The notes under the pieces: generated by a model | The model's database searches: none | Seen by the model: only the letters and a program-made list of their open reading frames with translations | Told to the model about the DNA's origin: nothing | Source of the DNA: a virus | Reading direction: 5' to 3' (one strand) | IMG/VR virus record: IMGVR_UViG_3300022745_000628 | Span: 32,001-96,000 of that record | DNA length: 64,000 nucleotides | Translations under genes and position numbers: made by a program | Part shown: positions 1 through 64,000 of the stretch, in pieces | Layout of the letters: the number at the start of each line of letters is the position of its first letter | Position numbering within the stretch: position 1 is the first letter of the stretch

Positions 1-2
1 TT

Positions 3-131
3 ACACGGGCTTCGCAACATAAACGTCCTCGTATGTTGGTGAAATTACACCAGACTGTGATGCACGGAATAATTACTTCGCTTATCGAGAAACAAGTGGA
101 TATAGCCTTTATCGTCAATGTGGCCAGGTGA
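3..131 (+). CDS. 3' end of an ORF entering the window, probably the preceding array member
   Basis: Frame 3 is open from base 3 to TGA at 129-131, 3 nt before the ATG at 135, with the same tight packing as the array. Confidence 0.4.
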   Translation, partial: TRASQHKRPRMLVKLHQTVMHGIITSLIEKQVDIAFIVNVAR

Positions 132-134
132 TTT

Positions 135-419
135 ATGTATCAAACCAACTCAGAACCAATGACGCTTAACGTGAAAATGTGGTTATCGCTCGCGCCTAGC
201 CCGCCAACTGCCCAAACATTTAACCTCTATATGCATACACCATCGGCGTACTATTTTTGCAGACACCCGCAATCCGAAGAGCACGGATACGAAATTTTAC
301 GATTGTGGTGTGAAACCCATATATTCTTACTACACAAGTTAGATCCGTTAGCTAAAGGTCATGTTACCTGGCTTATACCGCTTCCAAAGTATTTCCGAAG
401 ATATGCCAAGTGGGGTTAA
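135..419 (+). CDS. NxxMW-family small protein
   Basis: LNVKMWLSL. Confidence 0.8.
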   Translation: MYQTNSEPMTLNVKMWLSLAPSPPTAQTFNLYMHTPSAYYFCRHPQSEEHGYEILRLWCETHIFLLHKLDPLAKGHVTWLIPLPKYFRRYAKWG

Positions 420-633
420 TGACGCCATGTGGCGTAAACTAGACATGCATACCGAACACTGTAATGGCCATATTAGTCAGCCGTGGCCAGCGTGGTGCGT
501 TATGGCCGCCCAACTTGTATACACAGGGTTAGAGTTCGCAACCATTTTAGCGCTTATTCGAAATAACCATAATAACGCACTTTTTCCACCGCAGGTACGG
601 AGAATTATAACTGATGTCATATATAAGCCATAG
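403..633 (+). CDS. NxxMW-family small protein (start moved from 361 to ATG 403)
   Basis: MPSGVNDAMWRKL; overlaps the previous stop. Confidence 0.75.
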   Translation: MPSGVNDAMWRKLDMHTEHCNGHISQPWPAWCVMAAQLVYTGLEFATILALIRNNHNNALFPPQVRRIITDVIYKP

Positions 634-850
634 AATGTGGGCACGGCTGGCAATAGATAGAGATTTACGTTTCCAAATAGCTTGCCCTAGTAACGTCTGG
701 ATAAATACTCGCGCTTTCCCAAAGCACACACCACTGCTGCACAAAGTATGTACCCCACTCACCACACTTAATTCATTCGACGTTTTTTGGCACGCGCGCA
801 CGGTAGAGCACGCCGTTTTTAGCGCAATCGACTTCAGTTATCTAGCTTAG
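614..850 (+). CDS. NxxMW-family small protein
   Basis: ISHRMWARL; 20-nt overlap. Confidence 0.8.
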   Translation: MSYISHRMWARLAIDRDLRFQIACPSNVWINTRAFPKHTPLLHKVCTPLTTLNSFDVFWHARTVEHAVFSAIDFSYLA

Positions 851-862
851 GGAGCCGGCTGT

Positions 863-1162
863 ATGCCTAAATTGAAGAAAAATGCGGTGAGCGCACTTAA
901 TCGAGATATGTGGGCAAAATTGGAGATCCCTATTGCACACATACGCAGCCCGTTTGATAACAGCCCTGATTTAGCAGGTTATATTATTCTGCACAAAGAC
1001 TTAATGAGGCCTACTAATGATTGGGCAGCTGCAAAAATAAACATATTTTGGTCAAGTTCTTTTTCGGATGTAATAATCCTGCTTCGGGCAGCAGTAAATA
1101 GTACTCGGGATTGTACCTATCCATTGGAGTCCGGAGTGTTGCATGACGCTGTTAGAAACTAG
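863..1162 (+). CDS. NxxMW-family small protein
   Basis: LNRDMWAKL; GGGAG upstream. Confidence 0.8.
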   Translation: MPKLKKNAVSALNRDMWAKLEIPIAHIRSPFDNSPDLAGYIILHKDLMRPTNDWAAAKINIFWSSSFSDVIILLRAAVNSTRDCTYPLESGVLHDAVRN

Positions 1163-1163
1163 T

Positions 1164-1421
1164 ATGCCAGATAGTAATGTGCACCAGTTAATGTGGAAGA
1201 AGTTGTTAATCGGAGAATCCAACGGGCTCGCGTACGGTCCCGCTAACATAGTGTACAACGGTATTTTTCCTAAAGGTTTCAACAACGTTAGGTTAGATAT
1301 GCTTCACATAGTTACTAACTATTTATACCTGTCGTCACGAATTAGTCGCAGTGTGTACACGGAATTACGCCAAGCGGTACGTCTGAGAAATCCTTTGCGA
1401 GATTCACGAGGAGATGAATGA
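1164..1421 (+). CDS. NxxMW-family small protein (ATG 1164 preferred to 1143)
   Basis: VHQLMWKKL. Confidence 0.75.
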   Translation: MPDSNVHQLMWKKLLIGESNGLAYGPANIVYNGIFPKGFNNVRLDMLHIVTNYLYLSSRISRSVYTELRQAVRLRNPLRDSRGDE

Positions 1422-1696
1422 GCGGCTTAAATAAACAAATGTGGCGACAGCTATACTTGGATAAAAAACTCTTAAAAGATAGCACTCTCGCAGGCGCTGT
1501 TCCGAATGGACGTAGTTTTAGGCCGGACTATATCCGCGGGTACACCGGTGCGGTACTAAAGCACCACATGCCCGATAGATTACGAGATAACGTAAAAATG
1601 ACACATACGGTGTCGCTACCTATTCGCGGTGCCATATTTTCCAACTTCAACGCTGTATTCAGAAAGTTAGCTTTTGATGTTGATCACTTCTCATGA
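1418..1696 (+). CDS. NxxMW-family small protein
   Basis: LNKQMWRQL; ATGA overlap, GAGGAG upstream. Confidence 0.85.
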   Translation: MSGLNKQMWRQLYLDKKLLKDSTLAGAVPNGRSFRPDYIRGYTGAVLKHHMPDRLRDNVKMTHTVSLPIRGAIFSNFNAVFRKLAFDVDHFS

Positions 1697-2024
1697 TTTT
1701 TCTAGCAGATCTACCGGCGTTGCGTATGCGATGTGGTTTAAATTAATATTCGCAGACAAGCCGTGTGATCCTAACGAGGCGAGTTACATACGACCACAAA
1801 ATATTAGCAAGGTTGGCCCGTTGGAACTTGCTGGGCCGGATATGTCGGAATTCGAGATACTCCCATATTTGCACGATGTATGCAGCCAAACTGTAGCTGA
1901 TTACCTTATTTGCATAGACGATTACACCTTGACGTACATGCGTACGGCTATCCAAGACATAGAATTTCGACTAGAACACGTCCAGTTAGAAATGGCAAGC
2001 GCTGTGTGCTGTGATAAAGATTAA
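1674..2024 (+). CDS. NxxMW-family small protein
   Basis: VAYAMWFKL. Confidence 0.7.
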   Translation: MMLITSHDFSSRSTGVAYAMWFKLIFADKPCDPNEASYIRPQNISKVGPLELAGPDMSEFEILPYLHDVCSQTVADYLICIDDYTLTYMRTAIQDIEFRLEHVQLEMASAVCCDKD

Positions 2025-2405
2025 ATGCGTAAGATGCCGTACAATTTCCTGTTAACTCTGGCGGATCAGCTAGATAGCGCACTTGCGTTTCTAGGCTTGT
2101 CCGGTTGGGTGCGACAGCCTATCAATATTCGAATGCAACTGAAGCTTCAACATAGGTATGTAAGCGAGGTATGGGATGCTTGGGCGCAACGCCGATTGTA
2201 CAATCCATTAGAGATGCCGGGCTGGATATATCCCAGATATGATCCTTGCCATATGCTACCGCGAGCTATTTCTGCGCGACAGCATGAAGCGCTTACGCAG
2301 TTAAAAATTAATTGGATGCGCAGCCTAATGTTGTTAGAAGTTGCGTTTATGATGCAGTTGCGACTGCGATTATTCACAAAATTAAGGAACTTAGGCTGTG
2401 CGTGA
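2025..2405 (+). CDS. NxxMW-family variant
   Basis: INIRMQLKL (W to Q); start uncertain. Confidence 0.6.
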   Translation: MRKMPYNFLLTLADQLDSALAFLGLSGWVRQPINIRMQLKLQHRYVSEVWDAWAQRRLYNPLEMPGWIYPRYDPCHMLPRAISARQHEALTQLKINWMRSLMLLEVAFMMQLRLRLFTKLRNLGCA

Positions 2406-2622
2406 CAATCCTGTCGGTAATCAGATGTCGAAAAAATGCTTGGATGCGAGCCGCGCGGTGTACGCTGTGCCGTACGTGGCGCATAATAAAATCCATTGGT
2501 GTGATGGACATTTGACAAATGTTGCGTGTGTGTATGGCACCACTGACTTGCAGATCATTGAGCATATCCACAACGTTACCGTGGCCAGGTACATTAAATG
2601 GAGGCAGGTTGATGTCGTTTAA
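2398..2622 (+). CDS. Degenerate array member
   Basis: GNQMSKKCL is a weak motif match; fills the gap with overlaps on both sides. Confidence 0.5.
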   Translation: MRDNPVGNQMSKKCLDASRAVYAVPYVAHNKIHWCDGHLTNVACVYGTTDLQIIEHIHNVTVARYIKWRQVDVV

Positions 2623-2869
2623 GCTTATTAACCTGTTAATGTGGTGGAAACTTGCGGGGGGTACCACTGCGGAAGGCCCTAAAAATATATGCGCTGCCGC
2701 AGGTGCAACTATTCGTACGCAGCTTAAGATCGCGTTATCAGATACGTACGTGACTGCTTATACCGTTACTGGCCTACGAGACGCACACACTCGGAGCAGG
2801 GTACTTCAGGAAACTATTTATGATGTGTGCGATCAAATTGCAGATCAGTGGAATATCAACGAATGTTAA
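2612..2869 (+). CDS. NxxMW-family small protein (start moved from 2519 to ATG 2612)
   Basis: MSFKLINLLMWWKLA. Confidence 0.8.
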   Translation: MSFKLINLLMWWKLAGGTTAEGPKNICAAAGATIRTQLKIALSDTYVTAYTVTGLRDAHTRSRVLQETIYDVCDQIADQWNINEC

Positions 2870-2972
2870 ATTCTGCAATGCTGTACAAAGCCGCTAGTTA
2901 TTACGGTATCGCGTTAAATGTGCACGGTTATTATTTAGACCGGAACAAGCTTAACGATGATGAGAATAGTTA

Positions 2973-3000
2973 TCAAAACGATAGTATTTCATCGTTTTGA
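2973..3000 (-). ncRNA. Hairpin, likely part of the TnpB omega-RNA scaffold
   Basis: Perfect 10-bp stem TCAAAACGAT (2973-2982)/ATCGTTTTGA (2991-3000) overlapping the tnpB 3' end. Confidence 0.5.
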
Positions 3001-4070
3001 GTCCGATTGTCCGAGCGACTATAAACTGCTCGGTTGAGGATATTGACGGCCGCGTTTGTATCCGCGTCCGTTTCGTACCCACAAGAAACACACCGATAAG
3101 CCAGGCCTACCCTGGAAGATCTATCGATGTTTCCACACCTGGAACAAGTTTGCGAGGTGTAAGCGGCAGGAACATCCTGTACGCCCACACCCTTAGCCGC
3201 GCACTTGTCTTTGATCTTTTGCAATGTCTTGGAATAAACCCACGACGCCATTTTATTGGCGAATCGCCTGGACATTGTTCGAGAGGCTCGGGTGCCGCGC
3301 TTAACGTTTTTAAGCGCTTCAAGCACTACGTAAGTAGGCTGCTCTGCCGCCAGCATCTGATTTACAGCCTTGCCGACAAGGTTGTCTCGTTGCTGCATGG
3401 TGCGCTGGCGGTTTACAGACCCTCGTTTTTGTCTTGCTAGCTTTTCGTAAACCCGTTCTAGCTCTTGCCCATAAATATTGCCGGTAGAAGTAGCGAGTAA
3501 ACGCTTGTAACCGCAATCCACGCCTACTGGTTTATCGCCAGGCGAAGTAGTCGCAGCTACTTCTTTTTCAAAGCAAACATCTAGATAAAATCTGTTACCA
3601 ACTTGCCGCAGTCTGGCGGACTTACTTAGCTGCCAACCGTCTGTAACAAACGCGTTGAAGTGCTTGTGTTTGTGCGTAGGCAGTGCCAGTTTAATCCCCC
3701 TCCCTAGTGAAGCCAGCCTGACCCAGAAATCGAACGAAGTAGTTTGAGCGTTTCTGTCGAAGGTTACAAATCGGCTGTCTAAATTGATCACAGATCGGCG
3801 AAACACAGGTTTACTTGTGCATCGCCCCCGCGATAATCTAGCTTTCGCGGATTTCACGATCTCGGAAGCTTGCTTACCTAAGCATTGCTGCAGCCTTGCG
3901 GATAGCCAACTATCTACTTTTTGCGTTACAAACTTTACCTTAGGAGCCTCCCAAAGTAAGTCGATGTAAAGATTCACTACGCGAACGGCTTCTACCATAA
4001 CTTCGGCTAACGCAGTCTTTTTGCCCGCGTTGCTGTACGCCAAATTGAGTTGGCAACGTCTAATCTCCAT
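2973..4070 (-). CDS. tnpB: TnpB RNA-guided nuclease (IS607-associated), 365 aa
   Basis: RuvC motifs VGVDCG, VVLEAL and DADTNAAVNI; zinc finger CSRCG...CVSCG. Confidence 0.93.
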   Translation of the reverse strand: MEIRRCQLNLAYSNAGKKTALAEVMVEAVRVVNLYIDLLWEAPKVKFVTQKVDSWLSARLQQCLGKQASEIVKSAKARLSRGRCTSKPVFRRSVINLDSRFVTFDRNAQTTSFDFWVRLASLGRGIKLALPTHKHKHFNAFVTDGWQLSKSARLRQVGNRFYLDVCFEKEVAATTSPGDKPVGVDCGYKRLLATSTGNIYGQELERVYEKLARQKRGSVNRQRTMQQRDNLVGKAVNQMLAAEQPTYVVLEALKNVKRGTRASRTMSRRFANKMASWVYSKTLQKIKDKCAAKGVGVQDVPAAYTSQTCSRCGNIDRSSRVGLAYRCVSCGYETDADTNAAVNILNRAVYSRSDNRTQNDEILSF

Positions 4071-4617
4071 GTTGCAACTCCTGTATCAATTTTTCTGTGT
4101 TACGTTGCGTCCTACGACGCCCATAAAGGCGAGCGCAGAAACTGGTGACAATGGCCACAAAATCTTGCATTAGGTCGCTTTTGTCGTCCATCGCTGGGTT
4201 TATGACTACAAACTCACAAGCTGGTTTTGCTGCTACCAGCAAGTTAAAACCAAATCGCGTCAGCCGGTCCTTATGCTCTATCACAATCCTGGCAACTGTA
4301 TCGTCTCGCAAAATCTTTAGTAACTTTTTACGATCGTCATTTAGTCCGCTTCCGATCTCCGTAACAATGTCTGAGACTATCCAACCTTTGGCAGCGCAAA
4401 AGCTAGCTACGCGTTCGGCCTGGGTTGTCAGCTTGCTTTTGTTTTGAGCAGAGCTCACGCGCGCGTAAACAATCGTCTTGCCAACTATTGCGGCATCTTC
4501 TATACACACGGTACCAGTTGGCAGCCTATACGCCCCAGGTATTTTTCCTGCCTTGAATTGCTTCCACGCGGTTTGGTAAGTAATGCCGTGTTGTTTTGCG
4601 TAATCTCGTAATCTCAT
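4060..4617 (-). CDS. tnpA: IS607-type serine recombinase with N-terminal HTH
   Basis: N-terminal HTH (YAKQHGITYQTAWKQF), catalytic YARVSS, EIGSGLN and IEHKDRLTRFGF. Confidence 0.95.
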   Translation of the reverse strand: MRLRDYAKQHGITYQTAWKQFKAGKIPGAYRLPTGTVCIEDAAIVGKTIVYARVSSAQNKSKLTTQAERVASFCAAKGWIVSDIVTEIGSGLNDDRKKLLKILRDDTVARIVIEHKDRLTRFGFNLLVAAKPACEFVVINPAMDDKSDLMQDFVAIVTSFCARLYGRRRTQRNTEKLIQELQHGD

Positions 4618-4623
4618 GTTTTT

Positions 4624-4632
4624 ATTATAGCA
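4624..4632 (-). promoter_or_regulatory. Extended -10 promoter (TGcTATAAT) for a probably leaderless tnpA transcript
   Basis: Minus strand reads TGCTATAAT, then AAAAAC, then the tnpA ATG. Confidence 0.55.
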
Positions 4633-4786
4633 AAGGAATACAAAAGACTATGCCTTATTCAAAAGAATTTCAATACCTTCTCAACGTCGGCTGTCCATGA
4701 CGTTGCGTTTGAGCTACATATTAAAGAACAGCAACGTATATTGTTTTTATTGCTTGACAAGCAGTTGCGCGGCACAGGAGTTAAAA

Positions 4787-5023
4787 TTGAGTTTTAATAT
4801 TAAAATGTGGTTACGCCTTGTGATATTTCCAATACATAAGTTTCGGCGTCGCGAGCCACATGACGGGTTGTATGCTGGGGTCGTAACACCAGAATTTCGC
4901 ATAATGCTGGATCAGGGAATGGCAATAGCCCACATACATTCAAAAGTACATATGTTGCAGTCTATGCCTGTGGAGCTCCCTGTACATCATGTAATCGAGG
5001 AAATCGTTTATGACAGAGCTTAA
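4787..5023 (+). CDS. NxxMW-family small protein (TTG start 4787)
   Basis: AGGAG 6 nt upstream; FNIKMWLRL ... LYAG. Confidence 0.8.
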   Translation: MSFNIKMWLRLVIFPIHKFRRREPHDGLYAGVVTPEFRIMLDQGMAIAHIHSKVHMLQSMPVELPVHHVIEEIVYDRA

Positions 5024-5261
5024 AGAAATGGAAGAGTGGTGGTCTGTAAACAAGCTCATGTGGGACAGACTAGCGGCAGCAGCAATAATACGCGAGCGAC
5101 CAGCGGACATACGGTACGCTGGCGAAGCACGCGCTTTCTTTGCTAAGCTGTCGCATCAAGCGTATAAAATATCAGGTACGTATGAGGCCAGATTTCGAAA
5201 TATGTCTGGGCAGATCGCCGTATATTATGTAATCTCGGAAATTGTCCATGTCAAAACATAG
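5010..5261 (+). CDS. NxxMW-family, 238-nt core unit 1
   Basis: VNKLMWDRLA ... PADIRYAG. Confidence 0.9.
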   Translation: MTELKEMEEWWSVNKLMWDRLAAAAIIRERPADIRYAGEARAFFAKLSHQAYKISGTYEARFRNMSGQIAVYYVISEIVHVKT

Positions 5262-5499
5262 CGAACAGTTAGTCAGATTGTCAATAAACAAGCTCATGTG
5301 GGATAAGTTAGCTGTAGCAGCGTCTGAGTACGAGAGTCCGAGTAATTTCTGTTACGCCGGTGGCATGGACGCTTTAGTAATTAACATGTCGCTGTCCCAC
5401 TATGCCGTATTATTATCCTACGCTGATAAACATAAACATCAGCCAATGTTTATCGGCGTGCAGCGGTTAATCGTGAGAATTGTCGATGCCAAAACATAG
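5242..5499 (+). CDS. NxxMW-family, core unit 2
   Basis: INKLMWDKLA ... PSNFCYAG. Confidence 0.9.
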   Translation: MSMSKHSEQLVRLSINKLMWDKLAVAASEYESPSNFCYAGGMDALVINMSLSHYAVLLSYADKHKHQPMFIGVQRLIVRIVDAKT

Positions 5500-5734
5500 A
5501 GAACTTTCAATGAAATTAGCAGTAAACGAACTCATGTGGGATAGGTTAGCCGTTACAGCATCTGAGTACGAGCGGCTGTCTGAGTTCTGTTATGCGGGCG
5601 GTGTTAGCCGTTTACTAGCTAACATATCGATCCAACAATATAAAGGATTACTAGCTCATATAGAGAATCTTAGACATACCTCCACGCATCTTATCTTGCA
5701 GGTACTTATCCAGAAAACTGTACGGCAAAGCTAG
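5480..5734 (+). CDS. NxxMW-family, core unit 3
   Basis: VNELMWDRLA ... FCYAG. Confidence 0.9.
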   Translation: MSMPKHRELSMKLAVNELMWDRLAVTASEYERLSEFCYAGGVSRLLANISIQQYKGLLAHIENLRHTSTHLILQVLIQKTVRQS

Positions 5735-5744
5735 AGAACTTTCA

Positions 5745-5972
5745 ATGAAATTAACAGTAAATAAGCTCATGTGGGATAGGTTAGCGATTGAGAGCATTGA
5801 TTTCCAGCCAGCGCATAATACCGCATACTCCGGTAGCAGAGAGGCTTTAGTAGCTAAAATGCAATATAAGCAGTATACTTACTTCATGGAGTGGATACCT
5901 ATGGTGCAGTATCACCTAAGTTTGGTTGTAGTGGATAGGGCAGTCAGGCGCATATTGTATGCCAGAACATAG
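5745..5972 (+). CDS. NxxMW-family, core unit 4
   Basis: VNKLMWDRLA ... PAHNTAYSG. Confidence 0.9.
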   Translation: MKLTVNKLMWDRLAIESIDFQPAHNTAYSGSREALVAKMQYKQYTYFMEWIPMVQYHLSLVVVDRAVRRILYART

Positions 5973-6210
5973 CAAACTTTCAATTCGCCGGCCAGTAAAC
6001 AAGCTCATGTGGGATAAGCTAGCGGTTAAGTCAAATAGTGATGAGTATCCGAGTGCCGTACAGTACGCTGGGGATACATCCCCTTTAGTAAATAAGATAA
6101 CGTGGCAAGGTTATAACACAGTGATGGCATATGTAAGCTTGATGAGATACAGTTCCGCATATTACGCAGTATATGATTTAATAGAGGAAATTGTTTATGA
6201 CAAAAGCTAA
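5959..6210 (+). CDS. NxxMW-family, core unit 5
   Basis: VNKLMWDKLA ... PSAVQYAG. Confidence 0.9.
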   Translation: MPEHSKLSIRRPVNKLMWDKLAVKSNSDEYPSAVQYAGDTSPLVNKITWQGYNTVMAYVSLMRYSSAYYAVYDLIEEIVYDKS

Positions 6211-6448
6211 CAGGCGTCCAATCAAATTACCAGTAAACCGGCTTATGTGGGATAGCTTAGCGATTAAAGCAGATGAGTACGAGAATCCGGCTCATGTCTG
6301 TTATGCCGGCAGTAAGGACGCTTTAGTAGCTAAAGTAACGCTGGCGCACTATCACGGATTACTAGACTATGCATATAATACGCAAAATATTTCATCGTCT
6401 ATTAGCCTGCAGCAATTAATCAGGAGAACTGCGAATGTCAAGCCATAA
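6191..6448 (+). CDS. NxxMW-family, core unit 6
   Basis: VNRLMWDSLA ... PAHVCYAG. Confidence 0.9.
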   Translation: MFMTKANRRPIKLPVNRLMWDSLAIKADEYENPAHVCYAGSKDALVAKVTLAHYHGLLDYAYNTQNISSSISLQQLIRRTANVKP

Positions 6449-6686
6449 CAAACATCCAATCAAATTACCAGTAAACCGGCTTATGTGGGATAGTCTAGCA
6501 GTCGAGCCCATTGATTTCCAGATACCGCACGATACATGTTACGCTGGCAGTACGACTGGTTTATTAACTAAGATGCCGAAGGCGCAATATAACGTATTAC
6601 TAGACATGGTAGCTGTTATGCCGTATCCGCAGACTTCTCTTGTCGTGTATAGTCTATTAAAGAGAATTTGGCATGTCGGAGTATAA
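6435..6686 (+). CDS. NxxMW-family, core unit 7
   Basis: VNRLMWDSLA ... PHDTCYAG. Confidence 0.9.
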   Translation: MSSHNKHPIKLPVNRLMWDSLAVEPIDFQIPHDTCYAGSTTGLLTKMPKAQYNVLLDMVAVMPYPQTSLVVYSLLKRIWHVGV

Positions 6687-6930
6687 CAAACATCCAATCA
6701 AATTACCAATAAATAAGCTTATGTGGAATAAGCTAGCGGCCAATTCATTAGAGAAGGAGCTACCGAATCACACCGTTTGCGCTGGCGATATAGGCGCTTT
6801 CATGCCTGACAGGCCATCGTCGTCGTCGGAAGATTACCAAGCGCTATACTATGCCGCTAGATTGTCAAATGTATTTGTGGACTTCGTTGCGCATGCGGCA
6901 ATCGGTGAAATTGTTTATGGCAAAAATTAA
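6673..6930 (+). CDS. NxxMW-family, core unit 8
   Basis: INKLMWNKLA ... PNHTVCAG. Confidence 0.9.
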   Translation: MSEYNKHPIKLPINKLMWNKLAANSLEKELPNHTVCAGDIGAFMPDRPSSSSEDYQALYYAARLSNVFVDFVAHAAIGEIVYGKN

Positions 6931-7177
6931 TAAATTTCTAGTGAAATTACCAGTAAACAAGCTCATGTGGGATAGGTTGTCGGCTGACGCGTTAGAGAGT
7001 GAGCTGCCTGGTAACTACTATTACTCCGGCCGATTTAACAGCGCCATGTATAGCCGGCAATGGCAGGCATGCGGCATAATACTAGCCGTTGCAGAGGATC
7101 CGCGGTATCTTCGACAGTCTAACGAGTCTAACGGCGTGCACAAAATAATCTTGGAAATTGTGCATGCCCGCACATAA
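6917..7177 (+). CDS. NxxMW-family, core unit 9 (ATG 6917)
   Basis: VNKLMWDRLS ... PGNYYYSG. Confidence 0.9.
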   Translation: MAKINKFLVKLPVNKLMWDRLSADALESELPGNYYYSGRFNSAMYSRQWQACGIILAVAEDPRYLRQSNESNGVHKIILEIVHART

Positions 7178-7430
7178 CGAACATCCGGTCAAATTGACGG
7201 TGAATAAGCTTATGTGGTACGCACTGACGGATGCGCCCATTTATTATGAAATAATGATTGACACTTGTTACGCTGGTAGCGCCGGGCCTTTCTTAGATGT
7301 CATGCGATGGGTTCAATATAAAACACTGCTGGACCACGTCAATAGAACGATGCCAGCCGATAGTTTGCAACTGACGCTGCTAAGCAGCGCTACCGTCCCA
7401 CTTCTAAAACTAGACCGGTTTCAAAAATGA
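7158..7430 (+). CDS. NxxMW-family, core unit 10
   Basis: VNKLMWYALT ... TCYAG. Confidence 0.9.
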   Translation: MCMPAHNEHPVKLTVNKLMWYALTDAPIYYEIMIDTCYAGSAGPFLDVMRWVQYKTLLDHVNRTMPADSLQLTLLSSATVPLLKLDRFQK

Positions 7431-7645
7431 TAAATCACAAAATGTACAGACTATTAGCGCTAGCACAGCCAAACTTCGAGCAGCCTTCCAATAGCGTATT
7501 CGTTGGCTCGGTAGCCGCACTATTAAGCCGTGTGGAGCACCATACCATTGTGTTTAAATGTACTGCAGTGGCGGAGCTTTGTAAGCTGCATATATCAATT
7601 TCAAAAGAACTTTGGCTATTGCAAGGTAAATATTTTGACTATTAA
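7427..7645 (+). CDS. NxxMW-family variant
   Basis: INHKMYRLL ... PSNSVFVG. Confidence 0.8.
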   Translation: MINHKMYRLLALAQPNFEQPSNSVFVGSVAALLSRVEHHTIVFKCTAVAELCKLHISISKELWLLQGKYFDY

Positions 7646-7904
7646 CAATCAAATGTGGGACAAATTGCAAATTACAGGCCACACAGTCTCGCTGTTTCCA
7701 GGTGATGCAGTGTATATCGGTTTAAAAAGCTATTTATATGCGAATATGCAAGTAATTGGTGCCTATACAGATTGGTTCCAGTTCACACACTTTTGGTCAA
7801 AAGTGTACATGCGTCATAACGATATTATCCGGCACAACCCGGAGCAGGATTTACCACTCCCTCTTTGGTACGAGCAAAATGACATCTACATCCCAGAATG
7901 GTAA
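7635..7904 (+). CDS. NxxMW-family small protein (TTG 7635)
   Basis: INNQMWDKL ... PGDAVYIG. Confidence 0.8.
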   Translation: MTINNQMWDKLQITGHTVSLFPGDAVYIGLKSYLYANMQVIGAYTDWFQFTHFWSKVYMRHNDIIRHNPEQDLPLPLWYEQNDIYIPEW

Positions 7905-8190
7905 TGTACCAGCGCCTATAACGGTAAATGAGAAAATGTGGGATCGCACAATCCGCGGGTCTTATATTATTACGACTAACCGCTATTTCAACAAGCCCGA
8001 TGACAATTGTTTTGATGGAGATCTGGTAATGGTCGTGTCGAAAGTCCGTGCACTTATCGACACCAATAACAAGATGTGTGCTGCGTTCGAGATCCAGTGG
8101 CGCTACCAGCGAGCCGCATACATGGCATCGATCGCTCAAGCTAACACGTTAGGCTGTGAGATAGACGAATACATTCCACTACTTTGGTAA
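7879..8190 (+). CDS. NxxMW-family small protein (ATG 7879)
   Basis: VNEKMWDRT ... PDDNCFDG. Confidence 0.8.
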   Translation: MTSTSQNGNVPAPITVNEKMWDRTIRGSYIITTNRYFNKPDDNCFDGDLVMVVSKVRALIDTNNKMCAAFEIQWRYQRAAYMASIAQANTLGCEIDEYIPLLW

Positions 8191-8201
8191 CGGGCTAGTT
8201 A

Positions 8202-8522
8202 ATGCAAACAACGCAACACAATGTTGAAATTTTGACTCCGAATAATAAAATGTGGGACAAGCTGCTGTATGCGACAGCCGGGAGAGTAGCCAAAATACCC
8301 GCGAATTTAGAACTGTATACTCCGGGCAATATATGGGGTACGTATATCGCGCACTGGCATATTAACCACCTGTTTAGCTGTAAAATGGCTGTGGTGCAAC
8401 TGGACGAAGTCGTAGAAGTGTTGTGTGGCGGGGATATGCGCATACGCGCGTACGTAAGTACATATTCGTACATCGATTTTGTTATACGTACCGCGATATA
8501 CGCACATACAGACAAATTTTAA
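8202..8522 (+). CDS. NxxMW-family small protein
   Basis: PNNKMWDKL. Confidence 0.8.
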   Translation: MQTTQHNVEILTPNNKMWDKLLYATAGRVAKIPANLELYTPGNIWGTYIAHWHINHLFSCKMAVVQLDEVVEVLCGGDMRIRAYVSTYSYIDFVIRTAIYAHTDKF

Positions 8523-8525
8523 ATT

Positions 8526-8765
8526 ATGCTGCCAACCATAAATACTAAGATGTGGTGGACATTGTCGCCTAGTCACGGCCCTATTACGCGAGATATACAG
8601 ATAAATCGCGGCTTCTCGGTGGGTACCCCTGCATTGGCAGTTCGGATGCACATGCACCTCGATCAAAACATTAATATTTTTTACAGTTTGAATTATAAAT
8701 CTCCGTATAGTTCTGTGGAGTCGATCGTGCAAAGTATCGCTAAAAGAATGTGTGCTGACAGGTGA
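8526..8765 (+). CDS. NxxMW-family small protein
   Basis: INTKMWWTL. Confidence 0.8.
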   Translation: MLPTINTKMWWTLSPSHGPITRDIQINRGFSVGTPALAVRMHMHLDQNINIFYSLNYKSPYSSVESIVQSIAKRMCADR

Positions 8766-9031
8766 TTACAGGCAACAGTGTCAGCAAACGAATGTGGGAA
8801 AAATTAACAATACCCGGCTGGATTGCTGTCGGATGCATAGTTGCTCCACAAATAGGTGTTATGTCCGCGGATGGCGGATTGTTTAGCCGTGTACACGACA
8901 TATGTCCAGCGGGCGACGGCGCGCAATTTTGGTTGCAATCCGCGCCTCAGAATTTTATGGCGCATTTCATACGTAAAGAATTAGCGCACATCTGTATCGC
9001 CATCGCTATACAGAATAGCGGTCGCGCATGA
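8762..9031 (+). CDS. NxxMW-family small protein
   Basis: VSKRMWEKL; GTGA overlap. Confidence 0.8.
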   Translation: MITGNSVSKRMWEKLTIPGWIAVGCIVAPQIGVMSADGGLFSRVHDICPAGDGAQFWLQSAPQNFMAHFIRKELAHICIAIAIQNSGRA

Positions 9032-9273
9032 CTAACTATATCCCACTAAATATCCGGATGTGGCACAAGTTAAGTGGCGGGTATATTGCGGGTAGTTCGT
9101 TAAAATCCAGCTCGAAGTATGGCGGTATTTTGGATGCTCCACACGCAGGTATTTCGGTACAAGGCTACACCATGCACAATCTGTTTCTACACAACGCTTG
9201 CGAGGAAATAGCACACTTTAACTATGGTAACACAATTAGGCTATATAGCCTATTTGCGCACCTACTGTACTAG
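9028..9273 (+). CDS. NxxMW-family small protein
   Basis: LNIRMWHKL; ATGA overlap. Confidence 0.8.
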   Translation: MTNYIPLNIRMWHKLSGGYIAGSSLKSSSKYGGILDAPHAGISVQGYTMHNLFLHNACEEIAHFNYGNTIRLYSLFAHLLY

Positions 9274-9293
9274 TATGTCTGATCGGAGGTAAC

Positions 9294-9566
9294 GTGAATT
9301 CGACAATTGCAGTTAGCATGCATATGATAGCGATTGGGGCAAAAAATACTGCGGTTCCGACTAATGGAACCACATGGAGTATAGGCGCCTGGGAGGTGCT
9401 CAAGGCGTCGTACAATACATGCGGGGACGCCTATGGCAAGAGTAGTGTATTGACGCTACTACTAAATCCAATTGTTTATAGATGGCGTAATGTTGCGAAA
9501 AGTGTCTACATTCTTGAGATCATAGAGGCTGCCAAAATTTCAGAGGAGGTAGAAGTATGTTTATGA
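9294..9566 (+). CDS. Small protein in the array, motif barely recognisable
   Basis: GGAGG upstream of GTG; same size and packing; VSMHMIAI is only a weak match. Confidence 0.55.
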   Translation: MNSTIAVSMHMIAIGAKNTAVPTNGTTWSIGAWEVLKASYNTCGDAYGKSSVLTLLLNPIVYRWRNVAKSVYILEIIEAAKISEEVEVCL

Positions 9567-9817
9567 GAGACCTAATACAAATTCAAATATATCAAAAGCT
9601 TAGCGACGACCAAATCTGCCCGTCGCGAATAACACGTGAAACGCGGCTATTCCATCATGAACTATATCCGGCAATTAGGAAAACTGTCGGGACTAGGCTG
9701 GGTAGTTACGCTAGTTTTATGGATCACGCCCTTACCTTTGACGTGCAGGCAGACATACTGTCCGAGTTGTACAACCATTTGCCTAAATCGTGGGGAGATA
9801 GCGTTGTTACTAGCTGA
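9557..9817 (+). CDS. NxxMW-family variant
   Basis: IQIQIYQKL; GAGGAGG upstream. Confidence 0.65.
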   Translation: MFMRDLIQIQIYQKLSDDQICPSRITRETRLFHHELYPAIRKTVGTRLGSYASFMDHALTFDVQADILSELYNHLPKSWGDSVVTS

Positions 9818-10052
9818 TCAAATGTGGCATAAAATTAATCACGGTCGTATGAGCGGGCACGACATAAAGCCCGTTCATTTTGCAAGCATAGACTTGCGAG
9901 TGTGCGTGTTGCGGCAATTGGAGTACTCACACGCTATGTCCGATTGGATGCATGCTGCTGATGGGTTGCACAGCACCTTTACAGCAGTATCGCGCGCCAT
10001 GTACCGGCGAACCGCAACACTAACATATTTCAAACAATCGGTAAGAGTATGA
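9804..10052 (+). CDS. NxxMW-family small protein (TTG 9804)
   Basis: GGGGAG upstream; LADQMWHKI. Confidence 0.75.
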   Translation: MLLADQMWHKINHGRMSGHDIKPVHFASIDLRVCVLRQLEYSHAMSDWMHAADGLHSTFTAVSRAMYRRTATLTYFKQSVRV

Positions 10053-10270
10053 AAAACCTGGGAGATAGAACGATAGCCTGGCACATGCTGCGACTTACAG
10101 TTACCAGTGCGTATACCGAGTATATGCGTGTAGTAGAATCAAGCGCACTAGGGTTCTATTATTCAGATGTTGCGACTATAAAAAACATACATAGTTTTGC
10201 GTATAAAAATAAGCACCGCATGGAACAACCGGTGCTTCGTCGTATGGCGGAGTGTATTGCCAATGGTTAA
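10049..10270 (+). CDS. Degenerate array member
   Basis: IAWHMLRLT; ATGA overlap. Confidence 0.55.
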   Translation: MKNLGDRTIAWHMLRLTVTSAYTEYMRVVESSALGFYYSDVATIKNIHSFAYKNKHRMEQPVLRRMAECIANG

Positions 10271-10565
10271 ACGACGAATTAAATTGCGAAAAGGTATTCA
10301 CATTAACAAGCTACCTAATCGGAAAATGTGGTTAAGTCTGTGTCTACGCGCTACAATCAGGGATACGTCTTCCGATCAATACGCTGTCGACGGCTATTCA
10401 TACGCTGGTCCGCTGTGTTCTGAGCAATATCCACATGCGCTGTGGTTGGACGAAATGCTATGGATACAGCGCTGGCAGTTTGTTAATTACGACACTTTTT
10501 ACACTTTTACAAATCTCATAGAATATGACCATTTGCGGCTTATTGTAAAACGTTTACAAGGGTAG
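10263..10565 (+). CDS. NxxMW-family small protein (ATG 10263)
   Basis: PNRKMWLSL ... YSYAG. Confidence 0.8.
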   Translation: MVKRRIKLRKGIHINKLPNRKMWLSLCLRATIRDTSSDQYAVDGYSYAGPLCSEQYPHALWLDEMLWIQRWQFVNYDTFYTFTNLIEYDHLRLIVKRLQG

Positions 10566-10569
10566 TTAT

Positions 10570-10794
10570 ATGCTTAATCAAAAAATGTGGGCACTGCTGA
10601 GCTTAGACGGTTATGGCGGCGACGGGTCTCCATGCTATACATTTATGAATGTCAGAAAGCCTAGACGACTCTTTGCGCAGATAGAAGCATTTATTCTGCC
10701 TTGGTTTTTATTAAACAGACACAACAACTTACAGAACAAGCATATAGATAACGAAGTTACACATATTGCGAGTGACGCCATATGGAAAATATAG
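10570..10794 (+). CDS. NxxMW-family small protein
   Basis: LNQKMWALL. Confidence 0.8.
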   Translation: MLNQKMWALLSLDGYGGDGSPCYTFMNVRKPRRLFAQIEAFILPWFLLNRHNNLQNKHIDNEVTHIASDAIWKI

Positions 10795-10991
10795 CACGGC
10801 AGATGCAACCAGGCATAGACGGATTTGATAAGACTACATCCGCTCTGGTTGGAGCACCATTCGAAGAATGTGCGTGGATTTTACACTACGGAGTCAGAAC
10901 GCCATACAGTTGTTATCGAGAACTTGAAAAGGCGGTAACCGTTTTTTGTGACAAATTGGAGGCGGCACAATATGAACACCTCTGCGTTTAA
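10782..10991 (+). CDS. Degenerate array member
   Basis: IARQMQPGI is a weak match; overlapped packing. Confidence 0.55.
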   Translation: MENIARQMQPGIDGFDKTTSALVGAPFEECAWILHYGVRTPYSCYRELEKAVTVFCDKLEAAQYEHLCV

Positions 10992-11277
10992 AAAACCGCG
11001 CACGATACAACTTCAGATGTTGGAAAAGCTCGTATTAGACCATACAGATCCTCAGTTTTTGACTGGTCCTACGCATAACGGTTTTTTTGGTATCGGCGTA
11101 GCCCGCATAAACAATCGCGTATGGCCGTGCCGGTGGACATGCTGCTCCGAGCTTGCGTACTATATCAGAGGCACGTACGGTATGGAGGCAAAGTTGCGAT
11201 ATACAACGTTACTGTGCATAGACATAACAAGTATAGACAGTCTTTCTGGAGAATGGTGGCATGCAGCCGAAGCTTAA
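10972..11277 (+). CDS. NxxMW-family variant (ATG 10972)
   Basis: IQLQMLEKL; 20-nt overlap. Confidence 0.65.
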   Translation: MNTSAFKKPRTIQLQMLEKLVLDHTDPQFLTGPTHNGFFGIGVARINNRVWPCRWTCCSELAYYIRGTYGMEAKLRYTTLLCIDITSIDSLSGEWWHAAEA

Positions 11278-11515
11278 CGTATTGATGTGGAAAAAGATAG
11301 CATTGGTAAGGCCGGCACGTGCTGAAAAACCTAGTTTTGTGGTATACGCCGGAGTGTTTTTTGCTAATGAAATTGACGCAGACTCGATCATAGCGTGCGT
11401 AACCTATATGTGCGATATTGTTTTGGCATATGCGCTGGCAGGATACAAGCCGCATGGAGACGTCATCACGAACGTCTTTGTCAATTATACGGATGGGATA
11501 GACGTTGGGATATAA
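11261..11515 (+). CDS. NxxMW-family small protein
   Basis: LNVLMWKKI ... PSFVVYAG. Confidence 0.85.
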   Translation: MQPKLNVLMWKKIALVRPARAEKPSFVVYAGVFFANEIDADSIIACVTYMCDIVLAYALAGYKPHGDVITNVFVNYTDGIDVGI

Positions 11516-11801
11516 AACAAAATCGGGAGCTGTCATGATCAATCGTCAAATGTGGAACAAGCTTGCTTTTTTCGGAATTTGGCCAGGCGAACCTCCGAGT
11601 AGTGTGCAATACGTCGGCATGCCGACACCTTGTGTAGTTAAGTTTAGAAATGTGCGCGGCGCTGTGGTAAAAGATGACCACATACATGGAGCGCAATACT
11701 ACGCAGCGCAACTCGATCTACAGCAAGGCTCTTTAGAGGATAGCCTGCTATGGCACTTACACTCGCAAGTTGAATGGGTTATTACATATAAGAATGGGTA
11801 G
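11505..11801 (+). CDS. NxxMW-family small protein (ATG 11535 is an alternative start)
   Basis: INRQMWNKLA ... PSSVQYVG. Confidence 0.85.
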   Translation: MGYKTKSGAVMINRQMWNKLAFFGIWPGEPPSSVQYVGMPTPCVVKFRNVRGAVVKDDHIHGAQYYAAQLDLQQGSLEDSLLWHLHSQVEWVITYKNG

Positions 11802-11809
11802 CGGTAGCA

Positions 11810-12070
11810 ATGCTAAGAATCAATCTAAAAATGCAGGGTAAACTTGTAATGTTTCAAGAATCGCCGGGTCTTAATAGTGGGAATCGGCGGTACTACGGCT
11901 CGGCATATTGTTATATACTTCAAAATAACATGCTAAACAATCTCAGCACATTTAGTCAGTTGGACAATACGCTATTTAAAAGTAACTTCAAATTTAGCTC
12001 CACTACGCTCGCGCCGGACGTAGCCATTTCTAATATTGTGAGTCTCTCAGATGATAAATCAATCCATTAA
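11810..12070 (+). CDS. NxxMW-family variant
   Basis: INLKMQGKL ... RYYG. Confidence 0.75.
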   Translation: MLRINLKMQGKLVMFQESPGLNSGNRRYYGSAYCYILQNNMLNNLSTFSQLDNTLFKSNFKFSSTTLAPDVAISNIVSLSDDKSIH

Positions 12071-12329
12071 TAATAAAATGTGGGTTAAACTCGCGCTAGT
12101 AGTTACGCGTAATTACAACTATGCTGTAAATAACTGGCTATACGCAGGGCGCGCGCCGGCTTACATTTCCGACTGGATACACTATGACGCCTATTGTTAT
12201 ATTGTGCAAGTAACCAATACAATATTGCATTCGCATTCTCTGCATGTATCAGCTGCGCCAGAGGCTTACTTAAACATTACAGTACGCTTTTACCTGAATA
12301 GGAAATATAATGGTCACAGTAAATCGTGA
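12051..12329 (+). CDS. NxxMW-family small protein
   Basis: INNKMWVKLA ... LYAG; 20-nt overlap. Confidence 0.85.
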   Translation: MINQSINNKMWVKLALVVTRNYNYAVNNWLYAGRAPAYISDWIHYDAYCYIVQVTNTILHSHSLHVSAAPEAYLNITVRFYLNRKYNGHSKS

Positions 12330-12489
12330 AATGGAGGCAAAACTTGCCGAGGGGAAATCGATGATTAGCATCCGAATGCTCTGCGTTGGGGCCATACACT
12401 ATAAACTTACTGTTGAAGTGCCAGACCACAATATAAAAGACATCATCACGCACATTGTGCACCATACCTACTCGAGAACAAATGCGTAG
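12310..12489 (+). CDS. NxxMW-family variant, 59 aa, missing from the ORF track
   Basis: Hand translation MVTVNREMEAKLAEG...YSRTNA*; 20-nt overlap with the previous gene. Confidence 0.7.
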   Translation: MVTVNREMEAKLAEGKSMISIRMLCVGAIHYKLTVEVPDHNIKDIITHIVHHTYSRTNA

Positions 12490-12799
12490 TATTTTGCAGC
12501 AGATGTGGGATAAGCTATGTATATGGTCAGCGGTTTATAGCTCAGACTTAGATAATTCAATGGGTAATCATATGTATAGTGGCGTGACGCGTCCATACTA
12601 TAACGTAGCCAATTGTTCCGCGCGCCATAGCGCTGACTTGGAAATAGTTCTGAAACATCGCTCTGCGATGTATGACTGTTTTGCAGCTCAAAGAAACTCG
12701 CCATTACGCACCAGCGCTGTACATGGAATAATAGGAAAATATGACTATGCCGCGATCTCTAGACGGAAGGTTAAAATAAAGTCCCGTGTTGACGCTTAA
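12482..12799 (+). CDS. NxxMW-family small protein (ATG 12482; GTG 12455 alternative)
   Basis: ILQQMWDKL ... MYSG. Confidence 0.8.
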   Translation: MRSILQQMWDKLCIWSAVYSSDLDNSMGNHMYSGVTRPYYNVANCSARHSADLEIVLKHRSAMYDCFAAQRNSPLRTSAVHGIIGKYDYAAISRRKVKIKSRVDA

Positions 12800-13022
12800 T
12801 CAACGAATGTGGAAGACGCTTGCGTTTGGAGGCAGCCTAATGGTTCACTATCCTAGTGATATACGGTACCTAGGCTACAGCTGGTATACTTTTGAAATAA
12901 GAAAAGTCGTAGATAGGGAGGTAGTATACTCCATACTGTATCCGTGGCCTTTAAAATTACATATCAGCGTAGCAGCGGCGTTCGCCAATTCGGCATATCT
13001 TGAGGAGTATCGTTGGTACTAA
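12786..13022 (+). CDS. NxxMW-family small protein, last in the array
   Basis: LNQRMWKTLA ... PSDIRYLG. Confidence 0.85.
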   Translation: MLTLNQRMWKTLAFGGSLMVHYPSDIRYLGYSWYTFEIRKVVDREVVYSILYPWPLKLHISVAAAFANSAYLEEYRWY

Positions 13023-13048
13023 AGTACCGAGTTATATATGCGAAGCAC

Positions 13049-13082
13049 CTAAATTTAAGCCATAAATGCGTCATATATAGTG
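13049..13082 (+). promoter_or_regulatory. Bipartite motif copy 1, putative phage promoter
   Basis: CTAAAT-N13-GCGTCATATATAGTG. Confidence 0.7.
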
Positions 13083-13172
13083 TAGGAGGTCGGTATTGCT
13101 GTGCGGCATACCGATATGTGGCAGCGCTAGTGCTGTGCGAATATATAGGTCTTTACTTTTAGGAGTTCCATA

Positions 13173-13646
13173 GTGAACACATGTACCGAGTTTGAGCGCA
13201 ATGTGCAACTAATCAGTTTGAAACTGATCCCGATCATTTCGAAACAGGCAAGCATAACCTGCTTGGCAGATGTGACCAGTCTGGCCATAGTTATGTTGAA
13301 CAACATAAACGAAGCCGTTGAGCAGTGCCCACGGTTAAACCGAGACACGGTTATTACACTGGCCGTCCAAATTTTCGATATCGAGCTCAATCGTCCGATC
13401 GCTGAAGGCGATGATGCCGAAGGTATGGAATGGATGGCTCTGGCGAAACACAGCGCGGTCGAAGCGCTGAAAATCTGTTCGGAGCTGTCAAACCGCATGC
13501 AAGCGGCTATGGACAGAGATATTACGCAACGTAAAGTGCAACGTACTTTATACGTATCGCATTACATCGGAAAGGCGCTTCGCGGTGTCCGCGGTGCGAC
13601 AACTCGAATTTGGAATATCCGATCGCGCGCACGCGCGCACGCGTAA
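13173..13646 (+). CDS. Hypothetical protein, predicted helical
   Basis: 157-aa ORF downstream of motif copy 1; GGAG upstream. Confidence 0.7.
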   Translation: MNTCTEFERNVQLISLKLIPIISKQASITCLADVTSLAIVMLNNINEAVEQCPRLNRDTVITLAVQIFDIELNRPIAEGDDAEGMEWMALAKHSAVEALKICSELSNRMQAAMDRDITQRKVQRTLYVSHYIGKALRGVRGATTRIWNIRSRARAHA

Positions 13647-13667
13647 AACGTATGTGCTGAACGGGTA

Positions 13668-14021
13668 ACAACAGCATGTCGTCAAGCGCTGTTGTCAGTG
13701 CATATGTCGGGTGGCGTGTGATATTGTTGCTAGTTTAGCACGGTACTCACACGCCACTTTAATACACTCTGGGTCGCAGTATCCAGAGCACGCGAGCGGG
13801 TAATGATTAACTTGAGACCGCAACTCAAGTCCCCGCTCGCTTCTTTTTAACTCGTACTGCTGTAGCCAACTGCGTTGCGGTACTGGCTACGATGTGGCAT
13901 GAGGCGCTGGGTGTTACCAGGTAATTACTTATTGTTTTCCATCCTATAAGTGATATCGGGAAAAACAACTGCGCATTTTGGCATGCGCAGTTGTCGGTAG
14001 CGCCCAGCGCTTTTTTTTTTT
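13668..14021 (+). ncRNA. Candidate structured RNA(s), two multi-stem units each ending in a U-tract
   Basis: Stems at 13711-21/13747-57, 13792-800/13832-40 enclosing 13810-16/13824-30, 13862-68/13884-90, and 13904-11/14003-10 enclosing 13965-75/13984-94. Confidence 0.55.
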
Positions 14022-14122
14022 GATTTGACCAACTGTTTAAAAGCGAGGATCGTTTTGACAACTTTTTATATGTCGTTTTGCATCATTCCAGCTAGTGCTC
14101 GGCAGCTGGCCATCACACAAGT

Positions 14123-14518
14123 GTGCAGATGAGTGCCAAAGCAGGCTCAATAAAACGAATTCGTAATAGGATTGTAGCCGAGTTACAGCAGGATATCCTT
14201 GCGCAATCGGATGCGCAAAGTCTTTACATAATTAGCTATCCATCGGCTGAAACGGGATCGCAACCTATTTATAGATACTTTAACGGTAAGTTTGACGGGA
14301 CTGTGTCCACACACGACCTAGGTGCATTTTTGCAGGTGTGTCAATTGTTTATCCGTTTATCTAATAAAAATGTGCGAGTGATGCATCTCGGTAATATGCA
14401 GCCTTACACGCCGTTTAACCCAAAACTTGCTACGCAAGTAATATCCGGGTTTGAAACATGTGGAGACCTTTTTACACGCAAAGCGTTGATTGCGAAATAT
14501 GCTGTCATTTCAAAGTGA
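14123..14518 (+). CDS. Hypothetical protein
   Basis: 131-aa ORF starting an overlapping three-gene run. Confidence 0.65.
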   Translation: MQMSAKAGSIKRIRNRIVAELQQDILAQSDAQSLYIISYPSAETGSQPIYRYFNGKFDGTVSTHDLGAFLQVCQLFIRLSNKNVRVMHLGNMQPYTPFNPKLATQVISGFETCGDLFTRKALIAKYAVISK

Positions 14519-14789
14519 CCGCGAACACGTGGTAAGGTATTTTAACAGTATGCGCTGGTCGCGTGTGCCTACCGGGTCTTGGCCAACGCGAAACATCACT
14601 GCTTTTGCACATATATTGTCTACGCGTTCCGTCGCTATAGCGGGTACCAACGCCTACTGGCTCGCGGCCAACATTAGAAACGATTCAGATAGTGCGCTGG
14701 AAGATTTATTTATCCGACGCAATGCGCGATTACCACAGGCGGTGTTTATATACTTACTCGCGCTACGCGCTGATGGTTTAGATGAATAA
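14490..14789 (+). CDS. Hypothetical protein
   Basis: Overlaps both neighbours. Confidence 0.6.
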   Translation: MRNMLSFQSDREHVVRYFNSMRWSRVPTGSWPTRNITAFAHILSTRSVAIAGTNAYWLAANIRNDSDSALEDLFIRRNARLPQAVFIYLLALRADGLDE

Positions 14790-15180
14790 CCAAACCAGTT
14801 TTCAGCAGAATTTGCAGAGTGTGCTTGCGAACATGTATACCGTCATCCGATTTGCAGATACACGGCAAAACATTAACGTGTTTGGCCCGCAAGAAGCCAG
14901 CTATCAAATTAGAGATATCGATACTGGTAGATATGCGTTTGTGACGCACCAGTATTTATATTCGAAAGAAGGCATCGTAGTTTTAACGTGTAACGACTGG
15001 CCAGCGCTCGAGGAAGTGTGTGGGGCTACAGGTTTGGAATGGAATCCTACGAGCTCGAGTTTGGAGCGCATATTAACACAAAATGGTGTATCTGCGAATG
15101 TTAGCTCTGCGGAAATCGTTGGAGTAATAAGTCGCCCATTCGGGAACACATCGCACCTCGCGCGTTTACCGCAGCGATGA
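14782..15180 (+). CDS. Hypothetical protein
   Basis: 132 aa, 8-nt overlap. Confidence 0.7.
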   Translation: MNNQTSFQQNLQSVLANMYTVIRFADTRQNINVFGPQEASYQIRDIDTGRYAFVTHQYLYSKEGIVVLTCNDWPALEEVCGATGLEWNPTSSSLERILTQNGVSANVSSAEIVGVISRPFGNTSHLARLPQR

Positions 15181-15242
15181 TGTTAGTTACGCACGTTTAT
15201 TCGTAATAGTTTTGTTCTTCATATTTAACGGGAGATGTCGCG

Positions 15243-15764
15243 ATGAGTACCAATGTTTTGACCTACAAGTCCGGTTGGGACAATTTCTTGGACCGTAATC
15301 GATTTGAATTATGGCCGGTGTACAAGAAAAAGAAGGCTGAGTTCTCGCTGAAAGATTGGGCGTTTGCCACAGAAAACGAGATAATGCGTATTGCTGGTGC
15401 GGTGGCTCCGGCAATGACTACATATTGTGACGGAACGAGAGAGTTTTTGGCAAAGCCTGTTTGGCATGCCCGGCAAATAATCGAGATTCCGGCGTCATGG
15501 CTGTTACCCGTCAATAAAAAAGGCCACGCGGCTTGGGGCACTTCGGACACCTGGGCGTTTATACTGTCCGAAGAAGGGTTTCAGAGGCATCGCGAACGAC
15601 TTGTAGCTGGGTTTATCGATGAAACACGTGCGCCGAGCTACATGTCATTTGACGCTTTTGAAATTGTAATCAAAAGTATGATTACTCGGTGGAAGCAGGT
15701 CGTTTCCTGCCGAACTGTCAAGATGTCGCGTTGTAAACAAGTTGAAACTGGAGCTATGGTATGA
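15243..15764 (+). CDS. Hypothetical protein, paralogue of 15761-16153
   Basis: GGGAG upstream; shared WDxFxD, IPxxWLLPV, FILSxxG and MSRC. Confidence 0.8.
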   Translation: MSTNVLTYKSGWDNFLDRNRFELWPVYKKKKAEFSLKDWAFATENEIMRIAGAVAPAMTTYCDGTREFLAKPVWHARQIIEIPASWLLPVNKKGHAAWGTSDTWAFILSEEGFQRHRERLVAGFIDETRAPSYMSFDAFEIVIKSMITRWKQVVSCRTVKMSRCKQVETGAMV

Positions 15765-16153
15765 AAGTGCGTATGCGGGCTTGGGATATGTTTATGGATG
15801 ATCCGTCTGCGGACGAATATCCAATTGCGCGGGATCCTTATTGCGGAGACCGGATCGCGATGGGTATCGTAGATAGATCGGCAGGAGCATCCACATTGGA
15901 TATACCCGACAACTGGTTACTACCGGTCGGAGATGGCGGAGAATTGCACGCTCCGACGGATAGACACAACATTATCGGATTCATACTGTCGGCGCAAGGA
16001 TTGATCGACAACTACAAGCGCATACGTAACGGTTTTAATCGACAGCAAAAAACTGGGTTTGAAGCGTACGTGCTTTTAACACTCGAGAACGACTGTAGTT
16101 ATAAGGAAGCTACCGCGCGCAAGATTCAAATGTCACGATGCGTGCCATATTGA
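15761..16153 (+). CDS. Hypothetical protein, paralogue of 15243-15764
   Basis: ATGA overlap; same motifs in the same order. Confidence 0.8.
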   Translation: MKVRMRAWDMFMDDPSADEYPIARDPYCGDRIAMGIVDRSAGASTLDIPDNWLLPVGDGGELHAPTDRHNIIGFILSAQGLIDNYKRIRNGFNRQQKTGFEAYVLLTLENDCSYKEATARKIQMSRCVPY

Positions 16154-16363
16154 TTTGCACCTCGTAGTTGGCCGTCGTATAGGCTTATTTTTGAAAAGGT
16201 AGGGTATTCAACGAAAGTGAGTGCGCCGCCTGCGGGGTAGCGGCAATAACTGTTTGCGCGGACAACCGCCAAAGCATTGTCGCATTCCTCAAAGATTGCG
16301 ACATTAGCGACTATACCATTTGTGCTAATGATGTCGTACAGCAGACACTTTAATCTGTCTGAG

Positions 16364-16408
16364 CGGCCAGGTTGCGGATCTGTAAAAGGATCCGCAACTT
16401 GGTTTTTT
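16364..16408 (+). terminator. Intrinsic terminator
   Basis: About 14-bp stem CCAGGTTGCGGATC/GATCCGCAACTTGG followed by T6. Confidence 0.8.
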
Positions 16409-16424
16409 AGCTATCAGCTACTAG

Positions 16425-16458
16425 CTAAATTGCGAATAAATACGCGTCATATATAGTG
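16425..16458 (+). promoter_or_regulatory. Bipartite motif copy 2
   Basis: CTAAAT-N13-GCGTCATATATAGTG. Confidence 0.75.
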
Positions 16459-16508
16459 AGAATGACTTAGCATTTTGCGAGGTCGATAATTTAACATAGG
16501 AAACTATC

Positions 16509-16898
16509 ATGCGTATCGAAGCACTACTAATCGAAAAAAGCGGCGGCATCATTTGCGAGAAACTCGCAAGCCCAAAATACCCACAAAATGTGGGTAAGAT
16601 ACGCTGCGTAGGTGGGCGACGAGAACCGGGGGAAACTCCGGCGGATACCATCATCCGAGAGCTTAAGGAAGAATACGGCATTAAAATCCTACGCACGGAT
16701 ATTGGAGAAGAGCTGGGTCCGGGCCGTATAGGTACACGAAGGTTCGCAGTGTCGGCACCAATAGGAATCGTTGGACGAGCGAGTCTCGAAGGCGGCTGGT
16801 CACAGTTAGTCCGTGTTGCAGCGGACGCTGTTCCGGAAATGTGGCAACGAGAAGAAGCTGGCGTGCAGGCATACACCGCTACACCGTTAGGGAGATAG
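16509..16898 (+). CDS. NUDIX hydrolase
   Basis: Nudix box GGRREPGETPADTIIRELKEEYGI. Confidence 0.9.
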   Translation: MRIEALLIEKSGGIICEKLASPKYPQNVGKIRCVGGRREPGETPADTIIRELKEEYGIKILRTDIGEELGPGRIGTRRFAVSAPIGIVGRASLEGGWSQLVRVAADAVPEMWQREEAGVQAYTATPLGR

Positions 16899-16937
16899 GT
16901 ATAAAGAACTGGACGGCTGACGACGTTTCAAATTTAA

Positions 16938-16971
16938 AAGCCTTCGCCCGCAAGGGTGCGAGGCTTTTTTT
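16938..16971 (+). terminator. Intrinsic terminator
   Basis: AAAGCCTTCGCCC-GCAA-GGGTGCGAGGCTTTTTTT. Confidence 0.8.
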
Positions 16972-16986
16972 AGCTATTCATCCCAG

Positions 16987-17020
16987 CTAAATTGCGAATA
17001 AATACGCGTCATATATAGTG
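16987..17020 (+). promoter_or_regulatory. Bipartite motif copy 3
   Basis: Identical to copy 2 over AGCTAAATTGCGAATAAATACGCGTCATATATAGTG. Confidence 0.75.
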
Positions 17021-17095
17021 GAGATAGCCTTACATTCGGTTGGCTGTCTATGTTTTTAGTTCTTGGTAAGCGTGCCAGCTGTAAAGGATATTATT

Positions 17096-17632
17096 ATGAA
17101 ATACGAACTAACCACCGAGTCTCGAGTAGCTACTGCAGGGGCTACCGTTTACCGCATCAAGGCTTTACGTGATATCCCGGAAGCCGGGATACGGGCAGGG
17201 GATTTGGGCGGATTCGTGGAATCCGCCTCAAATCTAAGCCAAGAGGGCGCTTGTTGGGTTACCGGGAATGCCCTGGTTACCGGGAATGCCCTGGTTACCG
17301 GGAATGCCAAGGTTTTCGGGAATGCCAAGGTTTACGGGGATGCCAGGGTTTACGGGGATGCCATGGTTTGCTGGAATGCCAAGGTTTTCGGGAATGCCAG
17401 GGTTTCCGGGAATGCCAGGGTTACCAAAACCCCTATTTCCATTGACGGGCTACGCTATCAAGTGACTATCACAGATAGTCACCTGATTATCGGTTGTCAA
17501 ATCCATACCCCGGCGGAATGGGAAGCCTTTACCGATGATGATATTGCCCGAATGGACGGCGAACGGGCTATCGAGTTTTGGGGTACTTGGAAGCGGGTAT
17601 TGCTAGATGCCGCTTCGCGCCACTGTGTTTAA
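17096..17632 (+). CDS. Hexapeptide-repeat (left-handed beta-helix, LpxA-like) phage protein
   Basis: Nine VxG[ND]Ax hexapeptides; N-terminal RIKALRDI...GDLGGFVE block. Confidence 0.85.
   Translation: MKYELTTESRVATAGATVYRIKALRDIPEAGIRAGDLGGFVESASNLSQEGACWVTGNALVTGNALVTGNAKVFGNAKVYGDARVYGDAMVCWNAKVFGNARVSGNARVTKTPISIDGLRYQVTITDSHLIIGCQIHTPAEWEAFTDDDIARMDGERAIEFWGTWKRVLLDAASRHCV
17258..17419 (+). repeat. Nine 18-nt tandem coding repeats
   Basis: GTTACCGGGAATGCC(CTG/AAG/AGG) units. Confidence 0.9.
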
Positions 17633-17637
17633 GAAAG

Positions 17638-17666
17638 AAGCCAGTACTTCGGTACAGGCTTTTTTT
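17638..17666 (+). terminator. Intrinsic terminator with UUCG tetraloop
   Basis: AAGCCAGTAC-TTCG-GTACAGGCTTTTTTT. Confidence 0.8.
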
Positions 17667-17682
17667 AGCTATCAGCCGCCAG

Positions 17683-17716
17683 CTAAATCCGACTTGAATA
17701 TGCGTCATATATAGTG
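17683..17716 (+). promoter_or_regulatory. Bipartite motif copy 4
   Basis: CTAAAT-N13-GCGTCATATATAGTG. Confidence 0.75.
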
Positions 17717-17755
17717 AGTACGGATTTACAAATTCGAAAATAGTGGAGCATACCC

Positions 17756-18031
17756 ATGTTACATACATTACCTATAGTCGTCAAAATCGTCATACACCAG
17801 AATGGCACACATTACAACCAGCACATGCGGCTGGAACAGGCCATGAAACTGATAGACGATTTCGATGCAACGGAATCCGAATATGACTATGCGTACCTAG
17901 AACAACCCGAGTCTTACGCCGATTACGGACTAAGACATTGGTCAAAGAATACACCCTCGTATCTAAGCATCGGAAGACGATGCACGACGGTTGACCAGAC
18001 CAAACTGACCGAATTGTCGCTGACTCGGTAA
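17756..18031 (+). CDS. Hypothetical protein
   Basis: GGAG upstream; follows motif copy 4. Confidence 0.65.
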   Translation: MLHTLPIVVKIVIHQNGTHYNQHMRLEQAMKLIDDFDATESEYDYAYLEQPESYADYGLRHWSKNTPSYLSIGRRCTTVDQTKLTELSLTR

Positions 18032-18285
18032 AAATCATTGATTTCCCAAATTAATGATTTTGAATTTTATTTAGGTAAATCTAAATAATGTTCAATAAAT
18101 CCAGGGATATTGCGTATAGTTTGTGGTGAAGATAGCCAAAGGCTGTTGATTTCTCAACAGCTTATTTGCTTAGGCGGTAGTTAAGTACCGCTTAATTGTT
18201 GTTTGCGGGGCGCGACCCTGCGACCGTTATTTTTTTAGCTATCAGCCCATTGGTAGAATTGAATTTCAAGGAGAGATAATTACCA

Positions 18286-19290
18286 ATGCAAAAACTAGTT
18301 ATTTGGCAAACTGTTCCAGCAGCAGTCCAGAAAAGATACAAGATTGCTCGAGCGATACAGTCACGTGTTTATAACCATGACTGCGATGTACTTTGGCAAC
18401 CTGATACTGATTTGGTGGTAGTTAACTACGTAACTGAGCCATTGATTAAGGTTGCGTTACCAAAAAATTTCGAAATATTTGAGACTAAAAACGCCCAAGA
18501 ATTCGAAAATATCAGGAATTCTACGCAAATCGTGATCAAGCTTTCAAGTTTTTTGGAAGACGTTCCGGTTTCGATTGTGTCTGCGCCGCATAAAGCATTT
18601 GGTAAGTTGTTTGGCGGTCCATCTGCGTTAACTAATTCGATTGTGTCTGGCGCGATTGGAGCTGGTTCTGGTTATGCTGCTGGGCATCTTATGGCTAATT
18701 TGTTACCAGAAGAATATGTAAAGCGTAAGAACTTCGCTAAGTATTTCGCGATGATGGGTGGATTAGGCGGAGCAGCTATTCATTTACCGGAATATTTGGC
18801 TAATCTAAAAAATGGTAATGGTTTAGTCAATTCGGCGATTAAGCCACATTCTCAGCAATATGCTAACCCAAACAACTATATTTTGCAGAAGTATTTAGCC
18901 GGTGAGAAGGTAGCGGAGTATGACGGACCTTACCGTAAATCGGTTACTGGCTTAAATACTTACAACGATCCTATTCCGGTTGATAGGTTTAATCGAGTTA
19001 TTTGGTCAAACGCAGGTGATAATCCTGGGATGACACCTCCGCCGGTTGCAGCTGCTACTTCTGGTTTGGTTACTGGTATTTCCCAGATGTATGGAAATCC
19101 GAGTATTTTGACACCCAAACACTTTATTAATGGAATGGTTGCCGCTGGTGTTGATGTTGCTACGGCGCACGTTGCTGGCGGAGCTCTTGGCGCTTTAGGT
19201 ATTTTGACACCTCAAGCTCAGCAGCAGCTTAAACAGATTGGATTGTGGAGCGGGATTCTGCGTGGCGTAACTGCTTCCGTGTTTAAATGA
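18286..19290 (+). CDS. Glycine-zipper protein, probable virion/internal protein
   Basis: GAIGAGSGYAAG, MMGGLGGAA and GGALGALG segments; EKVAE motif. Confidence 0.7.
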   Translation: MQKLVIWQTVPAAVQKRYKIARAIQSRVYNHDCDVLWQPDTDLVVVNYVTEPLIKVALPKNFEIFETKNAQEFENIRNSTQIVIKLSSFLEDVPVSIVSAPHKAFGKLFGGPSALTNSIVSGAIGAGSGYAAGHLMANLLPEEYVKRKNFAKYFAMMGGLGGAAIHLPEYLANLKNGNGLVNSAIKPHSQQYANPNNYILQKYLAGEKVAEYDGPYRKSVTGLNTYNDPIPVDRFNRVIWSNAGDNPGMTPPPVAAATSGLVTGISQMYGNPSILTPKHFINGMVAAGVDVATAHVAGGALGALGILTPQAQQQLKQIGLWSGILRGVTASVFK

Positions 19291-19332
19291 TTTGAGTTAA
19301 GCTTTTAGCCAGGAAGGGAGATTATTTTCGAT

Positions 19333-20142
19333 ATGTCGCAAAAGTTTAACAATGGCGATTACGTTCAAGCCACGGGTGTTTTCATTCAGTATTTAGAGTC
19401 CAAAGAAGAATTCCGTATATTTGCGGAAGCTTTGGATAAATCGAAGAATGTTATGCGCATTCTGACTATCAGTCCTAAAGAAACTGAGATTAAGACGTTT
19501 GCTGGCCCCAAGCAGATGGTTTTAACGCTTCCGACGCGGTATTTAGATACGATGCTTAAACCTTATAAAGGAACTCCGGTCATGGCTGATAATGAATTTG
19601 ATAATTCTGGATCTTCCAATCCAGCGCTCGAAGATGTTCCGGCCGTAGTTGAGAATGCCAATATCGTGTTAAACACGTTTCTTAATTACAAGATTGAGAT
19701 GGCCAATCACGCTGTTGACACATATCGGTTTATTAAAGAACTGCATGTGGATTTAGCGGTCGCGAATGCTCCGACTAACGAGCATTTTTTCGAAAAAGGG
19801 CCGATCGAGATACGGTTATCCGAAAAAGAACAGAAACTCGAGGATGCCGCGCTTGATGTATTGCTTATGTATTTTGCGGTACAGCAGGGTAATTACAAAG
19901 AGTTGTTGCAAGACGAGATTGGCGAATGTTTACAGGAGATGAAAGCACAAGAACAGGCAAAACCAGTTCCGCCGGTAGTAAACCCCGAAACTTTCGGTAT
20001 GACCAGCGCTTTGGTTATGAGCGAATACATTCCTACCGATTTGGATGCCGACTTGTGTGATAGCGCAGATTACTCGGATCCGGATGACGAAGATGAAGAT
20101 TGGGATGAATATTCCGGGGACGGTCCGCCTGACGGCGTGTAG
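19333..20142 (+). CDS. Hypothetical protein with acidic tail
   Basis: 269 aa; DPDDEDEDWDEY near the C-terminus. Confidence 0.75.
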   Translation: MSQKFNNGDYVQATGVFIQYLESKEEFRIFAEALDKSKNVMRILTISPKETEIKTFAGPKQMVLTLPTRYLDTMLKPYKGTPVMADNEFDNSGSSNPALEDVPAVVENANIVLNTFLNYKIEMANHAVDTYRFIKELHVDLAVANAPTNEHFFEKGPIEIRLSEKEQKLEDAALDVLLMYFAVQQGNYKELLQDEIGECLQEMKAQEQAKPVPPVVNPETFGMTSALVMSEYIPTDLDADLCDSADYSDPDDEDEDWDEYSGDGPPDGV

Positions 20143-20180
20143 TTATTCCCAGAATTATTGATAGCTAAATAAATATTTTG

Positions 20181-20211
20181 CGGCTAGTCCATTACCGGAC
20201 TAGCCGTTTTT
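20181..20211 (+). terminator. Intrinsic terminator
   Basis: CGGCTAGTCC/GGACTAGCCG followed by T5. Confidence 0.8.
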
Positions 20212-20214
20212 CGT

Positions 20215-20427
20215 TTGAGTCAGTCCTATAATAACGGTATGAAGACCTTATTCGATAAATTGCGATCCATATTTATTAAATCGGTAAACGCTCCCGACGC
20301 GGACGAGCTTTCAGCTAAAATAGCGTGGGCTGTAGTGCGCAGTTACGCGGCAATAGTTTGGCACAGAATTGCCTTGCCGCTGCTTAAATCTTTTTGGGAG
20401 GCAGTTAAACGATCATGGAAACGATAG
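20215..20427 (+). CDS. Small hypothetical protein, possibly membrane-associated
   Basis: Hydrophobic/aromatic C-terminal half. Confidence 0.55.
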   Translation: MSQSYNNGMKTLFDKLRSIFIKSVNAPDADELSAKIAWAVVRSYAAIVWHRIALPLLKSFWEAVKRSWKR

Positions 20428-20687
20428 CCAAGTACTTTCATTTGATTATTGGCATGATTACGGCGATGTTTCTAGCTAATATTGCCGGATTCTTGTTGCA
20501 CGCCGTTGGCGGGCATTTGTTGTTTGGCGCAGAGCCAGATCCGACCAGTACACAGTTTTGGCTGTTGGCCACAGATGCTGGGAAATCCGCAGTACAATTT
20601 TTTGTTGCGCTAGGTACTTTCTCTACCTTCGCAATTTGGACACTTCTTCGCCGAATAATCGGCAAGTTACTTTACAAGGGAGCTTAA
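20415..20687 (+). CDS. Small two-TM membrane protein (holin-like size only)
   Basis: Two long hydrophobic segments and a basic C-terminus. Confidence 0.65.
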   Translation: METIAKYFHLIIGMITAMFLANIAGFLLHAVGGHLLFGAEPDPTSTQFWLLATDAGKSAVQFFVALGTFSTFAIWTLLRRIIGKLLYKGA

Positions 20688-20688
20688 T

Positions 20689-21372
20689 GTGAAACGGTCG
20701 TACAAGAAACGAGTAACAGTTAGTAAGAAATCGCCGACGGTTATGAAAGTCGAAGCAGATCCGGTAGTCGAGGTTTCGGCAGATCCTGTTGTTGATCCAG
20801 CGCCAGTTGTTGATCCAGCTCCGTTGACGGCTGACGAGTTGTCGGATGCAGCTAACGCTGTTACCGATGTGCCTAAAGCGCAGACGATGCAGATTCAATG
20901 GCAAAATTTGGTGATTATCGGTTTGATTGGTGTGCTTGTTTGGTTGGTTTACACCAGCTACACACATCAAAAAACCGATAAGAAACCGTTACCGCCAAAC
21001 GTTCCGGTTGTACCAGCGGATGATACTGCTGATTTGACTAGTGCAGCTAAGGCAGCGCTTAACGGAGACAAAGAAGCGGCAGCGTTCTACAGCGACTTGT
21101 CTGCACGAATTGCCGATGTTTTGGAGATTGACGGTAAAGAAGCTGCTCCACGGCTTACCATGAAAGAACAAGTCCTCGAAGTGTTCCATGCCGATATCGG
21201 CCGGTTTGCTCGAATACCGGGTGCAAGTAACCCGGCGCTAGGCAAGTTTTTGACTGATACCGTGTCGCAAGACATGCCAGCCAAAGTCGGAAAGCTATCA
21301 GCCGAGGACCGTGCTGATATTGTCAAGAAGTGGCGCCTTTTGTCGGAGGTTTTCCAAAAAGCCTCCAAGTAG
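20689..21372 (+). CDS. Single-pass membrane protein with Pro/Val-rich linkers
   Basis: TM LVIIGLIGVLVWLVY; ADPVV repeats. Confidence 0.75.
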   Translation: MKRSYKKRVTVSKKSPTVMKVEADPVVEVSADPVVDPAPVVDPAPLTADELSDAANAVTDVPKAQTMQIQWQNLVIIGLIGVLVWLVYTSYTHQKTDKKPLPPNVPVVPADDTADLTSAAKAALNGDKEAAAFYSDLSARIADVLEIDGKEAAPRLTMKEQVLEVFHADIGRFARIPGASNPALGKFLTDTVSQDMPAKVGKLSAEDRADIVKKWRLLSEVFQKASK

Positions 21373-21401
21373 TGTTCGTTTACCCGCAAAGGATTGCGGT
21401 A

Positions 21402-21974
21402 ATGGATCTTACAAGAAAATCACTAACGTATTTTGCATCAGGTACGTTAGTGACTATGTGTGACGGAGCGATGATGCCAGTACAGCGTTTACGACCTGGT
21501 GACTCTATTTTGAGCCATACAGCCCAAAAAACGTTGGTATTATCGACCAAAACAGTTCGTACAAGCGGTACTATCCTGAGCGTTAAGGTGTTGGGACCGT
21601 ACCAAAAACTAAGAACCAACACTTTTCAACGATTTGCGCACTATCCAAATGTATTACACGACAACCACTTGGAACAGTACTTCGTTAATTGGACGCCTGC
21701 AGGCGAGCTTAGCGAAGGTAATCATGTGCTACTTCCTTGGATTGCCGCAAATCGCACCAAGTTTTTTGATGACTACCTTCAGCCCATTACACCTGGTTCC
21801 GATATCAAGATGCCAGCGGTAACTGTGAAAGCATGCGCATTTGGATTGTTATGCCCGGTTGTGGACATAACTGCCCACGAGCTCACCAACGAAAAATTTT
21901 ACATGGTTGCACTAAGCGGCGAAGGAACACTAATCGCCAACGGTATAGCCACTCAAGCATCCGAAACTTTTTAG
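21402..21974 (+). CDS. Stand-alone Hint-fold (intein-like) protein lacking splicing nucleophiles
   Basis: YFASGTLVTMCDG (block A with Tyr at C1), WTPAGELSEG, and FYMVALSGEGTLIANGIATQ (blocks F/G ending in Q-A). Confidence 0.7.
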   Translation: MDLTRKSLTYFASGTLVTMCDGAMMPVQRLRPGDSILSHTAQKTLVLSTKTVRTSGTILSVKVLGPYQKLRTNTFQRFAHYPNVLHDNHLEQYFVNWTPAGELSEGNHVLLPWIAANRTKFFDDYLQPITPGSDIKMPAVTVKACAFGLLCPVVDITAHELTNEKFYMVALSGEGTLIANGIATQASETF

Positions 21975-22000
21975 CTAACGCAATTTAATCGAGGCCAAAC

Positions 22001-24313
22001 ATGACGTTTGACGTAAGAAACCTAACAGGCTGGGTAGAGAACAAACCAGCAATTCAAGAAACTGTTGCCGAACACGGAGAGCTCCGACGCGTAGCAAGCA
22101 ACCTTATTGGCGCTGAACAGAAGGACGTGTTCCTTTGGCGCCCGTTGCTAAAGGTTAAGCCTACGTGGCGTAGGAAGGCACAAAAAATCGGTGATTGTTC
22201 GCGGAAGGGGGCATTAATTGCCCTTAAGGACGGCACACTCAAAGCCATTGAAACCATTAAGATTGGTGAAGAAGTCATCTCCGGTAATGGTAATGCTCGA
22301 GCCGTTACAAACATTGTACATAAGCCTGTCGCCGACTATAACATGGTCGAGCTGCAATTACGCGGAAGTTTGCGGCCATTGCATCTTACAGTTGATCACT
22401 TGCTGCCTTGTATTACGCCAGAAGGCGAATACTTGTGGATACCCGCCGGCGAGATGACCACAAAACACACGTTACTGTTCGGTGTCGGCGTAGACGAATC
22501 TCACACTGTAGCACCTACGTTTGACATGGCGGATTTCTGCCAGGATCCGATTACAGACGAAACACCTAACAACGTCAAGGTAGCTGGATTACAAGAACCA
22601 CGCCGATTCGTACCGGTTACACCAGGCCGAGTCCGGGACAAAGGGGCTGGCACTGAGTGCAATCGATTCGTACAAATGGACGAGCGGCTTGCTTGGCTTA
22701 TCGGGTTGTACGCCGCTGAAGGATCTTTGGATAAGAGTGCGTCCGGGCATCCGCGCCGCATAACGTTCAACCTGGGTAGGCACCGTATGCGTGATGCCTG
22801 CAAAGCTGCGCGCTATATCACGGAAATCTTCGGTATTGATGCCGAAGTGGTACACGTGCCGTCCAAGCCGAGTGTATTGTATGTACGAGTTTGCGGTAAA
22901 ATAGTACCGAATTTCTTTTCAGAAATGGTTTCTGGCAATGTTTATGTCAAGGCTTTGAAGCCTTTGCTGCACAATTTGCCGTTGGAGTTGCGAAAGTCAC
23001 TGTTACGCGGTTGGTTTGACGGAGATGGACATGTCAGTTTGAAAGAAAAGGGTTGCGGTTCTACATCCAGTCGTGCGCTGTTTGAAGATATGCGCAGACT
23101 ATTCCACAGTTGTGGTATGGCTATCTCTTGCAGCGTTATTCCAGCAAAGCCGGGGCACAAAGAAGCGTATTCTATCTCAATACGTAAAGACCAATTGCAA
23201 ACTATTTACCCGTTCGGAGACTACCCGCCAATCGCTCATAAAGACGGAACTGTTACATTTTGGCAACCTAGGCAGCCAGAAACGCAGCCTGCGCCTGCGG
23301 CAACAAATGTAGCTGTGGCAGAAGAAGCGCCTATCGGAGCGCCATCAGCAATTACAGCTATTCGGTATTACACACTTCACGACCAAGTTTATTGCTTGGA
23401 AGTAGCCGAAGATCACTCGTTTTTAGCTGAGGGAGTGGTTATCTCGAATTGTGTTTCGTGGGGCTGTGAAATCGCAATGACCTTGTTAATGGCCCTACAA
23501 GACGTCATTGGCGAAGGGCAATTCATTGAAGAAGCGGCCACAGAAGCTATCTACGGCGGAGCTCGTGTTGAAGTAACTGGTCGACAAGGTGGTTATGAAG
23601 ATGGGGCTGTCGGTGCTTACGCAGCTAAATGGGTAAACAAGTGGGGAGTTATTCTTCGGTTGGATTATTCCAAAGACACCGGAAACCCTGACCACAACCT
23701 TACCAAGTACAGCGGTGACAAAGCCAAAGACTGGGGTAACTTCGGTTGCGGCGGCCGCAATGACAAGGGTGCACTGGATAACATCGCCAAGAAGTTCCCA
23801 TGTAGCCACATTGCACAGGTTACTACGATTCCAGAGGCTATTGCAGCGTTGTCTAATGGTTACCCGGTAACTATTGCGTCCAACGCCGGATTCGGCGATA
23901 TGCGCCGTGATTCAACTGGTGTATGCCGATGGACAAATTCTTGGGGGCATTTAATGTGTCTATGGGGATTACGCTGGGTCAGCGGACATCCTCAATTCCG
24001 TATTTGTCAATCCTGGGGCGACGTATGTTCGGGACCGGATCCTGGAATTCTCGAGTCCATCTCGGACATTTGGAAGCCAGAGGTTAGCGCTGTCGGCAGC
24101 GAATCAAGCGGTCTGCTGTTGCCGCACGCAGACTTCCCGTATCAAACCGATCCTACAAGTGATCCGTGGAATCCGGTATCTGCTACTAGCTGGTGGGCAA
24201 CGGAAGCCGACATAGCACGAATTTTACAGTCTGGAGATTGCTGGACGTATTCCGGCGTACAAGGCTTCGTAAAACGAAACATTGATTTTGCAAAGGGATT
24301 TAGCACATGGTAA
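22001..24313 (+). CDS. Papain-like (C1-type) cysteine peptidase interrupted by an intein
   Basis: Spliced sequence QKIGD|CVSWG; WGHLM; ICQSWG. Confidence 0.8.
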   Translation: MTFDVRNLTGWVENKPAIQETVAEHGELRRVASNLIGAEQKDVFLWRPLLKVKPTWRRKAQKIGDCSRKGALIALKDGTLKAIETIKIGEEVISGNGNARAVTNIVHKPVADYNMVELQLRGSLRPLHLTVDHLLPCITPEGEYLWIPAGEMTTKHTLLFGVGVDESHTVAPTFDMADFCQDPITDETPNNVKVAGLQEPRRFVPVTPGRVRDKGAGTECNRFVQMDERLAWLIGLYAAEGSLDKSASGHPRRITFNLGRHRMRDACKAARYITEIFGIDAEVVHVPSKPSVLYVRVCGKIVPNFFSEMVSGNVYVKALKPLLHNLPLELRKSLLRGWFDGDGHVSLKEKGCGSTSSRALFEDMRRLFHSCGMAISCSVIPAKPGHKEAYSISIRKDQLQTIYPFGDYPPIAHKDGTVTFWQPRQPETQPAPAATNVAVAEEAPIGAPSAITAIRYYTLHDQVYCLEVAEDHSFLAEGVVISNCVSWGCEIAMTLLMALQDVIGEGQFIEEAATEAIYGGARVEVTGRQGGYEDGAVGAYAAKWVNKWGVILRLDYSKDTGNPDHNLTKYSGDKAKDWGNFGCGGRNDKGALDNIAKKFPCSHIAQVTTIPEAIAALSNGYPVTIASNAGFGDMRRDSTGVCRWTNSWGHLMCLWGLRWVSGHPQFRICQSWGDVCSGPDPGILESISDIWKPEVSAVGSESSGLLLPHADFPYQTDPTSDPWNPVSATSWWATEADIARILQSGDCWTYSGVQGFVKRNIDFAKGFSTW
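22196..23449 (+). mobile_element. Intein, 418 aa, with LAGLIDADG homing endonuclease
   Basis: Starts C-SRKG; LTVDHLL; LIGLYAAEG and LRGWFDGDG; ends VISN|C. Confidence 0.9.
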
Positions 24314-25200
24314 ATAAAATCACGTGGGTTGTTTTGGTTGTTAGTTTGATGGTGGGCTGCCATCCTGGGGCCTCGCCTAACACTAAGTCCAATTACAAAC
24401 AAATTGTTAAGGCTGACGCGGCAGTAATTATTGCATTGGAAGCTGCTGCGCCGTCTGCAATTGTGCCGCATACACCTGTTTCGGATGTATGTCCGAACTG
24501 TGACGGCGTTGGAAAGGTAGGCGACGGGCGTACAATGGTTACTTGCCCAGTATGCAAAGGTACTGGCAAGAAACCAAGCAAGGCCACCGAATCTTCAAAT
24601 ATCGAGCTTCCGCCTCCATTGGAAGAAGATATTGGGAATAGTTCACTGGGCGAGATTGCCGAGCCTGCCGTTAAACAGGATACTAGCCATAACGTATCCA
24701 AGCATTTAATCGGACCAGCTGCACCTGCGGCTTGTCCGTTGCCGGAACCAATTGATTACGACAAGATATTTGCCGAAGTTGAAAAGAAAGTAAGCGAAGC
24801 TGTAAGCGCTAAAAAGCCGTTTATGGAAGTCGAAGCTGCCGCTATGAACGATACCCAAGAGCAAATAACCAAGCTTGTAGACAAGTACATCGAATTAGCC
24901 GAGAAAATCACATCCCTTGAAAAGAAACTGGCCGACATGACCGTTGCTGTGAAACCTGAGCCCGCCACCAAGCCATTACCGCCGACGACAGATTCGTATG
25001 GCGTAGTTACGGCATATCTGATTTATGATTCGGCAGATATGCACAAGTTCAGAAATACGATTGCTTCCAAATTACCGCAAGGTTGGAAGTATTCCGAAGT
25101 CTACACCAACCAGCCTACCAAGCTGCAAGTACTAGAAAACCGTCAAATTCGTACGTTCCAGGGTATTCCCGCGCTAACTGACATCGTCACTTCCAAGTAA
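24307..25200 (+). CDS. Putative lipoprotein with DnaJ-type zinc finger and coiled coil
   Basis: Signal peptide ending MVGC; CPNCDGVG...CPVCKGTG. Confidence 0.7.
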   Translation: MVNKITWVVLVVSLMVGCHPGASPNTKSNYKQIVKADAAVIIALEAAAPSAIVPHTPVSDVCPNCDGVGKVGDGRTMVTCPVCKGTGKKPSKATESSNIELPPPLEEDIGNSSLGEIAEPAVKQDTSHNVSKHLIGPAAPAACPLPEPIDYDKIFAEVEKKVSEAVSAKKPFMEVEAAAMNDTQEQITKLVDKYIELAEKITSLEKKLADMTVAVKPEPATKPLPPTTDSYGVVTAYLIYDSADMHKFRNTIASKLPQGWKYSEVYTNQPTKLQVLENRQIRTFQGIPALTDIVTSK

Positions 25201-25209
25201 GGTCTGCAC

Positions 25210-27006
25210 ATGTTATTCAAATTCGGCAAGAAACCAGCTCGACACGATCCGAGACTATTTCAACTAAGCAACTACCTTAACAAGGCTACGTTGCCAACGC
25301 CGCCGGCGGAATTTGGCCATGAAAATCTGATCAATTCGTGGGGTATGCTCGCGAACGATCAGTATGGTTGTCATGACGATCAAACTGAGGTATTAACCGA
25401 CGCAGGCTGGCAAAAGTGGCCTGAATACGATGGTAAAGCACTGCTCGGCACAATGAATACGGCCACCGGAATGCTGGAATACCAAGCTCCGTTAGCAATC
25501 AAGCGTGCTCCATATTCGGGAAAAATGTTTTACGCTGACCATGCCGCTATGGATTTTGCGTTGACACCTGAACATCGCATGTATCACCAGCAATACCACG
25601 TTCCTAAGCCGTATACGCCTAATTCCGCTTATTGGGGACAACCTCAATTTAAAACAATTGACAGTATGAGTAAGCGTGTACGTATTCCGGGCTGCACGAA
25701 TGGATTTATTGGTACCGGGCTGGTAGAGTTAGAGATTGGCGCTAGAAAATGGAGTGGCGACGATTTTATAGCGCTATTGTCATTAATTGCGTCTGATGGT
25801 TGGGTAGGCGGGTCTGAGACAACTTGGCGAAGAATATCGTTCTGCTGTTTTAGAGACGACCGTCGCGAAATGGTAGCCGCCTTAGCATTTAGACTAGGCA
25901 TCAAAGAAACTGTCCGTCGCGGAGTATGGGAATTTACCGATCCAGCATTAGCTGATTGGTTACGGGCGAATCTGTTTACATCTCCGACGTACAGAAGTGC
26001 GTTTAAGAAGGTGCCTGATCTGGTCAAAGTGGCCAGCCAATCCCAAATACACAGGTTCTTAGATTTTTACGGAGATCAGCACACGATTGGCGATACTCGG
26101 GCTTACTCATCCACAAGTAAACAAATGATAGACGACTTGCAAGAGTTGCTATTAAAAACCGGCGAGTCTGGCGCTACACGTGAACGACCTTTACGAGAGT
26201 CCCATGCCCGTAAACAAGATGGTACTATGGTGCACAGTCGCTCCCCAGAGCATACGCTGTATCAACGAAAACGCGAGCATCTGGCTATTTGCCAGACCAC
26301 GCGTAATCCTTGCATTCGCGACGACTACTATAACGGAGATATATTCTGTGCAACTGTGCCGAATTCTACGTTGATTACCCGCCGTAACGGTTACCCGCTA
26401 ATTTCAGGAAATTGCTGCGTCTGGGCTGGCGCGGCCCATGAAACTATGCTTTGGAACGCTATGGCCCGTAAAACTGTTATGTTTACCGACGCTGGTGTAT
26501 TGTCGGATTATTCGGCCGTTACCGGCTTTAATCCTCGTAATCCTGCTTCTGATCAGGGCACGGACATGCTTGAAGCTGCCAGCTATCGCCGAAAGGTTGG
26601 CGTACTGGATGGCGGCGGCAAACGACATAAGGTTGCTGCTTATTTAGGCATCACTCCCGGTGATCCAGTCGAACACGCCGTAGCGCTGTACCTGTTTGGC
26701 GCAGTCGGACTAGGTATCGAAGTGCCTAGCAGTGCGATTACTCAATTCAATGTAGGCAAACCGTGGGATGTAGCTAAGCGTTCGTCAATACTCGGCGGAC
26801 ATTACATTCCATTGGTAGCCAAGCGTAACAACATGTTTTCATGTGTTACATGGGGACGAATTCAACCGATGACCATGAAATTCCTACAAAAGTACTGCGA
26901 TCAGTCGATTGTGTACGTGTCGGAAGAAATGCTCACCAACGGCAAATCTCTCGAGGGATTTGACAAAGCCACACTTCTCGCGGATCTCAATGCTTTACCT
27001 CACTAG
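25210..27006 (+). CDS. Second putative papain-like cysteine peptidase with intein
   Basis: Spliced sequence MLANDQYG|CCVWAG; GGHYI; CVTWG. Confidence 0.7.
   Translation: MLFKFGKKPARHDPRLFQLSNYLNKATLPTPPAEFGHENLINSWGMLANDQYGCHDDQTEVLTDAGWQKWPEYDGKALLGTMNTATGMLEYQAPLAIKRAPYSGKMFYADHAAMDFALTPEHRMYHQQYHVPKPYTPNSAYWGQPQFKTIDSMSKRVRIPGCTNGFIGTGLVELEIGARKWSGDDFIALLSLIASDGWVGGSETTWRRISFCCFRDDRREMVAALAFRLGIKETVRRGVWEFTDPALADWLRANLFTSPTYRSAFKKVPDLVKVASQSQIHRFLDFYGDQHTIGDTRAYSSTSKQMIDDLQELLLKTGESGATRERPLRESHARKQDGTMVHSRSPEHTLYQRKREHLAICQTTRNPCIRDDYYNGDIFCATVPNSTLITRRNGYPLISGNCCVWAGAAHETMLWNAMARKTVMFTDAGVLSDYSAVTGFNPRNPASDQGTDMLEAASYRRKVGVLDGGGKRHKVAAYLGITPGDPVEHAVALYLFGAVGLGIEVPSSAITQFNVGKPWDVAKRSSILGGHYIPLVAKRNNMFSCVTWGRIQPMTMKFLQKYCDQSIVYVSEEMLTNGKSLEGFDKATLLADLNALPH
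25369..26412 (+). mobile_element. Intein, 348 aa, with probably degenerate LAGLIDADG domain
   Basis: Starts CHDDQTEVLT; LTPEHRM; LSLIASDG; ends IFCATVPNSTLITRRNG..SGN|C. Confidence 0.88.
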
Positions 27007-27017
27007 GATGTAACATC

Positions 27018-27371
27018 ATGCCATTACGTGTTTCGGACCGGACACCAGACGCTTTTTTTGAAGCTGCCATCACGCAGCGAGGAATTCGGCGTACCGCCGG
27101 TAACGGGCGCATATGCCGTGATGTGTTCCGATGGTGCCAGGAAAATGAGCAGCGATTGCTTAATTTAAAGGACTCGGTTGGAGCGGTTGCAGACAACCGA
27201 GATCCGTTTGTTGACCGAGCGGTGCAAATCTACCGCGAAGAGAAGTACGGCTCGGTGTTGCTGTACATCGGTTTTCAGCTGGCGTACATGTTGATTAAAA
27301 TGATTATTGAATCATATTTCTTTTCGTCGCCAGCGCCAGGATGCTCTAAATGTTCGCAACTACATGGATAA
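27018..27371 (+). CDS. Hypothetical protein
   Basis: 117 aa in-line with the operon. Confidence 0.65.
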   Translation: MPLRVSDRTPDAFFEAAITQRGIRRTAGNGRICRDVFRWCQENEQRLLNLKDSVGAVADNRDPFVDRAVQIYREEKYGSVLLYIGFQLAYMLIKMIIESYFFSSPAPGCSKCSQLHG

Positions 27372-27781
27372 ATCGATTTGCTTGGATAGCCGCTGCTGTG
27401 TTTGTAATCGGATGTGTACCGTCTGCGATGGTACTGTCCGATAGCGCTAATACTTGGCTGACACCTGCGCCAGAATACAACGTATACGTATTTTCTGGTG
27501 CATTCTGTCCGGCGTGTCGAGCGCAAGCGGCCAACTGGGAAGCAGCTGATATCGCAGGCTTATTGAAGAAACAAGGTATAACCTACTTCAATATCGACAC
27601 TGCGAAGGAACTGACACTTACTCAACAGTGGGGCGTCAAGATCATTCCAACCACTATAATGGTGGAAGTAATGCCTAGTGGTAAATCTGCCAGGGCAGTC
27701 CGGCGTTTTAATGCCATGATGTCTGAAAGCCAACTTAAGGACTTCGTCAATTTAAATGCTACGCCACCAATATCCAACTAA
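27350..27781 (+). CDS. Secreted/membrane-anchored thioredoxin-like protein
   Basis: N-terminal hydrophobic segment; FSGAFCPAC; IIPTT cis-Pro loop. Confidence 0.75.
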   Translation: MFATTWINRFAWIAAAVFVIGCVPSAMVLSDSANTWLTPAPEYNVYVFSGAFCPACRAQAANWEAADIAGLLKKQGITYFNIDTAKELTLTQQWGVKIIPTTIMVEVMPSGKSARAVRRFNAMMSESQLKDFVNLNATPPISN

Positions 27782-27809
27782 TTTTTCAACCGTAAGAGAG
27801 GCGCTGGTT

Positions 27810-28445
27810 ATGACAATCAAAGCCGGCTATGATTGGGTACGCAACGCTGGCGCTAAATTGTTTTCAACCACTGAAAATGGCTACTCGGTTATGGCTGGCG
27901 GTACTGCTGCTGTGCTATCTAATATCGAAAAGTATGCTGCAAGTTTAGACGCAGCCGCGCGCAGAGCCACGCTTTCACACGATTGTTTTGCAGTCCAAGC
28001 ACAAAATATCCAGGATTTAGTAGCTTTAACCGCTATTCTGCGCAGTTTGCCATTAAACCTATTGATTACCAAACCCAATTCAAACATCATTTGGATCTGC
28101 TCCCGGCAGCTGGCTGAGAAGTTCGGAGCTCCGGTTGCTTCCGTCGAAAATCAACCACTTACGAATATTCCGTATCTTGACAGTGAATGCATGCCGGCGG
28201 TGTGGGCAGCGCTTTCCACAGAAGAGCATGAAGTAGTTAGTTGCACAATTACCAGCGCTACAGGCATTAAATCTGCCATAGATTTTCTGGCATTGCGGAT
28301 AACCACATCATTTGGAAACATCGGCGTGGCCATTGGTACAGATATAATTAAAGCTGATACGCCCTACGCCACTAGCATGAATACTATCAATGGCTTTACA
28401 GACGCAACTATTGCTGGAGCTTCACAAGACAGTTCAGCTGCTTAA
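27810..28445 (+). CDS. Hypothetical protein, possible PAS-like fold
   Basis: Pattern resembles PAS (LPLNLLITKP...KFG...AIGTDI); by eye only. Confidence 0.4.
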   Translation: MTIKAGYDWVRNAGAKLFSTTENGYSVMAGGTAAVLSNIEKYAASLDAAARRATLSHDCFAVQAQNIQDLVALTAILRSLPLNLLITKPNSNIIWICSRQLAEKFGAPVASVENQPLTNIPYLDSECMPAVWAALSTEEHEVVSCTITSATGIKSAIDFLALRITTSFGNIGVAIGTDIIKADTPYATSMNTINGFTDATIAGASQDSSAA

Positions 28446-28710
28446 AGAAGACCTGTTTAATGTGGATAAAACCGCTGCTTTGCTACAACAGCGGTTTGAA
28501 GATTTACATACTCGCGTCAATATATTAGATGCTCAATTAGATAAATTATCTGATAAAGTTACCGACGCGCGTCACCAGCTCGAGTTACAGTTGTTAGAAT
28601 TGGTTGGGAAAACCCAACGACCAGATACCGTGATATACAACACGAATTCGTCTGGCGACAACAGTCAACTAAATCAAGGAGCAAACGTGAATGGGGAGCG
28701 ACGCAGCTAG
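28390..28710 (+). CDS. Coiled-coil protein with C-terminal N/Q/G-rich motif
   Basis: Leu heptads followed by SGDNSQLNQGANVN. Confidence 0.7.
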   Translation: MALQTQLLLELHKTVQLLKEDLFNVDKTAALLQQRFEDLHTRVNILDAQLDKLSDKVTDARHQLELQLLELVGKTQRPDTVIYNTNSSGDNSQLNQGANVNGERRS

Positions 28711-29260
28711 TTTTAATTTCAACAACAACATTTCTGGTGGAAACGTCCAGCTAAACCAAGGGCAAACGGTTAATGCTGAGCAAACTAACAATGTCGGCGG
28801 ACCGCCGGTATCGTTAGATGAATTCTTTGCCAAGCTCACGGAAATGCTTCGACCGGTAGAAGATCACATTGTTACCAACAGTGATGAATATTCGCCAGAA
28901 GTTGTAGCAGCAGCCCACGATGGCCCACCGATTAGCCAAGTATGTGCAGAAGCGCTAGACGCAGCAAAGCAAGCTGAAGTCGCGCCGCAGCCAGTAACTG
29001 ACGACGATTTAACGTCTTGGCGTAGCGGCATGGCTGATTCTGCCCCGCAGGGTGTTGTTGCCGCAGGTTCGATTCCGGCTAAGGCGTTGGCAATCGTAGA
29101 AACCATTAAGAAGAAGATCCAGTTCTACGGACCTGTGATCGGCAAATCGATTATTGCGTTTACGTTAGCTGCGTTGCAATCCAGCGTAGCTGGCAATCCA
29201 GTCGTAGCCGGTATTTTGGCCGCGCTACAACAGATTCAAACTGAACTGAACAAGGGTTAA
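28691..29260 (+). CDS. Protein with N-terminal N/Q/G-rich motif and hydrophobic C-terminal helices
   Basis: SGGNVQLNQGQTVN; C-terminal IIAFTLAALQSSVAGNPVVAGILAAL. Confidence 0.75.
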   Translation: MGSDAASFNFNNNISGGNVQLNQGQTVNAEQTNNVGGPPVSLDEFFAKLTEMLRPVEDHIVTNSDEYSPEVVAAAHDGPPISQVCAEALDAAKQAEVAPQPVTDDDLTSWRSGMADSAPQGVVAAGSIPAKALAIVETIKKKIQFYGPVIGKSIIAFTLAALQSSVAGNPVVAGILAALQQIQTELNKG

Positions 29261-29262
29261 AC

Positions 29263-29814
29263 ATGAGGCACGAAGAAAAGTATTTTGCTGATGCTCGTAA
29301 AGGACCGTCACGGTATTTCAAACAGCAACGGTTTTTTGCGTGCGAAGGGTTGATTTGCATTGTCGACGAGCGCCCATCTCGTACCGAGAATGGTGTTTAC
29401 GTCGAAGAAGGCGATTGTATCGTGCTTACGCCTAAGGAATTCACCACGCGAATCAAAGCCGTGACTAAAGGCTATCGCAACCGAAACTATTCCGAAATGA
29501 CTAGTTGGTTAGGCAAGGAACGCAAGAAATACCATATGCAAGCACGCGGCGGGTATGAAGCTGTCGCCGAAGCGCGAGACATGGGAGATCCAAGCGATCC
29601 TGTTGTCCAAGCGTACTGGGCGAAACACCGCGGAAAGCCTTATGTCAGTATGCAAAGCTGCCCGGATATCGGAAAGCTGGCTGGCACAAAAGGTGACGGG
29701 ATTGCTACAACAGTGTTAGGTGCTAAAAAGGCTGTAGGCTCAGAAGTTTTACCCAAATTTCTGCACTTACCTTCCAATTTCACCAAAAGTACGCCAACTA
29801 CCCAGCCGACGTAG
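29263..29814 (+). CDS. Hypothetical basic protein
   Basis: 183 aa. Confidence 0.7.
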   Translation: MRHEEKYFADARKGPSRYFKQQRFFACEGLICIVDERPSRTENGVYVEEGDCIVLTPKEFTTRIKAVTKGYRNRNYSEMTSWLGKERKKYHMQARGGYEAVAEARDMGDPSDPVVQAYWAKHRGKPYVSMQSCPDIGKLAGTKGDGIATTVLGAKKAVGSEVLPKFLHLPSNFTKSTPTTQPT

Positions 29815-29991
29815 TTGTTATTATGGTGGTGTAGTAGCAATATACGAGTTGCAGTAACTTTGTGACACTTGTGCTGCAACTTATGACTACGGGTTCCGGT
29901 GCTACATTTCCTCGCACTGGGGCCCGTAGTTTTTTTATGCCTATATTCATTACAATAACAATATCTCAAACATACAATTCCAGGAAAAACT

Positions 29992-31311
29992 ATGACTCCA
30001 GAAGAGCAGTTCAAATTCGGATTTTTGGTACGTTGCGCAGAAGAAGGGCTAAACGCTGCACAGATTGAGTTGCGTACCAAACAAGCATCTTGGAATCCGA
30101 TTGATTGGTTAGCTGACACATACGATTACGGGATAGATAAGGCTCGAGATGTGTGGCACGCCGGCCGGAAAGCTTACGATACTGCAAACCAGTACGGTAA
30201 TAATTTCAGAGACGCTGCTTATAACAGCTATGTGGCGCCGATAGCCGGCCCAGCTGATCAGGCCGCTAATATGTGGAACGAGGGTGTTAAAAACGTAAAC
30301 CAGTACGGTAAGAATTTCAAAGACGCTGCTGGTTACAACTATGGCATCCAGCCTACGCCAGCGACGGCTAAACCGGCTACCACCCCTGCGCCGACTACTC
30401 CATCGCCAATTAAGCCAGCTCCGCAGCCTAACATTATTCCATCGCCGAAAAGCATGGGCGAAGCCGCTAAACAACGGAATGCTGGCGGTATGGGAGCTAT
30501 GAAACTGAGCGGCTTGATGGATCCGTTGAACTTAGGCCACAACATGGCTTCTCTTGGAAACGCGGCTGCGTCTGTAATGACCAATCCGCTTGGATTGCGA
30601 TCCGCAGCGCAGACACTGATGCACCCTGATACGCTTAATATTGGCCACAATATGGCTGCGTTAGGCAATACTGCTGCATCAGTGCTGACTAATCCACTAG
30701 GTTTGAGGTCAGCAGGTACTGCATTATTGGATGCCGGCAAGCATTTCCTGCCTAGAGCTGCTCAGGCTAAGTATGTAACGCCTAGCGCTGCTCAACCAGC
30801 TGCACCGCAACCGCAACCGCAACCAGTAGCACCGCAAGCAATGGCCGCACCTCAGCGACAGCCTCGTGCACTCGGATTAGACGGGCCGTATCAAGGTAAG
30901 TCGAATAGCCTACACAATTTTCTTAGTACTATGCCGCCAGAGTGGGAACAATGGTACAACAACCAACTTAAAGTGCGAGCAGCAATGCAAGCAGCACCTG
31001 CGGCTAACGTAGTAAAGAGCGGCTCCGCGTCATCTGATTTAATTAGCGGCGCAGCTAACGTCGGCGCTAACGTGATGACTTTGCCGATTAAATGGCCATT
31101 GCTTGCTGCAGCTGGAGCAACTGCGCTAGGTGTAGGAGCTGGCCATTTACATCAACGTGCGCTTACGGCTCAGGCGCTAGATCCAGAAGATATTCAAAAA
31201 CAAGAGTTGATCCAAGCATACTTGTTGCATCGCCGGCATATACTCGACGAGAAGGCCAGACGTAATTCGGCTGACCGAGAAGTCCAGTTTGCACAAGGTT
31301 TTAATGGATGA
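29992..31311 (+). CDS. Low-complexity glycine-zipper virion/internal protein
   Basis: KQAS motif; internal 36-aa duplication; Pro/Ala/Gln linkers. Confidence 0.7.
   Translation: MTPEEQFKFGFLVRCAEEGLNAAQIELRTKQASWNPIDWLADTYDYGIDKARDVWHAGRKAYDTANQYGNNFRDAAYNSYVAPIAGPADQAANMWNEGVKNVNQYGKNFKDAAGYNYGIQPTPATAKPATTPAPTTPSPIKPAPQPNIIPSPKSMGEAAKQRNAGGMGAMKLSGLMDPLNLGHNMASLGNAAASVMTNPLGLRSAAQTLMHPDTLNIGHNMAALGNTAASVLTNPLGLRSAGTALLDAGKHFLPRAAQAKYVTPSAAQPAAPQPQPQPVAPQAMAAPQRQPRALGLDGPYQGKSNSLHNFLSTMPPEWEQWYNNQLKVRAAMQAAPAANVVKSGSASSDLISGAANVGANVMTLPIKWPLLAAAGATALGVGAGHLHQRALTAQALDPEDIQKQELIQAYLLHRRHILDEKARRNSADREVQFAQGFNG
30526..30730 (+). repeat. Two 108-nt internal coding repeats
   Basis: LNLGHNMASLGNAAASVMTNPLGLRSA / LNIGHNMAALGNTAASVLTNPLGLRSA. 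Confidence 0.8.
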
Positions 31312-31688
31312 GAGAGCTGCCGCCAGTACCCGGTACTTTAGCACCGAAATCGGTAGACACTAAATTCCGGTACGAGTCGACCAACAAACGTAATCCAAAC
31401 CATAAATTTCAATGGTTTGCTAATACCGAACGAATTCCGGTGCTGTGTTCCGATGGGCAAGCATTAACTCAGCAAGAATTAGATTCTTTAGTCTTACAGC
31501 ACGAATTTCAAAGTCGGTTGTTTGATTTATCTGTGCCGGAAGACATGGCAGCCTATAACGATGTAATGGATAAGATTTACAATGGTTGGTATGCCAAGAT
31601 TGATAAACAACAAAGATGGCCGGAAGGCCGGACACACCCGACAATCTGGCTCGAGTGGGCAATTCGTTACAAAATTCCGCGTCGGTAA
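31308..31688 (+). CDS. Hypothetical protein
   Basis: 126 aa, ATGA overlap. Confidence 0.7.
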   Translation: MRELPPVPGTLAPKSVDTKFRYESTNKRNPNHKFQWFANTERIPVLCSDGQALTQQELDSLVLQHEFQSRLFDLSVPEDMAAYNDVMDKIYNGWYAKIDKQQRWPEGRTHPTIWLEWAIRYKIPRR

Positions 31689-31693
31689 CTAAC

Positions 31694-32674
31694 ATGCAAA
31701 ACAAGCTGGCACTTAATGTCGTTCGATCTCCCGAAGCAATGGAGCAGTTTCGAAAGGATCGATTTAACGCATTATTGCGTGTTAGCGCATTAGCCGCCGG
31801 AATAGGTGCTGGCGCAACGGCGTTACCACAGATTCCTAAGTTATTCGAAACTGCCAACAGCTTGGATATTCCAGATCCAGCAGATAGCTACGTAACCATT
31901 GGCGATGTGCAGCCGGATCCCAAGAAACGAGTGAAACTCAAGCACGAGTTACCAAAATTAGCTGGATTAGGATCTTTGGCTGGCGTGGCTATTGGAAATG
32001 CGGCTAGCAAGGCATTGCCTTATATACAAAGCGGCGCAGAAAGTGTTGGATCCGCAGTCAATTCTGGATTGGCAGGACTTAGCGATCTAAAAGATCGTAT
32101 AGGTGCAGCTATTACGCCAGGCGAAGATAACGCAGGTGTGTATTCCGGACTATATGGTCCTACGTTGGCAACTGGCGCAGCTATGGGCGGCGTTGGATTA
32201 GGAATGTACGGAGCTCACAAATTAATCAAAGGTATTAAATCTCGGCAGCGCGATGCGCAACTTGCTGAAGCTAAGCGAAAATACGAAAAGGCCTTGCAAG
32301 AAGAATACGAGTCTATGTTGCTGCAGAAGCATTCCGTTGACAGTTTGTACGAAAAGCGCGCGGATCTGGCATCTATGGCAAATTCGTTGTACGCCAATAC
32401 ATACGGCCCGCTAGTTTCTACTATTACCGGCACACCTAAAGAAGAAGCTTGGCGATCGTATTTAGGCACCATGCTTGCTTTAACAGCGGCAGGCGGCGCT
32501 GGCGGATATGTAGCCGGTCGCTATATGACTGCCAAGAAGAGTCCGGAGCAGCTTAAAAAGAAGATTTTGCAACAACGCCAGGCTCAGCGGGAAGCAACCC
32601 CGTACTCCGCCATTCCGTTCGGGTACACTGTTCCTGTAGACCCGAGTACTCACGTATTAGAATCGCTGGGATAA
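31694..32674 (+). CDS. Glycine-zipper virion/internal protein (ATG 31694)
   Basis: NKLAL, PKLAG and EKRAD motifs; three Gly/Ala-rich hydrophobic segments. Confidence 0.7.
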   Translation: MQNKLALNVVRSPEAMEQFRKDRFNALLRVSALAAGIGAGATALPQIPKLFETANSLDIPDPADSYVTIGDVQPDPKKRVKLKHELPKLAGLGSLAGVAIGNAASKALPYIQSGAESVGSAVNSGLAGLSDLKDRIGAAITPGEDNAGVYSGLYGPTLATGAAMGGVGLGMYGAHKLIKGIKSRQRDAQLAEAKRKYEKALQEEYESMLLQKHSVDSLYEKRADLASMANSLYANTYGPLVSTITGTPKEEAWRSYLGTMLALTAAGGAGGYVAGRYMTAKKSPEQLKKKILQQRQAQREATPYSAIPFGYTVPVDPSTHVLESLG

Positions 32675-32676
32675 AA

Positions 32677-33006
32677 ATGGATAAATCGGATTCCGATCAA
32701 GATCTCGAATCGGTCGAGTTGCTGCCAGCGTTCTACTGGATTTGTCAAGAATGCGGTAAAAATCAGTATCAGCATGCTATTCATGTTGAAATGTCGGCGG
32801 AAGACATGCAAGAAGTGTTGGAAGATCTGGGAATCGATATAGCTGAGCAGTTAGGTAGTGGAGAATTTTTGAAGATCCCAACTATCGTAGAATGTAAGGA
32901 TTGCTCCTCGCGTTTTAAAGTAACCTGCCCATTCGTTAAAGACGAACCAGATACGGAAGAAAATGACCAATCCGATGGATCTGCATTTGGGGACTTCTCC
33001 GAATAA
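32677..33006 (+). CDS. Acidic zinc-ribbon protein
   Basis: WICQECG ... ECKDCS; directly upstream of the RNAP gene. Confidence 0.7.
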   Translation: MDKSDSDQDLESVELLPAFYWICQECGKNQYQHAIHVEMSAEDMQEVLEDLGIDIAEQLGSGEFLKIPTIVECKDCSSRFKVTCPFVKDEPDTEENDQSDGSAFGDFSE

Positions 33007-36000
33007 TAATCAACCGTCTGCATTAGACGGTTACGACGGATTAGAGTCGCAAGCACCGGATATTCCAGCTATATCTCCGGAAATTACCGAGAAAGACTTA
33101 CGCGAGTTTGCGCATCCGCAGCAATTGCGTGCCGCTATATATGACAAAACTCTAGCTGCCGCGCAAGCGATCCAGCCTGTGCAAAATAATCGGTACAAGT
33201 TATCTGTCACCGACGTACATTACGCGGATCCAGACCATTTTGATCTAACTAAACAAAAACAAGCGCTATTGTCCGGCGGATCTATTGGCCGAAGACTTCG
33301 CGGTACATGGGTACTAGAAGATGCAGCTGGAAACACTCTCGGAAGCAAAACAACGACTTTGGCACGTATTCCGCATTTGACTGACCGCGGTACGTTCATT
33401 AATAATGCCAACGAGTATTCACTAGTAAGCCAACTGCGGCTACGCCCAGGCATTTACACACGTAAAAAGGCTAACGGTGAAATAGAAGCACACGCTAACG
33501 TAACAAAAGGGCCTGGGCACAAGCTATTTCTAGATCCTAAGACCGGCGTATTCAAGCTAGGCATGCAACAATCCGAAATGCCAGTTGTTACGTTACTTAG
33601 GGCTATGGGTGTTAACGACGCGCAGTTGCGCGATGCTTGGGGTAACGAGCTAGCAGCCGCTAATATGCGCAAAGACGATGCGCAAGTCATTACTAAGCTG
33701 CACAAGAAGCTGGTACACAAGGTTGATCCTGACAAGTCGCCATCAGAGCAGGTAGTCGATGCTTTTCACCGTATGGAGCTGGATCCAGAAGTATCCGCGC
33801 GTACATTGGGACATCCGTACACCAATATGACGTCGGATGCGATACTGGCTACAACCAAAAAACTATTGGCTATTAGCCGTAATGAACAAGAAACGGACGA
33901 TCGCGATGCAATGCCGTTTCAAACATTGCACGGTCCGGAAGACTTATTGGCGGAGCGCTTGTCCAAATCACGCGGCACTATGAATAAGTTGCTGTGGAAA
34001 GCGTCAGCTAAAGGCGAGCTAGGTTCTGGTTTAAGCGGTGCTTTCGATGATGACGTTAAAAGTGCACTACTGACATCCGGGTTAGGTCAAGTGTTGGAGG
34101 AAGTTAACCTCGGTGAAGTGCTGGATCAGCAGAACCGGGTTTCGCGTATGGGTGAAGGTGGTATTACAAGCGGGGATTCGGTTCCTGAAGAGAGCCGTGC
34201 GCTCCATCCCTCACAATTCGGATTTATCGACATATTGCGTACTGCAGAAAGTTCGCGCGCAGGCGTCGATTTACGTCTAGCTAATTCTGTTCGAAAAGGG
34301 CCTAATAATACGCTGTATACCAAGGTTATTGATAGAGCAGGTAATCCTGTTTATCGTAAGCCTATTGCGATTGCCGATTCTGTTTTAGCATTTCCAGGTG
34401 AAATGGAGTCGGATACTCCATACGTTCGAGCCATTAAGAATGGCCGTGTAACTGTAGTAAAACGTGACGACGTGGATTACACAGTGCCGCATATGGAAGG
34501 CACCTTGTCACCTATGGCTAACCTCATTCCAGGCAAGTCAGCGGTTAAAGGTCAAAGACTAGTCATGGCATCTAGAATGATGCAACAAGCCTTACCGCTT
34601 AAAGAGCCTGAAGCGCCATTCGTACAATCTGCTAATCCAGATAAAGATGGCGAAAGCTTTGAAGAGACTTATTCTAAGTTCATGGGCGCAGTGAAAGCTG
34701 ACCAGCGTGGCCGAGTTATGGCTGTATCGCCAGACCATATTGAAGTTAAATACGCCGACGGCGATACTAAAAAAATTGAGCTGGCTAACAATTTCCCGCT
34801 TAATCGTAAGACTATGTACACGCAAACAGCTGCGGTACAACCCGGCGATTTTATACAGCCCGGTCAATTGCTGGCACATTCCAACTTTACAGACAAGCAG
34901 GGTGTTACAGCGTTAGGTAAAAACCTTCGTATAGCGTATATGCCATACGACGGGCGTAATTGGGAAGACGCGGTGGTTATCAGTGAATCGGCTGCTAAGA
35001 AGTTCACGTCTGAGCATGCTTATAAGCACGACCACGAGTTTACAGAGGCCGATAAGCCAGGCCGCGCGCGTTACATTAGTATCTTTCCAGGCAAGTACAA
35101 CAAAGAAACGCTAAGCAAATTTGATGAAAAAGGTGCTATTAAACCCGGTACTACGGTAAAAGCAGGCGATCCGCTGCTGCTTATGGTTTCTGAAAAAGAG
35201 CGCAATAAGAAATCTATGATTCGCGGCAATAAGTCTGTGTTTCAAGATAAGTCGATTCTGTGGGATCACGATTACGATGGACAAGTTACCGACGTAATTC
35301 ATACGCCTAAAGGTATGTCCGTAGTTGTTAAAGCTTATAAGCCCACGCAAGTAGGGGATAAACTTAGTCCCAGATATGGGGACAAAGGCATTATCAGTCA
35401 TATCGTTCCGGACGAACAGATGATACATGACGCTGATGGTAAACCATATGAGATGTTAGTTAGCCCGCTTGGCTTAACATCTCGTATTAATCCAATGCAG
35501 TACGTGGAAAACGCGCTAGGTAAAATTACCGAAAAAACAGGTAAAACCTACAAAATCAAGGATTTTGACGGTAACACAGACTTAGCGCAATATGCCGCAG
35601 ACGAGCTCAAAAAGCACGGGCTTTCTGACACTGAGACGGTGATCGATCCTAGAACCGGTAGAAAAATACCGGGCATTGTGACCGGCAATCGTTGGGTAAT
35701 GAAATTGCATCATATGGCTGCGGACAAGTTACAAGGTCGCGGACTGGGGTCTTACGATGCTACCGGCGCGCCAGCTGGTAAGACTGAAACATCCGACTCG
35801 AGTAAACGGCTTGGGATGTTAGAAGTTAATGCGATAATGTCTTCGGGCGCTACGAATGTCTTGCGAGAGGCGGGGCTATTGCGTGGGCAAGCTAATCCGC
35901 AATACTGGTCGGAATACATGTCCGGACTGGATCCTAAGACGCCAGAAGTCCCGTTTGTATACGACAAGTTTGTTAACATGCTGAAAGCAGCCGGGATTAA

Positions 36001-37444
36001 TCCAGTGCGGAATGGGCCTAAAACCCAGCTTATGGCACTGACAGATGCCGATATAGATAAGTTAGCTGGCAATCGAGAGCTCAAAAATGCTGAGACGGTT
36101 AACTGGAAAGACATGGCGCCGGTGGATGGCGGCTTATTTAGCCAAGATCTAACTGGTGGGCACGGATCCATAGGCGGCGGAGGCGGCTCGAGATGGAGCT
36201 ATATGTCTTTGCATACGCCTTTACCTAATCCTGTAATGGCTGAGCCAATTCGGCGTGTACTTGGTTTAACTAAACCGCAGTTTGAAAATATTATCGCTAG
36301 TAAGGATAGTATTAACGGCGAGACTGGCCCGCAGGCTATTCACAATGCGCTTAAGAAGATTGATGTGACGCGAGAACTTGCGCAAGTACGTGAGCAAATC
36401 AAATCTGGTAAAAAGACCAAGCGCGATGATGCAATTCGTAAAATCGGCTATCTAAAGACTGCTGAACGTTTGCAAATGCATCCGTCTGAATGGATGTTGA
36501 GTAAAGTGCCGGTTATACCGCCTATTTTCAGACCTGTGTCTGTAATGGGCTCGAAAAAACTACCGTTGGTAGACGACGCTAACTATTTGTACAAAGAACT
36601 GTGGGACGCTAACCAGACAGTTAAAAACCTGTCTAAGCATTTAGATCCTAAGGATTATGGCGATGAAATGTTGGCGACTTACAAAGCGTTCCAAGCTGTA
36701 ACGGGTTTAGGCGATCCGTTACAAGCCAAAAATAAAGAGCGCGGCGTTGCCGGCATATTAAAGCATGTACTCGGAGCTGGCGGCCCTAAGTCTAGTATGA
36801 TCCAGCGTAAGTTGCTTGGAAGTACTACTGACTTCGTTACGCGCGGTGTAATTGCACCAAACCCAGATTTACATATGGATCAGGTAGCGCTACCAGAAGA
36901 GCAAGCCTGGGATATGTACCAGCCGATGCTTGTTCGTCGAATGGTGCGTAGCGGTATGAGTAAGATGGATGCGTTGCGAGCTGTCGAGCAAAGACAACCG
37001 GTTGCTAAAAAAGCACTAGACAACGAACTCGAGGACGGCGTTGTGTTGTTCAATCGAGCTCCGACTTTGCACCGTTATGGCATTATGGCTGCAAAGCCGG
37101 TGCTGACTAAAAACAAAATTATCGAATTACCTACGTTCGTTTACGCTGGATTGGGCGCAGACAATGACGGTGATCAGATGAACATCCACGCTTTAACGAC
37201 ACAATCCGCTAAAGATGAAGCCATGGAAAAGATGTTGCCATCGAAGAATTTGTTCAATGTCAGCGAATTCAAGGTGCACCAGCTGCCATCCAAAGATTAT
37301 GTGGCTGGACTGTACGCTGCATCTACTGCACGAGACGACAAGAATCAGGTTATGTATTTTGATAGCCCAGAAGCTGCTATCAGAGCATATAAAGCTGGTC
37401 GAATCGATCTTGGTCGGCGTGTGAAAATATTAGATAAGAACTAA
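32963..37444 (+). CDS. rpoB: Multisubunit RNA polymerase beta fused to the N-terminal half of beta'
   Basis: beta: GTFIINANEY, HPSQFGFID, ESSRAG, ASRMMQQAL, GRNWEDAVVIS, QVGDKLSPRYGDKG, MKLHH, RLGMLEV. beta': ETVN..GGLF, DDANYLY, RKLLG, FNRAPTLHRYGI, GADNDGD. Confidence 0.93.
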   Translation: MTNPMDLHLGTSPNNNQPSALDGYDGLESQAPDIPAISPEITEKDLREFAHPQQLRAAIYDKTLAAAQAIQPVQNNRYKLSVTDVHYADPDHFDLTKQKQALLSGGSIGRRLRGTWVLEDAAGNTLGSKTTTLARIPHLTDRGTFINNANEYSLVSQLRLRPGIYTRKKANGEIEAHANVTKGPGHKLFLDPKTGVFKLGMQQSEMPVVTLLRAMGVNDAQLRDAWGNELAAANMRKDDAQVITKLHKKLVHKVDPDKSPSEQVVDAFHRMELDPEVSARTLGHPYTNMTSDAILATTKKLLAISRNEQETDDRDAMPFQTLHGPEDLLAERLSKSRGTMNKLLWKASAKGELGSGLSGAFDDDVKSALLTSGLGQVLEEVNLGEVLDQQNRVSRMGEGGITSGDSVPEESRALHPSQFGFIDILRTAESSRAGVDLRLANSVRKGPNNTLYTKVIDRAGNPVYRKPIAIADSVLAFPGEMESDTPYVRAIKNGRVTVVKRDDVDYTVPHMEGTLSPMANLIPGKSAVKGQRLVMASRMMQQALPLKEPEAPFVQSANPDKDGESFEETYSKFMGAVKADQRGRVMAVSPDHIEVKYADGDTKKIELANNFPLNRKTMYTQTAAVQPGDFIQPGQLLAHSNFTDKQGVTALGKNLRIAYMPYDGRNWEDAVVISESAAKKFTSEHAYKHDHEFTEADKPGRARYISIFPGKYNKETLSKFDEKGAIKPGTTVKAGDPLLLMVSEKERNKKSMIRGNKSVFQDKSILWDHDYDGQVTDVIHTPKGMSVVVKAYKPTQVGDKLSPRYGDKGIISHIVPDEQMIHDADGKPYEMLVSPLGLTSRINPMQYVENALGKITEKTGKTYKIKDFDGNTDLAQYAADELKKHGLSDTETVIDPRTGRKIPGIVTGNRWVMKLHHMAADKLQGRGLGSYDATGAPAGKTETSDSSKRLGMLEVNAIMSSGATNVLREAGLLRGQANPQYWSEYMSGLDPKTPEVPFVYDKFVNMLKAAGINPVRNGPKTQLMALTDADIDKLAGNRELKNAETVNWKDMAPVDGGLFSQDLTGGHGSIGGGGGSRWSYMSLHTPLPNPVMAEPIRRVLGLTKPQFENIIASKDSINGETGPQAIHNALKKIDVTRELAQVREQIKSGKKTKRDDAIRKIGYLKTAERLQMHPSEWMLSKVPVIPPIFRPVSVMGSKKLPLVDDANYLYKELWDANQTVKNLSKHLDPKDYGDEMLATYKAFQAVTGLGDPLQAKNKERGVAGILKHVLGAGGPKSSMIQRKLLGSTTDFVTRGVIAPNPDLHMDQVALPEEQAWDMYQPMLVRRMVRSGMSKMDALRAVEQRQPVAKKALDNELEDGVVLFNRAPTLHRYGIMAAKPVLTKNKIIELPTFVYAGLGADNDGDQMNIHALTTQSAKDEAMEKMLPSKNLFNVSEFKVHQLPSKDYVAGLYAASTARDDKNQVMYFDSPEAAIRAYKAGRIDLGRRVKILDKN

Positions 37445-37506
37445 TGCGACACAGCACCGGTTGTACAATTAAAACATCGCTTTCTTCTATTAGGATTTAA
37501 CTACGT

Positions 37507-38391
37507 ATGCCCAAACAAAACGGAACGTCTAATCTAATTTGGTCGTCTCGAGAGATCCCGGACGAAATATCCCAGCCAATCACCAGCGCAGCTGGGCATA
37601 TCGCAGAGGGTGTTAAAGATAATCTTGGACTAGGATTAGGTGCCGGCGGAGCGGCCGCGGTAGCCAATCAATTAGCTAATCGGGCGATGCCTAATATCGC
37701 TACGAGTAAGCCTGTAGTTGGGCCGGGTATGCTACGGGCCGCTGCCAAGATCGTTGGTCCGTGGCGCACACCGGCGGCAGGCGCTGCGGTTAGCTCGCTA
37801 ACGCACGGGCGATCTGCAATCGCTGGTATTCTCCAGAACTTGGCTAATGTAGCCAGCAGAGCAAAAACGCCGATACAAGCTGGAGCCGGTAATACATTAA
37901 AATGGTTAGGAGCCGGGGCTGTTGGCGGAGCCGGTTATGGCGCGTACAAAGGCTATCAAAACGCAGAGAAAGCAAGAACGGAAGCTATGGATACAATTCA
38001 AACTCGTCCTGTTGTTAAATGGAGCTCCGCGCGCGATTTCGGACGTCTGGCCGGTTATAAGCTCGCTGCTGACGTGACTGCTGATGCGCCGGCTGCTAAA
38101 GAGCGCCGACCGCTTAACCAGATTAACGGTAATGACATTGTTGGCGGTGCAACATTCGGGTGGCTAGGTAATCGGATTGGCGCACACGTGCCGGTACAGA
38201 ATCCTGCTGCCAGCTCGTATGCTTCGCAAGGTATGCACAGCAGTATTCCAAATATTGGCAAGATCCTTGCGTTAAACAGCAAACGTATGCCACCGGTGAC
38301 TAATGACCCTAAAGCCAAGTTAATCGGTACAATCTTAGGTGCTTTAGGCGGTGTCGGTGTATCCAAAGGGGTCGACGCCTTAGGCGGTTAA
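37507..38391 (+). CDS. Glycine-zipper virion/internal protein
   Basis: Four GxxG-rich segments; YKLAAD. Confidence 0.7.
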   Translation: MPKQNGTSNLIWSSREIPDEISQPITSAAGHIAEGVKDNLGLGLGAGGAAAVANQLANRAMPNIATSKPVVGPGMLRAAAKIVGPWRTPAAGAAVSSLTHGRSAIAGILQNLANVASRAKTPIQAGAGNTLKWLGAGAVGGAGYGAYKGYQNAEKARTEAMDTIQTRPVVKWSSARDFGRLAGYKLAADVTADAPAAKERRPLNQINGNDIVGGATFGWLGNRIGAHVPVQNPAASSYASQGMHSSIPNIGKILALNSKRMPPVTNDPKAKLIGTILGALGGVGVSKGVDALGG

Positions 38392-39640
38392 TTTTCGGAG
38401 CGATGTACAGTTGACGGATACCATACCAATTCGTAACAATTCATAACCAATGTTAATTTCCAGACGTATTGAACTCGATCCAAACAACAAGCAGGTTGGT
38501 CTGTTCCGGCGGCACGCCGGTACAGCTAGGCACGCTTGGAACTGGGGTTTGGCCGAGATCAAGAAGGTCTTGGAAATCCGCAAGGTTGAAAAAGAGCGAA
38601 CTGGCAATGCTGTTACCAAAGTGCCCACCGCGATGGACTTGCACAAACGACTTGTTGCCGAAGTTAAAGTAGCAAACCCTTGGTATTACGATGTTTCGAA
38701 ATGTGCGCCGCAAGAAGCGTTACGCAACCTCGAAAAAGCGTGTAAACGCGTTTTCAAAGTTAAAGGTACTGGGTTTCCTAAATTCAAAAAGCGTGTCAGG
38801 CGTGCTGTATTTGAGTTGACTAATTCTACTTTCAGACGAGCTGGCAAGAAGATTAAGTTGCCGGTTATTGGCTGGATTCGTTGCAAAGAAGCCATCCCGG
38901 CTGACCACGTTATCAAATCAGTGTGTATTAACCAGCGAGCCAATCGTTGGTTTCTGGCTTACAGCTACGAAGTCGAAACCGTTGTCGCCAACGGTCATAC
39001 CGACACAGTAGGTGTCGATCTAGGGCTTAAAACCTTAGCGACATTGTCCAACTGCGAGACCATTGTTCAGCCAAAGCAGCTCAAGCTGCAAAAGAAACTA
39101 GTCAGGTTGCAGAGAAAGCTTGCCCGTCAAAAACGCGGCAGCAACCGACGTAACGTTACCAAGCAAAAGCTTGCAAACGTACATTATCGAATATCTTGTA
39201 TTCGAGCAGATCTAACGCACAAGTTAACTTCACGCTTAGCCAAAAACCACGGCGTAATTGCGATTGAAGACTTGAACGTTCAAGGAATGCTTAAAAACCA
39301 TTGTCTAGCCCGATCTATTGCCAACGCAAACTTTTCGGAGTTTCGAAGGCAGCTCGAATACAAGACTTTACTTTACGGTTCGCAACTCGTTGTTGTCGAC
39401 CGTTGGTTCCCGAGCTCAAAGACTTGTCATGTCTGCCAACATAAGCAGGAAATGCCTTTGTCTAAAAGGGTATTTTGTTGCGAACAATGCGGACAAACGT
39501 CTGACCGGGATTTGAACGCGGCCAAGAACCTAGCAGCGGCCGGCTTGGCCGTTTTAGCGCAAAGAACCCGCAGAGTGGGATCGCTTTGCGAACTAACCAA
39601 AGACGCTACTTGTAGCGTTTTGTAAGTATTAGAAAGCAGC
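38392..39640 (+). mobile_element. Non-autonomous tnpB-only insertion element, ends approximate
   Basis: Fills the whole gap between two virion-type genes; short ACCAATT/ACAATT repeats upstream; GACGCTAC/GTAGCGTT hairpin at the 3' end. Confidence 0.65.
38450..39625 (+). CDS. tnpB: Solo TnpB (no adjacent tnpA), 391 aa
   Basis: HAGTARHAWNWGL; RuvC VGVDLG, IAIEDLNV and DRDLNAAKNL; CHVC...CEQC. Confidence 0.93.
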   Translation: MLISRRIELDPNNKQVGLFRRHAGTARHAWNWGLAEIKKVLEIRKVEKERTGNAVTKVPTAMDLHKRLVAEVKVANPWYYDVSKCAPQEALRNLEKACKRVFKVKGTGFPKFKKRVRRAVFELTNSTFRRAGKKIKLPVIGWIRCKEAIPADHVIKSVCINQRANRWFLAYSYEVETVVANGHTDTVGVDLGLKTLATLSNCETIVQPKQLKLQKKLVRLQRKLARQKRGSNRRNVTKQKLANVHYRISCIRADLTHKLTSRLAKNHGVIAIEDLNVQGMLKNHCLARSIANANFSEFRRQLEYKTLLYGSQLVVVDRWFPSSKTCHVCQHKQEMPLSKRVFCCEQCGQTSDRDLNAAKNLAAAGLAVLAQRTRRVGSLCELTKDATCSVL

Positions 39641-39650
39641 GAATTGATTT

Positions 39651-40304
39651 ATGAACGAAGTATTGATGAAATTGGCGCAACGCCGTATTTGGAGTGACGC
39701 TGTCGCTCAAAGTAAAACGGCTGTTGTCGGGCCCGGTGGCCCGCCTCCTATGGCACAACCACCTATGGACCCGTCCCAAGGTGGAGTTGCGCCACCAATG
39801 GATCCATCTCAAATGGGTGGAGCTCCGCCCATGGGTATGCCTGCGCCTCCAGCTGGAGCCGGTATGCCAGATCCGATGCAAGCGCCGGCTATGGCGCAGC
39901 AACCGGCTCCGACTCCCGCACCAGTAAAACAAAAGGCAGAAGATTGGTTGCCAAAGCTTGATACCAGGCTTTACAACCTACAGCAACAACTTTCGGCGAT
40001 TATGCAAGCTGTTGGCGCTCAGCTGCCAACCGATGCAATCATCTTGCCGCCTGGCGCATCAAATCCACCTATGGAAGCCGCTATGCCACAACCAGGGCCG
40101 CCGCAGCCGCCAGCAGACCCTGCGGCAGCGGGAATGCCTCCTGGCGCCGATCCTTCGGCTATGGCTGGTGATCCTTCGGCCATGATGGCGGACCCATCAG
40201 CAATGGCTAAGCAAAGCTCTATCTCGGATATCATCCGTAGTTCCGACAAAGCAAGTGCAGCTCAAGCGCTTGCTTTATTGCTGCGTAGACCGGTTACAGC
40301 TTAA
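39651..40304 (+). CDS. Pro/Ala/Met-rich low-complexity protein
   Basis: MKLAQ and SKTAV; PPMDPSQ and DPSAM repeats. Confidence 0.7.
   Translation: MNEVLMKLAQRRIWSDAVAQSKTAVVGPGGPPPMAQPPMDPSQGGVAPPMDPSQMGGAPPMGMPAPPAGAGMPDPMQAPAMAQQPAPTPAPVKQKAEDWLPKLDTRLYNLQQQLSAIMQAVGAQLPTDAIILPPGASNPPMEAAMPQPGPPQPPADPAAAGMPPGADPSAMAGDPSAMMADPSAMAKQSSISDIIRSSDKASAAQALALLLRRPVTA
40149..40208 (+). repeat. Three 21-nt coding repeats (DPSAMxx)
   Basis: Starts at 40149, 40170 and 40191. Confidence 0.75.
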
Positions 40305-40335
40305 GGCACACAGCAGTAACTATTACGCGCATGAG

Positions 40336-40372
40336 ATCCACATTGTATAAACACAGTGTGGATTTTTTTTTA
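40336..40372 (+). terminator. Intrinsic terminator
   Basis: ATCCACATTGT/ACAGTGTGGAT followed by a T run. Confidence 0.75.
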
Positions 40373-40388
40373 TTAGTCAGGAAACGCT

Positions 40389-40631
40389 ATGCTTGTCGAA
40401 TCTCATAATAAATTGGCGAATATCCAGAAATTTGCAGCTACGCGCGTAGTGATTTACGACGATTTCAATAATCCTATCGCGTTAGCCGTACAGCTTGATT
40501 CTGGTACGTATGTCACTAGTACGCTAGGGCAACCAGACTTTGCCGCATTACTGCAGAATTGTGGTGTACAATCAACCACGGTTATTACAGAGGTAGCACA
40601 CGTACCTCGTAGCCAGTTGAAATTCCAATAA
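40389..40631 (+). CDS. Hypothetical protein
   Basis: 80 aa; AGGA upstream. Confidence 0.7.
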   Translation: MLVESHNKLANIQKFAATRVVIYDDFNNPIALAVQLDSGTYVTSTLGQPDFAALLQNCGVQSTTVITEVAHVPRSQLKFQ

Positions 40632-40650
40632 CCTGATACAGGAGCAACTA

Positions 40651-40941
40651 ATGTCAGGATCAGCAATGCTGGATCAAATCAGCGAGATTATGCAACTTAC
40701 CAAGGAAGTTGCCGTGTTAAAGACTCAGGTGTCCGAGCTACAACAGGCGGTTACCGGGCTTGTGGAAGTGATGAACGACACGGCTGCGCGGACTAGCGTG
40801 TTTATGCTTACCAATTCTCAAATAATGCTGCGAAAAGGTGTTTGTACCGAAGCAGAGTGGGTGCACGTGCTGGAAGAAAGTAAGGTAGCCGTAGAGGAAG
40901 AGCAAGCTAGTGCCGCTGCAATAGCTGCCGAAGGCGCCTAA
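40651..40941 (+). CDS. Hypothetical coiled-coil protein
   Basis: AGGAG upstream; heptad pattern. Confidence 0.7.
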   Translation: MSGSAMLDQISEIMQLTKEVAVLKTQVSELQQAVTGLVEVMNDTAARTSVFMLTNSQIMLRKGVCTEAEWVHVLEESKVAVEEEQASAAAIAAEGA

Positions 40942-40972
40942 TCCGACAACCGTTGTAACGTAAAATAGTTAC

Positions 40973-43822
40973 ATGTCGCAAGAATTAACTGTCGGGCAAT
41001 TATTAATCGATCAGGCACTACCGCCGTCTATGCGCGGAGTGCCGCGGACGCTAGACGCCAAAGGCGTTAGCGCATTATTCCAGGAATTGGCTGAGCAACA
41101 TCCCGATGCATACCGCGATATAGGTAAAAAGATATCGGATATCGGCAGAGATGCCGCTACCATATCCGGTGGCTTCACAAGCGGTATCGCGCACTTGCAG
41201 CAACCAGAAGCAGCTAAACGAATTCGTAAAGAATTCGATGCTAAACTTCAAGCAATATATGCGCAGCATCTTTCAGAAGATGAGAGAAATAAGCAAGTTA
41301 TTGCACTTGCCGGCACTACGCAACAACAAATGGCGGAAGAAGTATATCAAGAAGCGCTAGCAAATAAAAACCCGATTGCGTTACAAGCAATGACTGGCGT
41401 ACGCGGTAATAAGATGAACGTAAACAGTCTGTTAGGCGCAGACATGTTGTACGCAGACCATAAAAATCAGCCTATTCCCTTGCCGGTTACTAGAAGTTAT
41501 TCCATGGGGTTAACCCCTGCTGAATACATGGCTGGCGCATTCGGAGCGCGAAAAGGGACGGTAGATTTGAAGCTAAGTACCTCTAAAGCCGGGTTTCTTT
41601 GTTTAGATGCAGACACATTAGTGCGTATGGCAGATTTTTCTGTCAAAAAGATCTGTGATATATCTGCCGGTGACATGGTTATGGGGGCAGATTTAAAAGG
41701 TAATTGCTTCCCGAGCCATGTAATCGCGTTGATCGATACAGGTGTAAAACCAGTAAATCGATATGATTTTCGTTATGGAAAATCCAGATCCAAATTTATA
41801 TCGATCACTGGCACTGCTGAACATAAGGTATTAGCACGTAAAAGTACTAGGACAAGATCTAAGAAAGTTCGAGTGTATCCGGACGCAAGCAGGGAAATGG
41901 CTGAGTTAGGTTTATTTGGTAATACCGGCACTACCAAATGTGAATTAGTCGTAGCGCCTCTTGGCGAAGATATGCCGCTAGTAAACTGTGCCTTTCAAAT
42001 GGCCACACCGCTAGAACCAGCACAAACTTACGACATTTGCGTGGATAATCCGGATCATTTGTTTGTGTTGGCTAATGGCGCTATTGTTAGCAACTCCAAA
42101 CAATTGAACCAGATATCCCATCGATTAGTTGTTACAGATACAGACGGCGAAGCTCACGACCCCGAAAATCCGCGCGGTATGCCCGTAGACACGGATAACA
42201 AGTTTAACGCTGGTTCGTTGCTTGCCCACGATGTAGCTGGCTACAAACGAAACCAAATACTCACGCCCAAGATTTTGAAAGATATCAAATCGCAGGGACA
42301 CGACTCTATCTTGGTGCGCAGCCCTATTGTGGGCGGCCCAAAAGATGGCGGAGTTTACGCTTATGACGCCGGCGTGCGAGAACGCGGCGGATTGCCCCCA
42401 ATAGGCGACTTTGTGGGTTTAGCCGGAGCACAGTCAATCGGTGAAATCGCGACGCAAGCGTCTATATCCAGTAAGCACTGCTTAATGGGTGGAACTCTAG
42501 TACGAATGGCCGATTTGTCTGTAAAAGCTATAGAAGACATACGAGTTGGCGACCAGGTGTTAGGCGCCGACATGTTTGGAAAGAGCACGCCAGTCAAAGT
42601 AGTTAACACATTCGACAACGGAGAGCGTGAATGTTCGCAGTTCAAATATCAAAAAGGTGCTTCGGCTATCGAGCTATGCAGTACCGCTGAACACAAAATA
42701 TTAGTCGTTACACCGTACGGTAATGAATTATTGGCTGCCGGGGTGGAGCAAGATCCATTATTTGTAAAACTAGCGGATAGTGATGAAATTTGTGTACAAG
42801 ACTACTCCGTACCGTTAGGAATGCAGCCTACATACGATATTGAAGTAGATCACCCGGATCACTTATTTGTGTTGGCAAACGGATTAATAGTTAGCAATTC
42901 CGGCGGGGTTGTCGGAGCGCAAGCTGGGGCACTAACCGGGTTCCCGTTGTTTAACGCTTTAATACAGGTTCCGGAAGTATTCCCAGGTGGCGCAACGCAT
43001 GCCCAAAACGACGGGCGTGTGACGGATATTCGCCCAGCTCCGCAAGGCGGAACATTTGTAATGGTGGATGGACAAGAACACCATGTGCACAGCAACTTGA
43101 AACCTACGGTTAATCTCCGTGATATGGTTGAAGCTGGTGACGTATTGTCCGAAGGATTGCCTAGCCCCGCAGAATTTGTCAAACATAAAGGTGTAGGCGA
43201 AGGCCGCCGGCAGTTTGTTACGGCATTTTCAAAGGCGCTACAAGAAGCAGGTGCTAAACATAATCGGCGAAATGTCGAGTTGTTAGCGCGCGGAGCTATA
43301 AACCACGTCCGCCTAACTGACGAATACGGTAATTTTTCTCCTGGCGAAGTACATCCGTATCAAACACTTGAAGCTATGTGGGAGCCTAGGGCTGGGTACA
43401 TAGCCGTAAGTCCGGAATCTAGTAAGAATTACTATCTAGAAAAACCGGTATTACATTACACAATCGGCACAAAGATTAAGCCGTCGATGATTGCCGAAAT
43501 GAAGAAGTACGGGGTTAAGCGCGTAATAGCCCACTCGGAGCCGCCTCCGTTTGAACCAGAAATGATTCGAGGTATGGCGTCGGTATCAGAAGATCCAGAC
43601 TGGATGACCAATATGTTCGGATCTTATCAAAAATCCAGCTTGTTAGACGCCGTGCACAATTCAAGAGAATCTGATGAATCCGGTACCAGTTACATACCAG
43701 CGCTAGCGCATGGTAAAACGTTCGGGATCTCTGGAGCAACAAAAGGTTGGAATCCAAAGGAATCGCCGATTAAACCGCCGGATTTTACACAACCGAAAAC
43801 TGTGTTAGACGATTGGGACTGA
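40973..43822 (+). CDS. rpoC: RNA polymerase beta' C-terminal half with two mini-inteins
   Basis: GVRGN; SYSMGLTPAEY..GARKG (bridge helix); VRSP; AQSIGE (trigger loop); VELLAR; SLLDA. Confidence 0.9.
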   Translation: MSQELTVGQLLIDQALPPSMRGVPRTLDAKGVSALFQELAEQHPDAYRDIGKKISDIGRDAATISGGFTSGIAHLQQPEAAKRIRKEFDAKLQAIYAQHLSEDERNKQVIALAGTTQQQMAEEVYQEALANKNPIALQAMTGVRGNKMNVNSLLGADMLYADHKNQPIPLPVTRSYSMGLTPAEYMAGAFGARKGTVDLKLSTSKAGFLCLDADTLVRMADFSVKKICDISAGDMVMGADLKGNCFPSHVIALIDTGVKPVNRYDFRYGKSRSKFISITGTAEHKVLARKSTRTRSKKVRVYPDASREMAELGLFGNTGTTKCELVVAPLGEDMPLVNCAFQMATPLEPAQTYDICVDNPDHLFVLANGAIVSNSKQLNQISHRLVVTDTDGEAHDPENPRGMPVDTDNKFNAGSLLAHDVAGYKRNQILTPKILKDIKSQGHDSILVRSPIVGGPKDGGVYAYDAGVRERGGLPPIGDFVGLAGAQSIGEIATQASISSKHCLMGGTLVRMADLSVKAIEDIRVGDQVLGADMFGKSTPVKVVNTFDNGERECSQFKYQKGASAIELCSTAEHKILVVTPYGNELLAAGVEQDPLFVKLADSDEICVQDYSVPLGMQPTYDIEVDHPDHLFVLANGLIVSNSGGVVGAQAGALTGFPLFNALIQVPEVFPGGATHAQNDGRVTDIRPAPQGGTFVMVDGQEHHVHSNLKPTVNLRDMVEAGDVLSEGLPSPAEFVKHKGVGEGRRQFVTAFSKALQEAGAKHNRRNVELLARGAINHVRLTDEYGNFSPGEVHPYQTLEAMWEPRAGYIAVSPESSKNYYLEKPVLHYTIGTKIKPSMIAEMKKYGVKRVIAHSEPPPFEPEMIRGMASVSEDPDWMTNMFGSYQKSSLLDAVHNSRESDESGTSYIPALAHGKTFGISGATKGWNPKESPIKPPDFTQPKTVLDDWD
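41600..42094 (+). mobile_element. Mini-intein 1 (165 aa) in the bridge helix
   Basis: AGFL|CLDADTLV ... TAEHK ... TYDICVDNPDHLFVLANGAIVSN|SKQL. Confidence 0.92.
42479..42898 (+). mobile_element. Mini-intein 2 (140 aa) in the trigger loop
   Basis: SSKH|CLMGGTLV ... TAEHK ... TYDIEVDHPDHLFVLANGLIVSN|SGG. Confidence 0.92.
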
Positions 43823-43927
43823 TCCACGCTAGGTGTGCAAGCCTTAAGTTTAAGCCGCATTTTTATTGTTAAGATGCGGTAAACTATAAAAAGGTACATC
43901 TCACATTTTTACCGCAGAACAAATACG

Positions 43928-46177
43928 ATGCCCCTTCAAAAGAAACTGGCGTTCAACCTAAATACCAATGGTAATACCGGGTTTGAACAATCCTTCGCAA
44001 ACCTGGCTCATGCGTACCTGAAAGATGCTGCTCCTAGTCTGATGGACCATGAGCTGGGTTTTCAATTACTGGACACCAACGAAGAAAACACTCGCGCAGT
44101 CGGTGTTTTTGGATTCATGGTGGGCTCTCAGGTGCTATACGCACCGGTATTTTTCTTAAACGGCGACTTGAAAGGTAACGAGCTACTGTACGTTAAGTCC
44201 AATGATATGTTCACGCCGCTGAAAGAAGGCTGGCTGCAATATATTATGAACCGTAAGCCTCAATCGCTGGGAGAGCCTGGAGACCCGTCGTCTATTAATC
44301 CGTCAATCCGTCGACCGGATTTGAGTCAGTTCTATCAAACACCTGGAAAAATCGCTAGCCACGTAGCAGACTTCGCTATTGAGTTCTTGCCAAGCTACGC
44401 AGCGATCACGACAGCTGAATTTGCGAAAGAAGCTGAGGATCTTCGCGGGCTGATATCTGAGAAGTTCAATCTCGATCGATTTATGAAGTCGGCGAGCTCA
44501 GACGATCTTAAAGTGCTTTGTGACACACTGGAATCAAATTCGACGATTGCCGGACGATTCGCCGAATGGTACGGTTTTGACAAGTTGGCGGAAGCTGTCA
44601 AGCGTGCTAAGCAAGACGAGACCCAGCCATCGGCGTTGGATTTGCCAGATATTTCCAATCCAGACCTGTTCTTCGAACCAAGCAAATTGGATGTCTATTT
44701 GGACGTAGACAGCATGCCTGGCGACGCAACGGATCCAGAAAAGGAATATTTCTACTCTCATAACATATTGGTACGAGATAACCGTAAAGTTGAAGAGCAC
44801 GCCAAAGTTCTGGACGAAAGTTCGGATATCAAACTGAGCAATCCAAACTCTACCGGTAAATACCAAGTTCTGGATAAAACTGGCTTGACCGTAGAACGCG
44901 TTGTGCTCAGCCGACCGATCGGACCTAACTCGGTTACTGAAAAGGTGGCTATCCTCGATCCAAGCGGCGACGTACGCTTGGTCTTTAAGCGCGACGCGGT
45001 GTTTGTGGTTAACGATGGAAAAGACGCTCAGAAGGCATTTTCAGACTGGTGGGCCACTGTCGGTTCTAACAGCGTAGATCGTAACAGTACGTATATTGCC
45101 GTTACAAAAGACGGCGTATCTAGCATTCCGTTTGTTATCGAGCGTTCGCTCGGCAAGGCTGCCGACGGCTCGTCTGCTTATGAGATCTCGTTCAAAGGTT
45201 CGGAATCCTGGGATACCTACGACAGCTCTACAAAAAGCAAGGATGGTCAGCGATTTGTAAGTAACAATTCTCGAGAGTACCTGTATATCGGCTCGAAAGC
45301 CGATTCCAAGCTGCACGTACATGAAGGATCGATATACGCGCCGGCGCAAGCTAAATTCATTAAAGTTGATCCGTATCCTGACAGCGATGCGTTTGTACCT
45401 GGCGATATTCACGACGCGCAACGACGATTGCAGCGTGGAACTATCAAGGTGAAAGCTACCCGCGACGCAAATCGTTATGCCATCGACGGACAAGAAATGG
45501 TTTCCAAACAAGCTGCACTTAAGACTTTGGTGCTTAAGTACCGCTTAGGATTTGATTCGGCTAAAGATGTATTGTCCAAGTTGGCTACCGCGGCTCCGAG
45601 AGCTAACTATGCTTTCCGGATCAAACTAGCTGATCCGATGTTGACCGATAACGCGCAACATTCGTTTGGCGTGGACTTTACCCCGCAAACTGACCGTAGC
45701 ACGAACTTCATGAATTTCCAAGGTAGTATGGCTCCGTCCAGCGAGCAGCGCAGCACAATTTCAGAATTGTCCGGTGCCAACTCGGATTTGTCCGGATACA
45801 ACATTTTGACAGAAGGTCGCAACGCAGTTAAGAGCTACGTGCAAAATGCTGCGGATCGTGGAGATAAAGACATATTCGATGTCGGTATGCTATCGTCGTT
45901 GCTTAAGGCAGTTAAGGATGACATGATCATCGATCAATACATCCCAGACCTGATGAAAGCAATGGATAAACTCGGCCGGCTGTTATTCCAATATTATTGG
46001 CATTACGACAAGTTTTCGGCGAGGTTCGGCAAGTCAGATATGCCAGAATTGGAAGACGCTTTGCGTAACAGTTTCGAAATGTTGTCGGAAGTTATACTGT
46101 TCTTGAAGAACAAGACAATCGATCCGTACGCTGAAAACGACACTCCAGACATTTCCCTTAACACATCGGCTGCTTAA
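43928..46177 (+). CDS. Large hypothetical protein, probable head/internal protein
   Basis: 749 aa; KKLAF, GKIAS, MKSAS and IKLAD motifs; position in the head module. Confidence 0.6.
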   Translation: MPLQKKLAFNLNTNGNTGFEQSFANLAHAYLKDAAPSLMDHELGFQLLDTNEENTRAVGVFGFMVGSQVLYAPVFFLNGDLKGNELLYVKSNDMFTPLKEGWLQYIMNRKPQSLGEPGDPSSINPSIRRPDLSQFYQTPGKIASHVADFAIEFLPSYAAITTAEFAKEAEDLRGLISEKFNLDRFMKSASSDDLKVLCDTLESNSTIAGRFAEWYGFDKLAEAVKRAKQDETQPSALDLPDISNPDLFFEPSKLDVYLDVDSMPGDATDPEKEYFYSHNILVRDNRKVEEHAKVLDESSDIKLSNPNSTGKYQVLDKTGLTVERVVLSRPIGPNSVTEKVAILDPSGDVRLVFKRDAVFVVNDGKDAQKAFSDWWATVGSNSVDRNSTYIAVTKDGVSSIPFVIERSLGKAADGSSAYEISFKGSESWDTYDSSTKSKDGQRFVSNNSREYLYIGSKADSKLHVHEGSIYAPAQAKFIKVDPYPDSDAFVPGDIHDAQRRLQRGTIKVKATRDANRYAIDGQEMVSKQAALKTLVLKYRLGFDSAKDVLSKLATAAPRANYAFRIKLADPMLTDNAQHSFGVDFTPQTDRSTNFMNFQGSMAPSSEQRSTISELSGANSDLSGYNILTEGRNAVKSYVQNAADRGDKDIFDVGMLSSLLKAVKDDMIIDQYIPDLMKAMDKLGRLLFQYYWHYDKFSARFGKSDMPELEDALRNSFEMLSEVILFLKNKTIDPYAENDTPDISLNTSAA

Positions 46178-46179
46178 CT

Positions 46180-46629
46180 ATGAGTCAGATCCCCTGGACG
46201 CTACAACCTGTACAATTCGACGATTTGGTTGCCGAAACCTGGCAAGTTGTCAAGTTAAAGGTACCGTGCCGCGGTGATGTTCGTTCGCTACTTGTAACAA
46301 ATATCACCGATGCAGACGCCGAGGTGTCGATCGAATTGTTTACACTGGAAGGGGCCGCGTATGCAGCATACGAATTGACTCCGCCAGATGACGTTGTTCC
46401 GTACACAGGGTCAGCACCGCACGGTTATTCGGTAACTGGTAGCGTGATCACCGGGCAAGGTGGATCCGCTACCATAGCGTCCGGAAGTGCGTATCCTTAT
46501 GCTAATTGCGACGGCTCCCGAACACAGCCAGAATACCAACTTTGGCTGGCTATCAATCCCGGTACCGGGGGCGAAGGGGTTGCCACTGTCGTGGTCTCCG
46601 GAATGTTCGCACCAGTTGGCATCTACTAA
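46180..46629 (+). CDS. Hypothetical beta-rich protein
   Basis: 149 aa in-line. Confidence 0.65.
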   Translation: MSQIPWTLQPVQFDDLVAETWQVVKLKVPCRGDVRSLLVTNITDADAEVSIELFTLEGAAYAAYELTPPDDVVPYTGSAPHGYSVTGSVITGQGGSATIASGSAYPYANCDGSRTQPEYQLWLAINPGTGGEGVATVVVSGMFAPVGIY

Positions 46630-46634
46630 AAACC

Positions 46635-47591
46635 GTGAAATTAGAACATTATCTGGATTCCGCCAACCGAGCTCCGGATTGGCGGTGGCAGAGAGCTGTA
46701 AACATTCAAGATAATAACGACTTAGCGGCATCTAGAAGTCGAGATGGTTTTCCAGGGTTTTCGTTGATTAAAGAGGCGGCGTCCTTCCGCAGTTATTACG
46801 CTCGTGCTAACAACATGGGAGAATTTCGGGCGGTGATGGAACGATTTCCGCATATATTTCGAGCACACCAGCTATATTCCGATAACACCGATCGTTTACG
46901 CTATGCGCTGGAAGCTAATCTACTTACTGAGCGCAATTCGCTCGAAATAGCCCATTTGCTGAATCTTCCAAAAGAGACGGTGGATATGTATGAAGGGGTG
47001 TTTTTTAATGTTAAACCGTATCTACAAAATAAGCAGTATCTACTGCACTGCGTGATTAAACCAACGTTCGACGAAAACACTTATATGCGCGAATACGATT
47101 TTCTATGGAAATTGTATGCATTATTTCTTGGGCCATATGTATTGGACGCTATGCAGTCTATGTTCCCAAATCCGGTGTATTGTCACTCTCCGGATAACGT
47201 TGTACCGGTACTAAGAGACGATACTATGGACACAGCAAGTCTTAGAGCATCCATAGCTGCCAAGACTCTGAAGTTCACAGAACAGAACAAATTGCCGGTT
47301 CTTGAGCTATTTGCCAAGCTTACAGCTATTGCTCGAGATGCCGAAGCGGGCGGTAAATCTCAAGATTCTATGCTGGCGGCCGTGCAAAGCGTATTTGAAC
47401 ATATGCAATTACATATCGGACGCCATGCATTAACAAGTGATAATAAGGCACTAACTTATGATAAAAGTGCGGTAGAATTGAATATCACAGAGTTAACGCA
47501 AGTATCGTTATACGGCGGACTACCGGATAATGACTCTGTTCCAGATATTAGTTTTGATAAACTGATAGAAGAGAACAACTCTAGACGGTAA
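46635..47591 (+). CDS. Hypothetical protein (GTG 46635)
   Basis: RAPDWRWQRA N-terminal block; helical. Confidence 0.7.
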   Translation: MKLEHYLDSANRAPDWRWQRAVNIQDNNDLAASRSRDGFPGFSLIKEAASFRSYYARANNMGEFRAVMERFPHIFRAHQLYSDNTDRLRYALEANLLTERNSLEIAHLLNLPKETVDMYEGVFFNVKPYLQNKQYLLHCVIKPTFDENTYMREYDFLWKLYALFLGPYVLDAMQSMFPNPVYCHSPDNVVPVLRDDTMDTASLRASIAAKTLKFTEQNKLPVLELFAKLTAIARDAEAGGKSQDSMLAAVQSVFEHMQLHIGRHALTSDNKALTYDKSAVELNITELTQVSLYGGLPDNDSVPDISFDKLIEENNSRR

Positions 47592-47617
47592 AACCTTTGT
47601 AGTACGGATAATGACTA

Positions 47618-48925
47618 ATGGCACGTTTGGACGCGGCTACCGAAAACAAATTGATGCAAGCTGTTGAAAAAACGGCGAGTCTTGTCGAATGCGAAGGACT
47701 TCATCCGACAAAGGCTTTGGAAAAGGTTGCGCGGGATGCTTCCCTAACCCGCGGAGCTATTGAAATTGTGGCGCGAGCCTACAATACCGGTAAATCAAAT
47801 GCTATCAGGGAATCTGGCTCTGACGTATTTGAAAAGAGCGCTTCTTTCGAAAGTGCTGACTCGGCAGCTGTAATTAGCGCGATATTTCCGGAAGGCGAGA
47901 TTAAAACGGCTGCACCTAAGGTCGACGAAACAGCGTTTTCAATCGACTACTTTTGGGCACCGGAGTCCTTACTTCCCAAGAAAGCTGCTGCATCCAGTTG
48001 CATCAATTTCGAAGATTTGTTCCCAGCGCAAGCTACCAGTATCGAAAAAGATCCGCAACTGGTCCAAGCCGGCATCGCTAAACGCGCCGCATATCTCCAC
48101 CGACAAGTCCAATACTGGCAAACCGAGGCGGCTAACAACGCTCAAGAACAAATTGATGCGTTTTACAAGTTAGCTGCTTATTTCGATGCTGACGATTGTG
48201 ATCCGTACGAAAGTGTGTTGCGCGGCGTCCGAGCATTTGGCAGTCCTAGCGACGTGTTTATTATGGAAAAAGTCAAGCCGGAAGCTCCGACGCGACTTTG
48301 GCACGCTAAGAACGCCAATGCGGCTGTGCCAATTAATCGACAACATCAGGTGTTTGAATTGCTAGAAGCCGTCAAAACGGCTACAGCTAAATGTCAGTAT
48401 TCGCAATCTACGGTAACAAATATCGCTAACGGAATAGCCGAGCTTATAGCGGACGGACAACCGTTTCGTACAGACAGCGTGATTCCTGAACGGACTAAGG
48501 TAGCAGCTGGTATTAATCCGATATCTTTGCTCGGAATCAACGAATTGATGCGGATTATGAACAGCACCGGCGACGAGCTCGGAAATCATCGGCAAGGTGC
48601 AGCTGATTTCGAATCCGCAGCCGGCCAAAAAATGTTGGCCGACATCGGTACACCTGATCACGAACAAAACCTGCGCCGAATTGCGGTAAAGAGTAACCTG
48701 CAAAAGATTCTATCTAGCGACCCGATTTTGCGAGGCTATTCGCCACATGACGTGGCACAGGCCTTTAATCAATATGCTCAAATTTCGCCGACTACAATTG
48801 ATCGAGATCTGCCAACACGTATGGCGCTTCGTCGACAATTGAGTCAGGACGGCCTTGAAACATTTGACCAGCAGCAGATCGCAGACCTGGACAGCTCACT
48901 TAGAACCGGAAAGACCAGCAAGTAA
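47618..48925 (+). CDS. K-x-A-rich probable head protein
   Basis: EKTAS, EKSAS, IKTAA, KKAAA, AKRAA, YKLAA, TKVAA. Confidence 0.65.
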   Translation: MARLDAATENKLMQAVEKTASLVECEGLHPTKALEKVARDASLTRGAIEIVARAYNTGKSNAIRESGSDVFEKSASFESADSAAVISAIFPEGEIKTAAPKVDETAFSIDYFWAPESLLPKKAAASSCINFEDLFPAQATSIEKDPQLVQAGIAKRAAYLHRQVQYWQTEAANNAQEQIDAFYKLAAYFDADDCDPYESVLRGVRAFGSPSDVFIMEKVKPEAPTRLWHAKNANAAVPINRQHQVFELLEAVKTATAKCQYSQSTVTNIANGIAELIADGQPFRTDSVIPERTKVAAGINPISLLGINELMRIMNSTGDELGNHRQGAADFESAAGQKMLADIGTPDHEQNLRRIAVKSNLQKILSSDPILRGYSPHDVAQAFNQYAQISPTTIDRDLPTRMALRRQLSQDGLETFDQQQIADLDSSLRTGKTSK

Positions 48926-50304
48926 TGGATCTAAGCAAAGTCGATTTGCAAACTGCCGCTGACGCACTTAAGAAATACGCGGCCGCTAAACAAGCAGACA
49001 TTGGCATGTCGGCACTCGGCGATGTCGGCATGGGCGGACTTATCGGGGCTGGACTAGGTGCTGGCGCGGGAGCTATTTACGAAGGTTTCCAGCCTGGCAA
49101 GAAAAAGAACTACCTGCAAAGAGCTATAACCGGGGCGGCCCTTGGTGGCACACTTGGCGCTGGCGCGGGAGCTGTTAAGAACTTAGTCACAGACTGGAAC
49201 ACACCTAAGCCAGATACAGACAGTTCCTTAATAAAGAAGCTTGAAGATGCGCATGCGGTTGGAGATATAGCCGCTTACAATGCACACCGTAAAGCTTTGG
49301 AAGACCGCGGTTTGAGCGTCAACAGTGATTCATTATTAGGATCTATTGCTAACAGCGCTACAACGCATAGCGTGAATAAAGACTTAATGGCCGGCGCCGT
49401 AGCATTTGCACCTACAGCCGCACGGCACTATCAAGCTGAAGCTGTTAACGGCAAAGAGATTATGAATCATGCTGTTCGCCGAGATGCTAACGGTAATGTG
49501 ATCCACAATGAATTTGCTGACCGCCTGCGTACTATGGCAGACGAGACCGCGCCAGTGCCAGATATATCGGCAGTTAATGCGGCTAAAACTGCACCGGTAA
49601 TCACTAAAGATGTTATCGATAATCGGCCAGCGCCAACAGCTGATCCGCTATCGGTTGTAGAAAAGACCGACCCTAATTTCGCACGGCGTGAAGCAGAACT
49701 TCACAAAAATATGCTGAACGCGATGAATAACGCTAAAAATTTAAATAATGATAGCGACGCGCTTAAGAAAATTCGCGGAGAAGCTGCGGACAACATGAAA
49801 CAAGTGCGTTTGGAAGCAGCCGCTGCTAAACACGACGTCAGTCAAATGGCTAGCAAGGACAAACTGTTTCAGCAGTTAAACGATGTACACGACAGCCAAG
49901 CGCAGTTAAAGCACAAAGAGAACATCCAAAAAGCGGAACTTAAGTACCAAGAAGATGTAGCGGCGCGAGAAGCCATGAAACGCGACGCAGAGCTTAAAGG
50001 CCGTAAGTTTGAGACCGCTACCATGCGCGACGGTAAAATATGGGATCCAACGGGTAAGCGTTTAAATGTGACCATGCGTCCACGAGCGCAGGGTGGTAAT
50101 GTCGAGCATGCTAAGCATATGGACGATATCCGAAGATCTGCAATCGGAGCTAAAAAAGATGTAGCGAAAGCTACAACTAAGGCCGAGCTGACTACTGGTA
50201 AGGGTCTTGGATCTGTAGGGTTGCGTGCATTGCTTGGCTATTTGGCAGGTGCTGGCGCAGAGGGTTTGTACAGTCATTTAACCATGCCGTCCACCGAAAA
50301 GTAA
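48925..50304 (+). CDS. Glycine-zipper plus coiled-coil virion/internal protein
   Basis: AKQAD; GMGGLIGAGLGAGAGA; GAALGGTLGAGAGA. Confidence 0.7.
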   Translation: MDLSKVDLQTAADALKKYAAAKQADIGMSALGDVGMGGLIGAGLGAGAGAIYEGFQPGKKKNYLQRAITGAALGGTLGAGAGAVKNLVTDWNTPKPDTDSSLIKKLEDAHAVGDIAAYNAHRKALEDRGLSVNSDSLLGSIANSATTHSVNKDLMAGAVAFAPTAARHYQAEAVNGKEIMNHAVRRDANGNVIHNEFADRLRTMADETAPVPDISAVNAAKTAPVITKDVIDNRPAPTADPLSVVEKTDPNFARREAELHKNMLNAMNNAKNLNNDSDALKKIRGEAADNMKQVRLEAAAAKHDVSQMASKDKLFQQLNDVHDSQAQLKHKENIQKAELKYQEDVAAREAMKRDAELKGRKFETATMRDGKIWDPTGKRLNVTMRPRAQGGNVEHAKHMDDIRRSAIGAKKDVAKATTKAELTTGKGLGSVGLRALLGYLAGAGAEGLYSHLTMPSTEK

Positions 50305-50305
50305 C

Positions 50306-51805
50306 ATGCTTAAACTTATAGACCCAGCTTCATTTGATTTTGACGCACCAATATTTGAATTGGTGAAAGCCTCCAGCCGTGGACTGATTGGCTACGATCG
50401 CAGTGTGTTTGAAAAGCGCGCGTCGTCAGGTATTTTGTGCAATATCGACGATATGCTTAAACAAGCCAAATCAGATGAGCCGCTTGTACATATGTTGGCA
50501 ATGGGTTCTACAGAACACACCGGGCCTAATCGAAATGGTGATGGCTGGCGTACAGAAACTTTGCGCGCTACTCACCCTACATTCGTGAAGTTTGCCAGGC
50601 TGTACAGGAACCACAGTAATAAAAATCCGGAAAAGTCCTACGGTCGCATTATCAAATCTGCGTTTAACGAGACAAATCCGCGCGTGGAATTGATAGTTGC
50701 ACTCAATGGTAGTGACGCAGCTGCTCGCCGAAACGGCGGATTAGTTGCCGATAAAGAAATGCATAAGTTAGCGTCTGGTAAAGAGCTCGCCGTATCTATG
50801 GGCGCTACTTTACCATTTGACGTGTGCTCGTACTGCGGAAACAAATCTAAAACTCCAGCTGAGTATTGCCGTGGTACCCATGAGGGCGGCAATTGCGAAG
50901 CCGGCGGTTTGCAAACCAAAATGGGGGCACTTGTAAACATTAACGGTGATTTACATCATTTACATGCTGATAACCCAGCTCCCGGCCTCAAATTCTTCGA
51001 CATTTCGCACGTATTTCGCCCAGCCGATCGTATTGCATATGCGCTCGGGCAACTAACCAAATCCGCTGGCGATAACACTATGAGTAAATCGGCTGAAGCT
51101 GCGTTACTCGCTGGTATTACTATTCCAGAGTTAGTATACGAAGAAGATGTACAGAATTACGATACAAACGTACAACGGCTATTAAAGGTTGCGCAGACAC
51201 TTGCTAACTATGAACAAGAAATAGAAAGTGGCGAGAAGTTAGGCGACAGCTATTACTCAATGGCTTTTAGCAGCGAACTGTTTCCAGCAGATATGAGCGC
51301 TGCGCGAAGCGTACGTAACAAATTTTCTATGTTTTTAGGTGCGTTGGCGCGTAACAAAGTATGTCTTCCGGTAGAAGGCTTGATCAGCTTATGTACTGAC
51401 GAACCATTCGAGAAAACTGCTGCAACCGCTAAACTAGTAAAGGCCGTTTTGCCTGGGATTTTCACACAATTATTGCAAGACCCAGAGCTTCCGAGCTTAC
51501 TTAAAACTTCGTACTATCAGCCTGTAGTTCCGCATACTGTTGATAGTTCTTTTGTACAATATCATCCAATACTAGAAAATTTTTCTTTGTATAAAGGTGA
51601 TATCGAAAAACGTGCGACGCGTGCTTGTTTACAATTGATTGAGAATACCTTAGTTAAAGTCGGGAATCACCGCCCTACGGTAACTAACGGTAATCTGTTG
51701 AAACTTGCAAAAGAGTATGCGTTGTACAAACTGGCCTTCGTGGCCGCCGCGGACTGTGGACCAGCCGAAACACGTTTGGCAGTTTTACAAAACTACTGCA
51801 ATTAA
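50306..51805 (+). CDS. Prohead (maturation) serine protease, HK97/assemblin-like
   Basis: NRNGDGW, YRNH, VSMG..DVCSYCGN, FFDISHVFRPAD; upstream of scaffold and capsid genes. Confidence 0.75.
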   Translation: MLKLIDPASFDFDAPIFELVKASSRGLIGYDRSVFEKRASSGILCNIDDMLKQAKSDEPLVHMLAMGSTEHTGPNRNGDGWRTETLRATHPTFVKFARLYRNHSNKNPEKSYGRIIKSAFNETNPRVELIVALNGSDAAARRNGGLVADKEMHKLASGKELAVSMGATLPFDVCSYCGNKSKTPAEYCRGTHEGGNCEAGGLQTKMGALVNINGDLHHLHADNPAPGLKFFDISHVFRPADRIAYALGQLTKSAGDNTMSKSAEAALLAGITIPELVYEEDVQNYDTNVQRLLKVAQTLANYEQEIESGEKLGDSYYSMAFSSELFPADMSAARSVRNKFSMFLGALARNKVCLPVEGLISLCTDEPFEKTAATAKLVKAVLPGIFTQLLQDPELPSLLKTSYYQPVVPHTVDSSFVQYHPILENFSLYKGDIEKRATRACLQLIENTLVKVGNHRPTVTNGNLLKLAKEYALYKLAFVAAADCGPAETRLAVLQNYCN

Positions 51806-51814
51806 CCAAGGACT

Positions 51815-53077
51815 TTGTTTACTATGAAAAGTTTGTTCGAAGCAATGCGCGAACTGTCGAGTGGCGTAGAGACTGCAAACTCTGCGCAATACAAGCGGGC
51901 TGCCGAGGTCGGAAAGACCACGCACCCAGTTGATAAATTGGATGACGGCGGCAAGCCTGCAGTTGTTGGTGCGTTCGGAAACGAGCAAGCCGCGGATGTC
52001 AAGGCACAACAGCCACAACTCTTGGAAGGCCCCAACGATGTGACCTACAACCAAGAAGCGGCTGCTGATCAAACAAATATTAAGAAGACTGAGATTGGGA
52101 AGGATCCAGCCGTCGAACGTGATTACAAGACCACGTCCTACGACCCAGGCACTACACACCCAGCACGCGTCGACAAGAAAGCTTCCAGCAAGTACGCATC
52201 GGCTTCGCTTAGCGAATTGCTCGGCATGCATACCAAGATTGCTGATGCAATCATGGCTGATGTTGCAAACGGCCAGCCAGTTAAGACTGCGTCTGCACAA
52301 TCGTCCACACAACCAGCAGCTCTTGATATCGATAAACTAGTCAAAGAAGCAGCTGATCACCCAGAAAACCAACCTTTTAAGGAAGGTTACGAGTTGGCAG
52401 CTAAGCTTGGTTTCCAGGCAGCTGGCGCCGAAGCATGGGTTTCCGATTACGTCGAAAAGATTGCAGCTGAAGCAACGCTCGATGCAGACCTTGTAATTGG
52501 TTTGCTCGAAGGCATGGCGCACAAGGCGGCTAACGACAAGGATATGGCTGCCGAGTCTTTTTCTGAAGAAGGTGCGGAGCATGGTAGCCCCGCAGCACCC
52601 AAGCCTTCCGAAGATAAGCCAGTTGAGGGTGCAGCATCTCCAGCAGCTATCGCTCCTGAGTCCGTAGATCCAGCCAGTATGGGTGGTGACGGCGACGGAT
52701 CGGACATGAGTCAAGAAGAAGCCATTGCAGCGCTTGACAAAGCATTGCAAGACTTAGGCATTTCACCAGAAGAACTGGTGGAAGCGTTGCAGCACTCCGG
52801 ATCCACCGGCGGGGCACCTGAGGCAGGGATGCCTCCCGAGGCAGGGATGCCATCGGCAGGTGCTATGCCCGGCGCGGAGGCAGGGATGCCTCCCGCAGCT
52901 GGTGGAGCCGAAATGCCTATGGACCCAAGCGCAATGAAGTTGGGCCAAGATCTCCAAGCATTTCGACGCAAGAATCTGCTAGCTAAGCTTGCAGGCTCTC
53001 CGCAGCCGGAACTTTCGAAACGAGCGAAGGCTAACATCGCAAAGATGAAGTCTTACGTGTCTGAACTTTGCAAATAA
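51815..53077 (+). CDS. Acidic scaffold-like protein
   Basis: Acidic, low complexity; many K-x-A motifs; EAGMPP repeats at 52820-52894; between protease and capsid genes. Confidence 0.6.
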   Translation: MFTMKSLFEAMRELSSGVETANSAQYKRAAEVGKTTHPVDKLDDGGKPAVVGAFGNEQAADVKAQQPQLLEGPNDVTYNQEAAADQTNIKKTEIGKDPAVERDYKTTSYDPGTTHPARVDKKASSKYASASLSELLGMHTKIADAIMADVANGQPVKTASAQSSTQPAALDIDKLVKEAADHPENQPFKEGYELAAKLGFQAAGAEAWVSDYVEKIAAEATLDADLVIGLLEGMAHKAANDKDMAAESFSEEGAEHGSPAAPKPSEDKPVEGAASPAAIAPESVDPASMGGDGDGSDMSQEEAIAALDKALQDLGISPEELVEALQHSGSTGGAPEAGMPPEAGMPSAGAMPGAEAGMPPAAGGAEMPMDPSAMKLGQDLQAFRRKNLLAKLAGSPQPELSKRAKANIAKMKSYVSELCK

Positions 53078-53092
53078 GGACTTAAAATCTCC

Positions 53093-53470
53093 ATGATTAC
53101 TGACGAAACACTCGCAAAGCTCTCGACACCTGAAAAGGTGTTGGAGCATTTGGAACTTAGCGACGTTGCCTTGCAAAAGGCGGCTGCTGCTGAGGAAGCA
53201 CAGAAGGTTGCCAGCGATGCTGTAAAGGCGTTGATCGGCCCAACAGTTCAAACAATGCTACAGTCCGGCGTTATTCGAAAGGATCAAGCTGAGAAGTCAG
53301 CCAGCATTCTTTTGAGCCATGCTGAATCATTGAAGTTGTTGGCGAAGGTTGCGCAGTTTGTAGCTAACCAGCCTTCTAACATCGGAAAACCTGCTGACGT
53401 TGCGAAGCACGCAAGTGCTGACGACTGGGCGGAACAAGACGCGCGATTTTTGGAAAAACTTCGCGGCTAA
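53093..53470 (+). CDS. Small helical head-associated protein
   Basis: QKVAS, EKSAS, AKHAS. Confidence 0.65.
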   Translation: MITDETLAKLSTPEKVLEHLELSDVALQKAAAAEEAQKVASDAVKALIGPTVQTMLQSGVIRKDQAEKSASILLSHAESLKLLAKVAQFVANQPSNIGKPADVAKHASADDWAEQDARFLEKLRG

Positions 53471-53515
53471 TCCTTTTTAACTTGAAAATCACACGAGCAC
53501 GGAGGCTCAACGATA

Positions 53516-54079
53516 ATGACAGCACCATCGCAAATGTTCGAACACTTCCTTGACCCTTTGAAGGGTTGGTGGGATTGGGCGTGTTTGAATTTCGTGGCTA
53601 AGCAATCCGCAGACGTCGAATTCGACATTCCTGCTGGTCGCGTTGTTCACTTGAATTCTAGTGGCGAATTTGTTACCGGACAGTCGGGCGTTACGATGCC
53701 TATGTTCTTGTTCACCGGTAGCGCAGCTTTTGACGTGAATGTTCCAAGCGGAACGACCGCGGCAGGCACCTTTGTTAGCCAACCTATTCTTCCTTCGGGT
53801 GAGATGATGGCTTTGGTTGCAACTGGTGGCTACGAGTTGTCCAGCACCGAATATGACACGACAAAGACTTACGCAGTAAACGATCTTTTGACAGCTCACC
53901 CAGCGGACGATGATTCGGCAGTCGGCGGAGTCCTCACCAACGTCAAAGTTGGTGGCGGCGGAAGCACTACCTATATCGATCCAATCTGCGGCGTTGTTTC
54001 AAAGATCGGACAGCGAAACGAGTACAACGTGCGTGTATTGCACTTTTGGACCGTTTACTTGCCGGCATCGAACGATTAA
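53516..54079 (+). CDS. Putative capsid decoration/cement protein
   Basis: Beta-rich 187-aa gene directly upstream of the MCP; GGAGG upstream. Confidence 0.55.
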   Translation: MTAPSQMFEHFLDPLKGWWDWACLNFVAKQSADVEFDIPAGRVVHLNSSGEFVTGQSGVTMPMFLFTGSAAFDVNVPSGTTAAGTFVSQPILPSGEMMALVATGGYELSSTEYDTTKTYAVNDLLTAHPADDDSAVGGVLTNVKVGGGGSTTYIDPICGVVSKIGQRNEYNVRVLHFWTVYLPASND

Positions 54080-54089
54080 TCCACAAAAC

Positions 54090-54126
54090 CAACCGCCGGC
54101 TAATAACCGGCGGTTGTTCTTGTTTT
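54090..54126 (+). terminator. Hairpin between decoration and capsid genes
   Basis: CAACCGCCGG/CCGGCGGTTG followed by TTCTTGTTTT. Confidence 0.55.
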
Positions 54127-54196
54127 CAATTTCATCAAAAAACTGGCCCCGTCGGAAGGACTCCGATGGTCGCTTCACGGAGGAAGAACTTAAAAC

Positions 54197-55123
54197 ATGG
54201 CTACACAAGAACAAATCGGTGTAATGAACCGCACGTTTCTTGATACGATCGAATCCGGTCAGTACAAGAAGGCCGCGGATGCCGTTACCGATTACACTCG
54301 AACGAAGTTGCGTGAAGAAGGATTCTTCCGCAAGATTATGCCACCGATCCAAGTAGACGACAGTCAACTTGATCGACAAGTTAGTGATCCACGACCTGTG
54401 ATCATCATCGACCGTCAGGCCGAAAGTGGTCCAGCCGTAACCATTCCTTTCGCGACGACCCCACGTAATATGTGGATCAAGGGACCGCGATACATGGTTG
54501 CTTTCAGCCGTATCATCACCCCACAGTTCCAAACAGATAAGGATTATCTGCGAACGTGGCATATGGACATCCGTCAATTGGTCTCCGACCAAGCGATCCG
54601 CGATATCGGTACTGAAGAAGATACCAAGTTTATTTCGGCTGTTAACTCGGTCATGGTCGGCGCAGATCAAGCGGTTCCAGCTAACAACAACGTTGTTCAG
54701 TGGAAGACGATTCCAGGCGGAATCACCCGCGACGCGATCAAGTCTGCTAAGGCAATCATGCGAAAGGGGCCTTCGAAGCTCTCCGCTGAAGTTGCTTTGG
54801 TTAACCACGTTACTATTCTCGAGTTCGAAGCGTTTGATCGTAACGAAATCGGTGGTGACTTGGCACAAGACATTTTCAAGAATGGCTTCGCCGAGAAAGA
54901 AATTTTCAACCTCAAGTTGTTCGCAACGATCAAGGACACGCTTGTTCCTGACGATTCGATGTACTTGTTTGCGGATCCAAAGTTCATTGGAAAACACTTC
55001 GTTCTCGAAGATGTTACCATGTACATGGAGAACAAGGCATTCATGCTTTCGTTCTTCGCATACCAAACTACTGGTGCTGCAATCGGGCACACCGGCGGCT
55101 TGGCTCGCGCTGACTTCGCATAA
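54197..55123 (+). CDS. Major capsid protein (HK97 fold, encapsulin-like size), 308 aa
   Basis: GGAGG upstream; LREEGFFRKIMPP; I...ED.KFI helix; gene order protease-scaffold-decoration-MCP. Confidence 0.75.
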   Translation: MATQEQIGVMNRTFLDTIESGQYKKAADAVTDYTRTKLREEGFFRKIMPPIQVDDSQLDRQVSDPRPVIIIDRQAESGPAVTIPFATTPRNMWIKGPRYMVAFSRIITPQFQTDKDYLRTWHMDIRQLVSDQAIRDIGTEEDTKFISAVNSVMVGADQAVPANNNVVQWKTIPGGITRDAIKSAKAIMRKGPSKLSAEVALVNHVTILEFEAFDRNEIGGDLAQDIFKNGFAEKEIFNLKLFATIKDTLVPDDSMYLFADPKFIGKHFVLEDVTMYMENKAFMLSFFAYQTTGAAIGHTGGLARADFA

Positions 55124-55142
55124 CCAGTAAGGAGCGTTTACC

Positions 55143-55469
55143 TTGTCGATTGATCACACTAAACTGGCGGAAGCTGCAGATACTCTGAACGCAGAGATCT
55201 ATTCGCCAGTTTTCTTCGAAAAGCTGGCTGCGGCCGGTATTGTTGTTGAAAATGCTGAAGAATCGATCGAGTTCCTAAAACTCGCTCAGAATCTTCGCGC
55301 TCAATACGATAACTCGCAGACTAAGGTTGCAACCGATCGCGTCGCGGCGTTGCGCCAAATTAATGCTGAGATCTCTGGTGAGAAAATTGCTAGCGCTAAC
55401 CCCGTAGTAGTTAATCCAGCGATCGCTCGCGCCGTGTTAAACCTATCGCTAGCTGAAGCTGGCGAATAA
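55143..55469 (+). CDS. Small head-associated protein
   Basis: AAGGAG upstream of TTG; EKLAA, TKVAT, EKIAS. Confidence 0.7.
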   Translation: MSIDHTKLAEAADTLNAEIYSPVFFEKLAAAGIVVENAEESIEFLKLAQNLRAQYDNSQTKVATDRVAALRQINAEISGEKIASANPVVVNPAIARAVLNLSLAEAGE

Positions 55470-55484
55470 TAAAGAAAGGATCTC

Positions 55485-55724
55485 ATGACAACCTTAGCTC
55501 AAAAAACGATGACGGTTGTTACCAATCCTACCGGTGGTACGATTACTTATTCGTTTTTGCCAAAGCACGGCATGACCTTGACGGCCGGCGAATCAGTTTC
55601 AATCCCAGGTGATTTGGTACAGACATTGGCCGCACTTCCTCGTCAACGTAAGTTTGACGCATTGAAGGCTGCCATCGTAGCCAACAAAATCACCTTGACT
55701 TCTCGACCTATCCTCAACGGTTAA
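55485..55724 (+). CDS. Small hypothetical virion protein
   Basis: AAGGA upstream. Confidence 0.7.
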   Translation: MTTLAQKTMTVVTNPTGGTITYSFLPKHGMTLTAGESVSIPGDLVQTLAALPRQRKFDALKAAIVANKITLTSRPILNG

Positions 55725-55766
55725 TAACCGTTGGCTGAGTTGAGTGTTCAAGTAACGTGTTAAAAT

Positions 55767-55794
55767 AAATAAGCCGGGGCAACCCGGCTTATTT
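55767..55794 (+). terminator. Intrinsic terminator with GCAA tetraloop
   Basis: AAATAAGCCGGG-GCAA-CCCGGCTTATTT. Confidence 0.85.
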
Positions 55795-55820
55795 TGTTCT
55801 CCTGCCACGGGATCTACTAA

Positions 55821-56252
55821 ATGGAATTGCAATATAATTCGCAGACGCCGACAATCCAAAACCACGGTACTATTGCACCGCAGTGCGACTCTCACGGCAA
55901 TCTAAAGGTTTCGATAGAAGCTGGCGGTGGCGGCGGAGGTGGTGGCGGAGGTTCCTCGCTAGTAACATCTACCGGGTCTTGGGTCAACGCGACGCTGACA
56001 ACCAGCGGGGTAGATCAGAACGTGTTAGGGGCTAATTCCGATCGTATCGCCATTCAGATTATCAATCATTCCACGACGGCTACCATCTGGGCCTCGTTTC
56101 ACGGTACCGCTAACGCTTCGCAGCATAAATACATTGAATTGCTGCCTGGTGATATGTGGGAGAACCCGCCTAATTGGTGCCCAAGCGGGGCGCTGCACAT
56201 GGTAGCTGACGACGATAACGTTCCCTATGCCATTATCGAAGGTGTGCCTTAA
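55821..56252 (+). CDS. Small beta-sandwich-like virion protein with Gly10 linker
   Basis: GGGGGGGGGG linker; ANSDRIAIQIIN. Confidence 0.65.
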   Translation: MELQYNSQTPTIQNHGTIAPQCDSHGNLKVSIEAGGGGGGGGGGSSLVTSTGSWVNATLTTSGVDQNVLGANSDRIAIQIINHSTTATIWASFHGTANASQHKYIELLPGDMWENPPNWCPSGALHMVADDDNVPYAIIEGVP

Positions 56253-56356
56253 GAACTACTAGCTAACTAGCTCGCACCCAGCGTTATTAGCGCGTCCAGT
56301 TATAATCAAGCTAGGCGCGCTTTTTTGTTGTCACTATTAGTTAGTAAACACGCAAT

Positions 56357-59300
56357 ATGCCACTGTTCCACAAACCAGGTTTAAGCTTCTTAGTTCAGCA
56401 ATATCTGACGGAAGCCCAAAAATATCAAGCACGGCGGAACATATCCGTTCCGTGGGGCGGTGACGATGATAACGGCAACGCATTCCGAGTACGCAGCCCG
56501 TTTGAGACCGACGCGGCAGCTACGCTTAGTTTTGAATCGGCTATGGGGGATGATTACGCGTATCTATACGTAGATAGCGACGAGAAATTTAACTACGGCG
56601 CTGGAAATAGCAATACAAGTACAATCCATACCCAAGGCGTAGATTACTATCGTCGCCGAATCGTCACTGCGTCAATGGCTACGCTTATAGACGAGGCAGT
56701 GCACGACTACGGCTACACGCTGCAGCATTATTCGTCGGATTTCAATAATTACTACCGACATACTGTATCTGACGACGACGGACAGATCGGTTCATTTGTA
56801 CAGGACATAGATGCCGGGGTCTACACCTATCAGCAGGTGCGTCCGTATTACGAGCAGATTTTTTCGACAGACGGACTCGGTTACGCAGAGCTTTATGTTG
56901 AAGGTACCGACTACGCAATTGAATTAACCAGCTATGACGGCGCAAATTCCGGGTATCTCGGGCTATTCAGCCCTCAAATAAATTTGTCGCATGAATCCAA
57001 CAATGTTGAGCAAACTATCGAGTTGAGTGCGGCAGCTATAATGCTGGACCGGCAGTCTTACGATGACGGCAACAATAACCGCTCTACTATCACGTTAGGC
57101 CAAAACCAGAGCGCCCCGTGGGTAGGCACATTGCGACTGCAATCGTCGTACGACGGTGATTCCGCGATAGCCTGGGTAGATTTGCGCAGCCCAGACGATA
57201 TGACATTGACCATGTACGTGGCTGCCCAAGATAATGATTCATACGTAAAGACGTCGATGGATCCTTACGATCGCGTAGTCCGAACCAAGATAAATGCGCC
57301 CGGTAATTCGTACTATACGTTTACCGAACAGTACGAACAGGATCTACATCGCGCCATCTATTCTTCGGATCTAGATGATTTCTTGATGCTGGAAAATATG
57401 CAGCCATACGGCTATTTCCTAAATCATTGGGCACCTGACGGTTCTAGGTTTTATTGCCATACCGTTTCTGATGACGAGGGGTATATCAAATTAGATGTGC
57501 GCGATTACGTCGGTAACTATGAAGCCCATCACACGGTGTACCAGGGCTACCACACGTTGTACGCTAGCAACAGCATTGGCGAAGTAGTTGTCAACTTAGA
57601 CGGTTTTGACAAAGAGATCTATTTGCAAGCCAATGACAATCTCACAGCGTCGTATATCGATATCACCGCCAATACGGTGGCTATAGTTGAAGTGTTCAGT
57701 GGCGAATTTGCTGGTGTTAATGCGGAGATACGGGCTGATGCTGCAAAACTGTCATTGACTCGTGATACCGAGTACGCGTCTATCCTAAATAACAGCAAAA
57801 TAGAATTCAAGAAACTCGATGCATACGATATCGATACGATCGTACTTTCGACTTACTACCTAGATTCCGGAGAAGTGTCAGCGACTGCGAAACTGGATTT
57901 AGTAAATTCGGACGGCAATACTGAATTAATTACGCAGTACAGCGCGGATAATTCATACCAGCAATTGTTATTCAATCCGTATACCCCGTCAATTTTAGCG
58001 AGTGTGCGCGGCGCGGATTTCATAGATAGCATCACAGAGACCGCTGTAGGGTTTACATCATCGAAGCTGTACCTTTCCGATTCTACAGCTGCGTTAGAAT
58101 GGGCAAACAGCATAAATGGATTAGGCGCCGGAAACAATATTAAAAAGCATACGTTTGGCATAGACGCGGGTACGGCATCGCTGTATATGACGGACAACGA
58201 TGAGTTCGATGCCGGAAATATGACATATCGGCACGCTACTACGTGGGGCCATACCAGTTACAACCACGGAGTCTTTATGCTGCAGTCGAACGACTACGTG
58301 CAAGTAGACTGGGACGTGGCCGATAATCCGTATAGTTTAATGACAGTTAACAGCGAGGGCAATTGGACCAGTACGGCGTACACATATTCAAATGAATCGA
58401 TATTTCGAATCTACGATTGGTATAACGACGTCAACGTTATTGAGCAGTACATGAATCAGTATGGTTACTTCATTAACCATTACTCATCTGACGGCACACG
58501 GTACTATGGTTTTGAACTCAGTGATGATGACAGTCGAAATGCGCTCGTACTATATGCTTATGGAGCTGGCAATGAGCTAGTCCAGCATTGGGACCGTACG
58601 CTTGAGACAATCAACAATTCTGATGGCCACGGCACATCACAGGTAGTTATGACTCGTGGTACTGGCACAGACGGTGGGTATCTTCACCCAGTATTTGATG
58701 TAAATCTTACACAAACTTATGATGCTAATGCTTGGAACTTTCGATTTAACCTAGACCAAACACTTATTGGTTGGGTATTATCTAGCATACAAAATGTTAG
58801 TGGCGGACACTCAACATCCATCACACAACAATCGCTAGGTACAACTACTATTGAAAGTAGGCAGGATAAAGATTCCGCTAATATACGTTCATGGATTCGC
58901 AGTTCTAAAACAGCTGCATTTATGGAAACAACTAACGTATCGATTGGTACTGGACGGCTAGACTGTTCAGCTTCACAAGTAACTCAGCGATATACACCTG
59001 CATCTGGTCCAGTACAAACAACTGTACTAACTAAAAATGGATTTACTCCAAGTGCTGTGCGTTACGCTCCGACTGTAATTATATTTTCAGAAACCGAATG
59101 GACGGTTCCGCCGCAATACAGTGTTACGTGGGATACGCATACTTACGAGATATTTTGCGATGCTGGAGATCTAGAGATGTTGCTACCAGAGATTACCTCA
59201 GACCACTGGGGACATGAATTTGAGTTCTTTCTAATAGATAGCTCACATGTGTGCACACTTACTCCTTTTAGCGGGCAATTGATAAGCCAAAACCCTAATA

Positions 59301-59386
59301 AGGAATTGACAGATCAAGGCCAGTATGTGTCGATAAGAGCATGTTCTGATGGAAATTGGTATCTGACAGCATCACTCATTCCTTAA
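56357..59386 (+). CDS. Large Tyr/Asp/Ser-rich protein, putative fibre or surface adhesin; paralogue A
   Basis: Shares N- and C-terminal blocks with 59927-62368; three YGYxxxHYSSD modules. Confidence 0.7.
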   Translation: MPLFHKPGLSFLVQQYLTEAQKYQARRNISVPWGGDDDNGNAFRVRSPFETDAAATLSFESAMGDDYAYLYVDSDEKFNYGAGNSNTSTIHTQGVDYYRRRIVTASMATLIDEAVHDYGYTLQHYSSDFNNYYRHTVSDDDGQIGSFVQDIDAGVYTYQQVRPYYEQIFSTDGLGYAELYVEGTDYAIELTSYDGANSGYLGLFSPQINLSHESNNVEQTIELSAAAIMLDRQSYDDGNNNRSTITLGQNQSAPWVGTLRLQSSYDGDSAIAWVDLRSPDDMTLTMYVAAQDNDSYVKTSMDPYDRVVRTKINAPGNSYYTFTEQYEQDLHRAIYSSDLDDFLMLENMQPYGYFLNHWAPDGSRFYCHTVSDDEGYIKLDVRDYVGNYEAHHTVYQGYHTLYASNSIGEVVVNLDGFDKEIYLQANDNLTASYIDITANTVAIVEVFSGEFAGVNAEIRADAAKLSLTRDTEYASILNNSKIEFKKLDAYDIDTIVLSTYYLDSGEVSATAKLDLVNSDGNTELITQYSADNSYQQLLFNPYTPSILASVRGADFIDSITETAVGFTSSKLYLSDSTAALEWANSINGLGAGNNIKKHTFGIDAGTASLYMTDNDEFDAGNMTYRHATTWGHTSYNHGVFMLQSNDYVQVDWDVADNPYSLMTVNSEGNWTSTAYTYSNESIFRIYDWYNDVNVIEQYMNQYGYFINHYSSDGTRYYGFELSDDDSRNALVLYAYGAGNELVQHWDRTLETINNSDGHGTSQVVMTRGTGTDGGYLHPVFDVNLTQTYDANAWNFRFNLDQTLIGWVLSSIQNVSGGHSTSITQQSLGTTTIESRQDKDSANIRSWIRSSKTAAFMETTNVSIGTGRLDCSASQVTQRYTPASGPVQTTVLTKNGFTPSAVRYAPTVIIFSETEWTVPPQYSVTWDTHTYEIFCDAGDLEMLLPEITSDHWGHEFEFFLIDSSHVCTLTPFSGQLISQNPNKELTDQGQYVSIRACSDGNWYLTASLIP

Positions 59387-59399
59387 CAGAAAGTCAAAC

Positions 59400-59759
59400 A
59401 TGAACATAACACCACCAAACCTCACCCAAGAAGAAAAGACCGCCATTACTGTGCGGAACTTAACTGCGCAGTTAAATCGTTCCAAAGACGATATCAAAGG
59501 AACTTTCATCGAGTCCTTCAAATCCTTTTGGTATACGGGACGACCAGGACAAGCCCCAGTCCTCAAGTCCAAAGAAGAAATCAATGCGATTCTCGAAGCT
59601 TTGGATGCTGTAACTCCTGGCCAATCCAAGATACCATTTGCTTGGGCATCTGTACTCCTAACAGCACTTGTAACCGCAGGTGTTGACATTGACCCAACCC
59701 AGTACCAACCACCTTACGAACTTGATGTAACCGATACTTCGATTCGTATTAAGGTGTAG
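59400..59759 (+). CDS. Small helical protein, paralogue of 63221-63622
   Basis: PP..T.EE....VRNLT ... KSFWYTG. Confidence 0.7.
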   Translation: MNITPPNLTQEEKTAITVRNLTAQLNRSKDDIKGTFIESFKSFWYTGRPGQAPVLKSKEEINAILEALDAVTPGQSKIPFAWASVLLTALVTAGVDIDPTQYQPPYELDVTDTSIRIKV

Positions 59760-59926
59760 CTCGTGCCGGGCCATTCCATATCCAAGTACACCCATGAAGC
59801 CTATATCGAGCCTAGCTCTAACTTTAAGCCCGCGCTACATCACAAGAAGTTACGTAGGCGGCCCAGTAATACATGCGTAGCGCGTGAAACCACTATTTAA
59901 GTAAACCAAGGTTACCGTAACAAACC

Positions 59927-62368
59927 ATGCCACTGTTTCATAAGCCGGGCCTAAGCTTTTTAGTACAGCAGTACCTAACTGATTCGCAAAAGACTCAGGC
60001 GCGCGGTAATCTGGACGCGCCTTGGGGAGGCGACGACAGCGAAGGTAACAGGTTTTTAGTACATTCTCCGTATCAAACCGAGGCGTACGCCGACTTCGAG
60101 TTTAGATCGCAAAACTCTGAAGACGTAGCGCGTATGGCTGGCGACGCTGTCTCCGGCTGGGTTATGCAGTCTCAATCGGAATTTCGGCAGAGTTCCGCAG
60201 GGTTGGCGCCTTACTTACATCAGCGTATTATTTATAACGTCGAGACAGATGTTAACGTGATGTGGGAGGCGATGTACGACTGGGGCTACGCACTCAATCA
60301 TTATTCGTCCGACAACTCGAGATATTACCAGTTCTTGGTTTCCGATGACGACAGTTGTATCCGGACATTGGTGGCTACCAATGACCAATACAACGAGCAT
60401 ACACATCTGTCTAATCGTAGCGAATTAGTGCAGTACTCTTACGACGAAACGGGAGCCCAGGTTGTAGATATAAATTACGGCGTAAACTACGACGGTCGCG
60501 CCGTACCTACTTTCGACGTAGCTTTGAACTGGGAAATGGACGGAACGGAAATACTTAGTCGCTTGCGTTATGACTACGACAATTACGAATGGGTAATGAG
60601 TCAGCAGCACACCAATGTGTATAAAACTCAGTCGTTGTTGGCGCCAGATCGGCTATACCGGTCCATAGAAAATATCGATGGTGGACTAGTTCAGTTTTTC
60701 GAGCAATCCAATCTTTATTACTGGTGGCTGCAGTCCGAAGGCCCTGACAGGTTGGCCAGCCTATATGTCAGCCATGACGACAACGTAATCGATATGTATG
60801 TGGAGGACACTTATTTATCCGCAGAGACGACTACCGGCTCCAGCGGTTTTTGGATAAATGTAATCGGAGATTTTCCAGGTAGTTTTCAAACTGGGCATAC
60901 TAAGCTGCAATACGATGAAGACTTTGAATCAATCGTTTTAGAAACTACCGTCCAAGTTGGACCATATCCGTGGCAACCCGATGATTTATCATCCACGTCC
61001 ACGCAATCGGTTACGTCGTTCGAATTTTCGACAAAGGAATACAACTGGGAAGGTTACTCCGCTATGAATCCTGGTGGTTTTAGCCACCGTGGACATATCG
61101 ACGGCAACATACTGACGCAGGCAGAGGCGTATCTCGGTGACAACAATCACGGGATAATGTATTTTTACAGTAATTATCTAGATGATCCAGACGCCGGTTT
61201 ATACGGAGTTTCTGCTGGAATAGCTATAGACAAGGCACCAAGTTACAACCAGTTGGGCGCGCGATTATTTGCGTTCGGATTCGATGGCAATACTAGCCCG
61301 TACCAGAACTACATTGAGACATTCAACGATAACGGCAGTGTACGGTTGCGAGCTGGTTATGACGATGTCTTCGCCCAAGTAGACTGGTCTACATCCGGCA
61401 TACTTACAAGTGTAGACGCCAGCGGAGAGTACTATTTCCACGAACAAACCGCGGTAGACATGCAAACACGTTATATTTACGACCGATATAACGATGTGTT
61501 TGCACTGCGTGAGCAGTTTCTCGACTACAACTGGACAATTGACTCGTACTCCTCAGACGGACAGGTTGCATATTTACAGCTAAACCCCGGGTATTCCTAC
61601 GCAGAAGCTTACTACCGCGGTAATGTTGCGTCGCAAGCTTTATGGATAAGCATAGGGGATGATGATTACGACCATCCGGCTTACGAACTGCAAATGAACT
61701 TGAATTATGCCGATACCAATAATTTCTACAACAATTTCAAGTATGACTGGTCATCGATTGGCTGGCTTATGGAAGCCTACAATACGCAAGATGATTCGCG
61801 TAGTGCGTTTAATGCTGCTTGGACAACCATATCCAGCAGGTGTTGGCCCAATTACAACGTGGATCCGGGTACATATTGCGAGCACATTGTAACTCAGAGC
61901 TCCATTGAGTCGAATACAGCTAGTTCCGACGGTAATGGTGTATACAGCTACCAAAATGCATCAGGAATATTTTGGGAGTTAGACATACCAGAAACTGGTG
62001 AATACCAAGACGTAACGTTCGATAGCAGCGGTTTCACACCAAGCGCGATGCGTTACCTGCCGCACGTATTCCGATATTCTGAAGTTTTGGATGTGTTTTC
62101 TGCAGGCTGGAATCAGCACTCTATCGAAGTATACGCTGACGTAGATGACGCAATAGTTGTGCTGCCAGAGATAGTGCCCGATCATTTCGGAGGTGAGCTG
62201 CAGATACTAATACTGGATACCAGTGGTGGCGCGTGCATAATTGCGCCAGCCATGGGGCAGTATATTAATGGGTATCCGTACACCATCAACAACGTGACAA
62301 ATACACTTATTAAACTCCGTGCGTGTTCTAACGGAAATTGGCTAGCATTAACTCTTTACCCTGATTAA
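59927..62368 (+). CDS. Large Tyr/Asp/Ser-rich protein; paralogue B
   Basis: Identical first 18 aa MPLFHKPGLSFLVQQYLT; GFTPSA.RY, LPEI..DH.G, RACS.GNW. Confidence 0.7.
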   Translation: MPLFHKPGLSFLVQQYLTDSQKTQARGNLDAPWGGDDSEGNRFLVHSPYQTEAYADFEFRSQNSEDVARMAGDAVSGWVMQSQSEFRQSSAGLAPYLHQRIIYNVETDVNVMWEAMYDWGYALNHYSSDNSRYYQFLVSDDDSCIRTLVATNDQYNEHTHLSNRSELVQYSYDETGAQVVDINYGVNYDGRAVPTFDVALNWEMDGTEILSRLRYDYDNYEWVMSQQHTNVYKTQSLLAPDRLYRSIENIDGGLVQFFEQSNLYYWWLQSEGPDRLASLYVSHDDNVIDMYVEDTYLSAETTTGSSGFWINVIGDFPGSFQTGHTKLQYDEDFESIVLETTVQVGPYPWQPDDLSSTSTQSVTSFEFSTKEYNWEGYSAMNPGGFSHRGHIDGNILTQAEAYLGDNNHGIMYFYSNYLDDPDAGLYGVSAGIAIDKAPSYNQLGARLFAFGFDGNTSPYQNYIETFNDNGSVRLRAGYDDVFAQVDWSTSGILTSVDASGEYYFHEQTAVDMQTRYIYDRYNDVFALREQFLDYNWTIDSYSSDGQVAYLQLNPGYSYAEAYYRGNVASQALWISIGDDDYDHPAYELQMNLNYADTNNFYNNFKYDWSSIGWLMEAYNTQDDSRSAFNAAWTTISSRCWPNYNVDPGTYCEHIVTQSSIESNTASSDGNGVYSYQNASGIFWELDIPETGEYQDVTFDSSGFTPSAMRYLPHVFRYSEVLDVFSAGWNQHSIEVYADVDDAIVVLPEIVPDHFGGELQILILDTSGGACIIAPAMGQYINGYPYTINNVTNTLIKLRACSNGNWLALTLYPD

Positions 62369-62402
62369 TTTCAACGTTTTTTATTTTGAGGAGATTTAGA
62401 TT

Positions 62403-63113
62403 ATGGGTCCGATCCGATTAAACGGTCCTGGCGATTTTTACACGGTGATCGATCAAGTAGCCGATCGCGGCACTTACATCGAGGCTGGCATCGAAAACCC
62501 GTCCGAAAAGATCGCTACCATTCAGGTGCTCAAGGACGTTATTTCGATTGAAAAGCGCTATGACTCGTTGGCTACGATTAACGCAAAGTTCGGTTCTGAA
62601 GTAGCTGTCGAAGCTACAGAAACCGCGCTGGCGATTAGCATACCCGTATTCGAAGTGGCTATCGGCGAAGGCGTCAAAACGCGCATGACCGACACTACTA
62701 TCGAATCACACATTTATGTAGACGACGAGAACCGCACAGTCGATCTGCATATGGACAAAGCCAATGTGCACATCGAAGTTACTCAGGGATCGAGTTTTTC
62801 CGTAATCGATGTGCAACCTACCGAGATATTGATTAAAAACGAAGCTGGCGCGACGCTGCGAATCAGTGGCGACGGAGTATCTGCGGTAAATAGTGCAGGA
62901 TTCGGAATCAGCACGGGCAGCGGCACTGTAGAGATCACCTCGCCGTTGATTATTCCGCAAGTGGACAAAGCTACGCTGCTGTCCGGGGATTATCCCGGAA
63001 ACATTGCCATTTACTATTACAATGAAAATGACAATGACGGCGTCCGCCTTGCGTTTAAAGATCACGTGAACGCCGTTTGGAAAAACGCAAGCGACAATTC
63101 AGTTGTTGCGTGA
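62403..63113 (+). CDS. Hypothetical beta-rich virion protein
   Basis: GAGGAG upstream; alternating hydrophobic pattern. Confidence 0.65.
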   Translation: MGPIRLNGPGDFYTVIDQVADRGTYIEAGIENPSEKIATIQVLKDVISIEKRYDSLATINAKFGSEVAVEATETALAISIPVFEVAIGEGVKTRMTDTTIESHIYVDDENRTVDLHMDKANVHIEVTQGSSFSVIDVQPTEILIKNEAGATLRISGDGVSAVNSAGFGISTGSGTVEITSPLIIPQVDKATLLSGDYPGNIAIYYYNENDNDGVRLAFKDHVNAVWKNASDNSVVA

Positions 63114-63220
63114 CATATTCGGCAATTTAATTGGTAGGATATTGGTAATACCCTACGCTTGTCAGACTCGTTGAATCCCCCCATTTAACAATTAAACTCC
63201 CTTTTTCAGAAAGTCTCGCT

Positions 63221-63622
63221 ATGTCTCGTGTTCCAACTCCAGGCGCTGCTGGCGGTCCTAGCGCTCGTGTGCCTAACCTATTTCCACCTGTTCCTATGAC
63301 CGAGGACGAGCAAATCAAGGCCGTCGCGCGGAACCTCACGCGATTGTCTAACCAGCTTGCTGGTACACTCGCTTCACAATTTGACCAGCTTTACAAGTTG
63401 TTCTGGACCGACGGCAAAGACGTGCGATCCGCAGATTTCTTGAATAAGTTGGCTGATACGCTCGACGCTACCAAGCCAGGCTTGTCCGGCCAGCTGGTGC
63501 AACTCGCTGAAGCGATTTCGCAGACCTTGGTTATTTCCGGAATGGTGCAGGCTGAAGATGTGGCGCCAAAATTGCCGATTTCTGTAGACTCGAAAACCGG
63601 CAAATTTACCGTCGGCGAGTAA
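63221..63622 (+). CDS. Small helical protein, paralogue of 59400-59759
   Basis: PPVPMTEDEQIKAVARNLT ... KLFWTDG. Confidence 0.7.
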   Translation: MSRVPTPGAAGGPSARVPNLFPPVPMTEDEQIKAVARNLTRLSNQLAGTLASQFDQLYKLFWTDGKDVRSADFLNKLADTLDATKPGLSGQLVQLAEAISQTLVISGMVQAEDVAPKLPISVDSKTGKFTVGE

Positions 63623-63653
63623 TTTGTCGATTTCAACGCCAGCACATACGCAT

Positions 63654-63681
63654 AAAACGCACGGGCTCCCCGTGCGTTTTT
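63654..63681 (+). terminator. Intrinsic terminator (symmetric, possibly bidirectional)
   Basis: AAAACGCACGGG-CTC-CCCGTGCGTTTTT. Confidence 0.75.
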
Positions 63682-63697
63682 GCTATAGTTGAGTATT

Positions 63698-64000
63698 ATG
63701 ACTACACAACGATTTCTGCAAGATAATGTCGTCAAAACTAAGCGCGTAGACGTAAGCCTGGCTAATGTCCCGGCGAATACTACCGTCGTACTTACGATGC
63801 CGTCGCACGATATTACACTAAACGCGGCCGAAGACACGTATTTCCCAGAAAACGCTGCGTTGCCGTCCAAGAATGTTTTTGATGCTATTGTCGACTTGTA
63901 CAGTATGGCTGAAAGCGCATTAGCGCGTCCGACTGTCGAAGAGTTTATCTACAGCGCGTCCGGGCAGTTAACACAGCTCAATTACGCGGACGGCAGTACG
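63698..64000 (+). CDS. ORF running off the window end
   Basis: Hand translation MTTQRFLQDNVVKTKRVDV...YSASGQLTQLNYADGST, no stop. Confidence 0.65.
   Translation, partial: MTTQRFLQDNVVKTKRVDVSLANVPANTTVVLTMPSHDITLNAAEDTYFPENAALPSKNVFDAIVDLYSMAESALARPTVEEFIYSASGQLTQLNYADGST

Follow-up and report, generated by a model that had tools for sequence, protein, structure and literature searches.

Why does an uncultured phage give about 14% of a 194-kb genome to a single family of very small proteins, and what might those proteins do? The genes lie in tandem at the start of the window, the stretch of 64,000 nt that was analysed, which spans positions 32001-96000 in a virus record of 193,796 bp. Positions below are those of the window unless marked as genome positions.

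Extent and layout of the array

The array reaches from 14 kb before the first base of the window to 13022. From 135 to 13022 the window is tiled by co-directional plus-strand ORFs of 57-144 aa, usually overlapping by 4, 8, 14 or 20 nt. The dense coverage by small ORFs noted in a sequence-only reading of this DNA is therefore real, and an inserted IS at ~2950-4690 is its only break.

Block A (135..2869, plus strand), delimited by the ORF list, by matches to the local and A2 profiles and by tiling, holds ten family genes, at 135-419, 361-633, 614-850, 863-1162, 1143-1421, 1418-1696, 1674-2024, 2025-2405 (an MQ variant), 2398-2622 (weak) and 2519-2869. It runs unbroken past the upstream edge of the window to genome 27029. 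The translation of a plus-strand ORF at 2827..3000 reads L-N-S-A-M-L-Y-K and then Y-Y-G; this is a probable family member whose 3′ part, judging by position, enters the inserted IS, abutting the tnpB stop at 2973. The IS is of the IS607 type, with a TnpB gene (2973..4070; Pfam PF07282, 4.2e-20, and PF01385) adjacent to a resolvase-type serine recombinase gene (4060..4617; PF00239, 1.4e-15), both on the minus strand. An identical copy of the element within the array was found in two further assemblies, making three in total.

The first family gene downstream of the IS (4697..5023, plus strand; C-terminus EEIVYDRA) is the nearest to the core sub-array, a set of ten younger copies that recur every ~238 nt (5010..7430, plus strand) recognized from DNA self-matches, a BLAST cluster of 10 and alignment. 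Older, diverged copies make up block B (7427..13022, plus strand), called from the ORF list, profile matches and tiling. Its genes are at 7427-7645, 7530-7904, 7756-8190, 8202-8522, 8526-8765, 8762-9031, 9028-9273, 9294-9566 (weak), 9636-10052, 10049-10270 (variant), 10197-10565, 10570-10794, 10782-10991 (weak), 10948-11277 (ML variant), 11261-11515, 11505-11801, 11810-12070 (MQ), 12051-12329, 12310-12489 (ME), 12455-12799 and 12786-13022.

The A2 family profile finds 52 copies in the genome and an iterated local profile 50; every match of either profile is on the plus strand and inside the array. With degenerate variants the total reaches ~65-70, and ~65 consecutive frames are open. Within 135-13022 the local profile detects 30 members at E<1e-3 and another 5 at E<1; with ~8 further ORFs carrying the motif variants MQ, ML, ME or MY the count is ~43, close to the ~44 first claimed. 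The guess that the array extends upstream also proved right: the local profile finds 20 further significant members at genome 17743-32131, where the array is broken by non-family genes at genome ~18.7-20.3 kb and 22.4-27.0 kb.

At the DNA level the N-x-x-M-W motif, as AAY-N6-ATGTGG, occurs 27 times in the window, always on the plus strand and between 168 and 12812; chance, raised in the sequence-only reading as a possible source of the motif, yields 1.07 +/- 1.02 in dinucleotide-preserving shuffles of the window. In six frames of the whole 193.8-kb record, 45 of 48 N..MW matches are on the plus strand, at genome 17755-44798. The strict form [ILV]-N-x-x-M-W-x-[KR]-L had been overcounted, being carried by only 14 window ORFs rather than 33; N-x-x-M-W is found in 27 and M-W in 34. 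The second motif said to be present in many members holds in part: [YF]-x-G lies at most 28 residues downstream in 21 of 32 members, and not in the rest.

In nearly all members an in-frame start codon, in most cases ATG, precedes the Asn by 1-20 codons, and their purine-rich ribosome-binding sites are located within the preceding gene. Most junctions in the core sub-array have a 14-nt overlap, where the C-terminal codons (I/L-x-E/R-I-V-Y/H) also supply the next gene with its purine-rich ribosome-binding site and its ATG. Directly past the last array gene, at 13068..13084 on the plus strand, is a sequence motif, GCGTCATATAT[AT][AG]TG, that is a candidate phage promoter; further copies precede array blocks, at genome 13799, 14890 and 25838. 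Genome-wide there are nine exact copies of GCGTCATATA, all on the plus strand, seven of which match the longer pattern (control pattern, 0). The candidate motif flanks array blocks and has no copy in the head module, which fits a temporal class unlike that of the structural genes. A GC-rich hairpin followed by T10 at 13999..14021 on the plus strand resembles an intrinsic terminator and is a possible 3′ end of the transcription unit of the array, which would be expressed as long, translationally coupled operons. Open frames in a long operon could merely guard translational coupling and downstream transcription.

Conservation, selection and origin of the family

Past the start, members follow the consensus [ILV]-N-x-x-M-W-x-[KR]-L-[A/x], with Ala after [KR]-L in only 20 of 50 copies; the conserved module consists of N-x-x-M-W-x-[KR]-L and then P-x-[ND]-x-x-Y-x-G. 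Members share on average 29% pairwise identity over profile columns 1-29 and 10% over columns 30-68 (5.7% is expected from composition), in agreement with the early description of the C-termini as hypervariable. A hydrophobic i/i+3/i+4/i+7 pattern reaches the C-terminus, and the profile match covers the full protein length, so that this is one family end to end, and its N-terminal residues may just as well form the core of a single small fold as the docking module or sorting signal suggested from sequence alone. Two AlphaFold models of moderate to low confidence (pLDDT 77 and 65, pTM ~0.3) concur in an N-terminal helix across the motif and a confident C-terminal helix. The median pI is 8.9 (above 8 in 34 of 50 copies, below 8 in 16), and there are no membrane segments, two borderline cases excepted. 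The array proteins are basic and soluble and probably helical. Their amino-acid composition is nearer to that of random sequence than to that of the long proteins of the phage, being low in D, E, G and A and high in H, Y, C and W.

The family genes are under protein-level selection, and their two halves evolve differently. Conservation is codon-periodic, and at conserved residues every synonymous codon is in use (six for Leu, four each for Pro and Gly, six for Lys/Arg). Seven to eight positions (N, M, W, K/R, L, P, Y and G) are retained in ~50 copies at ~10-20% overall identity while their codons vary, which requires selection on each protein. Codon-usage scores are above those of spurious ORFs (p=5e-5 and 1e-7) and below those of small phage genes outside the family. 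In the core sub-array the N-terminal 30 residues have a pN/pS of 0.54, indicating purifying selection, while the C-part has 1.00 when pooled and 1.1-2.3 in the closest pairs. All core frames are open, for which the chance is 1e-6 to 1e-4 for nine C-parts under neutral substitution. These figures bear out the earlier picture of a constant N-terminal module with a diversifying rest. From the split in pN/pS together with the open frames it appears that variants rather than dosage are selected, as the sequence-only reading had also proposed, and the values above 1 in the closest pairs point to pressure to differ, beyond drift alone. Between copies dS is near saturation. A C-part pN/pS near 1 is equally expected from weak constraint.

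The family is confined to the lineage of this phage. A search of 1.84 billion representative proteins matched only proteins of this phage, and PDB sequences, Foldseek and Atlas gave no match outside it. Ten members scanned against PHROGs v4 and NCBIfam 20 had no match below E=0.03, and their single Pfam-A match, to ColG_sub at 18.8 bits, is under the 27.8-bit cut-off. That the family had gone unrecognized at sight thus agrees with all of these collections. The WXG100 or ESAT-6-like hairpin (~100 aa with a central W-x-G, PF06013) was considered and rejected: there is no Pfam match, and Y-x-G is at domain residue 27-29 after a 9-residue helix, not mid-hairpin. The family profile has no match in Arash, in D69 or in 20 near-complete related phages that belong to the RNA-polymerase clade of this phage.

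Profile search likewise finds no member in the closest syntenic relative (RNAP 68% identical), which is collinear on both flanks and has ~8.7 kb where there are 37.5 kb here. Like other lineage-specific tandem multigene families, the array thus consists of co-directional diverged paralogues (52) in a variable region between conserved blocks. Our reading is that it is accessory and recent in this phage. The family would have arisen in an accessory, hyperplastic part of the genome, and tandem duplication and unequal recombination would have raised it to at least 52 copies. In a 593-bp contig of another sample, genome 38974 runs back into 37992 through 25 shared bases, as would be expected of a duplication junction.

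Possible roles of the array proteins

We favour, at a probability of about 0.45, the view that the array serves as an accessory repertoire for interaction with the host, each protein joining a constant handle to a variable tail. Judged from sequence, it is a lineage-specific multigene family of small, basic, soluble, probably helical proteins of ~75-100 aa. The constant module of ~30 residues would be a short helix with N-x-x-M-W-x-[KR]-L and then a loop with P-x-[ND]-x-x-Y-x-G, supplying a common fold or a common contact. The helical tail of ~45 residues would be free or pushed to change in sequence, yet need full-length translation, and the tails would supply many differing binding surfaces. 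Counter-defence or host takeover would be the likeliest use. A more specific proposal, which we regard as speculative and unlikely, is that ~60 variable helical tails on a tiny scaffold form a germline-encoded binder repertoire, each directed against a different polymorphic host defence or surface component, with the invariant N-x-x-M-W-x-K-L / P..Y-x-G module handing all of them to one partner. Candidates for that partner are a protease, an adaptor, an RNA polymerase (of the phage or of the host) and the prohead, which would allow injection. Were this so, the array would amount to a combinatorial immune-evasion library on the phage side, one that originated and expanded within a single lineage.

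Other explanations have to be set against the repertoire. By analogy with T4, the proteins might be packaged internal proteins, with the N-terminal helix targeting the capsid for prohead entry, possible proteolytic trimming and injection along with the DNA as a ready counter-defence set. The T4 internal protein locus is polymorphic, and its proteins are not known to share more than an N-terminal targeting sequence. The array proteins are small and basic, with a constant segment 1-20 residues past the start and a variable body. K-x-A tripeptides, a putative cleavage site, are 1.9-3.6 fold over composition in five head-module ORFs (genome 75.9-85.5 kb), and some family members have [KR]-L-A after M-W. 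We nevertheless consider packaging improbable: Ala follows [KR]-L in a minority of copies, the Glu of the T4-type L/I-x-E site is not conserved, the distance from start to motif varies from 1 to ~18 residues, homology and the hydrophobic pattern extend along the whole protein, and the head module lacks the candidate promoter class found beside the array. It is similarly doubtful that the array is mostly filler, a young, perhaps de novo gene spread by unequal crossing-over, with the extra DNA tolerated or needed for headful packaging and frames kept open only because any stop would uncouple translation and have polar effects on downstream genes. The C-part pN/pS of ~1, the random-like composition and low codon-usage score, the tightly coupled junctions, the tolerated IS insertion and the lack of the family in all relatives (the 20 near-complete phages and the closest syntenic one) are consistent with filler, and tandem duplication has been proposed as a route of genome growth following capsid enlargement (Hua et al. 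2017, PMC5646251). Filler does not account for the N, M, W, K/R, L, P, Y and G retained in ~50 copies with freely varying codons, nor for the C-part pN/pS above 1 in the closest pairs.

A nucleic-acid-binding or regulatory role, in which basic helical proteins would coat or organize phage or host DNA or RNA or tune the phage RNA polymerase, seems to us rather unlikely. Most copies are basic, their predicted structure is helical, the phage encodes its own multisubunit-type RNA polymerase, and transcription-factor or structural DNA-binding roles were suggested for the expansion in phage G (Iyer et al. 2021, PMC7824862). Against such a role, the family library scans gave no helix-turn-helix, zinc-ribbon or other nucleic-acid-binding signature, about a third of the copies (16/50) have a pI below 8, and a structural coat would favour dosage and a conserved sequence, not a freely changing body. 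Finally, AAY-N6-ATGTGG might itself be the DNA or RNA signal (promoter, iteron or host-factor site), with the ORFs incidental. The motif is indeed short, strand-specific and strictly repeated, but this idea is close to refuted: conservation tracks codon positions, the conserved Leu, Pro, Gly and Lys/Arg use every codon, a second and third conserved element (P and Y-x-G) stand at fixed residue spacing, start codons are just 5′ of the motif, and some 65 successive frames are open.

Few genes of large phages are as poorly understood as hyper-expanded arrays of tiny paralogues. The origin of this one is datable because the closest syntenic relative is without it, and the young sub-array lets duplication, recombination and selection be read directly. 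Copy number, a clean split between conserved and variable parts, the datable origin and the young sub-array make the locus a good system for studying the birth and diversification of a protein family in a virus. Work on it could also address whether arrays of this kind serve in counter-defence, in which case many small inhibitors of bacterial immunity could be drawn from them; should they prove to be filler, they bear on the growth of phage genomes.

Comparison with known systems

The internal protein (IP) locus of T4-type phages reportedly encodes polymorphic proteins, small and basic, that have an N-terminal segment in common and bodies that are unrelated or fast-changing; the present family, with its common N-terminus and variable bodies, resembles them in this. 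IPI* of these phages is a counter-defence protein. The T4 proteins share a targeting sequence of ~10 residues ending at an L/I-x-E protease site and come from three to a dozen genes; here, in contrast, homology is full-length, the L/I-x-E site is not conserved and there are about fifty genes. With no conserved Glu and a variable start distance (1 to ~18 residues), the array proteins are not T4-type internal proteins as judged by the targeting sequence.

Large eukaryotic DNA viruses have multigene families or gene ‘accordions’, such as ASFV MGF110/360/505 and the poxvirus K3L amplification. Like the present array, they consist of paralogues expanded in tandem in variable parts of the genome, their copy number changes by unequal recombination, and a role in host range and immune evasion is suspected. 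They belong to a different virus realm with different hosts and have no sequence relation to it, and the copies here are old and very diverged (dS near saturation), not recent dosage amplifications.

The closest parallels are in jumbo phages G and 121Q, where more than 30 small paralogues are arrayed in tandem (Hua et al. 2017, PMC5646251); the zinc-ribbon expansion of ~35 copies in Bacillus phage G was termed unprecedented (Iyer et al. 2021, PMC7824862). Like the present array, these are very large, co-directional arrays of one small diverged protein in a large virulent-type phage, lineage-specific, with no function assigned and ascribed to tandem duplication. The sequences are unrelated: the A2 profile has no match at E<=1 in the whole 121Q and phage G records (positive control on its own genome, 52). 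The present family also differs in lacking the zinc-ribbon cysteine pattern of phage G, with no conserved Cys column, and in having the N-terminal N-x-x-M-W-x-K-L / P..Y-x-G module as its conserved part; its array is larger (at least 52 copies), in a genome under the 200-kb jumbo limit. The family is therefore new, while its kind, the large tandem paralogue array, is already known from phages G and 121Q.

Extent and coding capacity of the array

From 135 to 13022 the + strand of the window is tiled with ORFs of 57-144 aa that abut or overlap by a few bases. The nucleotide pattern AAY-N6-ATGTGG occurs 27 times in the window, every copy on the + strand between 168 and 12812, against 1.07 ± 1.02 copies in shuffled sequence, which places the N-x-x-M-W motif well above chance. 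The sequence-only reading had credited 33 ORFs with the strict nine-residue motif [ILV]-N-x-x-M-W-x-[KR]-L; the actual number is 14, with N-x-x-M-W in 27 and M-W in 34. Its expectation that the array continues upstream proved correct: the array starts 14 kb upstream of the window and is about twice the length given there. Six-frame translation of the entire record gave 48 N..MW matches, 45 of them on the + strand (genome 17755-44798, in coordinates of the whole record). An iterated local profile grown from 44 seeds collected 50 ORFs at E<1e-3, all inside the array, and found no members on the minus strand or elsewhere in the genome; a second family profile, A2, gave 52 matches to the same genome. 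Between genome 27029 and 45022 all + strand ORFs outside an inserted element are members or likely degenerate members, the latter counted by the variant motifs IW, MQ, ML, ME, MY and MF. About eight further members lie at genome 17743-18636 and 20329-22408, bringing the family to some 65-70 with variants.

The three most upstream members (genome 17743-18636; L009 4743-5633) form a sub-type without P..Y-x-G, in whose place they have a common I-D..H-[IL]-D-C-[RE]-H. Non-family islands within the array encode a calcineurin-like phosphoesterase and genes without assigned function. The inserted element, at window ~2950-4690, is of IS607 type; its two minus-strand genes encode TnpB (2973-4070) and a serine recombinase (4060-4617). 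One family member, with its N-terminus at window 2827-3000, is probably interrupted by the insertion. The element is identical in three independent assemblies; the two additional ones, 197.5 kb and 44.9 kb long, match our record at 99.99% identity across the array, the element included. ENA assemblies ERZ27252001, ERZ27251983 and ERZ27251982 derive from samples in which this phage is present. Close relatives of the element, sought as a clue to the host, were found neither by blastn of plasmids nor by a TnpB scan of species genomes.

Several properties mark the units as protein-coding genes. Conservation around the motif is codon-periodic, with fixed second and free third positions, and all synonymous codons are used at the conserved residues (Asn, 2; Lys/Arg, 6; Leu, 6; Pro, 4; Tyr/Phe, 4; Gly, 4). 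An in-frame start, mostly ATG, precedes the Asn by 1-20 codons in almost all members, and about half have a Shine-Dalgarno-like word under a loose definition. A codon model trained on the long genes of the phage scored the family at 0.081, above two sets of spurious ORFs (0.012 and -0.009; p=5e-5 and 1e-7) and below other small genes (0.141). In the core sub-array, ten younger copies at window 5010-7430 with a 238-nt period, a purine-rich site (GAGGAAA, AGGAGAA, GGTGAAA) stands 7-8 nt upstream of each ATG. These sites and the ATG that follows are embedded in the 3'-terminal codons of the upstream gene (I/L-x-E/R-I-V-Y/H), at junctions 5010, 5248, 5486, 5959, 6197, 6435, 6673, 6917 and 7164 of the window. 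The C-terminal I-x-E-I-V-Y/H thus doubles as the initiation region of the next gene, and the apparent C-terminal conservation of the core copies is partly a dual-coding constraint.

A DNA- or RNA-level repeat fails to account for the codon periodicity, synonymous-codon use, starts, codon scores and initiation sites. Two further ideas about the units were rejected. One was that translation truly begins at the M of M-W; in nearly all members an in-frame start, mostly ATG, stands farther upstream, with the conserved Asn between it and M-W. The other was that the units are silent cassettes, of the pilS or orphan CdiA/Rhs-tip kind, which feed by recombination into one large expressed gene; the module is absent from the larger genes of the genome, and every unit comes with a start and a ribosome-binding site.

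Protein anatomy and selection

The family profile has 68 match positions. Conservation is strong at [ILV]2, N3, M6, W7, [KR]9, L10, P22, [ND]24, Y27 and G29, and weaker at hydrophobic positions with helical spacing (36, 44, 57, 60, 63, 64 and 67). Mean pairwise identity over columns 1-29 is 29%, falling to 12% once eight motif columns are removed; over columns 30-68 it is 10%, against 5.7% expected from composition, in keeping with the hypervariable C-termini described from sequence. Median length is 84 aa counted from the motif onward, median pI is 8.9 (above 8 in 34 of 50 copies), and no convincing membrane segment was found in the 50 copies.

Two members were modelled with AlphaFold2, using the paralogues as alignment. 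The product of window 5983-6207 (pLDDT 77, pTM 0.31) is predicted to have a helix at 5-13, a loop at 14-32 and a long helix at 33-74; that of window 11535-11798 (pLDDT 65) has predicted helices at 4-10, 53-61 and 67-87 around an uncertain middle. Two elements recur in both models and are more trustworthy: the motif is placed in an N-terminal helix, and an amphipathic helix is predicted at the C-terminus. The overall arrangement is tentative. Homodimer prediction for two copies of a core member with family alignment A1 scored 0.01 (mark 0.42), a result that counts neither for nor against a dimer. Foldseek (PDB, BFVD) and an Atlas shape search with the first model returned only long-helix look-alikes, none significant; the top score of an Atlas feature search, 0.79, was under the useful range, and a profile search of PDB sequences with the family gave no match.

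The ten core copies are the only ones linked by BLAST and are themselves old, with pairwise dS from 0.45 to saturation. Whole-protein dN/dS in the core is 0.3-1.1, with dS near saturation, and was informative only after the two halves were treated apart. When the core alignment was cut after the Y-x-G motif, pN/pS was 0.54 in the N-part and, pooled, 1.00 in the C-part, so that dN/dS along the alignment bears out the contrast of constant module and diversifying end drawn in the sequence-only reading. In the five closest core pairs dN/dS is 1.1-2.3 for the C-part and 0.23-0.91 for the N-part. At the observed divergence one 45-codon C-part would stay open under neutrality with a chance of 0.22-0.36, and all nine of nine would do so with a chance of 1e-6 to 1e-4; the bodies must therefore be translated full length. 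Their sequence in the core is unconstrained or pushed toward difference, though full length is required.

Copies that lie farther apart in the array are only slightly less similar (Spearman -0.18), and the best match is a near neighbour for 7 of 50 copies (4 expected). Both results fit old duplications combined with exchange between copies. A 593-bp ENA contig from another sample aligns to genome 38595-38974 and 37992-38229, joining 38974 in a later copy back to 37992 in an earlier one through 25 identical bases, as a duplication junction would. The protein that it encodes (P0001) is a chimera of the two copies, and the contig represents either a duplication variant carried by part of the population or an artefact of assembly.

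Genomic setting and distribution

The IMG/VR record (193,796 bp, classed linear, estimated completeness 93%) has almost all genes on the + strand. A bacterial-type RNA polymerase protein of 1493 aa is encoded at window 32963-37444, with Rpb2_6 and Rpb1_2 domain matches within one chain. Searching IMG/VR with an RNA polymerase alignment gave at least 390 relatives of 40-68% identity on contigs of ~170-230 kb, which indicates a large uncultured phage clade; the single protein as query gave none. The cultured phages Salmonella Arash and Vibrio D69/D148/D181 reach only ~30% identity. Elsewhere in the window, a 770-aa protein (22001-24313) carries Hint and LAGLIDADG domains, which indicate an intein; its homologue in the closest relative, 766 aa long, gives the same LAGLIDADG match. 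A 598-aa protein (25210-27006), weakly matching a thymidylate-synthase PHROG at its N-terminus and a PHROG of unknown function at its C-terminus, may be a nucleotide-modifying enzyme.

The motif GCGTCATATAT[AT][AG]TG has nine genome copies, all nine on the + strand: 13799, 14890, 25838, 45068 (window 13068-13084), 48444, 49006, 49702, 137156 and 176430. It brackets the array blocks, lies mostly in the small-gene region at 14-50 kb and is absent from the head module; we infer a candidate promoter that would serve one temporal class and be read either by the RNA polymerase of the phage itself or by one that it redirects. Downstream of the array lies a single 157-aa ORF, followed by a structured stretch and by a hairpin with T10 (window 13999-14021). 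Within window 1-14500, sigma-70 promoter sites match expectation (31 against 31.6), and terminator-like sites number 20 against 13.8 ± 3.8.

When 1.84 billion representative proteins were searched with a profile built on 30 members from the window, 23 matched at E<=1e-3: 22 are this phage's own and the last is the chimeric protein of the 593-bp contig, in line with the initial failure to recognise the family. Because a match in a search of that size needs ~37 bits, individual genomes were also searched in full, at a far more permissive threshold. Twenty relatives from the RNA polymerase clade (completeness 90% or more in 15) gave no match at E<=0.1, with the 52 matches in the phage's own genome as positive control, and Arash and D69 gave none. 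Megablast of the array against 50,697 phage records found no match. BLAST clustering, a method that detects only 10 of the phage's own copies, found no comparable array in Arash, D69 and two clade relatives.

The closest relative (L142, a 50.8-kb ENA contig, 68% RNA polymerase identity) was examined over the 30 kb upstream of its RNA polymerase gene. It is collinear on both flanks, with homologues of genome 6417-12831 and 50286-64674 in order. Between the flanks, genome 12831-50286 (37.5 kb) faces ~8.7 kb in the relative (8683-17369), where a single gene of our interval (genome 23152-23496) has a homologue and neither family members nor the motif are found. Two more distant relatives have almost no genes in common with the first 50 kb of our genome. 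Together with the collinear relative devoid of the family, this indicates that the array arose and expanded in this lineage; by gene order, it sits in a variable, hyperplastic region between conserved blocks.

Possible roles and comparison with known arrays

What the evidence supports is a genuine multigene family, specific to this lineage and encoded in an accessory region, whose members combine a constant N-terminal module with a helical body that diversifies. Among possible roles we place first an accessory host-interaction repertoire, to which we give a probability of about 45% from the pattern of selection. The N-terminal handle is under purifying selection, and the remainder changes neutrally at least and possibly positively. 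Combined with high copy number and rapid birth and turnover, this is the pattern of proteins that meet polymorphic targets, and it is for this pattern that the host-interaction repertoire is put first. By comparison, it is unlikely that the proteins are packaged in the capsid and injected, like the internal proteins of T4. Five head-module ORFs (window 43928-53470; genome 75.9-85.5 kb) contain K-x-A tripeptides at 1.9-3.6 times the frequency expected from composition, an excess rarely seen elsewhere, which fits a putative maturation-protease site in head proteins; however, Ala follows [KR]-L in just 20 of 50 family members, so the K-x-A tie between head proteins and family is weak.

A largely functionless expansion, in which translational coupling and polarity would keep the frames open, is just as unlikely as packaging; small nucleic-acid-binding or regulatory proteins are slightly less probable again, and a non-coding signal is highly improbable. 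The remaining probability goes to an explanation as yet unthought of.

Large paralogue arrays are already known in phages as a phenomenon, though unexplained: tandem arrays of >30 small paralogues were described in phages G and 121Q (Hua et al. 2017, PMC5646251). The ~35 zinc-ribbon copies of phage G were called an unprecedented lineage-specific expansion, with transcription-factor or DNA-binding roles suggested (Iyer et al. 2021, PMC7824862). Profile search gave no match to our family in 121Q or phage G (50 kb read from either end of the 121Q record did not contain its array), and judged by that search the family appears new and unrelated to theirs. Compared with these arrays, the one described here has the largest copy number, resides in a phage just below 200 kb and has its conserved part at the N-terminus, not the C-terminus.

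Follow-up and report, generated by a model that had tools for sequence, protein, structure and literature searches.

Ten overlapping small genes with a 238-nt period within a large paralogue array of an uncultured freshwater phage

The locus described here raises the question of how ten neighbouring reading frames in a phage genome have kept a nearly exact spacing of 238 nt despite strong divergence of their sequences. It lies in a window of 64,000 nt, the whole stretch that was analysed, from an uncultured freshwater phage of 194 kb, a distant relative of Salmonella phage Arash. The original prediction had proposed a recent tandem amplification of one unit, followed by substitution-driven diversification with strong constraint against indels on a fixed helical scaffold with a variable surface. 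We favor, with a probability of roughly 60%, the reading that these are ten real genes of 75-88 residues, members of a lineage-specific family, which arose in a burst from one unit and then changed by substitution under selection on frame, length, and the N-terminal module.

Period, junctions, and assembly of the core

All ten predicted starts of the shared motif were recovered exactly (Table 1), and the nine spacings between them (238, 238, 235, 238, 238, 238, 238, 244, and 247 nt) were reproduced without change. The motif, given as V-N-K-L-M-W-D for every unit, is exact in four of the ten, while the others stay within [VI]-N-[KER]-L-M-W-[DNY]. The reading frame advances by one with each unit (2,0,1,2,0,1,2,0,1,2), all nine intervals being 1 mod 3. 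Changes in length among the core units are confined to -3, +6, and +9 nt, all in frame, as expected for substitution-driven divergence with constrained indels, and six of the ten units have 67 codons from M-W to the stop codon, with 66 found in one further unit. The proposed autocorrelation analysis of nucleotides 5010-7430 placed the top peak at lag 238 (identity 0.453 vs a mean of 0.256, z 12.7), with further peaks at lag 476 (z 8.7) and 711/714. Neither the flanking parts of the array nor a control region gave a peak above z ~4, the lag-238 peak being found only in the core. TRF did not detect the core array because the copies are too diverged. The core consists of ten genes lying back to back and overlapping; with the two looser flanking units the count rises to twelve.

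Table 1. Position of the paralogue array, its core units, and neighboring features in the window
Feature	Position	Strand	Motif start	Remarks
Whole array	-14,269 to 13,019	+		genome 17,731-45,019
Array, part inside window	135..13022	+		small overlapping or abutting genes
IS607-type insertion	2973..4617	-		inside array; serine recombinase 4060-4617, TnpB 2973-4070
Flanking semi-regular unit	4697..5023	+		M-W at 4805, 253 nt before unit 1; core-like C-terminus; HMM E 1e-14
Core unit 1	5010..5261	+	5046	83 aa
Core unit 2	5248..5499	+	5284	83 aa counted from ATG; 14-nt overlap with unit 1
Core unit 3	5486..5734	+	5522	82 aa; 14-nt overlap
Core unit 4	5745..5972	+	5757	75 aa; junction ATG lost, downstream ATG used; spacing 235
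Core unit 5	5959..6210	+	5995	83 aa; unit used for folding
Core unit 6	6197..6448	+	6233	83 aa; 38-39-nt exact run in common with unit 7
Core unit 7	6435..6686	+	6471	83 aa
Core unit 8	6673..6930	+	6709	85 aa; in-frame +6 nt insertion
Core unit 9	6917..7177	+	6953	86 aa; in-frame +9 nt insertion
Core unit 10	7164..7430	+	7200	88 aa; C-terminus diverged
Flanking semi-regular unit	7427..7645	+		M-Y replaces M-W; 230 nt after unit 10; HMM E 1.7e-13

The period follows from the arrangement of the genes, as a 252-nt ORF less a constant 14-nt out-of-frame (+1) overlap gives 238 nt. The overlap is dual-coded, the end of each gene (codons for E-I-V-Y/H-x-K-x) doubling as the ATG and opening codons of the gene that follows. 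At eight of the nine junctions the ATG lies 14 nt ahead of the upstream stop and is accompanied by a purine-rich, Shine-Dalgarno-like element directly upstream of this start codon. The role of the fixed overlap in setting the period had been missed in the original prediction. The ten core genes are probably translationally coupled. The junction RNAs are unstructured; they have no fold in common and lack a CsrA-type GGA hairpin (z between -0.75 and +1.2, apart from one at -3.4), and sigma-70-like promoters and terminators were not in excess inside the array.

An assembly artefact had been named as a possible source of the periodicity. Contigs of a second sample cover 4631-6246 and 6717-8882 with zero differences, and Logan contigs break only at the 38-39-nt exact repeat common to units 6 and 7. 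The contigs of four freshwater metagenome runs are identical over 1-13200, with neither variants nor joints, at a level of resolution where contigs drop rare variants. With the same sequence in four runs, the array is not an artefact of assembly, nor is hypervariability visible in it. No RNA run was among the sequencing runs listed.

Constraint and divergence among the units

The coding frames of the core contain no stop codon, compared with 74 and 77 in the other two frames, and the chance that ten shuffled C-terminal parts would all stay open is 3e-14. The codon-position composition of the core is protein-like, with alanine enriched and glycine depleted relative to random expectation. On the evidence of open frames, selection, and start signals, the core ORFs are real genes.

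In the ungapped register the 5' 85 nt of the units are 63% identical and the 3' 153 nt 44% identical, where 25.5% is expected by chance. The C-terminal halves, described earlier as barely alignable but constant in length, do retain their length and open frame; they are weakly alignable, yet homologous. Substitution frequencies differ along the unit. The N-terminal part gave pS 0.63 and pN 0.34, the motif pS 0.66 and pN 0.18 (pN/pS ~0.27), and the C-terminal part pS 0.57 and pN 0.555 (pN/pS ~1), against a shuffled-column expectation of pS 0.78 and pN 0.73. By these measures, the N-terminal module is under purifying selection. The synonymous sites are near saturation (pS 0.57-0.63 vs 0.78 shuffled), so that the claim of a recent amplification is not supported. 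In the dN/dS analysis, YN00 fails in the C-terminal part because of saturation; the ratio of ~1 in that part was found without the frequent compensating indels that would mark neutral decay. Nor was diversifying selection upheld, since in addition to this ratio the closest pairs have pN > pS only at P = 0.07-0.3 (bootstrap). A pN/pS of ~1 in the C-terminal part is equally expected from weak constraint. Hydrophobic columns vary less than others (r = -0.37).

The family, its predicted structure, and the search for relatives

The core is part of an array of 27 kb (genome 17.7-45.0 kb) that occupies ~14% of the genome and holds at least 57 M-W-bearing units. The family has ~60-70 members, of which the core is a less diverged sub-family. 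An iterated HMM collected 40 members, every one of them on the + strand and within 20.3-45.0 kb, and the array (14% of the genome) contains 62 copies of ATGTGG vs 42 elsewhere. The family signature is an N-terminal N-x-x-M-W-x-K-L helix, joined in many members by P-x5-Y-x-G; in the core this module reads N-K-L-M-W-D-K-L-A, followed by P-x5-Y-A-G. Protein identity is 32% between core units, 18% between core and other units, and 17.6% among the others. Identity within the core does not decay with distance, and in the tree the core units cluster on short terminal branches, with monophyly of the core unresolved (three changes on the tree). Identity, lack of decay, branch lengths, and clustering together support tandem amplification of a single unit. 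The outer units had been called older and less regular; they are more diverged and irregular, with spacings of 208-325.

The array also contains an embedded metallophosphoesterase gene. The IS607-type element that interrupts it (Resolvase 1.4e-15, Cas12f1-like_TNB 4.2e-20) sits there without visible harm, and therefore the continuity of the array, at least, is dispensable.

AlphaFold2 models of core unit 5 (pLDDT 75.6) place helices at residues 13-21, 41-46, and 49-82, and an outer unit (pLDDT 61) was modeled with N-terminal and C-terminal helices as in the core unit. The pTM of 0.26-0.28 is low, so the tertiary fold is uncertain. In the predicted build of a unit, a short motif helix leads through a loop into a long C-terminal helix. 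These models agree with the helical part of the proposed scaffold with a variable surface, but the helical periodicity of the hydrophobicity profile was not significant (846/5000 shuffles). Foldseek against PDB and BFVD returned nothing below E = 2.5, and no ESM Atlas score exceeded 0.79. The strand-like K-L-P-V run before the helix recalls ribbon-helix-helix proteins; there was no RHH Pfam match, and the monomer model is coil at residues 1-12.

No relative of the family was found outside this phage in ~15 billion public proteins, PHROGs, Pfam, and PDB. Megablast and tblastn against 50,697 phage records gave no relative of the array, and a search for related loci with the unit alignment, or with the RNA polymerase as a single protein, gave nothing. 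Loci reached via the embedded metallophosphoesterase and via the gene downstream of the array held no family member, nor did Arash, Vibrio phage D181, or four large IMG/VR records. PHROG and Pfam profiles, including the PHROG groups of other phage arrays, showed no recurring family among 39 members, and a profile search of PDB sequences gave no match. Two candidate likenesses were rejected as chance. The peptide T-M-N-K-L-L-W-K in the RNA polymerase is internal (residue 338). The N-terminal part of the FGE-sulfatase domain PF03781, reached via the metagenomic protein P0018, has a similar V-T-R-Q-M-W-A-D-L, P-S-x-x-x-Y, and V-N-x-I-T-W over 49 columns; hhalign gave a probability of 37%, none of the 39 members matches PF03781 even at E = 10, and the E-value of the P0018 match is inflated by four near-identical repeats. 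FGE-sulfatase domains also differ from the array proteins in length and predicted fold.

Origin and possible role of the array

In the reading that we favor, one unit was amplified in a burst, most likely because the conserved first 60-80 nt at the 5' end allowed unequal crossing-over. Substitutions then separated the copies to the point of near saturation at synonymous sites, while selection retained the reading frame, the length, the N-terminal module, and the hydrophobic positions and allowed the C-terminal 45 residues to change about as fast as silent sites. These points are read directly from the sequence, whereas the function of the proteins is inferred.

The 5' module and the period might instead be maintained by concerted evolution, through gene conversion or unequal exchange, and not mainly by selection on the proteins. 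Units 6 and 7, which are neighbours, have an exact run of 39 nt in common, other pairs share 20-26 nt around the motif, and a 593-bp ENA contig encodes a chimera that joins the head of unit 9 to the body of unit 5. However, synonymous differences in the motif are as high as elsewhere, the outer units keep the motif as amino acids with different codons, and the chimera, which the assembler may have created in error at a shared word of 25 nt, has no counterpart in the joint-free contigs of the four runs. We consider this explanation improbable, though it is the best of the competing ones.

T4-type IP genes combine a common N-terminal capsid-targeting sequence with unrelated or fast-evolving bodies in a plastic locus; their targeting peptide lies at the extreme N-terminus and closes with a prohead-protease site. 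The units resemble them in joining a short constant N-terminal element to fast-evolving, diverse bodies, and could likewise be internal proteins: the N-terminal module would load them into the prohead, and once ejected together with the DNA they would serve in anti-restriction or take-over. Eight of the ten core units have an [AS]-x-[ED] tripeptide after the motif, and the relative Arash carries RNA polymerase and other enzymes in its virions (PMC10585845). Against this, the motif is a predicted internal helix at residues 13-21 and not the extreme N-terminus, no larger phage protein carries it, the outer units do not conserve the acidic tripeptide, and the copy number is tens of times higher than that of the IP genes. 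A role of this kind appears less likely still.

The remaining explanations are very unlikely. Duplicated DNA could fill the headful with functionless ORFs that decay neutrally, in keeping with a C-terminal pN/pS of ~1, the orphan status of the family, and the proposal of tandem duplication as a route to genome expansion (Hua et al., PMC5646251), but the absence of stops, the exclusively in-frame indels, the low pN/pS of the motif, and the protein-like codon-position composition all speak against it. Slightly less probable again is active substitution-only hypermutation of the DGR type, which would account for the kept length of units whose 3' 153 nt have diverged by 56% at the nucleotide level; the genome, of which 7% is missing, has no reverse transcriptase (no RVT_1), there is no template/variable repeat pair, divergence is even across the three codon positions, and the contigs of four runs are identical. 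Precursor peptides of the RiPP type, which in many copies combine a conserved leader with a hypervariable core, can be set aside with equal confidence, given cores of 45-60 residues that are predicted helical and not Cys-, Ser-, or Thr-rich and a genome (again with 7% missing) without a radical-SAM, LanM/LanC-like, or YcaO gene.

Large phages repeatedly give 10% or more of their genome to arrays of tiny orphan paralogues, and to our knowledge no function has been assigned to such arrays by anyone. The array described here belongs to this already known kind, the tandem small-gene paralogue arrays of large phages. Jumbo phages G and 121Q carry tandem arrays of >30 similar genes (Hua et al. 2017, PMC5646251), and the present array shares with them the same-strand tandem duplication of one small gene over a sizeable share of a large phage genome. 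Unlike those arrays, it is built from a different orphan family with far more diverged copies (17-32% identity), includes a less diverged core whose period is locked and whose overlaps are fixed at 14 nt, and reaches ~60-70 copies within a genome that falls short of the 200-kb jumbo threshold. Polymorphic toxin loci carry tandem arrays of immunity genes, SUKH and others (Zhang et al. 2011, PMC3113570), where diverged paralogues are likewise read as a repertoire of specific binders; compared with those arrays, the phage family has no sequence or fold relation, and it lies in a lytic-type phage with no toxin nearby.

The proteins are predicted to be small and helical, each pairing a constant N-terminal module for docking or folding with a C-terminal helix that varies. 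Together they may form a repertoire of binders at work within the infected cell, serving host take-over or counter-defence, each copy being kept for its own specificity. More specifically, and only tentatively, the array could be a phage-encoded repertoire of modular binders in which a constant N-terminal docking helix is joined to a fast-diversifying C-terminal helix, unequal crossing-over at the 5' module adds and removes copies, and the core is the latest expansion.

The array is a useful case, being unusually large and having its constant and variable parts clearly separated. In the less diverged, period-locked block the homology of every codon is unambiguous, which provides a clean natural data set on the positions that are free to vary, and the fixed 14-nt dual-coded junction is an example of a gene overlap that locks the unit length of an array. 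The ten core proteins make a compact related set for pull-down or toxicity screens. If the array is indeed a repertoire of modular binders, it would parallel, in a virus, the variant-gene families of cells, with each copy countering a different host factor.

Register and assembly of the core

The ten overlapping small genes of the core (units 1-10) lie in strict register. The coordinates and spacings of the original prediction were exact for all ten units on re-checking, and the reading frame advances by +1 at each successive unit as claimed. Autocorrelation of window 5010-7430 gave a top lag of 238 (identity 0.453 against a mean of 0.256, z 12.7) with further peaks at lags 476 and 711/714; no comparable peak was found in the parts of the array on either side of the core or in a control region. 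The period of 238 nt results from the gene overlap, as each core ORF is 252 nt, stop included, and starts with an ATG that opens a 14-nt, +1-frame overlap with the ORF before it (252 - 14 = 238). In-register identity among the core units is 63% over the 5′ 85 nt and 44% over the 3′ 153 nt, with 25.5% expected by chance. The C-terminal halves, described as barely alignable, are thus weakly alignable; they do keep their length. Units 2, 4, and 6 resemble one another over a 29-nt segment (76-83% alike; window 5357-5385, 5830-5858, and 6306-6334; spacings 473 and 476). This may point to a higher-order repeat of two units, for which the protein identity matrix gives no clear confirmation.

An assembly artefact, the alternative raised with the original prediction, is excluded by further contigs. 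Second-sample contigs span window 4631-6246 and 6717-8882 with zero differences, Logan contigs break solely at a 38-39-nt exact run common to units 6 and 7, and a 197,548-bp contig from another assembly encodes the same proteins. In the protein encoded by a 593-bp ENA contig, the opening 19 residues are those of unit 9 and are followed by the body of unit 5, with the joint at a 25-nt word common to both; this contig could equally have arisen by natural recombination or as a chimera made by the assembler at that word. Together with the 39-nt run of units 6 and 7, it hints at exchange at the conserved 5′ segment of the units.

Coding constraint and divergence of the units

Decay was rejected and the units are real genes: the ten coding frames contain no stops, whereas the other two frames contain 74 and 77, the core intervals are 1 mod 3 in 9/9 cases, and codon-position composition is protein-like. 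The probability of ten shuffled C-terminal parts all remaining open is 3e-14, and in the variable bodies Ala is over-represented and Gly under-represented against random expectation. Length changes are limited to three deviations of -3, +6, and +9, in agreement with the predicted constraint against indels.

The proportions of silent and replacement differences (pS and pN) were 0.66 and 0.18 in the motif, the predicted N-terminal M-W helix of the family, 0.63 and 0.34 in the N-terminal 35 codons, and 0.57 and 0.555 in the C-terminal part; column-shuffled pairs gave expectations of 0.78 and 0.73. Silent sites in the motif differ freely, so gene conversion alone does not account for its conservation, and selection at the protein level maintains it. 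Homology persists in the C-terminal half, with pN/pS ~1; evidence for positive selection was not significant, the closest pairs having pN > pS only at P = 0.07-0.3. Of the two signs of neutral decay named beforehand, dN/dS near 1 was seen in the C-terminal part only, and frequent compensating indels were not seen. The amplification, predicted to be recent, is not so in absolute terms, since silent sites are near saturation and YN00 fails for the C-terminal part of the core units. A DGR-type mutator driving the C-terminal divergence is unlikely, as the genome encodes no reverse transcriptase, the divergence has no codon-position bias, and the array sequence is identical in four samples.

Extent and history of the family

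Core units are 32% identical to one another and 18% identical to other members, which share 17.6% among themselves. Identity inside the core does not decay with distance, the core units' terminal branches are short, and the core clusters in the tree (3 changes versus 9.0 for shuffled labels) without being resolved as a single clade. These observations agree with the proposed amplification of a single unit and fit one burst followed by independent divergence of the core units.

The array spans genome 17,731-45,019. Counting only units that have an exact M-W and stay open for 60 codons or more, it contains at least 57, variants being additional; an IS607-type element and two groups of genes from outside the family break it up. 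An iterated HMM search over the genome recovered 40 full-length members, 40/40 on the + strand, and no family member elsewhere in the phage genome. The family has no relative beyond this phage in the databases searched. Among 5.8 billion clusters, a word-indexed search retrieved the phage's own proteins only; among 1.84 billion representatives, an exhaustive profile search retrieved these, strain variants that are near-identical, and a single unrelated repeat protein of the FGE-sulfatase type. No match for the family came from PHROGs, Pfam, PDB sequences, or Foldseek. The FGE-sulfatase protein, a 1703-aa metagenomic protein not from this phage, carries E-V-T-R-Q-M-W-A-D-L then P-S-x-x-x-Y in each of its four FGE-sulfatase domains, and hhalign gave a probability of 37% against the family's N-terminal module. 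Kinship was rejected, as the match from the profile search does not hold up.

The IMG/VR record is 193,796 bp (estimated completeness 93%), of which the window covers bases 32,001-96,000, and the stretch is present in four freshwater metagenome runs from 2018. The nearest cultured relatives, Salmonella phage Arash and Vibrio phages D181, D148, and D69, are distant, at ~30% identity in RNA polymerase.

Coordinates of other genes and hairpins inside or downstream of the array
Feature	Coordinates	Strand	Location
IS607-type element (serine recombinase + TnpB)	window 2973-4617	-	inside array, between unit ending 2869 and unit starting near 4757
Two large ORFs, Hint/LAGLIDADG intein-endonuclease signatures	window 22001-24313, 25210-27006		downstream of core
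Fused RNA polymerase beta::beta'-N chain	window 32963-37444		downstream of core
Second TnpB, IS605 OrfB type	window 38450-39625		between both RNA polymerase chains
Separate beta'-C chain with intein (Hint domain)	window 40973-43822		downstream of core
G+C-rich strong hairpin with T tail	genome 20,275-20,298	+	~30 nt upstream of array block resuming at 20,326
G+C-rich strong hairpin with T tail	genome 26,515-26,540	+	~490 nt upstream of array block resuming at 27,026

Expression, structure, and possible roles

A purine-rich Shine-Dalgarno-like element (GAGGA, AGGAG, or GGTGA; weaker GGA or GAGA) lies 8-9 nt upstream of the junction ATG, within the preceding gene, and the last codons of the conserved C-terminal E-I-V-Y/H-x-K-x peptide are dual-coded with the next gene's ATG and first codons. 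Much of this peptide therefore doubles as translation signal for the gene that follows. Unit 4 has no junction ATG and starts 8 codons further downstream. The nine junction RNAs are no more structured than shuffles except before unit 10, where an 11-bp hairpin (window 7129-7179; -16.8 kcal/mol, z -3.4), absent at the other eight junctions, encloses a ribosome-site-like element. The array has no surplus of sigma-70-like promoters or of terminators, so the units are probably read from long transcripts via coupled translation. Genome 12,001-32,000 contains 26 sigma-70-like promoter matches, below the 39 +/- 6.6 of shuffles, a shortage consistent with transcription by the phage's own polymerase. 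The two T-tailed hairpins may be transcript boundaries.

AlphaFold2, given an alignment of 39 paralogues, predicted for a core unit (pLDDT 75.6, pTM 0.28) helices at 13-21 (the motif), 41-46 (short), and 49-82 (long), with Y-A-G in a loop. An outer unit (pLDDT 61) had the same N- and C-terminal helices and a poorly defined middle. The suggested fixed scaffold with a variable surface is plausible for the core units in light of these models, but weakly supported: hydrophobic columns are less variable (r = -0.37) while helical periodicity was not significant.

If other phage arrays are a guide, the simplest interpretation of function is that the units would form a repertoire of small helical proteins that act inside the cell and share an N-terminal module. 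A capsid-targeting role like that of T4 IP is possible. RiPP precursors are unlikely in a genome without a radical-SAM, LanC-like, or YcaO gene.

Phages G and 121Q carry tandem arrays of >30 similar genes ascribed to tandem duplication (Hua et al. 2017, PMC5646251), and the present array thus belongs to a kind already known from large phages. It stands out by its size, its orphan status, and its less diverged, period-locked block; since codons in that block are exactly homologous between units, it is well suited to evolutionary and experimental study.
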